Of a DNA stretch of 64,000 nucleotides, positions 1 to 64,000 are shown piece by piece. A program made the translations under genes and the position numbers. The notes beneath the pieces were generated by a model. It had not been told where the DNA came from and did not search any database. It saw nothing but the letters and a program-made list of their open reading frames with translations. Within the stretch, counting starts at the first letter, position 1. Every line of letters begins with the position of its first letter. The DNA is taken from positions 1 through 64,000 of the forward strand of contig JAUCBJ010007253.1 in the NCBI GenBank assembly GCA_032718475.1. Direction: 5' to 3'. This DNA is from Nemertoderma westbladi (Eukaryota; Animalia; Xenacoelomorpha).

Positions 1-716
1 GAAAATTTAATTATGTTCACTGATTCATTATCAGGTCACGTCCTATCTAAGGCTGCGGTTTGTTTGCATAAACCTATTTTTTTAGGCCAAGCTGTGTTGG
101 ACTTGTCAAAGTTAGATTACTACACTTTTTTCTACGATAAATTAAAGCCCATGGAAGCCGAATTAAATTGTAGTATAAATTTGCTAGGTGGGGACACGGA
201 TTCTTTTTTTTACAGTGTGTTGGTTTATCCCAACACCAATTTTTATCTGCGTTACAATCAAAAAAAGTTTTAGACTGTTCAAATTACCCTATTACGCATC
301 CGTTGTATACAGTAGAACAGAAAGGGAAATATAGATATTTAAAGGATGAAGGGAAGTCTATCCCGTTTGACCAGGTTATTTTACTTAGACCAAAATGTTA
401 TAGCTTTCGTGGGGGGTCAGTTCCAAAACGTGTCGCTAAAGGCGTAGGAAAAATGGTTATAAAAAAGAAACTCTCCCACGAATCATATTTAAAAGTATAT
501 AACGAGGTTAGCGAGCATTACGAATACAGTCAAAGGTTTCAATCTAATTTACATAAAATATACACCGTTTCACAAAGAAAAAAATCGCTAACACTGTGGG
601 AAGATAAAAGGTACTACACATCGACTAATGAAAGTCTACCTTACGGTCATTATAAAACACATTTGGATCGTAAAGCGCCTGCCCCTAAGCTTTATATGCC
701 GCCCATTATAGAATAG
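1..716 (+). pseudogene. protein-primed family B DNA polymerase, C-terminal part, one frameshift
   Basis: KPIFLGQAVLDLSK and DTDSFF in ORF 13-273. Adding one T to the T8 run at 204-211 joins it to LDCSNYPITHPLY...LKDE...LRPKCYS...AKGV...EDKRY...SLPYGHY of ORF 303-716, the typical Polinton pPolB C-terminus. Confidence 0.92.
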
Positions 717-725
717 CGGATTGCG

Positions 726-1286
726 ATGTCTTTTAGTATTGTCAACAGTAATATAAGTTTGAGGTTGGGTGATGGGTGCATATCATTCGATGTGCTGGCT
801 AAACGAATTCGAAATGGAAAACTCATCTTAAAGCCTTACCAATATATCGCCAAAATTTGCGGATGGACGTGTCTCTTTTTCCCGAGCGGTAAGGTCACTG
901 TACTCGGTAAATCACCTAAAATAAAAAAAATTATTAAGTATATATATAAGCATACTGATTATAAACTAACTTTTATTTCAATCAATAGCCAAACTTATAT
1001 TATTAACAATCTAGACATAGACTATAGCAAATTAATGAAAACGGTTGGGTTTCATTTTTTAGATAATTATTATAATGTGGAGGTGAAATATGAGCCGGAG
1101 ATATTTAATAATATTCTTGTGCAGTTTTATCGTCGGGGTAAAACTAGTTCTAATATCATAACATTTTGCGTTTTTTACTCATGAAATGTTGTGTGTATGG
1201 CAAGACCCGAGATATTTCGAGTATTTTTTCCAAAGTTTTTGAATTTTATCGGTAATTTAGATAGTCATTTAGGTAGAAATATTTAA
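726..1286 (+). pseudogene. TATA-binding protein (TBP)-like protein, in-frame TGA at 1182-1184
   Basis: Repeat 1 reads IVNSNISLRLG...LAKRIRN...TCLFFPSGKVTVLGKS; repeat 2 reads YEPEIF...CVFYS*NVVCMA. These match the TBP motifs TALIFSSGKMVCTGAKS, YEPELF and LIFVSGKVVLTG. The frame continues 33 codons past the TGA to TAA at 1284-1286. Confidence 0.8.
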
Positions 1287-1990
1287 TTTTTTCATTTTTG
1301 GTGTCAGTTTTAGGTTTGTCCGGTGGGATCTCGTTAGGTTTTTAAATAAACGTGGATATTACCATTATTCACATTATATATATAACGTGTTTTATCGGTA
1401 GTCTTAGGTTGTCAAGGGTGCTGATTTCATTTCTGATGTCAGTTTTAAATTTACATAAATCTAGTCTATCTGTCTTCGGTTTGTCAGTCTTTCTGTCAGT
1501 CAGCCAGTCTGTCAAAACTTAAAAAAGTTTGAATTTTATTAGTAATTTGGGTAGTAATATTTAATTAGAAATTTCATAAAAATTTTTCGAAAAATTAAAA
1601 TGTTCGTTTTTGAAAAATTTAAAAATTTTGAAAGTTTGCCCTTTAGGATCTCGTTTGGTTTTTAAATGCGGATATTATCATTGTTCCCTTGATATATATA
1701 TATATAATGTGTTTTATTGATGGTCTTGGGTTTTAGGGGGTGCTGATTTCATTTCTGATGTCAGTTTTTACATTTACATAAATCTAGTCTGTCTGTCTGT
1801 CGGTCTGTCAGTCAGTCAGTCTGTTAAAACTTAAAAAAGTTTGAATTTTATTAGTAATTTGGGTAGTAATATTTAATTAGAAATTTCATAAAATTTTTCG
1901 AAAAATTAAAAGTTTCATTTTTGAATAATTTCGAAATTTTGTAGGTTTGTCCTGTGGGATCTCGTTTGGTTTTTTAAACGTGGATTTGCG
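1235..1990. repeat. about 2.5 degenerate tandem copies of a ~300-320 bp unit starting in the TBP-like gene 3' end
   Basis: TTTGAATTTTAT..GTAATTT recurs at ~1238, 1528 and 1840; GGATCTCGTT recurs at ~1327, 1646 and 1957. The unit contains GTCT/GTCA microsatellite-like tracts. Confidence 0.85.
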
Positions 1991-2158
1991 TTCTTAATTA
2001 TTGATGTTAGGTTTTAAAGAGTGCCGGTTTCTATAATTGCTCGGTTTTATCGCGTGAAAAACCCCACCCACGCATATAATCGATACTATTTATAACGGTG
2101 GTGGTGTTTTATTACTTACTATTATTGTTCTCGTTTATATAAGTTATTAATATATGTA

Positions 2159-2620
2159 ATGAAATCACTCAAAGCTTTAATTAAACAATTTGACGGGGAT
2201 TTAAAGTTCTTATCTAACGCCTCCCCCAACCGTAGAAAAACCTTCTTACGTGTCGGCGGAACCGACGAACTTATAAGTTTTCTAATTAATATTATTCTAA
2301 ATGTATTAAATGGTAACGTAAAAATTCCTGAGCAAACAATCGAGAGGTTAAAACGCCATAAAAAAACAATACGCGAGATCGCTAAAAAACCAAAAGCCAA
2401 GTATCCCATTCGAATTTATCGTAAACGATTGGTGCAAAGGGGCGGATTTATAAATCTACTAATCTCTGGTTTAATGAGTGGGCTTAACGCTTATCAGAAA
2501 ATATCACCCATAATAACGGCTGTAAGAGGCAGAAAATTAGCCCAATCCCGCCGGGGGTATAGACCTACTACCTCTGGCACACGCGTCAACCGTCAAGTTT
2601 CTAGGTTTCCCATCTACTGA
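2159..2620 (+). CDS. Polinton basic core/virion protein with adenain-type cleavage motif
   Basis: K/R-rich 153 aa with LVQRGGFINLLISGL, the QxGG-F plus amphipathic segment seen in small Polinton virion proteins. Confidence 0.7.
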   Translation: MKSLKALIKQFDGDLKFLSNASPNRRKTFLRVGGTDELISFLINIILNVLNGNVKIPEQTIERLKRHKKTIREIAKKPKAKYPIRIYRKRLVQRGGFINLLISGLMSGLNAYQKISPIITAVRGRKLAQSRRGYRPTTSGTRVNRQVSRFPIY

Positions 2621-2637
2621 GTGGCTACCTATCAACA

Positions 2638-3348
2638 ATGTCCCGAGAGCCGACGATATCGCGGGAACCAATCACATCATACGACGCCTCTTTCAAGATG
2701 GGTTCGGCCATGATTATTGCGGGTCCAAGTTCTTCCGGAAAAACAGTGTTGGTATCAAAAATTGTAAAAAATAAAAATTTAGTTTTTGATATAACCCCGA
2801 AGCGTGTATTATTCTTTTATGGCGCCACCCCACCAGAATTCCCGGGTATAACACATCTATTCAAAGGTTTACCGCAAAAAATTAATTCTATTTTCCGCGA
2901 AAACGATCTAATTATTATAGACGACTTGTTAAGCGAAAGTAAGAGTGATGAGAGTTTGACAGAAAGCTTCACAAAAACCTGCCATCATACCTCCTGTTTC
3001 ATTATCTATATAACACAAAATTTCTTCAGTAAAGGGGCGGAAACACGGACTAGAAGTCTAAATGCCCAATATTGTATTTTCACAAAAAATCCCCGCGACG
3101 CAAGTCAAATAAGCTATATAGCGCGGCAAGTGTACCCAAAAAATAGCAATTTTATTGTTCAAGCATATAGTGACGCCACACAAAAACCATTCACACACCT
3201 TCTCTTAGACTTTCATCAAAAAACGGATGATAGTATAAGAGTTAGGGGTGATATTTTCAACCCATTAGGGCAAACTGTTTATCAACCCGCGAATATGAAC
3301 TCTAACACACCTCACCAACGCCCCGAGGCCCAGTCTATACCGCAGTAG
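2638..3348 (+). CDS. A32/FtsK-like genome packaging ATPase
   Basis: Walker A GPSSSGKT, Walker B LIIIDD, IYITQN motif, RTRSLNAQY and HLLLDFHQ. Confidence 0.93.
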   Translation: MSREPTISREPITSYDASFKMGSAMIIAGPSSSGKTVLVSKIVKNKNLVFDITPKRVLFFYGATPPEFPGITHLFKGLPQKINSIFRENDLIIIDDLLSESKSDESLTESFTKTCHHTSCFIIYITQNFFSKGAETRTRSLNAQYCIFTKNPRDASQISYIARQVYPKNSNFIVQAYSDATQKPFTHLLLDFHQKTDDSIRVRGDIFNPLGQTVYQPANMNSNTPHQRPEAQSIPQ

Positions 3349-3470
3349 CGACGCCGCGCTAAAACCATTTTCACACATTGTTTAGACTTTCACCGAAATT
3401 AGGTTATTATCGGTCCATGAACGTGAACTCTAGTATATAGTATTTAATATATTAATAATGATATATAACG

Positions 3471-3932
3471 ATGAAAAATAACGAGATTAGCCTCGGAAAT
3501 TTTAAGAAGTTGTATCTAGTTTCTACTTTATTAACGGATACTTATAATAATAATAATAAGAAAAGCAATAATATAATACAACCGCTAGATGGTGTGACAA
3601 TTTCATCCCAGAAAGCCAAACGATTGTTGAGTTATTTGATGCGATTCTCGCGAGACAGAGTACGGTGGAACGATAATAATAAACTCTATATAGAAAATAA
3701 ACTTATTCCCGGAGCAAATATTGATCATTTGATTGAATTGCTGACTACAAAAAAAAATAAGAAAAACACCGAAATAATTCCAGGACAAGCAACATTTTTG
3801 GGGTTATTAAAACGATTAAGGATACCAAAACGATTAATTGGTCGCGGTTGGTTGAAACGGCAAAGGGTCCGCGTGACCCCTTCCAACACAAAACGCGCCG
3901 ACGCGTGGAAACAATACGTAGGACTACAATAA
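3471..3932 (+). CDS. conserved Polinton hypothetical protein
   Basis: 153-aa ORF with WNDNNKLYIENKLIPGANIDHLI, resembling the W...I.GSNI.DL motif of an uncharacterised Polinton ORF; lies between ATPase and integrase. Confidence 0.65.
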   Translation: MKNNEISLGNFKKLYLVSTLLTDTYNNNNKKSNNIIQPLDGVTISSQKAKRLLSYLMRFSRDRVRWNDNNKLYIENKLIPGANIDHLIELLTTKKNKKNTEIIPGQATFLGLLKRLRIPKRLIGRGWLKRQRVRVTPSNTKRADAWKQYVGLQ

Positions 3933-4056
3933 ATCGACGTGTGGAAACAAAGCGCAGGATAACATTAAAATAGTAGTAGTAGTATGTTTTTTGAACGTTT
4001 CATATTAAGTATTAACTGTCATTGCAAGTGTTTTCTTCCACGACACGACACAACCG

Positions 4057-5142
4057 ATGGGGAGAATCGTAGAAAATCGAACAAACAAACGACTGGGAAG
4101 AATATATTACGATGTTTCAAATGCTGCCGGTTTCGCGAGCGTAACCAAACTAGCGAAAGCCGCTAAAGTTACGAGAAATCGCGCAAAAGAATGGTTGAGC
4201 TCCCAACGAACGTATTCCCTACACGCGCCGGCTAGGCGCCATTACCCGACATCAAAAATCTTCACGAGCGGTATTGGTGATCTATACCAAGCGGATTTGT
4301 GCGATATGCAACCTTTTAGGGGTGAGAATAATGGCTACGGTTACATACTTACTTGTATTGACTGTTTTAGTCGGAAGGCGTGGGCGTTGGGTCTAAAACG
4401 TAAAACAGGGGTCGAAATTAAAAGGGCCCTAGCCGTGATATTTAAAGATAGAAAACCTAAACGGCTAGCGGTTGATCAAGGAACTGAGTTTGTTAATAAA
4501 TTGGTGAAAGATTTCTTACTGAACAATAATGTTCATTTTTATACTTTAGTTAGCCAATTTAAAGCTAGTATCTGTGAAAGGCTGAATCGCACCCTCAAAT
4601 CTCGCATGTACAGAATTTTCACGAGGAAACAGAATAGAGAATGGATGGGTATATTGCCAAAAATATTGGTTGCATATAATAATTCAATACATAGAACCAT
4701 TGGTATGGCGCCAAACTCTGTCAATAAAAAGAATGAAACTGACCTATTTTTAAAACTATATGGGAGTGTGGGTCATCCCAATAAAAGAAAACGCCGTGCG
4801 CAGCGTCGAGTTCATTTCAAGGTTGGTGATAAGGTGCGGCTGAGTTTAGCTAGAAAGCCATTTGACAAAGGTTATACACCTAATTATACTGTAGAAATTT
4901 TCAAAATTTACAGAATAAGATTGGATCGAGAGCCGTACCCTATGTACGAAGTTGCGGACTCGAATGGGCGCGTTATAAAGGGGACATTTTATCGGCATGA
5001 AATCCAAAAGGTAATAGAACCATTTCAATTCCTACCAATTGAAAAAATAATTAAAGAAAAAGTAAATAAAAGCGGCAAAAAGCAATATTTGGTTAAATTT
5101 GTTGGTTTTGCGGCACATCGGTGGGTTGATCACGTACAATAA
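4057..5142 (+). CDS. retroviral-type (rve, DDE) integrase with C-terminal chromodomain-like region
   Basis: QADLCDM, CIDCFSR, AVDQGTEF, ICERLNRTLK and YNNSIHRTIGMAP; C-terminal IEKII...QYLVKFVGF...WV. Confidence 0.95.
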   Translation: MGRIVENRTNKRLGRIYYDVSNAAGFASVTKLAKAAKVTRNRAKEWLSSQRTYSLHAPARRHYPTSKIFTSGIGDLYQADLCDMQPFRGENNGYGYILTCIDCFSRKAWALGLKRKTGVEIKRALAVIFKDRKPKRLAVDQGTEFVNKLVKDFLLNNNVHFYTLVSQFKASICERLNRTLKSRMYRIFTRKQNREWMGILPKILVAYNNSIHRTIGMAPNSVNKKNETDLFLKLYGSVGHPNKRKRRAQRRVHFKVGDKVRLSLARKPFDKGYTPNYTVEIFKIYRIRLDREPYPMYEVADSNGRVIKGTFYRHEIQKVIEPFQFLPIEKIIKEKVNKSGKKQYLVKFVGFAAHRWVDHVQ

Positions 5143-5156
5143 TTAATTATATTATT

Positions 5157-6041
5157 ATGGATTACTTACATTTAACGTTGACTTCCAACGCCAGTCTAGA
5201 TAAATATCCTGATAACACTCCCAGCGATTTCACGATTGAGTTGTCCAAACCTATCCCCGTCAGCACAGATTGGGTCGTGGGTCTAAAGGAAATACAGTAT
5301 GTGTCGACCTATAGAAATATTGAACAAAGATCTGGAATTAGAATTGGTGAATATATGGTTGATGAGGATTTGGAATTTCATATAGCTCCATACAATCTTA
5401 TAGAAATCGATTTTAATCTTGGTCTATATGCTTCTATTGAGTCAATTTTAAACCATATTAGTGTTTATTTGAAAAATCCCGCAATATCCCACCACGGTTT
5501 CAAAGATGTTAAGTTTAACTACCAAAAACATACATCAAAAATTCGTCTACATTGTGAGAAAGGCCGCTATTTCCAATTCTATGGAGATATAATAAATATT
5601 TTCGGGTTATCGAGTTTAAAAAATAATTTAATGGGTCTTGGGGCGCTTTGGGCAATACACTATAACAAAGATGATGATTTATTGAACTTAGGCTGTAAAG
5701 ATACAAACAAAGCGGATGGAGTTGAATTCCCCGAACCTTGCGATATAACGAGGGATAGACACACAATGTTTATATATACAGATATGATTGAATCTTCTCA
5801 CGTAGGACATTCGATGGCGCCTCTTTTGCGGATAATCCCTTTGAAATGGGAACCATACTCATTCATCAACCTGGAATTCAAAAACACACATTACAAACAA
5901 TTAAGAAATAAAAAAGTGCTCGACACAATTAGTATAACGCTTCGCGACCATAAAGGAAAGCATATAGTCTTTCATGGGGGTAAAACAATTTTAGTTCTAG
6001 AACTCAAAAAACAACAACGGCGACAAAAACTACAAGAATGA
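5157..6041 (+). CDS. minor capsid protein (penton), copy 1
   Basis: N-terminal LTSNAS..YPDNTPSDF..L..PI...WVVGLKEIQY and C-terminal FIYTDMIE...APLLRII...ISITLRD...F.GGKTILVLEL, typical of Polinton mCP. Confidence 0.85.
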   Translation: MDYLHLTLTSNASLDKYPDNTPSDFTIELSKPIPVSTDWVVGLKEIQYVSTYRNIEQRSGIRIGEYMVDEDLEFHIAPYNLIEIDFNLGLYASIESILNHISVYLKNPAISHHGFKDVKFNYQKHTSKIRLHCEKGRYFQFYGDIINIFGLSSLKNNLMGLGALWAIHYNKDDDLLNLGCKDTNKADGVEFPEPCDITRDRHTMFIYTDMIESSHVGHSMAPLLRIIPLKWEPYSFINLEFKNTHYKQLRNKKVLDTISITLRDHKGKHIVFHGGKTILVLELKKQQRRQKLQE

Positions 6042-6841
6042 ACAGTTATTACGTTGTACTACCCTCAAACGCAAACCCCATAGAATTCCCGCGTAATAGC
6101 GCCGGCGATTTCCAAACAAATTTGCAAATTCCTTTACCTTTCGCTAAAGGGCAATGGTTAATAGGTTTAACCGGTATAACGTACGTATCTAGTATCAGGT
6201 ATGACAATAGCGACATTTATATAAAGGCCATAAAAAATAAAAAAATGTTTACAAGAGATGTTACTCTCCCCGAAGGATCTTTCCTATCATTGGAAAGGAT
6301 CATTGAGTACTTCAACAAAAGCCTTATTAAAGGCCAAATTAATATAATTGATAATACAGCACGCTCTGGTAATATAACCATACATTTTAAAGGTAAACAG
6401 TTGTCGATATTTGTCAGTAAACGTTTGGGTGGTTACCTAGGATTAACAGAACACGAGGTTGATGGCAAAGGTTTTATGTGTGTGCAAAATGCTGCGGGGG
6501 ATTATCACTTGCTAAGGATTGATTCGCGGAATAATAAGTACGACTGCCATAAGCATCCTAATGCTGTCGAAATACTGGAACCCAACATAAATATACATAT
6601 CAATTGCGTCGAACCTCAATTTGTAGACAATAGCGAATACCCTCTGTTGCGTAGCATACCCATAGAAGGGGAATATGGGCAAATTATTAGTCGTGAAGTT
6701 GAGGAAGTCTACTATAAAAAAGTTAATTCAACATCTAATTTACGTTATATACGAGTTCGATTGATTGGAGATTCCGGAAATTTGTTGCGCTTTCATTATG
6801 GAAATTCAATATTGACGCTTCATTTTATACGAATTGATTGA
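6038..6841 (+). CDS. minor capsid protein (penton), copy 2
   Basis: Same motifs: LPSNAN..FPRNSAGDF..L..PL...WLIGLTGITY, YPLLRSI and IRVRL...F.YGNSILTLHF. Its start overlaps the previous stop (ATGA). Confidence 0.85.
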   Translation: MNSYYVVLPSNANPIEFPRNSAGDFQTNLQIPLPFAKGQWLIGLTGITYVSSIRYDNSDIYIKAIKNKKMFTRDVTLPEGSFLSLERIIEYFNKSLIKGQINIIDNTARSGNITIHFKGKQLSIFVSKRLGGYLGLTEHEVDGKGFMCVQNAAGDYHLLRIDSRNNKYDCHKHPNAVEILEPNINIHINCVEPQFVDNSEYPLLRSIPIEGEYGQIISREVEEVYYKKVNSTSNLRYIRVRLIGDSGNLLRFHYGNSILTLHFIRID

Positions 6842-6915
6842 GATAGTCACAATTTAATCGATGTAAATTATTTATTATTTATTATTATCTGATTATCTGA
6901 AGTTATAGCGACTAT

Positions 6916-7512
6916 ATGGATAAATTTCTAAGTCGCAGCCGTGGGCGTGATTATTACCCGACGCTGGAAAACCCGGGAATAATAGTAGATTTCCAATATT
7001 ATACGCATCTTCCGCAGATCGACCAACACCCCGTTGCAACCATTTATTTTAAAGAGTTTGCGGCTTATAATACTACCATCAAATCATTAGAAAACGTATG
7101 GTTTATTAATGGTCCACCTGCAAAAATTTTAAGTTTAAGCGAATACGACCGTCTCACACAACTCGCCAATATTACGCATCACATTAATTTTGACTACGGA
7201 TTTATGGACCAAAGCGCATTTAAAATGTACATACAGGAATGGTTACAAGAAAAAAAACGGTTGGGGTTTCAAATATTAATACGCGGAATACCGAAATTAT
7301 TTATTTTAAAAAATGAATTTAATGTGAATGGAACACTTCTAGAAACGTACGGCATAAACGAAAAATATGTTGATTATGACACCAAATGCCTTTTTCACGA
7401 TTTTTCGGCAATAACAAATTGTGCCTACCATTCTGATAATAGTGATTTTTGTTTTAATTATTGTTCTGCGAAACTCGCGGTTGGTTATGGGAAATGGTTG
7501 TCGTCGAATTAA
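6916..7512 (+). CDS. divergent DnaQ/DEDD-exonuclease-like Polinton accessory protein
   Basis: IIVDFQYY...FKEFA...PP...HHINFDYG...IRG..K...LETYG...CAYH...CS...W pattern, like a recurrent Polinton accessory family; catalytic residues appear partly eroded. Confidence 0.55.
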   Translation: MDKFLSRSRGRDYYPTLENPGIIVDFQYYTHLPQIDQHPVATIYFKEFAAYNTTIKSLENVWFINGPPAKILSLSEYDRLTQLANITHHINFDYGFMDQSAFKMYIQEWLQEKKRLGFQILIRGIPKLFILKNEFNVNGTLLETYGINEKYVDYDTKCLFHDFSAITNCAYHSDNSDFCFNYCSAKLAVGYGKWLSSN

Positions 7513-7769
7513 TGTATATATAATTAATTATTGCGTTATTATATGCTACTTATATTTGTAGATTACACATATACGTATGTAGTAAAGAATTATTATTATA
7601 TGTTATAATAAATACTCCTGCGAAACTCGCGGTTGGTTATGGGAAATGGTTGTCGTCGAATTAATGTATATATAATTAATTATTGCGTTATTATATGCTA
7701 CTTATATTTGTAGATTACACATATACGTATGTAGTAAAGAATTATTATTATATGTTATAATAAATACTC
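7466..7769. repeat. perfect 152-bp tandem duplication spanning the stop of ORF 6916-7512
   Basis: 7466-7617 is identical to 7618-7769 (CTGCGAAACTCGCGG...TAAATACTC). Confidence 0.95.
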
Positions 7770-7775
7770 ATAATA

Positions 7776-8303
7776 ATGTCAGATTCTGATTTGTTTAAAT
7801 TATATAGCACCCCACAAATCCAACTGGGAAGCGGGAATTATAGCGATATACCCGTTTTTAAGGGTGGAAGCATTCTCCCGGGGTTTGGCCCATCTACTGG
7901 TATATGGAATAATAAGAATAATAAATTCGGGCGGCGATACACCCAAAATCGCCAGCGCGGACGCGGAATATTAACAACTGGTCTGGGTATATTAGCCCGC
8001 AAGTTAGGGAGAAAGGTGCTAACTAAGGCACTCCCCAAAGCAGCGAAAGTAGCACGGAAATACATAATACCGGAAGGAAAACGTATTTTACGCAGTAAAG
8101 CAGATGATTTGATAAATAAAGTGGCCGAGCGGTTAGAACCTCATCCAAAGACTCGCCAAATCGCCCAACGGGTATACAATGAATTTACAAACCCGAAAAG
8201 TAAAAAAAAGAGGAGCGGGAAACGACGACACCCAAGTGTGGGTATGAACGTTGGGCGCAAACGTAAAAAGCGAAATAATAAATGCCGCGATATTTTTATG
8301 TAA
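7776..8303 (+). CDS. basic DNA-binding core protein (pVII-like)
   Basis: QLGSG, VFKGGS and QRGRGIL motifs, very K/R-rich, ends in DIF; directly upstream of MCP. Confidence 0.75.
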   Translation: MSDSDLFKLYSTPQIQLGSGNYSDIPVFKGGSILPGFGPSTGIWNNKNNKFGRRYTQNRQRGRGILTTGLGILARKLGRKVLTKALPKAAKVARKYIIPEGKRILRSKADDLINKVAERLEPHPKTRQIAQRVYNEFTNPKSKKKRSGKRRHPSVGMNVGRKRKKRNNKCRDIFM

Positions 8304-8312
8304 CTTAACAAA

Positions 8313-9563
8313 ATGAGTAAATTAGAATTATCATTATTCTCAAGTAAAACAAATCAGCGAGAATATACATCTTCACATTTTTCGGATATCTACCCGATTT
8401 CTACTCTTGACGCGAATGCCCGACAAATCGAGTTCTTTATACCCCAGTCAAATGTTCTATATACTGATTTAAAGAATTCGAAATTTCACATTAAATATAA
8501 AATTACATGGGATGGTAATAGGGCTAACGACGATACAACCCTCCACCATCTTAATTACCCGGGTGGGTCACTATTTGAAAATTGTTCGTTATATTTAAAT
8601 GAAAAGCTAGTTGAAACCTCGAATGGGTTCTACGCCTATAAGTCTACGTTTCAGACATTACTGTTGACAGATGCTAACGAAAAACGCAGTATTTTAAGTG
8701 CTGGTGGGTATGAAGATAATGATAATAATCTAGGTGGGGTACCTGTCGCTACTGAGAATGACGTTCGTGGGAATTATGTTAAATTCGTTGTGGCCCCAAT
8801 TTTTTTAGACCTGGCAAGCCAGGACAAATTACTGCCGCCGGGAATTAACATTCGACTTCGTATAGACCGAGTATCGAATAATTTTTTTTTGAAAGTTGAA
8901 CCCCCCGCAGGATTGGTAAACCCGAGAGTTGAAATCATGAATATTAATTTAAAAATAAAACGCCACAAGATTGATGCCGAGGTTATGCGCGCGCATTTGT
9001 TGGGGTCACAAAAAAATGACTTTATTTATAACTTGTTAAAACAAGAAGTGAAAACCTTCACTATTGGCGGTGGGCAATCCAGTTATACAGAATCGAACAT
9101 AATCCAAGGGAAATTACCTAAGTATATTTTGGTTGGAATGCTTACCAACGCCAGCTTCAACGGGGAATTAAGCAGTAATCCGTTACATTTTAACCATTTC
9201 GGTTTAAATTATGCTGAACTAAACATCGACTCCCGTATTATACACGGGTATCCATATCGCCCTAACTTTCCAGAAAACAATTTTATGTTGGAATTCGAAA
9301 GTTTAATGAACGTGTTCAAGAGCTTGAGCGGCGTATTTTGCTCGCTAACACCAGAACGATTTCGTACCCAATTTCCTTTGATCGTATTTGATCTTACTGC
9401 CGGCGGGGATCAAAGCCATGAGATTCAACCTAGTGTTCATACTAGTGGGCATTTGATTCTGAAATTTAGTAATGCGCTAGTTAACACTATTAACGTTATA
9501 TTAATGGCAAGCTATGACGCTCTTCTATCTATTTCGGAAGCCAAGGAAATAATAACTGAATAA
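8313..9563 (+). CDS. major capsid protein (double jelly-roll)
   Basis: 416 aa with ELSLFS, YPIS...IEFFIP...YTDL, QDKLLPPGINIRLRI, GKLPKYILVG, NPLHFNHF and VFDLT, typical of Polinton MCP. Confidence 0.9.
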   Translation: MSKLELSLFSSKTNQREYTSSHFSDIYPISTLDANARQIEFFIPQSNVLYTDLKNSKFHIKYKITWDGNRANDDTTLHHLNYPGGSLFENCSLYLNEKLVETSNGFYAYKSTFQTLLLTDANEKRSILSAGGYEDNDNNLGGVPVATENDVRGNYVKFVVAPIFLDLASQDKLLPPGINIRLRIDRVSNNFFLKVEPPAGLVNPRVEIMNINLKIKRHKIDAEVMRAHLLGSQKNDFIYNLLKQEVKTFTIGGGQSSYTESNIIQGKLPKYILVGMLTNASFNGELSSNPLHFNHFGLNYAELNIDSRIIHGYPYRPNFPENNFMLEFESLMNVFKSLSGVFCSLTPERFRTQFPLIVFDLTAGGDQSHEIQPSVHTSGHLILKFSNALVNTINVILMASYDALLSISEAKEIITE

Positions 9564-9593
9564 ATAAACTTTTAATGATACGCGTATGCTAAG

Positions 9594-10034
9594 ATGTTGG
9601 ACTCTATACAATTAGCGAAATTCCCGGTGGGGTCCGAATACATCGGTGTTTACGCAATCGACCAATTACACATAATACACACAAAAAAAAATAAGCATAA
9701 ACAAAATTATTCATTTATTATTAATAATCAACGTATAGGCCTACCTGGACAACACTGGTCTTGCGTGCGCGTGGTTAACAGAATTGCTTATTATTTAGAT
9801 TCGTTTGGTAAAGCGCCTCCACCAAAAATATCGTATTGGTTGCATAAATATACCCAAAGGCATACTTGGAATCGTAAAATATTTCAAGCGCCACAATCGA
9901 CTCAGTGTGGTCTATTTTGTCTGTATTATTTAACCGAGGTGCCGAAAAATCCCAGAGCAATGAATATATTCACCTCTAATTTGCGGTACAATGATTTATT
10001 GTTATTACAGTGGACACTTTCATTAATAAAATAA
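9594..10034 (+). CDS. adenain-like cysteine protease (clan CE)
   Basis: Catalytic motifs GQHW, YLDSFG and Q...STQCGLFC. Confidence 0.93.
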   Translation: MLDSIQLAKFPVGSEYIGVYAIDQLHIIHTKKNKHKQNYSFIINNQRIGLPGQHWSCVRVVNRIAYYLDSFGKAPPPKISYWLHKYTQRHTWNRKIFQAPQSTQCGLFCLYYLTEVPKNPRAMNIFTSNLRYNDLLLLQWTLSLIK

Positions 10035-10612
10035 TTTATTTATTTTGGTTATGGGTATATTCAATTACGGTGTGTGAACATATTATTAGCGTTAATATTA
10101 ATAATAAATATTTATTTCTTGGGTATATAGTAATAGCAATATTTTTAATAAATATATGGGGCACGGTAAGTGATATGGGTTGGGGTCTTCACAGAAACCT
10201 TACGGGCGGGGGTCTCTTTAACGTGTGGGCGGCTGGTAAAACCGGAAATAATAATAATTAGGCACAGAGCACATTGGGACCCAAGCATCTGCCGCCCAAC
10301 TTATGCGGTTAACACAAAGGCCAGAATCTCAATCCAGGCTACGCGAATTAGGCAATAATTAAACGCTCTAACGACAATCAAAGCTCTGAGTTCAATTTAC
10401 TCACATATGTGGGCAGTTTTGCAAAAGAAATAATATATAGATAATAATATAATATAGATACGCCGCGAAGCATAGAAAATTAGTTAGCTAGTTTGCTATA
10501 TAATAACATTGAGAATAGTGATAGCGGCATCACATTATTATTTTAATTTTTAATATTATTCTTATATTCTTATAATTTATTAATTATTAAATTAATTTTC
10601 AATTCAATATCA

Positions 10613-10903
10613 ATGGCTGAAGGCGGTAAAAACCCGAAGTTATTAGTTGTCCAACCCTTCGAGTATCATCCTCCGCCATTTAATTTGGAAAAATCGAACA
10701 GGATTCTTCTCAAAAAAGCTGAGTGGGCACGCAGGGTGCGGGTGATGCACTCAATTGAATTTAACTCACGGTCAATGATCAATGATGATTTGGTCCCGAC
10801 GCGCCCGGCGATCGTCTTGCCGATCGCTGGGGGGCGATCGATGTGTGTATGCCCCCCGCGAATGGTCGGCGAAACACATACGCCGCCTCCAACCGAAAAT
10901 TAA
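10613..10903 (+). CDS. small Polinton hypothetical protein
   Basis: 96-aa ATG-initiated, GC-richer ORF after an AT-rich spacer inside the element; no recognisable motif. Confidence 0.4.
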   Translation: MAEGGKNPKLLVVQPFEYHPPPFNLEKSNRILLKKAEWARRVRVMHSIEFNSRSMINDDLVPTRPAIVLPIAGGRSMCVCPPRMVGETHTPPPTEN

Positions 10904-10934
10904 TGTAAGTAATAATTTCGACAATTAATAATTA

Positions 10935-11290
10935 TAAATACAATAACCTTACTTCGATGCTATCACTCACTTCATGGCTCGCCCCATAGGTAGAATAATC
11001 AAATTAAAATAATATTATAAATACTATAACCTTAAACTCACTTCACGGCTCGCCCCCCACAACTTGTCGCGTAGTGATAAGTATAAATACAATAACCTCA
11101 CTTCGATGCTATCACTCACTTCACGGCTCGCCCCCATAAGTCTGTGTTTATTTACCTTTTTAGTTGTTGCGTCATAACCTTACTTCGATGCTATCACTCA
11201 CTTCATGGCTCGCCCCATAAGTAGAATAATCAAATCATTAAAGAGCCGCCGTTAGTCTGTGTTTATTCACCTTTTTTTAGTCGTTGCGTC
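10935..11290. repeat. subterminal direct repeats of the Polinton
   Basis: AACCTTACTTCGATGCTATCACTCACTTCAYGGCTCGCCCC occurs about 4 times (~10945, ~11030 partial, ~11095, ~11177); AGTCTGTGTTTATT...GTTGCGTC occurs twice (~11139, ~11254). Confidence 0.85.
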
Positions 11291-11454
11291 TGTAATAGTC
11301 TATCATGTTAAAGACTTTATTAAATAAATTGGAGATGAGCTGTTGCAACTGTAATTAAAAGTGTAATATTATGGGTTTGCCCACTTTACCTATTGCGGTT
11401 CAAGGTCAAACGCCGACCGGTAGACACGAATTAATTAAATTACTTCCGTCTGTG

Positions 11455-11831
11455 GACTGGCCTTATACCGCATATGTCGCATATACACAGCGGTGACATA
11501 TGTCACATATGCACAATGGTAACCATAGTAACCATGGTGGGGTCAAGAATGGTAACCATGGTAACCATAGTAAGTGGGTGGGGCAACAATAGTAATCATA
11601 GTAAGTAGGCGGGGCACGCCTGCAAACTGGTCTTATACCGTGTATGTCACATATATACACAGCGGTGACATATGTTACATATGCACAATGGTAACCATGG
11701 TAACCATAGTAAGTGGGTGGGGCAACAATAGTAATCATAGTAAGTAGGCGGGGCAAGAGCCGTTCGGCAAATTCTTTAACATGGTAGACTATGGCAGACG
11801 CTGTCTCAATCACGTTGTTTAGCCTACTACT
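11455..11831. repeat. probable right terminal inverted repeat region with a duplicated ~170-bp block
   Basis: The block CTTATACCG..ATGTC.CATATA..CACAGCGGTGACATATG...GTAGGCGGGGCA occurs twice. Perfect palindrome GTGACATATGTCAC at 11493-11506; terminal ACTACT. Confidence 0.7.
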
Positions 11832-12149
11832 AACCATCCTTGCTCTCCCCTACTACAGTAGTAATAGTGTAGCCGGTGGCCGGTGCCACCATTATTCTGT
11901 TTTCTAATAGCTGTTTTTCATAATTGAGTTTATGTTCTGGAACATCATGTGAATAATTCGGATGTTTTTTGTCTTTATTCTAGAATATTAATTATTATGT
12001 AGCTGAGCGTTTAAAACTATCCATCTTGTTTCTTCATTACGGATAATATATATTCTAGAATTGAGTAAAAAAATACATTAAAATTATATTGATTTACGTG
12101 TCAAAATGTATACCTTTGAATTTTGATAATATCTCCCGAAGTTATTGGT

Positions 12150-12320
12150 CAAATTGAAAACGGTATTCAGATGCTGAATCTGCAGTTGAAGGCGGTTCAA
12201 ATGACGTCTAGATTACATTGGAAATACGAAAAATAAAGCCTACGGCGGAGGCTAAATATTTCCAAATAGACGATTTTTAGCGACTTGTTGTATCGAAATA
12301 GCTCAGAAATTGAAAAATGA
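12150..12320 (+). repeat. dispersed repeat fragment, inverted homolog at ~58990-59150
   Basis: GAATCTG..G..GGCGGTTC..AT..TCT.GATTAC..T...GAAAAAT...GCTAAATATT.CCAAATA is shared with the reverse complement of 58990-59150. Confidence 0.6.
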
Positions 12321-13775
12321 TACAGTATAATTATTTACATCATTGTGTGCAAAGTAGCCCTTTGCAGCGTTATGACCCGAGTTTATTTATGTACCGAGCG
12401 AGCGCAGCGAGGGAGGTTTACATAAATAAACAAGGGTCTTTAACGGTGAACAAGTGACCTTTGCAAGCAATGATGCGGTTTGTAATTTTGTATCAGCGTT
12501 CGGTATGTGAAGAAAGGATTTTATGGATACTCATTTATACATTTTTAATCATGTACTATATCGAATATAAGTGAAATTTATTAACAGGTACACAGAATGA
12601 ATTATACATTTAAATATAATTAAAGTTTATTGTTGTTATCTCATGCATGGATGTGATAAATATTTTTCTTTGTTCATTTTCTCTAAAGTATCGTCTATTT
12701 GACGTTCCGTCATAATGGAATACAACACGTTAAACAATTATTTACATACATTAGCCAGTCCTGAAGTCCCGTCACTGCAAACTGGATAATAAAGCATCAC
12801 TCATTAACATAAGTGGAAATAATACATTCTGGAATACGGTAATTGAAGTTGTTTCCATGTCATTGATTACTTTGCAGCGTTACGACTAATTCACCAGAAC
12901 GCTGTTAAGTTGAAATAATGTAACAAAATAGGTTATGACTTCAGGGGTACATAAAGATTTCGTAGCAAGTGAAGTTTTGAATATACAGTAGTGAATTTTG
13001 AAACAACAGCAGGTTCCCAAAAACGTGACGTCATCATTCTAAATAATCCAAAATATTCGACTGTCGATGAAGCCTTTCTGCACATTGTTTCATCCCTCCT
13101 TACCACCGCTATCAAAATTGAAAGTAAATCAAATCCTGCCCAATAAAGTGAAACTTTCCACTCCCTCAGTCTTCTCGTACCACTAATACTTTGGTCATGG
13201 TCATATAATAAAGGTAGGCCTACTGTCTCGGTGAATAAAATGCGTCGAGAATAGTGAAAAAAAAGTTATACTTTTTTCCCATGTGATAAATAATTATTAC
13301 GTAAACAATAATGTAGTAACTGAAAGGAAAATTCGAGCAATGTATGATATGGATCATTCGCATATTAATTATCACGTCACAGATAAACCAAATATAGGGC
13401 ACACCATCATGTATAGAAAGTAGGTATATTATTATTAGACAATACCCAATCATCAAAGTACATTTCTGAAAACATTTTATTAATTCCTAGAGAGCGATCC
13501 ACGCCTGTGTCATCTTGGACAATGATCTAACACAGATCTGTAGATGGGATAGTACCTTACTGCCTTATACAACACACTGGCTGACAGGTACAGCCGGCCT
13601 ACTGGACCGCGCTACCGGTACCGGCGGTACCTAGTACCAGATTCTGATCTGCTGATAGTCCGATTTACCTTTTTACTTATTTAAGATCAGCACTGTTCAA
13701 CCGTCAGACCGTTTAACTTCATACTTGGATACCGGTACCGTTTTTGAACCACCACGATTGACGATGGGTGCCCTG

Positions 13776-14015
13776 ATGGGAGCCTATCTTCCTGAGCCAA
13801 ACATTGAAAAAACAGAGGAGAATTACTGTTCCGAGACGCTAAGCTATGGGGTGTCAGCGATGCAGGGCTGGAGAATTGAAATGGAAGACGCCCAATGTTG
13901 TTTACCAGAATACGACAAAGATTCCTCATTGTTTGGAGTATTTGACGGACACGGCGGGTCGGAAATTGCTATTTATTGCGCTCAACGGATTCCCAAAATG
14001 CTTAAATCGTTAAAG
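13776..14015 (+). CDS. PPM1G: protein phosphatase 2C gamma-like, exon 1
   Basis: MGAYL...SAMQGWRIEMEDA...FGVFDGHGG; donor AAG|GTAAG. An upstream in-frame ATG lies at 13764. Confidence 0.93.
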
Positions 14016-14263
14016 GTAAGGTAGGCCTATGTTGCTATGCAGTGCAGTTGTCTGTTTGTCTGCTGACATCCTCGTACCGGTATTCTTCTATCAGTCACCC
14101 GTATCCGGTACCCGGTAGGCCTATATTCTAATTCTATTATTAGCATAGTGTCAGAGTGTAGGAGGACTACCGGCAGACCGGTATGGCAGTATGGATATAG
14201 CATTATAGCCTGGAATAATTTATTTCAAATAATTAATTAATATTTATTTGTTAATAATTTAAG

Positions 14264-14408
14264 GAATATGAGAATGGGAAGTATAAAGCGGCTTTGGAGA
14301 AGGTTTACCTTGCTATGGACGAGGAGATTAAAAGCCCGGAGGTTGTTTCGGAACTTAAGAAGATAGTTGGAGTCGATAATGATAACCTCGATGATACGGA
14401 AGAGAGTA
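14264..14408 (+). CDS. PPM1G: PPM1G-like exon 2
   Basis: AG acceptor at 14262-14263, EYENGKYKAALEKVYLAMDEEI...ELKK, donor GTGAGT; phases consistent. Confidence 0.85.
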
Positions 14409-14809
14409 GTGAGTTGTTACTTAATTTCAATATTTTAATATTTAGGAATAATGATGCAATTAATATTATTTTATTGTGCAACTATTTGCAAGTCACTTCA
14501 ACAACTGTACTACGGTTAAATCAGTCCTACACCTTAGCACACAAACAATCTATAGGCCGCGTTACACAGACTGGTGTGAACTAATTCTAGGAGTTTGTTG
14601 TTATTGATAACTTTTCATCGTTAACACAGAGAGCTGATATGTTGATATTGCAGCAGTTGCATCTCTCATTCACTACCGGTAGCAATATGTTGGCATGGTT
14701 TTAGTTTTTTGGTTATATTATTCCGTCTCACAAATCCATGGCAGTCCTGGATATTGGCTACAATATATCCCTTATTCACATCGGTACATTAATTCCTATT
14801 AATTTACAG

Positions 14810-15022
14810 TTGAAAATGAAATTGCTGATCTTAAAGCTGAATCTGAAATGCCTCTTGACGATTTACTAAAGAAATACAAGAATTGCCCACAGCCCACACA
14901 ACACTATCTGAGTCCAATGATACGGAAATCTAAACGACGGTCTAATGGACTGTCGGGTTTAGCTAATGGGGCGGCTGCGGCAGCTAAACAAGGCGAAGGT
15001 GATGAAGAAGTTAATTCTATTG
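14810..15022 (+). CDS. PPM1G: PPM1G-like exon 3
   Basis: TTACAG acceptor, ENEIADLKAESEMPLDDLLKKY...YLSPMIR (PPM1G EA.MP.EELL..Y region), donor GTAAGT. Confidence 0.85.
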
Positions 15023-15112
15023 GTAAGTTCGGTAATAATAATATAAGATGTAATATTATGGTTTTGTTAAGAAATGGAAAAAATAAGAAAGTGCGTCACC
15101 GGGGGTTGAACC

Positions 15113-15163
15113 AGCGCTATGCTATACGTACGTTTCGGCCTATCAGGCCTCATCAGTAGCGCT
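15113..15163 (-). ncRNA. minimal type I hammerhead ribozyme (Penelope-like element end)
   Basis: Minus strand AGCGCUA CUGAUGA GGCCU GAU AGGCC GAAAC GUAC GUA UAGCAUAGCGCU: intact core, stem II, short palindromic stem III and a GUA cleavage triplet. Confidence 0.85.
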
Positions 15164-15696
15164 AACCAGTTCAGCAGTGATGTAGCCCACTAGCGGGTCT
15201 CTGTTGAACATATATTGTCTGAAAGTCTGCGGCAATGATCGCGTTTGCGTTTGTATCTGGGTTGGGAGGTATTGATGTGGAAGTATTACGGTGCATTGTT
15301 TGGAGGAGTGCCGGTTATCCATTCCGTCTATGAATTATTGCTATTTGATTTATATTGATGAAATATTTAACTGTAATATTATATATTTTTATTTCATTTG
15401 GATTTCTACTATTTTTAGGGTGAATTTATCGGTTTACCTTGAATCAGGATTTCCGGGAAGTTTTCAGTATATGTGGCCCAGTATTTTGGACAAATTGATT
15501 TCACTAAAGAAAATAAATATTATCACGGAATATTAGTGAGATAAACTGATAACTACAATTAGTTTATTTCTGATGGTTTACTGACTTATTAATTCAATAT
15601 AACCAATATTTAAATCCTGGTGCAACTGTTAATCGGATATTGAATAAATTTACTTCACGAGTTATACTTCGGGATCCCGTTCATTAAACACTAACT

Positions 15697-18600
15697 CTAT
15701 GTCCGATCTATCTATGTGTCCGATCTATCTATGTGTCCGATCTATCTATGTGTCCGATCTATCTATGTGTCCGATCTATCTATGTGTCCGATCTATCTAT
15801 GTGTCCGATCTATCTATGTGTCCGATCTATCTATGTGTCCGATCTATCTATGTGTCCGATCTATCTATGTGTCCGATCTATCTATGTGTCCGATCTATCT
15901 ATGTGTCCGATCTATCTATGTGTCCGATCTATCTATGTGTCCGATCTATCTATGTGTCCGATCTATCTATGTGTCCGATCTATCTATGTGTCCGATCTAT
16001 CTATGTGTCCGATCTATCTATGTGTCCGATCTATCTATGTGTCCGATCTATCTATGTGTCCGATCTATCTATGTGTCCGATCTATCTATGTGTCCGATCT
16101 ATCTATGTGTCCGATCTATCTATGTGTCCGATCTATCTATGTGTCCGATCTATCTATGTGTCCGATCTATCTATGTGTCCGATCTATCTATGTGTCCGAT
16201 CTATCTATGTGTCCGATCTATCTATGTGTCCGATCTATCTATGTGTCCGATCTATCTATGTGTCCGATCTATCTATGTGTCCGATCTATCTATGTGTCCG
16301 ATCTATCTATGTGTCCGATCTATCTATGTGTCCGATCTATCTATGTGTCCGATCTATCTATGTGTCCGATCTTCTATGTGTCCGATCTATCTATGTGTCC
16401 GATCTATCTATGTGTCCGATCTATCTATGTGTCCGATCTATCTATGTGTCCGATCTATCTATGTGTCCGATCTATCTATGTGTCCGATCTATCTATGTGT
16501 CCGATCTATCTATGTGTCCGATCTATCTATGTGTCCGATCTATCTATGTGTCCGATCTATCTATGTGTCCGATCTATCTATGTGTCCGATCTATCTATGT
16601 GTCCGATCTATCTATGTGTCCGATCTATCTATGTGTCCGATCTATCTATGTGTCCGATCTATCTATGTGTCCGATCTATCTATGTGTCCGATCTATCTAT
16701 GTGTCCGATCTATCTATGTGTCCGATCTATCTATGTGTCCGATCTATCTATGTGTCCGATCTATCTATGTGTCCGATCTATCTATGTGTCCGATCTATCT
16801 ATGTGTCCGATCTATCTATGTGTCCGATCTATCTATGTGTCCGATCTATCTATGTGTCCGATCTATCTATGTGTCCGATCTATCTATGTGTCCGATCTAT
16901 CTATGTGTCCGATCTATCTATGTGTCCGATCTATCTATGTGTCCGATCTATCTATGTGTCCGATCTATCTATGTGTCCGATCTATCTATGTGTCCGATCT
17001 ATCTATGTGTCCGATCTATCTATGTGTCCGATCTATCTATGTGTCCGATCTATCTATGTGTCCGATCTATCTATGTGTCCGATCTATCTATGTGTCCGAT
17101 CTATCTATGTGTCCGATCTATCTATGTGTCCGATCTATCTATGTGTCCGATCTATCTATGTGTCCGATCTATCTATGTGTCCGATCTATCTATGTGTCCG
17201 ATCTATCTATGTGTCCGATCTATCTATGTGTCCGATCTATCTATGTGTCCGATCTATCTATGTGTCCGATCTATCTATGTGTCCGATCTATCTATGTGTC
17301 CGATCTATCTATGTGTCCGATCTATCTATGTGTCCGATCTATCTATGTGTCCGATCTATCTATGTGTCCGATCTATCTATGTGTCCGATCTATCTATGTG
17401 TCCGATCTATCTATGTGTCCGATCTATCTATGTGTCCGATCTATCTATGTGTCCGATCTATCTATGTGTCCGATCTATCTATGTGTCCGATCTATCTATG
17501 TGTCCGATCTATCTATGTGTCCGATCTATCTATGTGTCCGATCTATCTATGTGTCCGATCTATCTATGTGTCCGATCTATCTATGTGTCCGATCTATCTA
17601 TGTGTCCGATCTATCTATGTGTCCGATCTATCTATGTGTCCGATCTATCTATGTGTCCGATCTATCTATGTGTCCGATCTATCTATGTGTCCGATCTATC
17701 TATGTGTCCGATCTATCTATGTGTCCGATCTATCTATGTGTCCGATCTATCTATGTGTCCGATCTATCTATGTGTCCGATCTATCTATGTGTCCGATCTA
17801 TCTATGTGTCCGATCTATCTATGTGTCCGATCTATCTATGTGTCCGATCTATCTATGTGTCCGATCTATCTATGTGTCCGATCTATCTATGTGTCCGATC
17901 TATCTATGTGTCCGATCTATCTATGTGTCCGATCTATCTATGTGTCCGATCTATCTATGTGTCCGATCTATCTATGTGTCCGATCTATCTATGTGTCCGA
18001 TCTATCTATGTGTCCGATCTATCTATGTGTCCGATCTATCTATGTGTCCGATCTATCTATGTGTCCGATCTATCTATGTGTCCGATCTATCTATGTGTCC
18101 GATCTATCTATGTGTCCGATCTATCTATGTGTCCGATCTATCTATGTGTCCGATCTATCTATGTGTCCGATCTATCTATGTGTCCGATCTATCTATGTGT
18201 CCGATCTATCTATGTGTCCGATCTATCTATGTGTCCGATCTATCTATGTGTCCGATCTATCTATGTGTCCGATCTATCTATGTGTCCGATCTATCTATGT
18301 GTCCGATCTATCTATGTGTCCGATCTATCTATGTGTCCGATCTATCTATGTGTCCGATCTATCTATGTGTCCGATCTATCTATGTGTCCGATCTATCTAT
18401 GTGTCCGATCTATCTATGTGTCCGATCTATCTATGTGTCCGATCTATCTATGTGTCCGATCTATCTATGTGTCCGATCTATCTATGTGTCCGATCTATCT
18501 ATGTGTCCGATCTATCTATGTGTCCGATCTATCTATGTGTCCGATCTATCTATGTGTCCGATCTATCTATGTGTCCGATCTATCTATGTGTCCGATCTAT

Positions 18601-21600
18601 CTATGTGTCCGATCTATCTATGTGTCCGATCTATCTATGTGTCCGATCTATCTATGTGTCCGATCTATCTATGTGTCCGATCTATCTATGTGTCCGATCT
18701 ATCTATGTGTCCGATCTATCTATGTGTCCGATCTATCTATGTGTCCGATCTATCTATGTGTCCGATCTATCTATGTGTCCGATCTATCTATGTGTCCGAT
18801 CTATCTATGTGTCCGATCTATCTATGTGTCCGATCTATCTATGTGTCCGATCTATCTATGTGTCCGATCTATCTATGTGTCCGATCTATCTATGTGTCCG
18901 ATCTATCTATGTGTCCGATCTATCTATGTGTCCGATCTATCTATGTGTCCGATCTATCTATGTGTCCGATCTATCTATGTGTCCGATCTATCTATGTGTC
19001 CGATCTATCTATGTGTCCGATCTATCTATGTGTCCGATCTATCTATGTGTCCGATCTATCTATGTGTCCGATCTATCTATGTGTCCGATCTATCTATGTG
19101 TCCGATCTATCTATGTGTCCGATCTATCTATGTGTCCGATCTATCTATGTGTCCGATCTATCTATGTGTCCGATCTATCTATGTGTCCGATCTATCTATG
19201 TGTCCGATCTATCTATGTGTCCGATCTATCTATGTGTCCGATCTATCTATGTGTCCGATCTATCTATGTGTCCGATCTATCTATGTGTCCGATCTATCTA
19301 TGTGTCCGATCTATCTATGTGTCCGATCTATCTATGTGTCCGATCTATCTATGTGTCCGATCTATCTATGTGTCCGATCTATCTATGTGTCCGATCTATC
19401 TATGTGTCCGATCTATCTATGTGTCCGATCTATCTATGTGTCCGATCTATCTATGTGTCCGATCTATCTATGTGTCCGATCTATCTATGTGTCCGATCTA
19501 TCTATGTGTCCGATCTATCTATGTGTCCGATCTATCTATGTGTCCGATCTATCTATGTGTCCGATCTATCTATGTGTCCGATCTATCTATGTGTCCGATC
19601 TATCTATGTGTCCGATCTATCTATGTGTCCGATCTATCTATGTGTCCGATCTATCTATGTGTCCGATCTATCTATGTGTCCGATCTATCTATGTGTCCGA
19701 TCTATCTATGTGTCCGATCTATCTATGTGTCCGATCTATCTATGTGTCCGATCTATCTATGTGTCCGATCTATCTATGTGTCCGATCTATCTATGTGTCC
19801 GATCTATCTATGTGTCCGATCTATCTATGTGTCCGATCTATCTATGTGTCCGATCTATCTATGTGTCCGATCTATCTATGTGTCCGATCTATCTATGTGT
19901 CCGATCTATCTATGTGTCCGATCTATCTATGTGTCCGATCTATCTATGTGTCCGATCTATCTATGTGTCCGATCTATCTATGTGTCCGATCTATCTATGT
20001 GTCCGATCTATCTATGTGTCCGATCTATCTATGTGTCCGATCTATCTATGTGTCCGATCTATCTATGTGTCCGATCTATCTATGTGTCCGATCTATCTAT
20101 GTGTCCGATCTATCTATGTGTCCGATCTATCTATGTGTCCGATCTATCTATGTGTCCGATCTATCTATGTGTCCGATCTATCTATGTGTCCGATCTATCT
20201 ATGTGTCCGATCTATCTATGTGTCCGATCTATCTATGTGTCCGATCTATCTATGTGTCCGATCTATCTATGTGTCCGATCTATCTATGTGTCCGATCTAT
20301 CTATGTGTCCGATCTATCTATGTGTCCGATCTATCTATGTGTCCGATCTATCTATGTGTCCGATCTATCTATGTGTCCGATCTATCTATGTGTCCGATCT
20401 ATCTATGTGTCCGATCTATCTATGTGTCCGATCTATCTATGTGTCCGATCTATCTATGTGTCCGATCTATCTATGTGTCCGATCTATCTATGTGTCCGAT
20501 CTATCTATGTGTCCGATCTATCTATGTGTCCGATCTATCTATGTGTCCGATCTATCTATGTGTCCGATCTATCTATGTGTCCGATCTATCTATGTGTCCG
20601 ATCTATCTATGTGTCCGATCTATCTATGTGTCCGATCTATCTATGTGTCCGATCTATCTATGTGTCCGATCTATCTATGTGTCCGATCTATCTATGTGTC
20701 CGATCTATCTATGTGTCCGATCTATCTATGTGTCCGATCTATCTATGTGTCCGATCTATCTATGTGTCCGATCTATCTATGTGTCCGATCTATCTATGTG
20801 TCCGATCTATCTATGTGTCCGATCTATCTATGTGTCCGATCTATCTATGTGTCCGATCTATCTATGTGTCCGATCTATCTATGTGTCCGATCTATCTATG
20901 TGTCCGATCTATCTATGTGTCCGATCTATCTATGTGTCCGATCTATCTATGTGTCCGATCTATCTATGTGTCCGATCTATCTATGTGTCCGATCTATCTA
21001 TGTGTCCGATCTATCTATGTGTCCGATCTATCTATGTGTCCGATCTATCTATGTGTCCGATCTATCTATGTGTCCGATCTATCTATGTGTCCGATCTATC
21101 TATGTGTCCGATCTATCTATGTGTCCGATCTATCTATGTGTCCGATCTATCTATGTGTCCGATCTATCTATGTGTCCGATCTATCTATGTGTCCGATCTA
21201 TCTATGTGTCCGATCTATCTATGTGTCCGATCTATCTATGTGTCCGATCTATCTATGTGTCCGATCTATCTATGTGTCCGATCTATCTATGTGTCCGATC
21301 TATCTATGTGTCCGATCTATCTATGTGTCCGATCTATCTATGTGTCCGATCTATCTATGTGTCCGATCTATCTATGTGTCCGATCTATCTATGTGTCCGA
21401 TCTATCTATGTGTCCGATCTATCTATGTGTCCGATCTATCTATGTGTCCGATCTATCTATGTGTCCGATCTATCTATGTGTCCGATCTATCTATGTGTCC
21501 GATCTATCTATGTGTCCGATCTATCTATGTGTCCGATCTATCTATGTGTCCGATCTATCTATGTGTCCGATCTATCTATGTGTCCGATCTATCTATGTGT

Positions 21601-24560
21601 CCGATCTATCTATGTGTCCGATCTATCTATGTGTCCGATCTATCTATGTGTCCGATCTATCTATGTGTCCGATCTATCTATGTGTCCGATCTATCTATGT
21701 GTCCGATCTATCTATGTGTCCGATCTATCTATGTGTCCGATCTATCTATGTGTCCGATCTATCTATGTGTCCGATCTATCTATGTGTCCGATCTATCTAT
21801 GTGTCCGATCTATCTATGTGTCCGATCTATCTATGTGTCCGATCTATCTATGTGTCCGATCTATCTATGTGTCCGATCTATCTATGTGTCCGATCTATCT
21901 ATGTGTCCGATCTATCTATGTGTCCGATCTATCTATGTGTCCGATCTATCTATGTGTCCGATCTATCTATGTGTCCGATCTATCTATGTGTCCGATCTAT
22001 CTATGTGTCCGATCTATCTATGTGTCCGATCTATCTATGTGTCCGATCTATCTATGTGTCCGATCTATCTATGTGTCCGATCTATCTATGTGTCCGATCT
22101 ATCTATGTGTCCGATCTATCTATGTGTCCGATCTATCTATGTGTCCGATCTATCTATGTGTCCGATATGTCTATGTGTCCGATCTATCTATGTGTCCGAT
22201 CTATCTATGTGTCCGATCTATCTATGTGTCCGATCTATCTATGTGTCCGATCTATCTATGTGTCCGATCTATCTATGTGTCCGATCTATCTATGTGTCCG
22301 ATCTATCTATGTGTCCGATCTATCTATGTGTCCGATCTATCTATGTGTCCGATCTATCTATGTGTCCGATCTATCTATGTGTCCGATCTATCTATGTGTC
22401 CGATCTATCTATGTGTCCGATCTATCTATGTGTCCGATCTATCTATGTGTCCGATCTATCTATGTGTCCGATCTATCTATGTGTCCGATATATCTATGTG
22501 TCCGATCTATCTATGTGTCCGATATGTCTATGTGTCCGATCTATCTATGTGTCCGATCTATCTATGTGTCCGATCTATCTATGTGTCCGATCTATCTATG
22601 TGTCCGATATGTCTATGTGTCCGATCTATCTATGTGTCCGATCTATCTATGTGTCCGATCTATCTATGTGTCCGATCTGTCTATGTGTCCGATCTATCTA
22701 TGTGTCCGATCTGTCTATGTGTCCGATCTATCTATGTGTCCGATCTATCTATGTGTCCGATCTATCTATGTGTCCGATCTATCTATGTGTCCGATATATC
22801 TATGTGTCCGATCTATCTATGTGTCCGATCTATCTATGTGTCCGATCTATCTATGTGTCCGATCTATCTATGTGTCCGATCTATCTATGTGTCCGATCTA
22901 TCTATGTGTCCGATATATCTATGTGTCCGATCTTTCTATGTGTCCGATCTATCTATGTGTCCGATCTATCTATGTGTCCGATCTATCTATGTGTCCGATC
23001 TATCTATGTGTCCGATCTATCTATGTGTCCGATCTATCTATGTGTCCGATCTATCTATGTGTCCGATCTATCTATGTGTCCGATCTTTCTATGTGTCCGA
23101 TCTATCTATGTGTCCGATCTATCTATGTGTCCGATCTATCTATGTGTCCGATATGTCTATGTGTCCGATCTATCTCTGTGTCCGATCTATCTATGTCCGA
23201 TCTATCTATGTGTCCGATATGTCTATGTGTCCGATCTATCTATGTGTCCGATATGTCTATGTGTCCGATCTATCTATGTGTCCGATCTATCTATGTGTCC
23301 GATCTATCTATGTGTCCGATGTGTCTATGTGTCCGATCTATCTATGTGTCCGATCTATCTATGTGTCCGATCTATCTATGGGTCCGATCTATCTATGTGT
23401 CCGATCTATCTATGTGTCCGATCTATCTATGTGTCCGATCTATCTATGTGTCCGATCTATCTATGTGTCCGATCTATCTATGTGTCCGATATATCTATGT
23501 GTCCGATCTATCTATGTGTCCGATCTATCTATGTGTCCGATATATCTATGTGTCTGATCTATCTATGTGTCCGATATATCTATGTGTCCGATCTATCTAT
23601 GTGTCCGATCTATCTATGTGTCCGATCTATCTATGTGTCCGATCTATCTATGTGTCAGATCTATCTATGTGTCCGATCTATCTATGTGTCCGATCTATCT
23701 ATGTGTCCGATCTATATATGTGTCCGATATGTCTATGTGTCCGATCTATCTATGTGTCCGATCTATCTATGTATCCGATGTGTCTATGTGTCCGATCTAT
23801 CTATGTGTCCGATGTGTCTATGTGTCCGATCTATCTATGTGTCCGATCTATCTATGTGTCCGATCTATCTATGTGTCCGATCTATCTATGTGTCCGATAT
23901 ATCTATGTGTCCGATCTATCTATGTGTCCGATCTATCTATGTGTCCGATCTTTCTATGTGTCCGATCTATCTATGTGTCCGATCTATCTATGTGTCCGAT
24001 CTATCTATGTGTCCGATCTATCTATGTGTCCGATCTTTCTATGTGTTCGATCTATCTATGTGTCCGATCTATCTATGTGTCCGATCTATCTATGTGTCCG
24101 ATATGTCTATGTGTCCGATCTATCTATGTGTCCGATCTATCTATGTGTCCGATCTATCTATGTGTCCGATCTATCTATGTGTCCGATATGTCTATGTGTC
24201 CGATCTATCTATGTGTCCGATATGTCTATGTGTCCGATCTATCTATGTGTCCGATCTATCTATGTGTCCGATCTATCTATGTGTCCGATCTATCTATGTG
24301 TCCGATCTATATATGTGTCCGATATGTCTATGTGTCCGATCTATCTATGTGTCCGATCTATCGATGTGTCTATGTGTCCGATCTATCTATGTGTCCGATC
24401 TATCTATGTGTCCGATCTATATATGTGTCCGATCTATCTATGTGTCCGATCTATCTATGTGTCCGATCTATCTATGTGTCCGATCTATCTATGTGTCCGA
24501 TCTATCTATGTGTCCGATCTATCTATGTGTCCGATATGTCTTGTCTATGTCCGTCCAATC
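15697..24560. repeat. 17-bp satellite (CTATGTGTCCGATCTAT)n, about 520 copies, in intron 3
   Basis: Seen directly; near-perfect to ~22160, increasingly variant towards 24560. Confidence 0.99.
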
Positions 24561-24659
24561 TATGTACGATTGTCAATATCATCCTTATTGCGCCGATAAA
24601 GTTAAACTACTAATTAATTACATTTTATTGTAATTAATCCTATTATTATTATTATGTAG

Positions 24660-24782
24660 GATCCTATGACTGTAACGGATACGATAAGACTTCCACAGGA
24701 TGGGACCCTAAACCTCAGACAACCAAACACTCTCGGGCTGTTCAGGATTTTATGTTCCACCCAGGTTTCCCTTATAGCACCA
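24660..24782 (+). CDS. PPM1G: PPM1G-like putative exon 4 (symmetric phase 1-1, possibly alternative)
   Basis: TGTAG acceptor, open 123-nt frame (SYDCNGYDKTSTGWDPKP...), donor GTAAGT; lies in the variable insert, so there is no homology support. Confidence 0.55.
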
Positions 24783-25166
24783 GTAAGTTACAGATATATG
24801 TTTTTTAATTAATATGAGGTTGTGCTATTGTTCTAGAGGCTTGGCTTAAAGAATAAACTACCATAGGGGCTACTGATGATAATAATGTAATTAAATGAAA
24901 AATGTAATCTGTGGGGTGGGTGGAATCTGTTTGTACAGGGGTGAATTCGTATTAGCGCGAATATGGGGAACCAAATTAATTTGAGGGAATACATTGATGA
25001 ACGCGTGCGACCATGGGTAGCGCTTCTCTCTACCGCAGCATACAGATCTGGCATGGTGGTTAAATCCGTTGCCTTGCATTCACTGGGTTCCAAGTCCTGG
25101 GTTCGATCCCTTTTAATTCGCTTTTACGGAGTCTTGATGCTTCTATTACCCCAATTAATGTTTTAG

Positions 25167-25510
25167 ACGATACAGATTATCAATGTCGGTTAAAAACTGA
25201 CATTGTGGAGGAAGTTGCCACTGTGGAGGCTGAGAAGGTAGAAGTTGGGAAGGTGAAAGTGGAGGGAAAAAATACGGAAACAGAAAGTCTGAAAGATGTA
25301 AAGGACGAAACCAAAGAAGCTGATGACAAGGATAATGCAGATATTAAAGACGTAGATAAAGATGTGAGCATGGATGATGATGACGAATCGGAAGAAGATA
25401 TGGAATCAGATTCGGATGAATCATCTTCGGTGGAGGTGGAACAGTCCAGCTCCGAGGATGAGGAATCATCTGACGATGATGTCGTTGATAAATCAGTTCT
25501 TAATGAAGAT
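25167..25510 (+). CDS. PPM1G: PPM1G-like exon 5, acidic insert
   Basis: TTTTAG acceptor; D/E/S-rich tract characteristic of PP2C-gamma; donor GTGAGT. Confidence 0.85.
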
Positions 25511-26136
25511 GTGAGTTAATTACCGGTACTTATTTCACGGGTATTTACTATCTATAGTTCCGACTTTATTTCTCCAATAACTCCAATTACAAAATCCTTG
25601 TACCCTCGCTATTCTGGTTAGCGATTACCATTAAGATTTGAATATTTTTATCGCTTCTCTACATTCCAGACCAAATAACACCTAATTATTCCTCCACTCG
25701 AATCGAATATCTATAGATCCTTAAAGTTCCCCGTTACAACTCAAATATTACGAGGGTCTCTGCTTTACGTTTACCACACTGATTTACTTAAACAGTCAAT
25801 TAACTCGAATTCCTAACTGCAACTATGGCTACAAAGTTTTTTGGTGAATTAATAACTATTTATTTTACAAAAAGTAAGTTTTTTGTCGGAATATATAATC
25901 CGCATTATCGAGGAATAGTTAAATTATGTTTTAAAGCATGAAAAAATGCTTTTAATATTTCGAGCAAAAGTCTGGACTTTATTGACCGCACTTTTGCGGA
26001 CAATAAAGGGATATTTTAAAGAAACATCAAGTATTTTTAGTTTCTTTAGTATTTTTAATTCTTTTCGTAACTAAGATTAGATTTAATTAATAAGGAACTG
26101 TTATTTAGTTGCGTTATTTTTATTATTATTACTTAG

Positions 26137-26371
26137 CCGGGTATAGAGTCCGGTACGACAGCTGTTGTCGCACTCCTCCGAGGTGAGCGACTCTACGTAG
26201 CCAACGCCGGAGATTCCCGAGCCGTTCTGTGTCGGGACGGAGTCGCTGAGGACCTTTCGGAAGACCACAAACCCGAGGACGAAGCCGAGAAGAATCGGAT
26301 AGAGAAAGCCGGAGGGAAGATTACCAAAGATGGGAGGGTTAATGGGGGACTCAATCTGTCCAGAGCAATAG
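26137..26371 (+). CDS. PPM1G: PPM1G-like exon 6
   Basis: [14 protein letters not shown]...[11 protein letters not shown]...DHKPEDE...[14 protein letters not shown]. Confidence 0.95.
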
Positions 26372-26467
26372 GTTGGTTAGGTTCGGTCATTAAACTCTTC
26401 CAATTAAATGTCTGGAATTCAAATAATTTGTGTGAAATTAATATATTTTTGTTTATTTAGGATGACG

Positions 26468-26672
26468 GCACCGGGGGTTGAACCAGCGCTATACGATACC
26501 GTTCCAGGCCATTGGTCTTCGAAAGCAGCGCGCTTTGGATAGGGAATAACGAAACTTAGCCTGCAGATTCGAGAGTAGCGAGTTTCGAGAGTGGATAGTG
26601 ACTGAACGGGTTAACGCTCTGCTAACCATGGACTGAAACAGTACCATACAGCGCTGGTTCAACCCCTAATGA
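26468..26672. mobile_element. two inverted, decayed copies of the hammerhead-bearing Penelope-like end
   Basis: GGGGTTGAACCAGCGCT (~26474) and its reverse complement AGCGCTGGTTCAACCCC (~26650) match the segment next to the ribozyme at 15101-15118; the cores are mutated. Confidence 0.6.
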
Positions 26673-26727
26673 CGAACTTCCACAATTTATTTCACGAATT
26701 AATCATAATCCTATTTTCCATTGTAAT

Positions 26728-26877
26728 CCAGTAAGCAACCGAGGGTGGACTCTCTATAGCCGAGGGGCACTTGTATAATAACTAATAATCACAAACCCCG
26801 TCCTCTTGTAATATACACCTAACTCTGCAGTAGTCAGTAGTAGTAGTAATAGTAGTTAGTAGTAGTAGAATAAGAGT

Positions 26878-26910
<33 letters not shown>

Positions 26911-29390
26911 TGAGAGGAAGTAGAGTAGAATAAGATACAGATTCATAATTATTTTATCAAACTCATGTACTACTTACTTCCATGTGCCAATTGTAATAAT
27001 AATTAAACATATTATTCCGATTAATCTGCGTTTGGCCCTATAAGATATTATACTGAAGTGTTTTATATCAATATATCCATGCGAGTAAACAAGAAGTAAA
27101 GTAAATGTTTATTATTATAGTTTTAGAGATTGAATGATATACCCAAGATAGTGAAATAGATAATATACCAGAAATTGCCATTTGATCAGATATATCAAAG
27201 CGGCGTCTTTAGTATAATACCGTAATAGTATCAATTAACTCTGTTATACAATGTAAATATACTAAATCTATTTATAAATATATTATGAGCCCTACATTGT
27301 ATATTTCTCCTACAGGTAGACAATGTAGTATGTTAAAACTTGATATAATTTGGTATAATGTATAACATATTAAAAATAACACTGAGGCAGCTAAACTATA
27401 TTGCAAAGAAATCAAATATCCTAAAGTAATATACTAGACCCTCCCTCCACCCTATAAATAGTGTTCACCACCTACCCCACCCACCGCCCTTATTACTTCA
27501 TTATAATGAACGAAAGTACTGGCGCTCCGGTCACTCCGTTCCCTCCGCTGGGGTGGTTAAGTAGTAGGTTTTGACACTATGCAAAATCCGAGCACAGAGT
27601 TAGAAGCGCATTGGATAGGCGAACATTTCTTGCAATGAAAGTATTTCCATATCTGTTATAGTTTTCGAGATAGTCAGACATGAGTAGCTAAAATTTGAAT
27701 TTTTTTCGGTAAAGTCTGATTTCACCGGTACCTGTCATCTGAAATATAGATTATGAAATATCGTTAGATGCGGGTTTACAAATTGTACATTCACATATTT
27801 TCAAGGAAAAAATTCGATCAAGGGTTTTCGAAATATTTTCGAATTACCGGAAGCAGACTTTGGACGACCATATCTCCGGTACCGGTAGGCCTATTGAGTC
27901 GAAATTTTTTTTTAATCTACTTAGAACACTCCAGTGAATGTTTTTTAGTTTGAAAGTTTTTTCATACAGTGAACTCACAGGACTTGGTCAACGAAATAAA
28001 ACCGAAAACACGATCTTTTCTGATCACGGCCTGATCAAATCGCTTTTTGAAAATTTCGAAATGCACAAAAGTTGCCCCTTCACCATAGAAGTCGATTCGT
28101 AAAAAAAAATCGGGGGTCTCAAACAAAGTTTTCGAGAAAATCGGGAAAAACCGAAAAACACGATCTTTTATGATCAGGAAGCTGATCTCGAGAACCGGTT
28201 GTCCGATCGAGCCAATTATTTTTTAATCAACTCAGAATAGACCATTGAACATTTCTTACAATGAATGTTTATTAGAAAATTGCTTAGATTCGATTTTAAA
28301 TATACTGATCTTTTCGCGATCATGATCTTGAGTTTTCACCCACTAGACTTGAACTTTTTTATGCCCAAATTTTGGCTACCCCCCATAATTCAAGGGTGAG
28401 GAATCTTTTTGTGATGTTAAGTTTTTCCATACGGTGAACTCCCAGGACTTGGTCTTCGAAATAAAACCAAAAACACGATCTTTTCTGATCGCGGCCTGAT
28501 CAAATCGCTTTTTGAAAATTTCGAAATGCTCAAAAGTTGCCCCTTCATCATAGAAGTCGATTCGTAAAAAAAAAATCGGGGGTCTCAAACAAAGTTTTCG
28601 AGAAAATTGAAAAAAACCGAAAAATATGATCTTTAATGATCAGGTATCAGATCTCGAGAACCGGTGGTCCGATCGAGCCAATTTTTTTTTAATCGACTCA
28701 GGGCCGTGTTCTGAACGTTTCCTACAGTAATTGTTTATATCCAAAATGCTTAGTTACGATTTTACGAAGTCCGATCTTGACGCAATCATGATCTTGCGTT
28801 TTGATCAGGAAGAATTCATTTTTTTAAAAATCTTTTAACGGGAATCATGACTAATGTGGGGTCGCTGATTCTTTTTGTAATGTTAAGTTTTGCGATTGGA
28901 GCAAGCCTTGAGTGTCCGATTGCTGATCAAAACTGATCGCGGTCAAGATCATGATCGGGCACCTTTAAAAAAAGTTCCCTGAATGTAAACCCATATGCTG
29001 CCTATCGATTGGCGCCGGTCCCAAGTCCGTAGCATTAGCGGTTCTGGACTTATCTCCATAGCAACGTGGTTGCTAGGGAAGCGGACTTTTTGACTCAAAT
29101 TGGCCCTAGCCGGAGAACCGTAGACTTTTTTAACACATTATGTATGGCGAAAAGTCTTCTGGATAAATTTTGGGGGGGGAGTCTAGGAACATCCTATTGT
29201 TCGTTTTCGCTTAGTTGCTGAGATCCTCTCGTCCCCCAAATCCCAGGATTCTATAAAGGCATTCTGCTGGACTAGTTCCGTGGCCGGAATAGTGTTCGGT
29301 GTTCTGCGAACAGAGAACCTAATCGGTTTAGGGCCCTGACCGTCCAGTTATTTCACGGAATATGCACTACTCCTTCGCCCTGACCTCAAC
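26728..29390. mobile_element. unclassified non-autonomous element; first ~1 kb has an inverted copy at 59403-60431; internal ~465-bp tandem duplication
   Basis: 26728-27729 matches the reverse complement of 59403-60431 closely. CATAC.GTGAACTC.CAGGACTTGGTC recurs at ~27963 and ~28428. Right boundary approximate. Confidence 0.75.
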
Positions 29391-29495
29391 TCTTATCATT
29401 ATCTAATTTTATTAAAATTTATTTTTATACTTTCAACACCATATTATTGTGGTTAATGATTGATTTAATAACTTTCACTAAAATATTATTTGTAG

Positions 29496-29625
29496 GCGAT
29501 CATTTCTATAAGCGCAACACTAAATTGTCTCTGAAAGAGCAGATGATATCCGCGTTACCCGATGTTAAGGAAGTCACCGTCGACTCTAAGGCTGAGTTCT
29601 TGGTTATCGCGTGCGACGGGATCTG
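29496..29625 (+). CDS. PPM1G: PPM1G-like exon 7
   Basis: GDHFYKRN...[10 protein letters not shown]...[10 protein letters not shown]. Confidence 0.95.
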
Positions 29626-29746
29626 GTGAGTTCAACAGTTACCACGTCATCCGTTCCTTGAGCCGCGATATTTCCGTGGTACTTTGATATGTTATTTTTC
29701 TGTGTTGTTATATTATTAATCTACTTTGTTATTTTAATTCTATTAG

Positions 29747-29849
29747 GAATGTCATGACGTCACAGGATGTCGTTGACTTCGTTAAGAGTAGCTTGTGGAC
29801 CAAAGATTCCGATGGCAACACAAAGTCTCTGTCGAGTATTTGCGGGGAG
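29747..29849 (+). CDS. PPM1G: PPM1G-like exon 8
   Basis: (W)NVMTSQDVVDFV...LSSICGE, with AG/GTGAGT boundaries in phase. Confidence 0.93.
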
Positions 29850-30091
29850 GTGAGTTATTATGTGTTTAAGAGTTTAAGAGTTTCTTGAACACTTAAATAA
29901 CTCGTGGCTCAATGAAAACTACCAAAACAATCCGAATTTTATCACCTTAAATCAATTCATGTCAACAATTCGCTGTGATGAATATTGATAATTAGATAAA
30001 ATAAATATTAATAATTCACAACGATGTTTTTGGATTGATGTATTTAAAATGGCAGGGAAAACATGTCAAACAGAACAATGGGAGGCATCAT

Positions 30092-30470
30092 AAGCAGCAG
30101 TAAGTGTAAGAGCAGCAGTAAGTGTAAGAGCAGCAGTAAGTGTAAGAGCAGCAGTAAGTGTAAGAGCAGCAGTAAGTGTAAGAGCAGCAGTAAGTGTAAG
30201 AGCAGCAGTAAGTGTAAGAGCAGCAGTAAGTGTAAGAGCAGCAGTAAGTGTAAGAGCAGCAGTAAGTGTAAGAGCAGCAGTAAGTGTAAGAGCAGCAGTA
30301 AGTGTAAGAGCAGCAGTAAGTGTAAGAGCAGCAGTAAGTGTAAGAGCAGCAGTAAGTGTAAGAGCAGCAGTAAGTGTAAGAGCAGCAGTAAGTGTAAAAG
30401 CAGCAGTAAGTGTAAGAGCAGCAGTAAGTGTAAGAGCAGCAGTAAGTGTAAGAGCAGCAGTAAGTGAGTA
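30092..30470. repeat. 18-bp minisatellite (AAGAGCAGCAGTAAGTGT)n
   Basis: About 21 near-perfect copies in intron 8. Confidence 0.97.
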
Positions 30471-30720
30471 AGTGGTAATAAGTGGTAATCTTTGTTCATG
30501 TTTTATTTTGTTGTGTTTTTAACGTCACTAATCACCTTTACATAACGATAACACTTATTTATTTGAATCAATAACACCAATTATTGAAACTTTATTATGT
30601 GTATATTTTTTTTATAGCTTTCTCACACTTTGTCGATTATAGTGGGCTTTTATTGATGTGTCAACACTAAATGTGTTGCTCTGCATTCAATAGCATTCAC
30701 GCAACTAACAATACAAAGTC

Positions 30721-30940
30721 GGGTCAGAGTAAAACGCGGATCCGGATCCGGATTCTACATTTAACATTGTCCCTACGGAAGTCGATTTTTTTTACATTTT
30801 TATAACTCCCAAAAATAAAACTATAACCTTTTCTATTGACTTTAGTTTATTGTTTTGGTTAAAATAACGTGCCACTGTAACCTGCTCCTTTCCTCTAATT
30901 GATAATTTTGGAATCCGGATCCGCGTTTTACTCCTACCCC
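30721..30940. mobile_element. MITE with ~27-bp TIRs
   Basis: GGGTCAGAGTAAAACGCGGATCCGGAT ... ATCCGGATCCGCGTTTTACTCCTACCC; the flanks ACAAAGTC / ACAAAGTA suggest an imperfect 8-9 bp TSD. Confidence 0.75.
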
Positions 30941-32451
30941 ACAAAGTAGTCTCACTATAAGTCGGATAATATCTACCATGTTACTGTACAGTACCAACTA
31001 CACATGGTGAATTGTAATTTATCATTGGATTGGACCTCCCGTAAGCTTCCTTCTGCCCAATCTACAGCCAGTCATGATGTTTGACAACCACGATTGTATT
31101 ATTGTTTACTTACTTTATCAAAAGGTTAAGACCGGTTCACAAATACACTTCGCAGTGGCAGCGCTGTCAAAGTTCGTTCGAAATGCAACGCCAATCCCGC
31201 CGTGGCCGCGAAGTGTATCTGAGAACCAACCAACACTGTTACACCCAGGCTGCCAGGGAGGGGGGCAATCTTCATGGAGCCCGTATAGGACACAGAAACA
31301 TTTTTTAAATAAAACTTTATTTTGTTAAATTATATATTATTATACACCGTAACTCATATTATAAGTGTCATTTTCAGATCACAGTGTATTAAAACCTTTT
31401 ATTAAAACTTATATAAAATAATTTAAAGGTTCAAGTGAAAATTCTGGCACACTGTACGTCGACGGAGTATTTGACTAGTCGGTGTTTCAAATGGGTTGGA
31501 GTCAAGTGTCATCGGAAAATAACAACTTATTATGGTTTATTGTGTCGTAATGTATTCTTAAAAATTTAAAGAGTTTCCCAACTTTATATTAGTCACAGTC
31601 CCAGGACGGACCACGGACCACGGTCCACGGACCCAATAATGGCTTAATCGGGCCCTGGTTACTACGTCAACGTTACTTCTACCCAAACTCAAGTTATTAC
31701 CCAAAACGTAAGAGCTAGTCTGATGTTTGAAAAGCCTTCGAGCAGCACTATATATTACAATTGTAAGGGGCCCTTTTCATAAAAAAGGCTCCCACGGTAC
31801 AGATATGAATATAATTGCTAGAAAGTTGTTTTACTAGTTATATGTTTAGCAAGCATGAAAAATTTAGTTGAATTTCATTCATTTTTGACAAATTGACGAA
31901 CATAGAAAATTGGTGTTATCTAAAATAGCGGTAAGGTTTGAATTGTTCCTTAAACTTTAAACACCCATATCTCAGAATGACGTTTTCTCATGAAAAAGGC
32001 TATTTCTCCGCCAGTTTTAACTGAAATGAGTTGAGATTTGGTTAAGATTACCCTTCTCAATACTTCTTAACAAATTTGGTTGGAAATGCCCTGGATCCTT
32101 TTTAGATCAAAAAGGTCAAAAAAAAAGCCCTTTTTTGGGGCCTTTTTGTTCTAAAAAGGCTTCAGAGCATTTGAGGTAAAATTTGTTCAGAAGAATTGGA
32201 CGCATGGTTGTTCTGAACCTATATTCCAAATTTGGACAAATTTCAACAAATATTGGTGGATAAATAATAGCCCTTGGCGCAAAAAGGCACATTTGGCCAT
32301 TACGGAGCCATTTTGGGGCCAATTTTAAAAATATTTGGTGTGGGGGGTATTCCTACACAGTCCAGACGATGTTTAGTAGCACAAAAAATAATTTTCAACC
32401 GATTTTATGGTCCAGAGACACAAAAATGTGAGAATCAATTTGGGGGTGTTA

Positions 32452-32482
<31 letters not shown>

Positions 32483-32764
32483 TGCCGCTCTCAATGAGAA
32501 ATCACATTAAATATATTAATTTTTATTTAAATAAAAAATAATTATTTTATTTAACTCTAAACGTTTATAACAGTTATATAATATGTTTAATGTTTATACA
32601 TTTATTTTCAATAGTTCTGAATTCTTCCAAGTTCTCTTTGTTTATGACTTTGTGTCATTTTAGAAATAATAATTATATAATATTTTATTGAATTCAACCA
32701 ATTGGATTTTATTGATTGTAATTTATATTAGTTATTACTAACTATGTTATGTGTTATTATCCAG

Positions 32765-32901
32765 ATGTTCAGTAAATGTTTGGCTTCCAACACTCACGGT
32801 GATGGAACCGGTTGCGATAACATGACATGTCAGATAATTCTCTTTAGAGATTATCCTACACCCAAAGTTGCGGGCGAGAATGGCTCTAATAAACGACCGA
32901 G
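32765..32901 (+). CDS. PPM1G: PPM1G-like exon 9
   Basis: MFSKCLASNTHGDGTGCDNMTCQIILF (PP2C DN motif); donor AG|GTATGT. Confidence 0.95.
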
Positions 32902-33802
32902 GTATGTCAGATCGGGTTATAGTGTTGTGTTGTATCGCTAAAGAGTTTCATATTTATTTACACCATCTCACTTAATGTAATTTTGTTATAATTAACTTTT
33001 TTGTAGCAAGTCAAGTAAAATTTACAAGTAATAAAAGTGATTTTCCCCAACCGACACCCCTTCTGGCAGTTAGACCGCCGAACCGACACAACTTTTGGCT
33101 AATAAAAGTCGGTCAATTTCTAATGCCATTATAAACATAAAGTTTCACTTTCTGGGAAACTTTGCCGTGAAATGTGGGGATAAATACTTTGTTCCTGTTA
33201 ATAATGGCAAAGTAATTTAATATCAAACAATTAATTAATATGAAACTATCATCTTCCCGTTAGACGCCGAGATTTCTGTCATCCGCGCGACCTCGGTCAG
33301 ACCTCTGAGTCGTAGGACAAAGTAGCAGCTAACTTCCTGCGTCCTATCGATCCCACCCCTGTTTGGACACCGATAGTAACCTGGGGTTTGCACTATTGCC
33401 AAGTTTTCTAATAGCGTGAAGCCGCACCAAGTATTTTACGACTTTATTCGACCAAAACCTTTTCAGAAAAGGGTCTGGTTTTCTGGAAAGGGTTGAGGAA
33501 GTCCGTAAATAACAAGTCATTGAAGGACCGTGTTCTATTGCTAGCTATTTTCAAGCCCGTCTTCTCGACCGAGAAACCAAAACAGTAAACGAAGTGTATT
33601 AGAACTTGGAACTATATTTTGATATACAAAAAGCCGTTTGAGCTTTATCGTGCTGAAGACACGAGTAATCCTTTACAAGCTCATTGCTACATTATTATAT
33701 TTAAATTATTAATTAGAATTAGAATTATATAACTTTAGTATTCTCATAAGTATCACACTATACAGTATCACACTCCACTTGTTCCATCTGAATTCCACTA
33801 CC

Positions 33803-36800
33803 GGCTTAAAATCACAAAAAGTGGCCAAAAAAATTATTTTTTTTGTAAAAAAAAAAAGTTTCCCAAAGTATGTAATATTATATATCACCAGAAAGCTCTT
33901 GATGCACTGAATTCAATGGTGGTAATTTCCCAATAGCCCCGACCTCATGGTAACAAATAATTGAGAAAAACAGATGTCCATTCCTGTAACACTTGTCCCA
34001 CAATGTAACGCCCGAAATCAGCCAATCAGAGCCCTTGAATGGTGATTTCCGATGCCTGTAACAATTTGTCCCACCATGTAACACCAGTTGTAATTACATT
34101 GAAATGTTAAATTAACCTAGATTTCGTCTCTGAGTGGGAGCTATGCAGCCATTCCTGATCCCAGTAACACATCCCAATTAAGCATATTTGAAAATATAAT
34201 CAATCATAATAAATCTTTATGGTCCCCATTTCTGGAAAAATTATAAAATATTATAGTTTATCAAATAAACATAAAGAGTTTATTAAAACATTTTAACCAC
34301 TTAAGGTACTTTAGTGACGATTTATATGAAAATTCACAAAAGTATGACGAGTTTATTACTGAGTTTATAACTGTATATCACTATGGCTGAGCAGTTAGTC
34401 AAAACCTATAAATTGTTCATCAGTTTCATCTCCACCCTCCACAGAACCTCCTGTACTCCCCACTCCATCTTCTACACCCTCCATAGATTCTCCTGTATTC
34501 CAAACGTTATCTTGTATAGCCGCCACGGATCTTCCCATACCCCCCACTCCTTCAAAACCTGTAAATTGTTCATTATCACTTTCATCCCCACCCTCCACAG
34601 ATCCACCTGTACCTTCCACTCCAACTTCCCCACCCTCCTCAGATCCTCCTGTACTTCTCACCCTGTCTCCCACACCCTACACAGATCCTCCTGTACTTCC
34701 CACTCCGTCTCCCACACCCTCCACATATCCTCCTGTACTTCTCACCCTGTCTCCCACACCCTCCACAGATCCTCCTGTACTTCTCACCCTGTCTCCCACA
34801 CCCTCCACAGATCCTCCTGTACTTCTCACCCTGTCTCCCACACCCTCCACAGATCCTCCTGTACTTCCCACTCCGTCTCCCACACCCTCCACATATCCTC
34901 CTGTACTTCTCACCCTGTCTCCCACACCCTCCACAGATCCTCCTGTACTTCTCACCCTGTCTCCCACACCCTCCACAGATCCTCCTGTACTTCTCACTCT
35001 GTCTCCCACACCCTCCACAGATCCTCCTGTACTTTTCACCCTGTCTCCCACACCCTCCACAGATCCTCCTGTACTTCTCACCCTGTCTCCCACACCCTCC
35101 ACAGATCCTCCCATAGCTCCCACTCCGTCTCCCACACCCTCCACAGATCATCCTGTACTTCCCACTCCGTCTCCCACACCCGCCACAGATCCTCCTGTAC
35201 TTCCCACTCCGTCTCCCACACCCTCCACAGATCCTCCTGTACCTTTCACCCTGTCTCCCACACCCTCCACAGATCCTCCTGTACTTTCACCCTGTCTCCC
35301 ACACCCTCCACAGATCCTCCTGTACTTTTCACCCTGTCTCCCACACCCTCCACAGATCCTCCCATTCTCCTCTCGCACCTCTACCCACTGCTCTCGCACT
35401 AACTACTCCTCTCGCTCCTCCAACTGCTCCCCTTCCACATCTACCTTTTCCCCTCGCACCTCCAACTGCTCCCCTTGCACCTCTACCTTTTCCCCTCACA
35501 CCTCTAACTGCTCCCCTTGCACCTCTATTTTTTCCCTCCCACCTCTAACTGCTCCCCTCACGGAGCTCCCAATCACCCTCTCCCAATCGCAGAAGATAGA
35601 TCTAAGATGGACCGCATTCCATATAAGACAGATCACTATTATTAGTCCTATTTTTATTTATTATCAGTATCTTGAGACCGGAACGGCGGCAAGCTGATGT
35701 CTAATAAGTAATGAAATGTGGTCTCTATTCTATACCGTAGTCACATAGTGTCTGTATCAGTGTCTTATAACTGGTTCTGGTTAGGATTAGTTTGTTTAGT
35801 AGTCAATAGTAAACTCTATGCACTGCGCAGATCTGTAGATCCAATAACTTCGAATCAAACGCAATAAAGAGGCAGCACTGATACTGTTACCGGTACTACT
35901 GTAGGTAGGTAAGTACCAATTCACAGTTAATACTGCTGTTATGTGTGCATGACCTACAGTCTTATCAATATTATGAAGTCTGCACTACTAAAGTGTTACA
36001 GGTGAGACATGTCTTACTCTGTAGCCCAAAATTATTCGATTTACATGTTACATGTGGGACGTCCCGCCCTGTAACGATTTTTTGTGTTACAGGCTTTTGT
36101 TACAGGTGGGACAAAGCTCATGCTGATAAATGTAAAAGCAACTAAAGTCTATTCCATAGTCAATTGTTGCCACAAATGATTACTCACGCAAAAGACCAAG
36201 AACTTGGCTATCTTCTGATATTTGAATCTTCATATCAAGTTTGTTAGAACTGATTCTAGAGCATGGTAAAGCAGTGCACTTGGTGGGATAAATATTTTTC
36301 CATTTGACGCAACACCGCCGCGGCCGCTATGAGGGAGGTGAATACCGCGGCCGCTCCTAAAGCCGCAGGCCATCGCTAACTATATAGGTTAACTTGGGAT
36401 TCTGGGGGACTTTTCGATGAATGAACTGACCAAATTTTTTTATTTTCTCACCAGGGGAGCGGCTCGGAATTCTAACATATTAGCAACTCTAACATTATTA
36501 AATCTAACCCTTCGACGGACACGGCGGACAAAAAACCGTCATTTTTTCGACAATTTTAAAATTTTTTTGAAAGGCGCTCTACAGTGGCTCGAAAAAACCC
36601 TAGGTTATTGCTTAGCCGACGCCGGGATACGATAGAAGGGATTAATTAGTGAATTCGTTTTTTTTTCAAAAAAGATTACCACGCCTTTTTTCCGAAAATG
36701 TCCGTCAAAGTTGAAAAAACGGACAAAATGACTTTGCGGGATCCGCTATAACTCGGCTAATATTAATCGTACGGGGACGAAAGTAACGCGGTTGGAAAGG

Positions 36801-39800
36801 GAAAGAGTGGTACTACCTTCGTATCGAATGGGGGTAAGATATTTATTAAAATTTCGGGTGGAAAAAGGGGCTGTAAATTTGTACGTTTTTGTCCGTCTTT
36901 TTTGGAAAACTTATTTCCGAAATGTTTAATTCGACAACGCGGGTAGGAATCCACTAATTCTGTTAGGAAACTCGTAGAAGACCATTGGGGCTACGTTCCT
37001 ATCGAATGGGGGTACAAAAAATATGTCGGCAATAGGGGCCAAAAAGGGCCAGAATTTGTAAAGTAGTTTTTATCGAATATTTTTTTATTTTTAACTTTAG
37101 TTGGTTAAGGTACATTCTATACAGTCAATATCCATACGGGGAATTCAAATATGCTATCGGTTTTGCTCCAAGGATGATATTAAAAAAATGAGGGCCAAAA
37201 TTATAATTTCGCGCTTCAAACTTGCTTCGCGGGAAATCGTCTAGCTCGAAAACTACTTAACTTACGGGAGATTTGTTTACACAGACTTATAGTGCGTTAA
37301 ATTATCTATCTAACAGCGTTAATCACAGCGCCGGAGGTATTATAAAACTGGAGCGGCAGGAGATCGTGTGAAATATAATATTTATAAAAAGGGACGAAAA
37401 ATTTTTTTTTTAACAAATCGCTATTCCATTATAATTTAACGTATTGCGCCAAAAGTACCTGTAAAAAGTATCAAATTAACTCCGCTATCTTTTATCTTAA
37501 CATATATAATTAAAATTACGAATTTTTAGGATCGAAAAATATCGCGTTATTTTGGCCCTTTATTTTAATTTTTTTGGGGCCAATAATAACCCCTTCTCAA
37601 AAGATTAAGAAAAAAATTACGGCAAAGAATATACCAATTTTATTGAATTTGGACCACCAGAACCGAAGTTAGAGCGATTTTAGTGAAAAAATAAAAATAA
37701 TTTTTTTTGCAAAAAAATTAAGAATGGTCAGGTCAATATTGGATTTCGAACCCGCGAACTTCGGTTTCATTAACGTGATTGATAACCACTAGACTATGTG
37801 ACCAAGAGAATTTGAAATTTTCGAGTGACTATTTTTAAACATAAATAACTTCGGTTCTACAGGGCCGTTTAATCTGAAACTTTTTTCATTGGATAGAGGA
37901 TAGATTGTAGTGTGTGAAATAGGATAAAACTTGGGAAAAGACTTATGTGCACTTAGTGCAAAATGCACTTAAATAGTGAACATTTTTTCGATATTTCGAA
38001 CACTATTATTTCCAGTTCTATTCATCGTAGAATGTTATTTTTTGGATTAAAATGTAGTTTGGAATGATTTCTAACTATAATCGTAACATTTGTTTAACTT
38101 TTTATGACTATAAAGTTACTTAAAATGTCCATGAATATGGTCCAAAATCGCAAATCCAGATTTATTAAATTGGATTTTTGACACTTTTAGCGACTGACAC
38201 TTGATCATACACCATCGTACTGTAGATCGGTAGAGGATAAACATAAGTTTGTTAAATAAGAGCCAACATTACGATCTGCTAAAGTGCATTTGTACAAATA
38301 AGTGTGCAAAAGTGCAAATTTTTTAATAAGGTCAAATTATATAGTATTGGGTTATTTTCTTTGCAGATACTTTATTTTCATATTAATATGTTGTTTGAAC
38401 CTTCCTGAGCGCATTAGGGGATATGCGTACAAATAACCGGCCCTTATGAGGCTTCGATTGGGTAAATTAATAAAACATAAGGTTGTATAGTATAATATTC
38501 TAAAAACCAGTGTGATATTAAATGCACTTTAAATAATAAATAGAAATCAAATAACAATTGGACCACACAATTAAAAACTCGCACAATTTTGTACTTATTA
38601 TATCGCTTCAAATTAATTTAACAGTGGATATTTGGGGAAAGGGAGAAGTTACAGTGTGCATTCGGGGGAAGTTTGGTGAACTGCATTTATGCAGTGAATC
38701 CAAACTCCCCCTTTGAGATATCATATACTTAAGACATGCTAGGGTGATGGGGAAATATTTGTTACTGTCACACTTTGCTTCCATTTATCCTATCCTTTAT
38801 TATTACCCCAGTCAGATAAGAGATAATAAATCAGTAAAAACTAAACTAAACTGTCTTTCATGCAAACAAATTTCTAATTAAAGACGGGTGAATGACCATG
38901 ACCATGGAAATAATTTTAAATATAATTGTATATCAACTATTTGGGGAGGCTTCCAAGTTAAACCCGAAAACAATTATTTTGTTACATAGTAAATAACGTT
39001 GTATGTTCTTCTTCCTCTCATAATAAAATATAAATGAAATATCTCAGATCGCTATGCCCTGTAACATTTCACAACCAAAATATTTAAGTGTGAAAAGTGT
39101 AGGCCTACCACACTCCGCCCAAACAACCGCAAACGCATAGCCAACAAATTTAACAAAAGGTTACATACATGTTGGGTTCATGACGAGATGAGTGAAAATT
39201 GATCGCGTAATATAAAGTAAAAAATTAAGAGACGGGCTGGCTCTCCTCCACTTTCTTACCCAATGGATATGTTGTTGTAATAATCTAATATTGGGGCGGC
39301 TTTCTCTCGGTGTTACACATGGGACAATCCTAATTGACATAATCGACTCTCACGTATAAAACCAGCCATATCTCTGGTTGTGTTTAGTATTTTTTCGTAA
39401 AATCTGGAACATTCCACTTCTTGAAGATTTTCCTTTCAAATAAGAATTTAGTTTATAGAATCCCAATAAAATCCTTTTGGTGAATTCAGGTGTTACCGTT
39501 TGGGACAAGTAATTGTCAAAAATAGGGGTATATTATCTATTGTTTTATTTAAATATGATATCAATAAGACAATTTGGGAGTTATTCCATTGCATTCCTCT
39601 ATTATTTCGCTTTAAAATGAGCTATAACTTGTTGAAATACACCCAGTAGATGTCAAAATACATCCCCCAGAATACAATCAACTTTTTTGGACAATTGAAA
39701 AACCTGCATTTTTTAGTACTAAAAGGTCTGTAAAATCTTTCAAAGTCGGAGTGGCAGTATGATTTTTTGTGCATCTGTTGGACCATAAAATTATCTTCAA

Positions 39801-39900
39801 AAATATATATAACTTTACTAGGTTCCAAAAAAAATTTCATTCTAAAATTAAGTCGAATCGTGTGGGAAACGTTTTTGGCCACTTTTTGTGAGTTTGGGCC
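33803..39900. mobile_element. large non-autonomous DNA transposon remnant, possibly Academ-like, carrying nested repeats
   Basis: Imperfect TIRs GGCTTAAAATCACAAAAAGTGGCCAAAAA and TTTTTGGCCACTTTTTGTGAGTTTGGGCC, with TACC on both flanks. Subterminal TGTCCCAC..TGTAAC motifs on the left and inverted TGTTAC...GGGACAA motifs on the right. Confidence 0.5.
34630..35370. repeat. 42-bp C-rich minisatellite with degenerate flanks (34420-35570)
   Basis: (CTCCACAGATCCTCCTGTACTTCTCACCCTGTCTCCCACACC)n. Confidence 0.95.
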
Positions 39901-40245
39901 TACCATCATTATTCAATTTTTTCAATTTTAAATTACTGGTACATTAGTAAATATAAGTTTTATTTACAATTAGCGATACAATTAATCTTTTTCACGATTA
40001 ATCGTGAAATTTATACTAATGAAAATTAATCGTACGATTGAGATTAATCGTGAGTTTTTTTTCACACTCGCCCAGAACATAATAAATATCAGCTGTGTTT
40101 GTGGCGGAAATTCCAAGTTCAGGTTCAATTACATTGTAAAGAAGACCTATTGAGCTGTAAAGAGTCATTAATTCGCCAGTGGATGTGATTTTGTAATGCG
40201 ATATACGTTGTATTCTATAGATAATAACTTTTGAATACAATTTAC

Positions 40246-40815
40246 ACCCAGTTAGTTAGTGGGGTCCCCTACCCCAGTTAGTGGGGCCCCCTACCCCAGT
40301 TAGTGGGGTCCCCCTACCCCAGTTAGTGGGGTCCCCTACCCCAGTTAGTGGGATCCCCTACCCCAGTTAGTGGGGTCCCCTACCCCAGTTAGTGGGGTCC
40401 CCTACCCCAGTTAATGGAGTCCCCTACCCCAGTTAAGGGGGGCCCCCTACCCCAGTTAGGGGGTCCCCTACCCCAGTTAGTGGGATCCCCTACCCCAGTT
40501 AGTGGGGTCCCCTACCCCAGTTAGTGGGGTCCCCTACCCCAGTTAATGGAGTCCCCTACCCCAGTTAAGGGGGGCCCCCTACCCCAGTTAGGGGGGCCCC
40601 CTACCCCAGTTAGTGGGGCCCCCTACCCCAGTTAGTGGGGTCCCCTACCCCAGTTAGTGGGGTCCCCTACCCCAGTTAGTGGGGTCCCCTACCCCAGTTA
40701 GTGGGGTCCCCTACCCCAGTTAGTGGGGTCCCCTACCCCAGTTAGTGGGGTCCCCCTACCCCAGTTAGTGGGGTCCCCCTACCCCAGTTATTGGGGTCCC
40801 CTACCCCAGTTAGTT
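40246..40815. repeat. 22-bp G/C-tract minisatellite (ACCCCAGTTAGTGGGGTCCCCT)n
   Basis: About 26 copies, seen directly. Confidence 0.95.
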
Positions 40816-41502
40816 AATGCTATTTTATTCCAATACAGTGCGAGCCAATAGTAATTGTTATGTTTTCAGTTTTCAGTTTGGATCCCTTGATAGGTGAGGA
40901 TGTAATGGTGGTTGCGCTTGAGGTCCGATGGTCGTTAGGTCCTCCGATATTAAGGGCAGGGTGAGGGTTGCATTGACATTATTATTCTAACTAAGAACAA
41001 TAAAAAATTAATCACCTGTAAATTTTAATACAGTTATGCAGGACCTAAAGACGCAGGACCTAACGACCAACGGACATAATGGCTCGTTACCCTAATAGTA
41101 TGCTATCGGTTATTGGCAAAGCAAATAATCACTTCCAGTGCTCGAATCCCCCATTGGCTTTAGTACACTGCACTCACACATAAAAGCTTCAGTATAGTCT
41201 ATTCCATCCAGTTAGACCGCAGTCTCACCCACATGACAAACATAAACTGCTGAATCTGTTTGCCTAAGTTTATAGTGTATCTTTACTAGTTGTTTAGTTT
41301 TGTTGCATGGTGACGGGGTAGAACAGTTAGTACATTACATGTATAGTTACTTATGTGGGGCGAGCCATGAAATTTGCGGTACCCTATCGAACTGACATTG
41401 TTACCGGTGGGCCATTAATTGCAAGTAGTTTTCGTTGTTGTTGTCCCCGCCTTTATGATTTTGACTTGCTTTAACAACATTTAGGTAACTTTGCGAGATT
41501 AA

Positions 41503-42233
41503 GGGGAGTATCACTTCCAGCGGCTGCAAAATTTTCCAACTTTCTGAAAATTTATGAAATGATTTTTCTTCTACTTTTGTGGTTATGTAGAAGGGCTTTT
41601 CAACAAAATAATTTATTGCTTATATTCATGACTCTCTGTATAAAACAACCTTTTTCTCAGTTTGTCGATTTTGACACTTTTCATCAGTAAATTCCCTACT
41701 ACTTTTTTATTTTTCACTCAATGTTTATCAAACATACCAAAATGTGCAGCAGCTTTAGGGCTACGATCGTGAGTATTGGTTTTGTAAAACATGTTCATTT
41801 GAATGTTCTATGATCCATTATGTAACTGCTTCTCTTTGTCTACCTCAAAATATATGATGTCCGAAATATAGCCCAAACATACTAAAACCCTCATAAAATT
41901 TTCAAAAACAATCAGTTTGTGCTAAAATTTTCGCAGAAGATAGCCTACATATCTAGGTTCATTGGGTCAAATTCTTGAACCGAGAACTGTAACTCAGTTG
42001 GTATTTCAGATCCTTCTACATGAGATATTTTTCATAAAAAAGCCTCAAAATTTTTAACACAAATTTTGAAAAAAAACCGACATTCACAAAATGTTCTATA
42101 TTTTTCGAACGAAATGGTTTGCGAAGGTATCCATACTCAGTTTTATAAGTTAAAAAGCACAGATCATTGTATTACAATTTAAGAACAGTAGCTATAGAAA
42201 TAAAAAATAATATATTTGGGGTGATACTCCCCT
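41503..42233. mobile_element. MITE with TTAA target site and purine-start TIRs (Kolobok-like)
   Basis: TTAA GGGGAGTATCAC ... GTGATACTCCCCT TTAA. Confidence 0.75.
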
Positions 42234-42318
42234 TTAAAGCTGTTGGAGTGGAAATTTGTAGGCATCACTAGGACCTAAAGTTTGAGTAGCTGAACCTTTA
42301 AATGGAGGCTAATCCGTC

Positions 42319-42645
42319 TGCAGTTCACCTGTCTGCCGCTAGAGCGCGAAATTTCTAAAGTGAAAACATTCTCTCATTCCGTTGTTTATAATATGATAAG
42401 GCTGAACTTTGGCAGATATTTATGTAGTAAACTGCGTATATGTGGGGACGCTGTTCTATCTACAGTTCCAATGTCTGCCGCTAGAAGGCGACAGTGTAAC
42501 TTGCAGCCATTTCATATTTATTGTTTATAATCCTTTCCACCTGATTGGTACCTGGCACTTATTTTCTAGACCTCAGGCTGTGTTTTTGTGATGTCTTAAA
42601 CCGTTTGTTTGAACTGCAGTTACCCAGTCCCCCGCTAGAGGGTAA
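42319..42645 (+). promoter_or_regulatory. three CTCF-like sites, each with an upstream motif
   Basis: TRCAGT-N11-CCGCTAGA at 42319, 42461 and 42615, all in the same orientation with identical spacing. Confidence 0.5.
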
Positions 42646-42788
42646 AAGCAGTCGGGGGAAAGTTGTTCTTATGTTGTTTATAATCACGTGCTGTGAGATG
42701 CGAAGACCACCGTTATATAATACGTAATGTCTGTTACATCTGAAGTTGCAAATTTAAAGCCAATTGTCGTCTGTTGCGTAGCAATATT

Positions 42789-45658
42789 TTGGTAGAAAGT
42801 TACCGTCACGTTTGGAGCACTTCTTGGTAGAAAGTTACCGTCACATTTGGAGCCCTTCTTGGTAGAAAGTTACCGTCACATGTGGAGCACTTCTTGGTAG
42901 AAAGTTACCGTCACGTGTGGAGCACTTCTTGGTAGAAAGTTACCGTCACGTGTGGAGCACTTCTTGGTAGAAAGTTACCGTCACGTGTGGAGCACTTCTT
43001 GGTAGAAATTTACCGTCACGTGTGGAGCACATCTTGGTGGAAAGTTACCGTCACGTGTGGAGCACTTCTTGGTAGAAAGTTACCGTCACGTGTGGAGCAC
43101 TTCTTGGTAGAAAGTTACCGTCACATGTGGAGCACTTCTTGGTAGAAAGTTACCGTCACGTGTGGAGCACTTCTTGATAGAAAGTTACCATCACGTGTGG
43201 AGCACTTCTTGGTAGAAAGTTACCGTCACGTGTGGAGCACTTCTTGGTAGAAATTTACCGTCACGTGTGGAGCACATCTTGGTGGAAAGTTACCGTCACG
43301 TGTGGAGCACTTCTTGGTAGAAAGTTACCGTCACGTGTGGAGCACTTCTTGGTAGAAAGTTACCGTCACATGTGGAGCACTTCTTGGTAGAAAGTTACCG
43401 TCACGTGTGGAGCACTTCTTGATAGAAAGTTACCATCACGTGTGGAGCACTTCTTGGTAGAAAGTTACCGTCACGTTTGGAGCACTTCTTTGTAGAAAGT
43501 TACCGTCACGTGTGGAGCACTTCTTGGTAGAAAGTTACCGTCATGTGTGGAGCACTTCTTGGTAGAAAGTTACCGTCACGTTTGGAGCACTTCTTTGTAG
43601 AAAGTTACCGTCACGTGTGGAGCACTTCTTTGTAGAAAGTTACCGTCACGTGTGGAGCACTTCTTGGTAGAAAGTTACCGTCACGTGTGGAGCACTTCTT
43701 GGTAGAAAGTTACCGTCACGTGTGGAGCACTTCTTGGTAGAAAGTTACCATCACGTGTGGAGCACTTCTTGGTAGAAAGTTACCGTCACGTTTGGAGCAC
43801 TTCTTTGTAGAAAGTTACCGTCACGTGTGGAGCACTTCTTGGTAGAAAGTTACCGTCACGTGTGGAGCACTTCTTGGTAGAAAGTTACCGTCACGTGTGG
43901 AGCACTTCTTGGTAGAAATTTACCGTCACGTGTGGAGCACATCTTGGTGGAAAGTTACCGTCACGTGTGGAGCACTTCTTGGTAGAAAGTTACCGTCACG
44001 TGTGGAGCACTTCTTGGTAGAAAGTTACCGTCACATGTGGAGCACTTCTTGGTAGAAAGTTACCGTCACGTGTGGAGCACTTCTTGATAGAAAGTTACCA
44101 TCACGTGTGGAGCACTTCTTGGTAGAAAGTTACCGTCACGTTTGGAGCACTTCTTTGTAGAAAGTTACCGTCACGTGTGGAGCACTTCTTGGTAGAAAGT
44201 TACCGTCATGTGTGGAGCACTTCTTGGTAGAAAGTTACCGTCACGTTTGGAGCACTTCTTTGTAGAAAGTTACCGTCACGTGTGGAGCACTTCTTTGTAG
44301 AAAGTTACCGTCACGTGTGGAGCACTTCTTGGTAGAAAGTTACCGTCACGTGTGGAGCACTTCTTGGTAGAAAGTTACCGTCACGTGTGGAGCACTTCTT
44401 GGTAGAAAGTTACCATCACGTGTGGAGCACTTCTTGGTAGAAAGTTACCGTCACGTTTGGAGCACTTCTTTGTAGAAAGTTACCGTCACGTGTGGAGCAC
44501 TTCTTGGTAGAAAGTTACCGTCACGTGTGGAGCACTTCTTGGTAGAAAGTTACCGTCACGTGTGGAGCACTTCTTGGTAGAAAGTTACCGTCACGTGTGG
44601 AGCACTTCTTGGTAGAAAGTTACCGTCACGTGTGGAGCACTTCTTGGTAGAAAGTTACCGTCACGTGTGGAGCACTTCTTGGTAGAAATTTACCGTCACG
44701 TGTGGAGCACATCTTGGTGGAAAGTTACCGTCACGTGTGGAGCACTTCTTGGTAGAAAGTTACCGTCACGTGTGGAGCACATCTTGGTGGAAAGTTACCG
44801 TCACGTGTGGAGCACTTCTTGGTAGAAAGTTACCGTCACGTGTGGAGCACTTCTTGGTAGAAAGTTACCGTCACGTGTGGAGCACTTCTTGGTAGAAATT
44901 TACCGTCACGTGTGGAGCACATCTTGGTGGAAAGTTACCGTCACGTGTGGAGCACTTCTTGGTAGAAAGTTACCGTCACGTGTGGAGCACTTCTTGGTAG
45001 AAAGTTACCGTCACATGTGGAGCACTTCTTGGTAGAAAGTTACCGTCACGTGTGGAGCACTTCTTGATAGAAAGTTACCATCACGTGTGGAGCACTTCTT
45101 GGTAGAAAGTTACCGTCACGTGTGGAGCACTTCTTGGTAGAAAGTTACCGTCACGTTTGGAGCACTTCTTTGTAGAAAGTTACCGTCACGTGTGGAGCAC
45201 TTCTTGGTAGAAAGTTACCGTCACGTGTGGAGCACTTCTTGGTAGAAAGTTACCGTCACGTTTGGAGCACTTCTTGGTAGAAAGTTACCGTCACGTGTGG
45301 AGCACTTCTTGGTAGAAAGTTACCGTCACGTGTGGAGCACTTCTTGGTAGAAAGTTACCGTCACGTGTGGAGCACTTCTTGGTAGAAAGTTACCGTCACG
45401 TGTGGAGCACTTCTTGGTAGAAAGTTACCGTCACGTGTGGAGCACTTCTTGGTAGAAAGTTACCGTCACGTGTGGAGCACTTATTGGTAGAAAGTTCCCG
45501 TCACGTGTAGAGCACTTCTTGGTAGAAAGTTACCGTCACGTGTGGAGCACTTCTTGGTAGAAAGTTACCGTCACGTTTGGAGCACTTCTTGGTAGAAAGT
45601 TACCGTCCTGTTTGGAGCACTTCTTGGTAGAAAGTTACCGTCACGTTTGGAGCACTTC
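42789..45658. repeat. 35-bp minisatellite (TTCTTGGTAGAAAGTTACCGTCACGTGTGGAGCAC)n, about 82 copies
   Basis: Seen directly; variant units recur in ordered blocks. Confidence 0.98.
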
Positions 45659-46041
45659 GTGTTACAGATTAGTTATCATTGTGTATATGTTACGGTGTAA
45701 TGTTCTGTATTATGAGTTTCAGGAAGCCTGGAAGGATTTATTTTCCACTGTCCGAGCTCACTCGACCGAATTGTAATAGTGTATTTTTTCGTACCGTTTA
45801 CTTTCTTTTTGTTACGTTTCCTCAAATAATTTCGTTTCATTTCTACTTATTGAACTCGATTTATCGTCGAGATCAACGACGATACATCCCTCTCTCTTTT
45901 TTCAAAATTTTTGAAAGTTTTTTTTAAGTTTTTTTAAGTACAAAACAAGTGTTTGGTCGGTGTGATATTATTTATATAATAACTTTATTAAACTAAATAT
46001 ATACCTGACGTACATTACATAACTTACTGCTTTCTTTTTAG

Positions 46042-46114
46042 ATCCTGCAGTGAAAGCGTCACAATTTCCGATGTAAAGAAATCGCGCAGTGTTACCGACG
46101 AAGCTACTGTCTAG
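46042..46114 (+). CDS. PPM1G: PPM1G-like probable terminal exon
   Basis: Strong acceptor CTTTCTTTTTAG; the phase matches exon 9, giving NKRPRSCSESVTISDVKKSRSVTDEATV*, a basic NLS-like tail as in PPM1G. Summed CDS is 1743 nt, in frame. Confidence 0.7.
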
Positions 46115-47060
46115 CCAATCACAATCGAGCTAATGTACTAACCACTATGTGCTCTATTGTTATTGGGTGGAAACCTCCATAGGTTTAGTAGATATACACC
46201 TGTGGATATTACGATGATTGGTTGCCATTTTTTGGCTAATTTGGCTAATAAATTGGCTAATTTGTCGGAGTCTAATTTGGATTGATCTCATTGGTTGATA
46301 AGCTTGGCAGTAAAAGGGACACAGAGCAGTTTCATCCTTCGGAAAATAACTTTCGGACAAAATCATTCCTTAGAGGCCCTTTCGCAGCCCATGACAACTG
46401 TGCGCACAAAAAGTGGCAAAAATTTTGTTTGTAATAAGTTGTTGAGGTCACAATTGCGTCACATTTAACTTTATTTTCATCTCAAATTGATGTCATTTTA
46501 CTACCAGTGATTTTTTAAATTGATTATAATCGCCAGGTAGTTATTAAGAGATTTATTTAACTGCTAGAATTTAAATGATTTTATTTAGTGCTACAATTTA
46601 GTTGTTTAATTTGCTCACTATAATATAATAATTTAGCGTTTGGCTTTAGCATTAGCTGTTGGTTTTGCCCCCGACATGGGTGGATTTCTCAGCTAGGAGC
46701 GACTTGAAATTGTTAACTATGTTTTTGTATATCAAAACGCAGCCCTAGATGGCTAAACGATACGGCTACTTTGTGCCAAACATAGTAACTGATGGGTTTA
46801 TTTGACAGTAAGATTTTACAGTCAATTATTTTCGATGGCGTTGAATTTATCTTTCACAATCCCGATGCCGTATTTGCAACCGAAGTGACGCCAATTTACC
46901 TGCAATATGGAGGATTAAATATTAAAATTGTTAACTGTAGATTTTTATCATTAAAATAAATTTGTACTGCAGAATTTGACATAAAAGACAAAATAATTAC
47001 ATTAGATTGGAGTTTAGGTTGAATTGAATGGAATCTTTAAGGAATTTTTTAAGGCTCGTT

Positions 47061-50000
47061 AAGGAATGCCTGTTCACCACCATGGGTGATCTTCCACAGT
47101 AAACCTTTACACTCTGTTTCATAAAGAATGCCTGTTCACCACCATAGGTGATCTTCCACTCTGATTCCTAAAGGAATGCCTGTTCACCACCATGGGTGAT
47201 CTTCCACAGTAAACCCTTCCACTCTGTTTCCTAAAGGAATGCCTGTTCACCACCATGGGTGATCTTCCACAGTAAACCCTTCCACTCTGTTTCCTAAAGG
47301 AATGCCTGTTCACCACCATAGGTGATCATCCACAGTAAACCCTTCCACTCTGTTTCCTAAAGGAATGCCTTTTCACCACCATGGGTGATCTTCCACAGTA
47401 AACCCTTCCACTCTGTTTCCTAAAGGAATGTCTGTTCACCACCATGGATGATCTTCCACAGTAAACCCTTCCACTCTGTTTCCTAAAGGAATGTCTGTTC
47501 ACCACCATGGATGATCTTCCACAGTAAACCCTTCCACTCTGTTTCCTAAAGGAATGTCTGTTCACCACCATGGATGATCTTCCACAGTAAACCCTTCCAC
47601 TCTGTTTCCTAAAGGAATGCCTGTTCACCACCATGGGTGATCTTCCACAGTAAACCTTTACACTCTGTTTCATAAATAATGCCTGTTCACCACCATAGGT
47701 GATCTTCCACACTGTTTCCTAAAGGAATGCCTGTTCTCTACCATGGGTGATCTTCCTCAGTAAACCCTTCCACTCTGTTTCCTACTACTACTAGGATCGG
47801 CATGCTGCATTGCAGCTGCATTTTTAAGAATGCTGTGCCGGCTTGTCAACAAAATTGCACCGCCACAACTCCCTATCACCCATGACATTTGCTAGATCAT
47901 CCGCATCTTTAAGGCCAGTGTCCTTTAAGATGCGTCTCAAGAAAGTCATGGGCTGTCCACCATGCTTATTCACTCCATGAGGCTGCCAAAGTACAAGATT
48001 ATGCACTGGTTGGTCCTCACGGCGAAAGCAATGTCCTGCAAAGCGGAGACGAATTTGTTCTAGTGTCAAGCATGGGGGAACCAATGAGACACCTCCAATG
48101 TTATATAGTGTCTGGTTGGAGATGTGTGCATTGTACTTGACACAATGAACCCGGCGTAGCATTCTTGTGAATGTGCCATCCAGAGATTTGGTGTCCTCAG
48201 CAGTTAGAGCCCAGCATGGACTCCCGTAGAGGAGTACTGGAACTACTGCTGCTCTAAATAATCGGACCTTAAGTTTCCGATTAATTCTCGGTGACTTCCA
48301 AATCCTGGAAAGCCTATTCAAGGCTGCCCATGCCTTTCCCTTACGTATTCGAAGGTCCTCACCTGACTTCCGGATCCATGATCCCAGGTAACAGAAGTCG
48401 TCCACATGCTCAAGCATACCATCCTTTGAGCTTATGCTCATCCGATCAGAGACTTGCTGAGGACTTTCAAAGTTAACTGTCAGAATTTTGGTCTTTCTGG
48501 AGTTAATAAAAAGACCAACACTAGAAGCAGCATGTTCTAATGAGCTGAGGAGCCGTTGGGCTCCCTCTAATGATTCTGAGAGTACTCCTAAGTCATCAGC
48601 AAAGTCTAGATCAGTTAGGTACTTGGCAGGATTTCCTCGACTTCTGGAGCCAGTAGGTGGAGTTATCATCACCCCATCATCATTATAATGATCTAAGGAC
48701 ATGCGTAGAACATAGTCAACCACAATAATGAACAAGAATGGTGCAAGTGTGTCTCCTTGGAGGACGCCCCATAACACTTCAAATGGTTCTGTGTCACCGT
48801 CAACAGTAGACACAAATGTTGTCGAACCATCGTATACTGATCTGATTGCTGCAATAATTTCATCAGGAATCCCATATAATGAAAGTATGCTGAACATACG
48901 TGAGCGAGAGACTGAATCAAAGGCCTTGAAGAAGTCAACAAAGATAACAGCCAGATGCCTGTCTTTCTTTTTTGATAACTCTTCAATTATCCTTCTAAGT
49001 GCCAAAATGGGCTCCATGGTCCCACGACCTTTACGGAACCCATTCTGATTTCCACGGAGCAGTCTCTCAATGGGATCCCTGATGCGATTTAATAGAATCC
49101 TATTGTATAGCTTTGCAGCAATCGAGATCAATGAGATTCCCCGAAAAGAACCATAGAGTGTTAGGTTGCCTTTCTTGGGAACTGGCACCAACTTAATTTG
49201 TTTTCATTTCTTACATATAGTAAACCCTTCCACTCTGTTTCCTAAAGGAATGCCTGTTCACCACCAAGGGTGATCTTCCTCAGTAAACCCTTCCACTCTG
49301 TTTCCTAAAGGAATGCCTGTTAACCACCATAGGTGACCTTCCACTCTGTTTCCTAAAGGAATGCCTGTTCACCACCATGGGTGATCTTCCTCAGTAAACC
49401 CTTCCACTCTGTTTCCTAAAGGAATGCCTGTTAACCACCATAGGTGACCTTCCACTCTGTTTCCTAAAGGAATGCCTGTTCTCTACCATGGGTGATCTTC
49501 CTCAGTAAACCCTTCCACTCTGTTTCCTAAAGGAATGCCTGTTCACCACCATGGGTGATCTTCCACACTAAACCCTTCCACTCTGTTTCCTAAAGGAATG
49601 CCTGTTCACCACCATGGTTGATCTTCCACAGTAAACACTTCCACTCTGTTTCCCAAAGTAATGCCTGTTCACCACCATGGGTGATCTTCCACAGTAAACC
49701 CTTCCACTGCTTCCTAAAGGATTGCCTGTTCACCACCATGCGTGATCTTCCACAGTAAACCCTTCCACTCTGTTTCCTAAAGGAATGCCTGTTCACCACC
49801 ATGGGTGATCTTCCACAGTAAACTCTTCCACTCTGTTTCCTAAAGGAATGCCTGTTCACCACCATGGGTGATCTTCCATAATAAACCCATCCACTCTGTT
49901 TCCTAAAGGAATGCCTGTTCACCACCATGGGTGATCTTCCACAGTAAACCCTTCCACTCTGTTTCCTAAAGGAATGCCTGTTCACCACCATGGGTGATCT

Positions 50001-51314
50001 TCCACAGTAAACCCTTCCACTCTGTTTCCTAAAGGAATGCCTGTTCTCTACCATGGGTGATCTTCCACACTAAACCCTTCCACTCTGTTTCCTAAAGGAA
50101 TGCCTGTTCTCTACCATGGGTGATCTTCCTCAGTAAACCCTTCCACTCTGTTTCCTAAAGGAATGCCTGTTAACCACCATAGGTGACCTTCCACTCTGTT
50201 TCCTAAAGGAATGCCTGTTCACCACCATGGGTGATCTTCCTCAGTAAACCCTTCCACTCTGTTTCCTAAAGGAATGCCTGTTAACCACCATAGGTGACCT
50301 TCCACTCTGTTTCCTAAAGGAATGCCTGTTCTCTACCATGGGTGATCTTCCTCAGTAAACCCTTCCACTCTGTTTCCTAAAGGAATGCCTGTTCACCATC
50401 ATGGGTGATCTTCCACACTAAACCCTTCCACTCTGTTTCCTAAAGGAATGCCTGTTCTCTACCATGGGTGATCTTCCTCAGTAAACCCTTCCACTCTGTT
50501 TCCTAAAGGAATGCCTGTTCACCACCATGGGTGATCTTCCACACTAAACCCTTCCACTCTGTTTCCTAAAGGAATGCATGTTCTCTACCATGGGTGATCT
50601 TCCTCAGTAAACCCTTCCACTCTGTTTCCTAAAGGAAAGCCTGTTCACCACCATGGGTGATCTTCCACGGTAAACCCTTCCACTCTGTTTCCTAAAGGAA
50701 TGCCTGTTCACCACCATGGGTGATCTTCCACAGTAAACCGTTCCACTCTGTTTCCTAAAGGAATGCCTGTTCACCACCAAGGGTGATCTTCCACAGTAAA
50801 CTCTTCCACTCTGTTTCCTAAAGGAATGCCTGTTCACCACCATGGGTGATCTTCCGCAGTAAACCCTTCCACTCTGTTTCCTAAAGGAATGCCTGTTCAC
50901 CACCATGGGTGATCTTCCACAGTAAACCCTTCCACTCTGTTTCCTAAAGGAATGCCTGTTCACCACCAAGGGTGATATTCCACAGTACACTCTTCCACTC
51001 TGTTTCCTAAAGGAATGCCTGTTCACCACCATGGGTGATCTTCCACAGTAAACTCTTCCACTCTGTTTCCTAAAGGAATGCCTGTTCACCACCATGGGTG
51101 ATCTTCCGCAGTAAACCCTTCCACTCTGTTTCCTAAAGGAATGCCTGTTCACCACCATGGGTGATATTCCACAGTAAACTCTTCCACTCTGTTTCCTAAA
51201 GGAATGCCTGTTCACCACCATGGGTGATCTTCCACAGTAAACCCTTCCACTCTGTTTCCTAAAGGAATGCCTGTTCACCACCATGGGTGATCTTCCACAC
51301 TAAACCCTTCCACT
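47061..51314. repeat. 63-bp satellite derived from a SINE 3' region, interrupted by an RTE LINE
   Basis: (AAGGAATGCCTGTTCACCACCATGGGTGATCTTCCACAGTAAACCCTTCCACTCTGTTTCCTA)n; the monomer is also found once at 58586-58646. Confidence 0.95.
47785..49212 (-). mobile_element. 5'-truncated RTE-clade non-LTR retrotransposon, copy 1 (RT ORF 47824-49191)
   Basis: RT motifs QNGFR, FVDFFKAFDS, GVLQGDTLAP, DFADD and FCYLGS; short 3' UTR and (TAG)n tail; no endonuclease domain present. Confidence 0.93.
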
Positions 51315-52399
51315 TAAGGTTGGAGGCAATATCGACATCCCCTAGAGTTCCGAAGGTTCGTTCCTCTGTGATTATCTACGAACTTTTAGGTTGTTTCATG
51401 GAACTACCGCATGAGTCTTACGAGACTTTGTGGTGAATGCGACACTTTTTTGGGATAATATATAAGTTTTATGATAAAAGATGATTGCAATAAAGTCACT
51501 CAGTATAAGAAAAGTGACAGTGAACTCCCTTCCCCCAACCTCAATGAGCTCATCACTAGTTTTATGCGGCATCTGGGTCACCAGTTTAGTTTCAGTTTCA
51601 CTTGTGTTGAGTACTTCCATTTATTTTCATTTCATTACAAATAAACAGGTAATTTAATATTTGCTAATCCTACTCTGGTTTCGGAACTCACCCTAGAAAC
51701 TTTCCATAAAATTCGCCTTTATTAAATCTATATAAATTATTTATTATTATATTCCACTTTACCTATATAAGTTAAAGTAATCACCTCAATTAACAACGAG
51801 TTTAAGTTTGGAATATTTATGTCTTCCGAAATTTTGTTTGTATAAAAATAATCATTTTATTAGTGAAAAGCAGTTAGTTATTTTTATTATTATTGAATGG
51901 TACTCTCTCTCACTACTAAATACTCACCTAATTATGGGATCTCTCTCACTACTAAACGGCTTTTTCATGTGAATATTTGAAAATGGTATCGCTCTTAATT
52001 TACTTAATTTTTGCCACTTTTTGTACTAAATGCTAAATTAACTCTTATTATTATTTTTAATACATTGCCCAATACATCCGCGGTAGATTAACAATTCTGT
52101 TATTGTTGTATTAAGAGTTATAATTTGTCCATTTGTATTTTGCTTTTTAGAGATTATTAAGTGAAAATTAAATTTTGTGCTAATTAAAATATTATTGCCC
52201 ATATTTTTGTCAGTTTAACAATATGTTCGGGGGGGGGGGGGGGGGGGGGGGTTGTAAACTTTTAGTTATCAGTGTAGTTTTGTAGTTTTCAATTTTGTTT
52301 ATGGAATCCGCAGTATGACATGTAATGTCTCGTTTTCATTCAAATATCGTCTGGTGTGATGTAGAAGCCAATAATTTATTTATAAGGAATAAACGGGTA

Positions 52400-53875
52400 T
52401 ATTGAAAAATATCGAGTGTTTAAAAATATCGAGAGTAAAAATATCGAGAGTAAAAATATCGAGAATAAAAATATCGAGTGTTGAAAAATATCGAGTGTTT
52501 AAAAATATCGAGAGTAAAAATATCGAGAGTAAAAATATCGAGTGTTGAAAAATATCGAGTGTTTAAACATATCGAGAGTAAAAATATCGAGAGTAAAAAT
52601 ATCGAGAGTAAAAATATCGAGAGTAAAAATATCGAGTGTTGAAAAATATCGAGTGTTTAAAAATATCGAGAGTAAAAATATCGAGAGTAAAAATATCGAG
52701 AGTAAAAATATCGAGTGTTGGAAAATAACGCGATTGGAAAATATCGAGAGTAAAAATATCGAGAGTAAAAATATCGAGTGTTGGAAAATAACGCGATTGG
52801 AAAATATCGAGAGTAAAATTTCGAGAGTAAAAATATCGAGAGTAAAAATATCGAGTGTTGGAAAATAACGCGATTGGAAAATATCGAGAGTAAAAATATC
52901 GAGTGTTGAAAAATATCGAGTGTTTAAAAATATCGAGAGTAAAAATATCGAGAGTAAAAATATCGAGAGTAAAAATATCGAGTGTTGAAAAATATCGAGT
53001 GTTTAAAAATATCGAGAGTAAAAATATCGAGAGTAAAAATATCGAGTGTTGGAAAATAACGCGATTGGAAAATATCGAGAGTAAAAATATCGAGAGTAAA
53101 AATATCGAGAGTAAAAATATCGAGTGTTGGAAAATAACGCGATTGGAAAATATCGAGAGTAAAAATATCGAGAGTAAAAATATCGAGAGTAAAAATATCG
53201 AGAGTAAAAATATCGAGAGTAAAAATATTGGGGGTTGGAAAATATCGAGAGTAAAAATATCGAGAGTAAAAATATCGAGAGTAAAAATATTGGGGGTTGG
53301 AAAATATCGAGAGTAAAAATATTGGGGGTTGGAAAATATCGAGAGTAAAAATATCGAGAGTAAAAATATCGAGAGTAAAAATATCGAGAGTAAAAATATC
53401 GAGAGTAAAAATTCGAGAGTAAAAATATCGAGAGTAAAAATATCGAGTGTTGGAAAATAACGCGATTGGAAAATATCGAGAGTAAAAATATCGAGAGTAA
53501 AAATATCGAGAGTAAAAATATCGAGAGTAAAAATATCGAGAGTAAAAATTCGAGAGTAAAAATATCGAGAGTAAAAATATCGAGTGTTGGAAAATAACGC
53601 GATTGGAAAATATCGAGAGTAAAAATATCGAGAGTAAAAATATCGCGTATTGGAAATGTATAAAAATTAGTATCGAGTATTGGAGTGCCTGGGTTACAAC
53701 AGTGCAAGTGACCGTATTCTTTATACTTGCTAGTTTTTGCTATTTTTTATAAATATTATAGAAAGATGTGCTAGCTATCAATTTTGATAAATATTTTTGT
53801 TTTAGAACACATTTTTCTTATTAGAACATTTTAGGAAAATTATCAGTTACTCTCGATATTTTTACTCTCGATATG
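52400..53875. repeat. complex 15-bp repeat array (AAAATATCGAGAGTA)n with interspersed variants and a short inverted copy
   Basis: Array at 52405-53680; inverted TACTCTCGATATTTTTACTCTCGATAT at ~53848-53874. Confidence 0.9.
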
Positions 53876-54322
53876 AATAGTCAATAAGAAATTCAACCAA
53901 AAAATTCAAAACAAAACAGTTTATATGTAATCACATCACTAAAATGTGTGGGTAAGCTCATCACATTCAGTGGTTTTAATTTATTTATATTTAAGCCATG
54001 TTTACGAAAGTTTTATAAATTAAATAATAATTTAAGTCTTATTCCCACAAACATGTAAACCGCCACCATTACGGCCATCTTAACGACCTCCTTTGTTTTT
54101 CTTGGATAATTTCCTGTAATTTAAGTTGGCGAATCGGTTTGGTTTATTTATCCCACGATTATTTTTGTAACCATGGCAACCGACCGGTGAGTCCGTGTGC
54201 GTGAGGAGAAGACCGAAACAAGTTGAAGATAATTGTCCTCTCATATCGGCTTCGAAATTGTTTTCCAGCCAGCGGCGTAACGGCAGAATGTGCCACTGCG
54301 AAATATATTATTTTAGTGTAAA

Positions 54323-57300
54323 TCCACTCTGTAACAACTTACTCTTTGTTTCATCCAATCTGTAACAACTTACTCTTTGTTTCACCCACTCTGTAGCAAC
54401 TTACTCTTTGTTTCACCCACTCTGTAACAACTAACTCTTTGTTTCACCCACTCTGTAACAACTTACTCTTTGTTTCACCCACTCTGTAACAACTTACTCT
54501 TTGTTTCACCCACTCTGTAACAACTAACGCTTTGTTTCATCCACTCTGTAACAACTAACTCTTTGTTTCATCCACTCTGTAACAACTAACTCTTTGTTTC
54601 ATCCACTCTGTAACAACTTACTCTTTGTTTCACCCACTCTGTAACAACTAACTCTTTGTTTCACCCACTCTGTAACAACTTACTCTTTGTTTCATCCACT
54701 CTGTAACAACTTACTCTTTGTTTCACTGACTCTTTAACAACTTACTCTTTGTTTCACCCACTCTGTAACAACTTACTCTTTGTTTCACCCACTCTGTAAC
54801 AACTTACTCTTTGTTTCACCCACTCTGTAACAATTAACTATTCGTTTCACACACTCTGTAACAACTAACTCTTTGTTTCACCCACTCTGTAACAACTTAC
54901 TCTTTGTTTCATCCACTCTGTAACAACTTAATCTTTGTTTCACTGACTCTGTAACAACTAACTCTTTGTTTCATCCACTCTGTAACAACTAACTCTTTGT
55001 TTCATCCACTCTGTAACAACTAACTCTTTGTTTCATCCACTCTGTAACAACTTACTCTTTGTTTCACTGACTCTTTAACAACTTACTCTGGGCTGCATCC
55101 ACTCTGTAACAACTAACTCTTTGTTTCATCCACTCTGTAACAACTAACTCTTTGTTTCACCCACTCTGTAACAACTTACTCTTTGTTTCACTGACTCTTT
55201 AACAACTTATTCTGGGCTGCATCCACTCTGTAACAACTTACTCTTTGGTTCACCCACTCTGTTACAACTAAGTCTTTGTTTCATCCACTCTGTAACAACT
55301 TAATCTTTGTTTCACTGACTCTGTAACAACTAACTCTTTGTATCATCCACTCTGTAACAACTTACTCTTTGTTTCACTGACTCTTTAACAACTTACTCTG
55401 GGCTGCATCCACTCTGTAACAACTTACTCTTTGGTTCACCCACTCTGTTACAACTAAGTCTTTGTTTCACCCACTCTGTAACAACTTACTCTTTGTTTCA
55501 CTGACTCTTTAACAACTTACTCTGGGCTGCATCCACTCTGTAACAACTTACTCTTTGGTTCACCCACTCTGTTACAACTAAGTCTTTGTTTCACCCACTC
55601 TGTAACAACTTACTCTTTGTTTCACTGACTCTGTAACAACTTACTCTGGGCTGCACCCACTCTGTAACAACTAACACTTTGTTTCACCCACTCTGTAACA
55701 ACTTACTCTGGGCTGCATCCACTCTGTAACAACTTACTCTTTGGTTCACCCACTCTGTAACAACTAACTCTTTGTTTCACCCACTCTGTAACAACTAACT
55801 CTTTGGTTCACTCACTCTGTAACAACTTACTCTTTGTTTCACTGACTCTTTAACAACTGACTCTTTGTTTCACCCACTCTGTAACAACGTACTCTTTGTT
55901 TCACTGACTCTTTAACAACTTACTCTTTGTTTCACCCACTCTGTAACAACGTAGTCTTTGTTTCATCCACTCTGTAACAACTTAATCTTTGTTTCACTGA
56001 CTCTGTAACAACTAACTCTTTGTTTCATCCACTCTGTAACAACTTTCTCTTTGTTTCATCCACTCTGTAACAACTTACTCTTTGTTTCACTGACTCTGTA
56101 ACAACTAACTCTTTGTTTCATCTACTCTGTAACAACTTACTCTTTGTTTCACTGACTCTGTAAAATCCAACTTAGAGTTAGTGACTCTCTGTAACATCTT
56201 TCTCTAAGTTTCACCTACTCTGTAACAACTTACTCTTTGTTTCACCCACTCTGTAACAACTTACTCTATGTTTCACCCACTCTGTGTCTGAGTCTGTACT
56301 CCCAGATATTCCCATTGGCGATATCTCCTTTGCAGAAGTGAAGGCTGCTGCAAAGAGCATTAAGACCAATCGTGCCAGTGGAGTAGATGGTGTTCCCCCT
56401 GAGGTCTTTAAAATACCTGAGTGTTTAAAGCTCATCTATCCCATCATAGTAGACATGTACCGTACAACAAGAGTCCCACAAGAAATGAAAACAAATAAGT
56501 TGGTGCCAGTTCCCAAGAAGGGCAACCTAACACTCTATGGTTCTTTTCGGGGAATCTCATTGATCTCGATTGCTGCAAAACTATACAATAGAATTCTATT
56601 AAATCGCATCAGGGATCCCATTGAGAGACTGCTACGTGGAAATCAGAATGGGTTCCGTAAAGGTCGTGGGACCATGGAGCCCATTTTGGCACTTAGAAGG
56701 ATAATTGAAGAGTTATCAAAAAAGAAAGACAGGCATCTGGCTGTTATCTTTGTTGACTTCTTCAAGGCCTTTGATTCAGTCTCTCGCTCACGTATGTTCA
56801 GCATACTTTCATTATATGGGATTCCTGATGAAATTATTGCAGCAATCAGATCAGTATACGATGGTTCGACAACATTTGTGTCTACTGTTGATGGTGACAC
56901 AGAACCATTTGAAGTGTTATGGGGCGTCCTCCAAGGAGACACACTTGCACCATTCTTGTTCATTATTGTGGTTGACTATGTTCTACGCATGTCCTTAGAT
57001 CATCATAATGATGATGGGGTGATGATAACTCCACCTACTGGCTCCAGAAGTCGAGGAAATCCTGCCAAGTACCTAACTGATCTAGACTTTGCTGATGACT
57101 TAGGAGTACTCTCAGAATCATTAGAGGGAGCCCAGCGGCTCCTCAGCTCATTAGAACATGCTGCTTCTAGTGTTGGTCTTTTTATTAACTCCAGAAAGAC
57201 CAAAATTCTGACAGTTAACTTTGAAAGTCCTCAGCAAGTCTCTGATCGGATGAGCATAAGCTCAAAGGATGGTATGCTTGAGCATGTGGATGACTTCTGT

Positions 57301-58385
57301 TACCTGGGATCATGGATCCGGAAGTCAGGTGAGGACCTTCGAATACGTAAGGGAAAGGCATGGGCAGCCTTGAATAGGCTTTCCAGGATTTGGAAGTCAC
57401 CTAGAATTAATCGGAAACTTAAGGTCCGATTATTCAGAGCAGCAGTAGTTCCAGTACTCCTCTACGGGAGTCCATTCTGGGCTCTAACTGCTGAGGACAC
57501 CAAATCTCTGGATGGCACATTCACAAGAATGCTACGCCGGGTACATTGTGTCAAGTACAATGCACACATCTCCAACCAGACACTATATAACATTGGAGGT
57601 GTCTCATTGGTTCCCCCAAGCTTGACACTAGAACAAAATCGCCTCCGCTTTGCAGGACATTGCTTTCGCCGTGAGGACCAGCCAGTGCATAATCTTGTAC
57701 TTTGGCAGCCTCATGGAGTGAATAAGCATGGTGGACAGCCCATGACTTTCTTGAGACGCATCTTAAAGGACACTGGCCTTAAAGATGCGGATGATCTAGC
57801 AAATGTCATGGGTGATAGGGAGTTGTGGCGGTGCAATTTTGTTGACAAGCCGGCACAGCATTCTTAAAAATGCAGCTGCAATGCAGCATGCCGATCCTAG
57901 TAGTAGTAGTAGTAGTAGTAACAACTTACTCTATGTTTCACCCACTCTGTAACAACTTACTCTTTGTTTCACCCACTCTGTAACAACTTACTCTTTGTTT
58001 CACCCACTCTGTAACAACTAACTCTTTGTTTCACCCACTCTGTAACAACTATCTCTTTGTTTCACCCATTCTGTAACAACTAACTCTTTGTTTCACCCAC
58101 TCTGTAACAACTAACTCTTTGTTTCACCCACTCTGTAACAACTTACTCTTTGTTTCACCCACTCTGTAACAACTTACTCTTTGTTTCACCCACTCTGTAA
58201 CAACTTACTCTTTGTTTCACCCACTCTGTATCAATTAACTATTCGTTTCACACACTCTGTAACAACTAACTCTTTGTTTCACCCACTCTGTAACAACTTA
58301 CTCTTTGTTTCACCCACCCTGTAACAACTTACTCTTTGTTTCACCCACTCTGTAACAACTTACTCTGGGCTGCATCCAGTCTGTA
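54323..58385. repeat. 31-bp satellite (CTCTGTAACAACTTACTCTTTGTTTCACCCA)n, interrupted by an RTE LINE
   Basis: Seen directly on both sides of the LINE. Confidence 0.96.
56286..57917 (+). mobile_element. 5'-truncated RTE-clade non-LTR retrotransposon, copy 2 (RT ORF to 57867)
   Basis: Near-identical to copy 1 but ~200 bp longer at the 5' end (ASGVDGVPPE); (TAG)n tail; 33-bp TSD at 56253-56285 / 57918-57950. Confidence 0.95.
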
Positions 58386-58549
58386 TTAAAATCCTCGAGA
58401 ATTGGTAGCATATCGTCAGGAACAGGAACGTGGTATCTTTTCCGTTCTATTCTCTCACGTTCGTTCAAATACCTAATAATAATAATAATTGTGACATTTG
58501 GTGGTTAATTTATCATAATTTTCATATTATGATAAAAATTGAAATCATT

Positions 58550-58814
58550 ATTATGAATGGGAGAATCTTTTAGGCTCGTTATGCCAAGGAATGCCTGTTC
58601 ACCGCCATGGGTGATCTTCCACAGTAAACCCTTCCACTCTGTTTCCCAAGTTGCCTTGGTTCCCATTTATCGACCACTGAAGGATGAAAGCCGGGGTTGG
58701 GCAAGGCTGCAGCATGTAAAGCTCTGTGCCCAAATAGTACTTCCCCATCTAGGGATCGAACTAGGGCTCCCTAATTGGAAGCCCAGGAATGTCACCACTA
58801 GACCAAGCTGCTGC
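58550..58814 (-). mobile_element. tRNA-derived SINE with Nin/Deu core domain
   Basis: Minus strand has A-box TGGTCTAGTGG, a CTTCCAA loop (Gly-like), B-box GTTCGATCCC, then GCTTTCATCCTTCAGTGGTCGATAAATGGGAACC. Confidence 0.8.
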
Positions 58815-59224
58815 TTGGTCATCATTATTATGCATCATTATTAAATCATTATTATGCGAAACTAATACACCATATCCCTTAATACAACAACCATTTTTAG
58901 GGAGTCCTTGCCACCCCCCCACCCATAGTTCGATAAATTTTCTTACTGCTGGCATCATGGGGTTGCCTGGCAACCCGGCAGGGCCGGATTTTTAACTTTC
59001 TGAGATCTTTCCTTACAACAAGCCGTTAAAATCATTTATTTGGCAATATTTAGCTCGGCCTCCCTCGGCCTCATTTTTCGCCTTTGGAACGTAATCCAGA
59101 TATAATTAGAACCGCCGATCTTCAGATTCCGACTCAGAAAACCGCTTTAAATTGCTTGTCAAAGATATAAAAATACTATAAGGTGTAAATGTGTTGTATT
59201 GTATGTATTGTGTAGCAAGCAAGT

Positions 59225-59400
59225 AAACAGTCGGCCGAAGCCGGAGGCGACCCGAAGGCTCCTCTTTCGATAGCTGCTACCCGAGGGTTGGGCTGGGCGC
59301 TACTCCTATCCCAAGTTTTGCTCCCAGTTATTTAACTGGTACTCATTTTATCGACCCCAGTGGATGAAAGGCTGAGTGGACCCTGGCGGGGCTGAACCTA
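59225..59400 (-). mobile_element. second, 5'-truncated Nin-domain SINE with a structured 3' part
   Basis: Minus strand CCACTCAGCCTTTCATCCACTGGGGTCGATAAAATGAGTACCAG (Nin domain), followed by a GC-rich tail with two UUCG hairpins. Confidence 0.75.
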
Positions 59401-59402
59401 CA

Positions 59403-60431
59403 ACCGGTGAAATCAGACTTTACCGAAAAAAATTCAAATTTTAGCTACTCATGTCTGACTATCTCGAAAACTATAATAGGTATGGAAATACTTTCACTGC
59501 AAGAAATGTTCGCCTATCCAATGCGCTTCTAACTGTGTGCTTGGATTTTGCATAGTGTGAAAACCTACAACTTAACCCCCCCAGCGGAGGGAACGGAGTG
59601 ACCGGAGCGCCAGTACTATCTTTCATTATTATGAAGTAATAAGGGCGGTGGGTGGGGTAGGTGGTGAACACTATTTATAGGGTGGAGGGAGGGTCTAGTA
59701 TATTACTTTAGGATATTTGATTTCTTTGCAATATAGTTTAGCTGCCTCAGTCTTATTTGTAATATGTTATACATTATACCAAATTATATCAAGTTTTAAC
59801 ATCTACATTGTCTACCTGTAGGAGAAATATACAATGTAGGGCTCATAATATATTTATAAATAGATTTAGTATATTTACATTGTATAACAGAGTTAATTGA
59901 TACTATTACGGTATTATACTAAAGACACCGCTTTGATATATCTGATCAAATGGCAATTTCTTGTATATTATCTATTTCACTATCTTGGGTATATCATTCA
60001 ATTTCTAAAACTATAATAATAAACATTTACTTCACTTCTTGTTTACTCGCATGGATATATTGATATAAAACACTTCAGTATAATATCTTATAGGGCCAAA
60101 CGCAGATTAATCGGAATAATATGTTTAATTATTATTACAATTGGCACATTGAAGTAAGTAGTACATGAGTTTGATAAAATAATTATGAATCTGTATCTTA
60201 TTCTACTTTGTCTATATGATTATGTTATATAATAATGTTACTTTATCACTTTGGTTTAAACCGATCTCCTTTACTATTACTTACTACTTATACTACTACT
60301 ACTACTACTATTACTACTACTACTACTGACTACTACAGAGTTATATATTATAAGAGGATGGGGTTCGTGATTATTAGTTATTATACAAGTGCCCCTCGGC
60401 TATAGAGAGTCCACCCTCGGTTGCTTACTGG
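59403..60431 (-). mobile_element. inverted copy of the ~1-kb dispersed repeat at 26728-27729
   Basis: End-to-end reverse-complement match, for example CAAGTGCCCCTCGGCTATAGAGAGTCCACCCTCGGTTGCTTACTGG. Confidence 0.9.
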
Positions 60432-60713
60432 GTTGAGGAAGGACTGCAAGCATGGCCTCGTGGACAGGGGCCAGGTAGGCCCATTGCATGATGGCCGCAG
60501 ATGGCAGTGTCAGTGGCATGGCAGATGGTATCAGTGGCATCGATGTCGGTGTTGGCAGCATGGATGGTGACATTGCGGCTTTGGAGGCATGGATGGTAGC
60601 ATCAGAGGCGCGGATGGTGGCGTCGGATGTGTGGATGGTGGCGTCAGTGGCGCGGGTGTTGGCATCAGTTGCGCGGATGGTGGTGTCAGCATATATATAT
60701 ATATATATATATA

Positions 60714-61321
60714 GTCCCTTTCATTTTGAAACAATCTATATGCCATTTTTGCCGAAATGGAGATTGCTGCATTTCTTTATGTTAAAATGTATTCTGAATC
60801 CGATTAACACACTTAGAAGGCCATACTCCCACGTATAACTAAGATATTTATCGTTTTGAAACCACCTATATGCCAGTTTCGCATAGACCGCATGATAAAT
60901 ATATATATTTTTTTTAAAACAACCTATATAACACATTTTACTATTATAAATAGGGTAAGCCCGGGAAAAGTTGATATAAAATTGGAAACAACGAATCGAG
61001 AGGTAGAATTGTTGTTTATTATGATAGAGGGAGATTTGATTTATTTTTTTAAAACTTAATAGTCGAATTTGTCTTAAGGGTTTTAATGCTTTTTGAGAAA
61101 TCATTGTAAAAAATGTACTAAATTGTTTTGAAACAACCTATATCCCTATACATATTTCCAATACCATAATTATTTTTGTTAAAATCGTTACATTTAATGC
61201 ATTTAAAAGTAAATAAGACTAAAATCCTGGAATATTTCTGGGAAACAAAATTAGAATAAAAAATGCCGTTTTACAGGAAAAGTCAATATTGTCATTTAGG
61301 TTATTTGAAAATGAAAGGGAC
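60714..61321. mobile_element. MITE flanked by (TA)n
   Basis: TIRs GTCCCTTTCATTTTGAAACAA ... TTATTTGAAAATGAAAGGGAC, with (AT)n on both sides; internal TTTGAAACAACCTATA repeats. Confidence 0.75.
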
Positions 61322-61852
61322 GATATATATATATAATAATAATAAAATGACATTTTAATAGTTGTGACGAGCACACGGTATACGGACAGACGGACTATAA
61401 TAAAAGAATGTAACTCTGCGTAATTGGGGTGAAGAGACAGGCTGACATGCCGAACTCTGGTGTAGCTCCAGAAGTTGTGTGGTTGTCCTGATATACAATG
61501 TGGAATGATAATATTTTTCGCTAACGCACATACATGAAGGTATATTTAGGTAGATAGTTAGATAGATAGATTTATACATTATGTAAAAACAATAAAAAAT
61601 ACACCAAACAAAATGTACAGATATTGTCCAACATACATATAGGATTATCCCTAAAGCTTTGCAGATTATTTCCAAGGGGGTCCTTTATGTTACTTGGTTA
61701 CAAATACAATATTACACTACGCTAACCTAAAATCAATATAAAACGTAATTACACTATGTACATGTACAACTTTACCGAGAGCGTGACAATGTCCGACTTA
61801 ACGATAAAGATGTAATGTACAGAACAATTTAATATGAAACGTAATTACAGTA

Positions 61853-64000
61853 CACTCTAAAAAATAATTTGGCAATCTGCAAAAAAAAATAAGGAAACTG
61901 CCAAGATAATCATGCCAAAAAATAGGCACAATATACGTTGGCAAATTGGCATGATTATCTTGTCAAATTATATTACTAAAATATTTGGTGTAATTGCCAA
62001 AAATATCTGGCGATCAAAGCAAGATATTTAAGCAAGTTAACCAGATACCAAGCGAAATTGCTCAAAGGTAATTGCAAAAAAACTGACCAGATTCAACGTT
62101 TATTTACCAAGATGTATCAGATGTACTTTACAAGATATAAAACTAATAACACTGACACTTTATTTATTCATTCATAGGTGGTTAAATTACAAAATTATAC
62201 TGCCAAAAAAGTTACTACTGAGAAATAAAACAAACAAACTAATTAATATAAAACCTACTAATTATTAAAAACCTTAGAAACATTTAAAAATAACTATTTA
62301 TTACAGTTATATCACAGTTAAAGTTATAGCACTTTATTATAGTTAAACAGTACGAGTCGGTTTACTCGCCGAGCGCAGCGAGGCAATTAAAGTAGACGAG
62401 TACTGTTTTCCTATAACGTGCTTTTAGCAGCGTTATATGTAATTTTATTCAAAAATTTAAACATTTCTTTCCTCTGTCAGTAACAACAGCGTCAATAAAA
62501 GTTTAACTTTTATGTCCGCGCACACTTTTTTGTAAGCTCACACTATTACATTAAGTGAACCAAGGTACTGTCATTGTCATATTGTCATATTTTAGTTTCA
62601 CTTTCCTATATCCTGTGCTGGTGTACCGGTAACAATCATCCAAGGCCTACTATAGAATACAGGGCGCGCAGCCAACTGGTACTTCCTGATAATTGAGGGC
62701 CTAGAAATTATTATCAATAAGACGTCAATAGGTTCGATATTAGTAATGTTTATTGCTAGAACTTTACTTAAAATCCACTCTTGGGGTCAAATTATATGGC
62801 GCACCCTAAGTAGGCCTTGCAATCAGCATATCAAACACTGCACGTTATACCGGTATGGTACGGTACATTGTATTAAAACAACGCCTCATCGGAAAGTAAT
62901 ATTTAAATTTTTGAATAAAATTATTTTTCGATTAAAAAAAAGATAAAGTATATCTGCTAACTAAACAACCATTACAAAATAATCCTTCAATAAGCACAAT
63001 ATCATATGAAACAAATTTTCAGAGGAAATCAGAAATGTTTATAAGGCAATAGAATAACTATTAATTACACTTGCAAGGCAGGGATAAAGTACAACTTTAC
63101 AGAGTTCTTGTAGTTTGTTACTGTTGGTGAAAAACACCATACAAAACGTAAGGGCCAATGTGGTTAAGAAATAAATTTTAAGTAAGTACCACATCTATAC
63201 CTTAATTAAACTGTGCGATTAAAATCCTAAATGTGAGATATAACAATAATTTACAATTTAGATAAGCCAAAGTTAGAAAAAATACAACGATTTATAGTTC
63301 GAAATATATATATATACTGGCCAGCGTGAAAATATGTGCATGTTTCACAAACAATTACAACTTTAAGTCCGAGAGAAGACTTGAGACTTTAGAAGATATT
63401 TCGGACGGTGGGACCCCAAAAATGTGCTCCAAAAAGAGCCACACAGGAAGCGATGCAGCCGGATACCGTAAGTAACACACGTTCGACAACTTAAAAGCTA
63501 GGTCAACACCTTGCAGAAGGGTTGGCCGCTGAAACCGAAGATCATTATAGATAACGACGCTCTGCGAGGAATCTTTAAGTAGAACTACAAATGGGTTTAC
63601 TTGCAAACCCATACGGGCATATTCAGATGACAAAGTCAGTATCTGTTTATCCATGGCTGCATGATCCACAGCCTCCATTATGAACGAACTCTTCGCATCA
63701 GAAATGGATGGGCGCCAAAACTTTCGATTAGATCGGGATATCTGTACAGACATCTTATTACAGAGCTTCTCTGTCAGCAAGAACAAACCTATCTTTGCAG
63801 TAGCAGTCTCGTTCAGATCACCAGGGTCAATGCTCCCTATTTTCTCCATCACAATCAGTTGGCGGCAAACATCAATGAAACTCGGGGTGAATAAGGCGTT
63901 TTCATTCAAGTCTGTTACATTTTTTACCACCTTCCACAAATGGACGAAATCGTGACAAATGCAATCATATACTATGCTATTGTCTAGCATGTATGGCAGA
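61853..64000 (-). mobile_element. end of an EnSpm/CACTA (CMC)-like DNA transposon
   Basis: Terminus CACTCTAAAAAA followed by many TTGGCA/TGCCAA subterminal repeats; contains the ORF at 63355-63990. Confidence 0.6.
63355..63990 (-). CDS. EnSpm-associated accessory protein, C-terminal part
   Basis: NPFVVLL...LLQGVDLAFKL..V..LRYP..S..VWLFLE pattern, typical of the non-transposase ORF of animal EnSpm-like elements; likely continues beyond the window. Confidence 0.6.
   Translation of the reverse strand: MLDNSIVYDCICHDFVHLWKVVKNVTDLNENALFTPSFIDVCRQLIVMEKIGSIDPGDLNETATAKIGLFLLTEKLCNKMSVQISRSNRKFWRPSISDAKSSFIMEAVDHAAMDKQILTLSSEYARMGLQVNPFVVLLKDSSQSVVIYNDLRFQRPTLLQGVDLAFKLSNVCYLRYPAASLPVWLFLEHIFGVPPSEISSKVSSLLSDLKL

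What the first reader, a model, noticed from the sequence alone, without database searches (positions are those of the whole stretch)
726..1286. Polinton/Maverick encodes its own TATA-binding-protein-like gene
Seen: directly after pPolB, intronless and co-oriented, is an ORF with both TBP repeats. It has LAKRIRN...TCLFFPSGKVTVLGKS (cellular IALRARN...TALIFSSGKMVCTGAKS) and YEPEIF...VFYS*NVVCM (cellular YEPELF...IFVSGKVVLT). Established: YEPE is the TFIIB-binding stirrup and these Phe residues intercalate into the TATA box; three of the four appear retained. TBP homologs are known from large nucleocytoviruses but are not in the standard Polinton gene set. Inference: this lineage carries a captured, highly diverged TBP that could redirect host Pol II/TFIIB to viral late promoters, or act as a decoy.
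Basis: partly seen in the sequence, partly recalled or inferred. Interest (0 to 1): 0.88.

Follow-up and report, generated by a model that had tools for sequence, protein, structure and literature searches.

The report
Polinton carrying its own TATA-binding protein
A virus-like jumping element, apparently present in many copies in what is likely an animal genome, carries a heavily altered relative of the cell's TATA-binding protein (broken by a stop codon in this copy), which would likely let it steer the host's transcription machinery to its own genes.

Summary
Window 726-1286 is an intronless two-lobed TBP homologue, 9 nt after the pPolB-like gene of a Polinton, with an in-frame stop at codon 153. 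Read with X at the stop, it hits Pfam TBP (E 4e-4, below the curated cut-off) and a TBP profile (HHalign 92%, residues 5-161); each lobe alone beats 2,000 of 2,000 shuffles. It keeps three intercalating Phe (Tyr at the fourth) and both TFIIB-contact Glu, but has lost the central Val and Thr positions. DNA-run contigs show the gene in the abundant form of the element and, at the same spacing, in a lineage about 14% diverged, so it is not a one-off retrocopy. That most copies lack the stop is inferred, not shown. No close relative, TFIIB partner, shared promoter motif, selection signal or expression was found; its origin is unresolved. Most likely role: an element-specific promoter factor using host TFIIB and Pol II (about 50%). 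In nine paper searches the only Polinton-related mention was a figure label (Starrett 2021). This scan has noted Polinton TBPs on other DNA (28 findings, at least 3 genomes).

The parts
726..1286 (+). TBP-like gene, 186 codons, interrupted at codon 153 in this copy
726..962 (+). N-terminal TBP lobe (residues 1-79): N7, Y40, L50, F52, G55, K56, G61; lysine-rich second helix
963..1283 (+). C-terminal TBP lobe (residues 80-186): F127, F150; register of its first strand uncertain (N87 or N95)
1089..1100 (+). YEPE stirrup with the two Glu (E123, E125) that contact TFIIB in cellular TBP
   Evidence: sequence; PMC7221094 section 11
1182..1184 (+). in-frame TGA inside the second-lobe motif; cuts off the last strand and helix in this copy
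1..716 (+). 3' end of a pPolB-like gene, frameshifted near 203 in this copy; runs off the window
   Evidence: (two overlapping frames), table 4; identity from motifs by eye, no library hit
1345..1350 (+). first AATAAA after the TBP-like gene, possible poly(A) signal (inferred)
1308..1985 (.). AT-rich spacer of two ~320-nt units, 83% alike, each with a (TA)n run and a (TCTG)n-like tract
2638..3348 (+). A32-like packaging ATPase
   Evidence: Pox_A32 E 0.009, AAA_14 E 8e-4 (weak)
4057..5142 (+). retrovirus-like integrase with chromodomain
   Evidence: rve E 1.8e-10, Chromo E 0.0017
5157..6841 (+). two ORFs (294 and 267 aa), possibly minor-capsid-like (by size and place; untested)
   Evidence: no library hit
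8313..9563 (+). 416-aa ORF, likely major capsid protein (by size, place and recalled motifs)
   Evidence: no hit
9594..10034 (+). adenovirus-like cysteine protease
   Evidence: Josephin E 2e-4, Peptidase_C5 E 0.07 (weak)
11824..11831 (+). right end of the element, CTACTACT; the only ACTACT in 1-13,700
   Evidence: (AGT)2//(ACT)2 end motif in PMC8097293

Best explanation
This is a Polinton gene for a highly diverged two-lobed TBP homologue that likely works, in copies without the stop, as the element's own promoter-recognition factor. Shown: TBP homology, position in the element, presence in the abundant form and in a divergent lineage, and the pattern of kept and lost residues. Inferred mechanism: the saddle would still kink AT-rich DNA with F52, F127, F150 and Y40; polar residues at the central Val and Thr positions would shift it away from the canonical TATA box; the kept E123/E125 stirrup would recruit host TFIIB and so Pol II, since no TFIIB or RNA polymerase gene was detected in the visible 11.8 kb. 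Made next to the DNA polymerase, it would switch on the packaging and capsid genes. The copy in this window is likely a decayed one (stop here, frameshift in the polymerase).
For: Homology. The alignment-free model, though poor (pLDDT 39), has a helix/strand order compatible with two TBP lobes, including the helix after the stop. With a 53-TBP alignment the model reaches pLDDT 76 and all 44 PDB matches at E<=0.001 that are listed are TBPs; this is biased by the alignment. Family gene: contig depth over 835-1251 is like the rest of the element in runs X1 and X2 (5,680 against about 2,100-6,800; 43,923 against about 20,000-91,000). One unbranched X1 contig of depth 3,345 spans 876-1207 with 2 differences and no gap. 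A 711-nt X1 contig is 86% alike in pPolB (238-658) and 55 of 60 alike at 840-899 with the same spacing. Selective retention: at 17-20% identity to eukaryote-type TBPs, which are 40-52% alike among themselves, the Phe, Asn, Gly and Glu positions persist. Reading through the stop raises the Pfam score from 16.4 to 20.6 bits. Precedent: KSHV ORF24 keeps TBP-like Phe on a polar-rich surface and reads TATTWAA (PMC12529657, abstract and introduction).
Against: No motif is shared upstream of the 11 element genes beyond the null, by k-mer or Gibbs search. The 8 listed substitutions inside the ORF are 5 non-synonymous and 3 synonymous, which shows no purifying selection (few sites, near-identical copies). 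GC by codon position is flat (0.32/0.30/0.31), whereas the other element genes have higher GC1. The invariant Pro-Gly after F127 is Asn-Asn, and an Asp may sit at a DNA-facing Val position. The only allele read in full is broken; the letters at the stop in other copies were not shown. The Pfam score is below the cut-off. The element's left part is outside the window and could hold a viral TFIIB.
Confidence: 0.5

Rival explanations
1. Decoy: the protein titrates host TFIIB (or Brf1/Brf2) or occupies host TATA boxes to dampen host transcription, and does not activate element promoters.
For: The stirrup Glu are kept while the DNA-reading centre is much changed; no shared element promoter motif was found. 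Brf1/Brf2 use the same TBP interface (PMC7221094 section 11).
Against: Three Phe plus a Tyr and both Asn are kept, which a pure protein decoy would not need; an integrated element inherited through the germ line gains little from a general shut-off (inference).
Confidence: 0.15
2. Dispensable relic: a once useful gene now carried along without selection, with the stop perhaps shared by many copies.
For: Stop in this copy; 5 non-synonymous to 3 synonymous variants; flat codon-position GC; one divergent contig over 999-1192 has 3 gap letters; letters at the stop in other copies not shown.
Against: Frame open for 152 codons and again for 33; no frameshifting indel at 3% or more inside codons 1-183 in four runs (table 4); two other divergent contigs (799-929, 1172-1249) have 16 and 9 substitutions and no gap; this copy also has a polymerase frameshift that the high-depth contigs lack.
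Confidence: 0.15
3. Half of an orthogonal viral TBP-TFIIB pair whose TFIIB gene lies in the element's left part, outside the window.
For: Almost all viruses with a TBP-like gene also had a TFIIB-like gene (PMC7221094 section 11). Earlier scan notes describe Mavericks with adjacent TBP and TFIIB (unchecked AI notes).
Against: None of 69 ORFs of 48 aa or more in 1-11,831 hits a TFIIB family or has a CxxC..CxxC ribbon; both Glu are of the cellular type, whereas viral TBPs keep C.L3.2 in only about 40% of cases.
Confidence: 0.1
4. The TBP fold is reused as a DNA-bending protein for replication or integration at the AT-rich spacer or the termini, not for transcription.
For: Sits 9 nt behind the polymerase-like gene and just before an AT-rich duplicated spacer; loss of sequence-reading residues.
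Against: Does not explain the kept YEPE stirrup.
Confidence: 0.06
5. Not a TBP homologue, or a one-off retrocopy of host TBP.
For: No single-sequence hit to a TBP in PDB or in 1.84 billion representatives; Pfam below cut-off; the alignment-free model matched no TBP; the AU test does not reject grouping with eukaryote-type TBPs (p 0.62).
Against: Motif order and spacing match over 133 columns; controls; gene present in the abundant form and a divergent lineage; 17-20% identity with an open frame does not fit neutral decay of a host copy.
Confidence: 0.04

Closest known systems
Cellular TBP family (Pfam PF00352; e.g. human core 1cdw, yeast 1ytb, TFIIB complex 1vol/1c9b)
   Same: Two lobes in the same order and spacing; N7, L50, F52, G55, K56, G61, YEPExF, F150 kept; about 180 residues.
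   Different: 17-20% identity; below the Pfam cut-off; fourth Phe is Tyr; both central Val, both Thr and the Pro-Gly after F127 replaced; encoded by a mobile element, without introns.
TBP-like proteins of Nucleocytoviricota (PMC7221094: passages and section 11 read; BFVD matches)
   Same: Viral, diverged, keeps the L5.1-type Phe in both lobes.
   Different: Those viruses nearly always encode a TFIIB-like partner and often lose the stirrup Glu; here both Glu are kept, no TFIIB was detected in the visible part, and the element is a small integrating one.
Beta/gammaherpesvirus TBP mimics, KSHV ORF24 (PMC12529657: abstract and introduction read)
   Same: Nuclear element relying on host Pol II; TBP-like Phe with a more polar DNA surface.
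   Different: ORF24 is a large multidomain protein in a six-protein viral complex, binds Pol II directly and reads a defined TATTWAA; this is a bare 186-aa core with a TFIIB stirrup and no identified target motif.
'TBP' gene label in a MELD virus with adintovirus-like PolB (Starrett et al. 2021, PMC8502044, Fig. 5 legend; section 3.4 read, figure not seen)
   Same: TBP-like gene in a Polinton-related midsize dsDNA element.
   Different: Only a label, in the section on non-animal datasets; I could not see which element carries it; no residue, copy or function analysis in the text read.
Polintons/Mavericks of vertebrates (PMC8097293: passages read)
   Same: Integrase, ATPase, protease, intronless ORFs, (ACT)2 right end.
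   Different: [quoted passage not shown]

Membership tests
TBP family (PF00352) | Profile match to the TBP domain | tested here: met
   Pfam E 4.1e-4 with 2 stretches; HHalign 92.3; shuffles
TBP family (PF00352) | Score above Pfam's curated cut-off (22.9 bits) | tested here: not met
   20.6 bits: a remote homologue, not a canonical member
TBP family (PF00352) | Two lobes forming a saddle | tested here: inconclusive
   Each lobe scores alone; alignment-free model too poor; the good model was guided by TBPs
TBP family (PF00352) | Four intercalating Phe | tested here: not met
   Three Phe (52, 127, 150) and Tyr40
TBP family (PF00352) | C-lobe stirrup Glu pair (C.L3.2, C.L3.4) for TFIIB | tested here: met
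   E123, E125; role from PMC7221094 section 11; mapping of these labels to YEPE is my reading
TBP family (PF00352) | Central Asn/Val/Thr TATA-reading residues | tested here: not met
   Asn kept; Val replaced (N9; D97 or Q89), Thr replaced (L60, M158)
TBP family (PF00352) | Binds TATA DNA and TFIIB | not testable with these tools
   needs bench work
Polinton/Maverick | Retrovirus-like integrase | tested here: met
   rve E 1.8e-10
Polinton/Maverick | Protein-primed PolB | tested here: inconclusive
   Only the 3' end is in the window; motifs by eye; no hit
Polinton/Maverick | A32-like ATPase and adenovirus-like protease | tested here: met
   Weak Pfam hits: Pox_A32 E 0.009; Josephin E 2e-4, Peptidase_C5 E 0.07
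Polinton/Maverick | Jelly-roll capsid proteins | tested here: inconclusive
   ORFs of fitting size and place, no hit; not folded
Polinton/Maverick | (ACT)2 end motif | tested here: met
   ACTACT at 11826-11831
Polinton/Maverick | [quoted passage not shown] | not testable with these tools
   left end outside the window; no genome held
Viral orthogonal TBP-TFIIB system | TFIIB-like gene in the same genome | tested here: inconclusive
   0 of 69 ORFs in the visible part; left part unseen; a very diverged TFIIB could be missed
Herpesvirus-type late switch | Shared non-canonical TATA-like motif before late genes | tested here: inconclusive
   No motif above null in 250 nt upstream of 11 genes; one copy only, start sites unknown, AT-rich DNA, low power

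The most novel reading that the evidence does not exclude
A small integrating DNA virus of animals runs a one-protein transcription switch: a bare TBP core with a re-tuned DNA surface that borrows host TFIIB and Pol II to turn on its virion genes. With the different TBP-bearing Polintons noted elsewhere in this scan, it would be a recurrent, undescribed regulatory module of Polintons.
Probability: 0.35. Interest if true: 0.85.

Novelty: new variant of a known kind. Interest (0 to 1): 0.6.

Why it matters
How Polintons time the expression of their capsid genes is open; virions have not been observed (PMC8097293, abstract in search listing). A self-encoded TBP would be a direct handle on that question and would bring the early-to-late logic of large DNA viruses down to a small integrating element. 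Keeping the host-type TFIIB contact without a visible viral TFIIB would differ from both giant viruses and herpesviruses. The limits are that this copy is broken, no target motif was found and function is untested.

Tried and rejected
No relatives of the protein: word-indexed search, 0 of 64 candidates; phmmer over 1.84 billion representatives gave 1 hit, a tandem-repeat artefact; viral contigs gave 0 loci and metagenome contigs 0 of 596 stretches; a six-sequence profile gave 14 TBPs, none close; no look-alike among earlier scan windows. The element's own capsid-like protein, integrase and ATPase also found no relatives, and two integrase motif scans found nothing, so these collections hold little of this element family and the blanks are not evidence of rarity. 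None of six element proteins hit the 369 fetched loci. PDB by sequence, NCBIfam and PHROGs: no TBP hit. Alignment-free model: pLDDT 39, best Z 4.3, no TBP listed, inconclusive. BLASTP of the two halves against each other: no hit. Tree (29 of 54 rows): branch 4.19 long, placed beside an archaeal-type TBP, not trusted; AU test on 21 rows p 0.62; no host TBP was available. Promoter motif: none above null; a TATAAAA 75 nt before the ATG lies in polymerase codons and TATAWAW occurs 27 times in 10.4 kb, so it is not evidence. No RNA holder listed. Run X4 covers only 15 of 30 bins of 640-1320; a hole proves nothing. No language-model look-alike search and no complex prediction with TFIIB were obtained, so both stay open. 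Paper searches found no study of a Polinton TBP beyond the Starrett label; one supplement file of PMC8502044 had no 'TBP'; figures, bioRxiv supplements and most subscription papers were not seen and may bear on novelty.

Full report
Observation. All searches used X at the stop. A stop-free run as long as the first 152 codons appeared in 4 of 20,000 shuffles of the same DNA.

Is it TBP? The only Pfam family under E 0.1 is TBP (E 4.1e-4, 20.6 bits, two stretches; cut-off 22.9); the natural ORF alone gives 16.4 bits. I fetched reference TBPs from viral and metagenome contigs by motif and checked one against PDB TBPs (E 8.5e-66). Against 13 of them HHalign gives probability 92.3 over 133 columns, residues 5-161. 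The HMM score of 22.2 bits is not reached by any of 2,000 shuffles (best 7.4) and is the best of 1,028 ORF segments in the window. With a lobe profile from 53 TBPs, query left out, the lobes score 12.6 and 9.7 bits and beat all 2,000 shuffles each, the second narrowly. Among 19,978 ORFs the 14 best phmmer hits are all TBPs, which make up 116 of them. These references were selected by the YEPExF motif, so that motif's contribution is partly circular; the Pfam hit, centred on the N-lobe, is not. The alignment-free model is poor (pLDDT 39) and matched no TBP, though its helix/strand order fits two lobes. The alignment-guided model (pLDDT 76) matches TBPs, which shows compatibility only. I put TBP homology at about 0.93.

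Anatomy (alignment A2). Kept: N7, L50, F52, S54, G55, K56, G61, N95, Y122-E123-P124-E125, F127, F150, S152, V156. Changed: the fourth Phe is Y40; the central Val positions hold N9 and D97 (Q89 in an alternative register that the alignment-free model and the lobe symmetry suggest; the guided model is weak at 84-88); both Thr are replaced (L60, M158); the Pro-Gly after F127 is Asn-Asn. Four Phe intercalate in cellular TBP (PMC12529657, introduction), and two C-lobe Glu contact TFIIB and its paralogues (PMC7221094 section 11). So the DNA-kinking and TFIIB-contact residues are largely kept and the centre that reads TATA is not. Identity to four eukaryote-type TBPs is 17-20%, against 40-52% among them.

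Context. Downstream on the same strand lie an A32-like ATPase, an integrase with chromodomain (rve E 1.8e-10), capsid-sized ORFs and an adenovirus-like protease. The element ends at CTACTACT 11824-11831, matching the (ACT)2 end motif described for Mavericks. A host PP2C gene follows about 1.9 kb later. The polymerase and capsid identities rest on motifs, size and order, not on hits. None of 69 ORFs in the visible part resembles TFIIB; the left part is outside the window and no genome is held.

Other copies. Four DNA runs of one organism, from three studies, hold the stretch. In X1 and X2 contig depth over the gene is in the range of the rest of the element; depth is no copy number, but many overlapping variant contigs in one run indicate many copies, integrated or not. 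One X1 contig of depth 3,345 spans 876-1207 with two differences and no gap; one X3 contig of depth 1,851 spans 1115-1201 with two differences. The tool did not list these differences. Every difference it did list has a contig with at least 31 letters to its end, and neighbouring contigs match the window exactly or differ only at listed places, so the two probably lie in 1177-1201, the 25 nt that contain the stop. This is an inference (about 0.75 that the abundant form is open); the letters were not shown. The polymerase frameshift near 203 is absent from high-depth contigs of X1, X2 and X4, so this copy looks decayed. A 711-nt X1 contig differs at 58 of 421 nt in the polymerase and at 5 of 60 nt in the TBP-like gene with the same spacing, so a second lineage carries the gene at the same place. 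Against selection: the eight listed substitutions in the ORF are 5 non-synonymous and 3 synonymous, one divergent contig has 3 gap letters, and codon-position GC is flat.

Origin. No close relative was found in any collection, but neither were relatives of the element's core genes. The tree gives a branch of 4.19 changes per column and no trustworthy place; grouping with eukaryote-type TBPs is not rejected (AU p 0.62). Host capture or acquisition from another virus cannot be told apart; a recent retrocopy is excluded by the divergence and by the family distribution.

Mechanism. I commit to an element-specific promoter factor that bends an AT-rich, probably non-canonical site and recruits host TFIIB and Pol II, switching on packaging and capsid genes (0.5). 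The step with least support is the target: no motif is shared upstream of the 11 genes beyond the null, unlike what earlier scan notes report for other Polintons, although one AT-rich copy without start sites gives little power. Rivals: decoy 0.15, relic 0.15, half of a viral TBP-TFIIB pair 0.10, non-transcriptional DNA bending 0.06, not TBP or retrocopy 0.04.

Prior knowledge. Viral TBP-like proteins are a known kind: 107 viral genomes in PMC7221094 (passages), and herpesvirus ORF24-type mimics (PMC12529657). [quoted passage not shown] 2021 (PMC8502044 and its preprint 10.1101/697771; passages and section 3.4 read, figure not seen). Term searches in the main texts of PMC8097293, 10.1101/2023.08.22.554363, 10.64898/2026.10.13.758929, 10.64898/2026.06.19.733378 and PMC12220804 found no TBP. 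This scan's own unchecked notes list 28 Polinton-TBP findings in at least 3 genomes and 20 with TFIIB in at least 1; none is a sequence look-alike of this gene.

Verdict. A real, remote TBP homologue that is a family gene of a Polinton, broken in this copy, with a plausible but untested role in element transcription. It works like a TBP by fold and key residues but fails canonical membership. New variant of a known kind; interest 0.6.

Noticed in passing
window 6916-7512 (+): 198-aa element ORF with weak hits to Maelstrom (E 0.06) and DnaQ exonuclease (E 0.11) and a Cys/His-rich end; could be a piRNA-pathway-related or DEDD nuclease accessory gene.
   Followed up: no
window 7466-7769: Exact 152-nt tandem duplication between ORF 6916 and ORF 7776, each unit with a TATATAA.
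   Followed up: no
window 10426-10842: Contig depth falls several-fold here in X1 and X2, so this segment (with a 96-aa ORF at 10613) seems to be in a minority of copies.
   Followed up: no
window 10931-11801: Nested subterminal direct repeats (62, 69, 58 nt) and a 33-nt inverted pair 11286-11318 / 11769-11801 near the right end.
   Followed up: partly
window 1-10400, runs X1, X2, X4: Element depth relative to a contig just beyond the right end (place 11946) is some hundreds-fold in X1 and X2 but about 1-2-fold in X4; may mean large differences in copy number between samples or episomal amplification, but depth is not a copy number.
   Followed up: no
window 13764 onward (+), with an acidic exon near 25064-25519: Host PP2C phosphatase gene (PPM1G-like by recalled motif) starts about 1.9 kb from the element's right end; first exon hits PP2C structures at E 3e-17.
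   Followed up: partly
window 15650-24600: About 9 kb of a short-unit satellite that reads open in three + frames; not a gene.
   Followed up: no
window 47824-49203 (-) and 56257-57867 (+): Two near-identical LINE-type reverse transcriptase fragments in opposite orientation.
   Followed up: no
L008:869-2566 and L027:6584-8281: Giant-virus-like contigs with a 566-aa protein whose N-terminal part is a diverged TBP with a degenerate first lobe, fused to a long basic repeat region.
   Followed up: no
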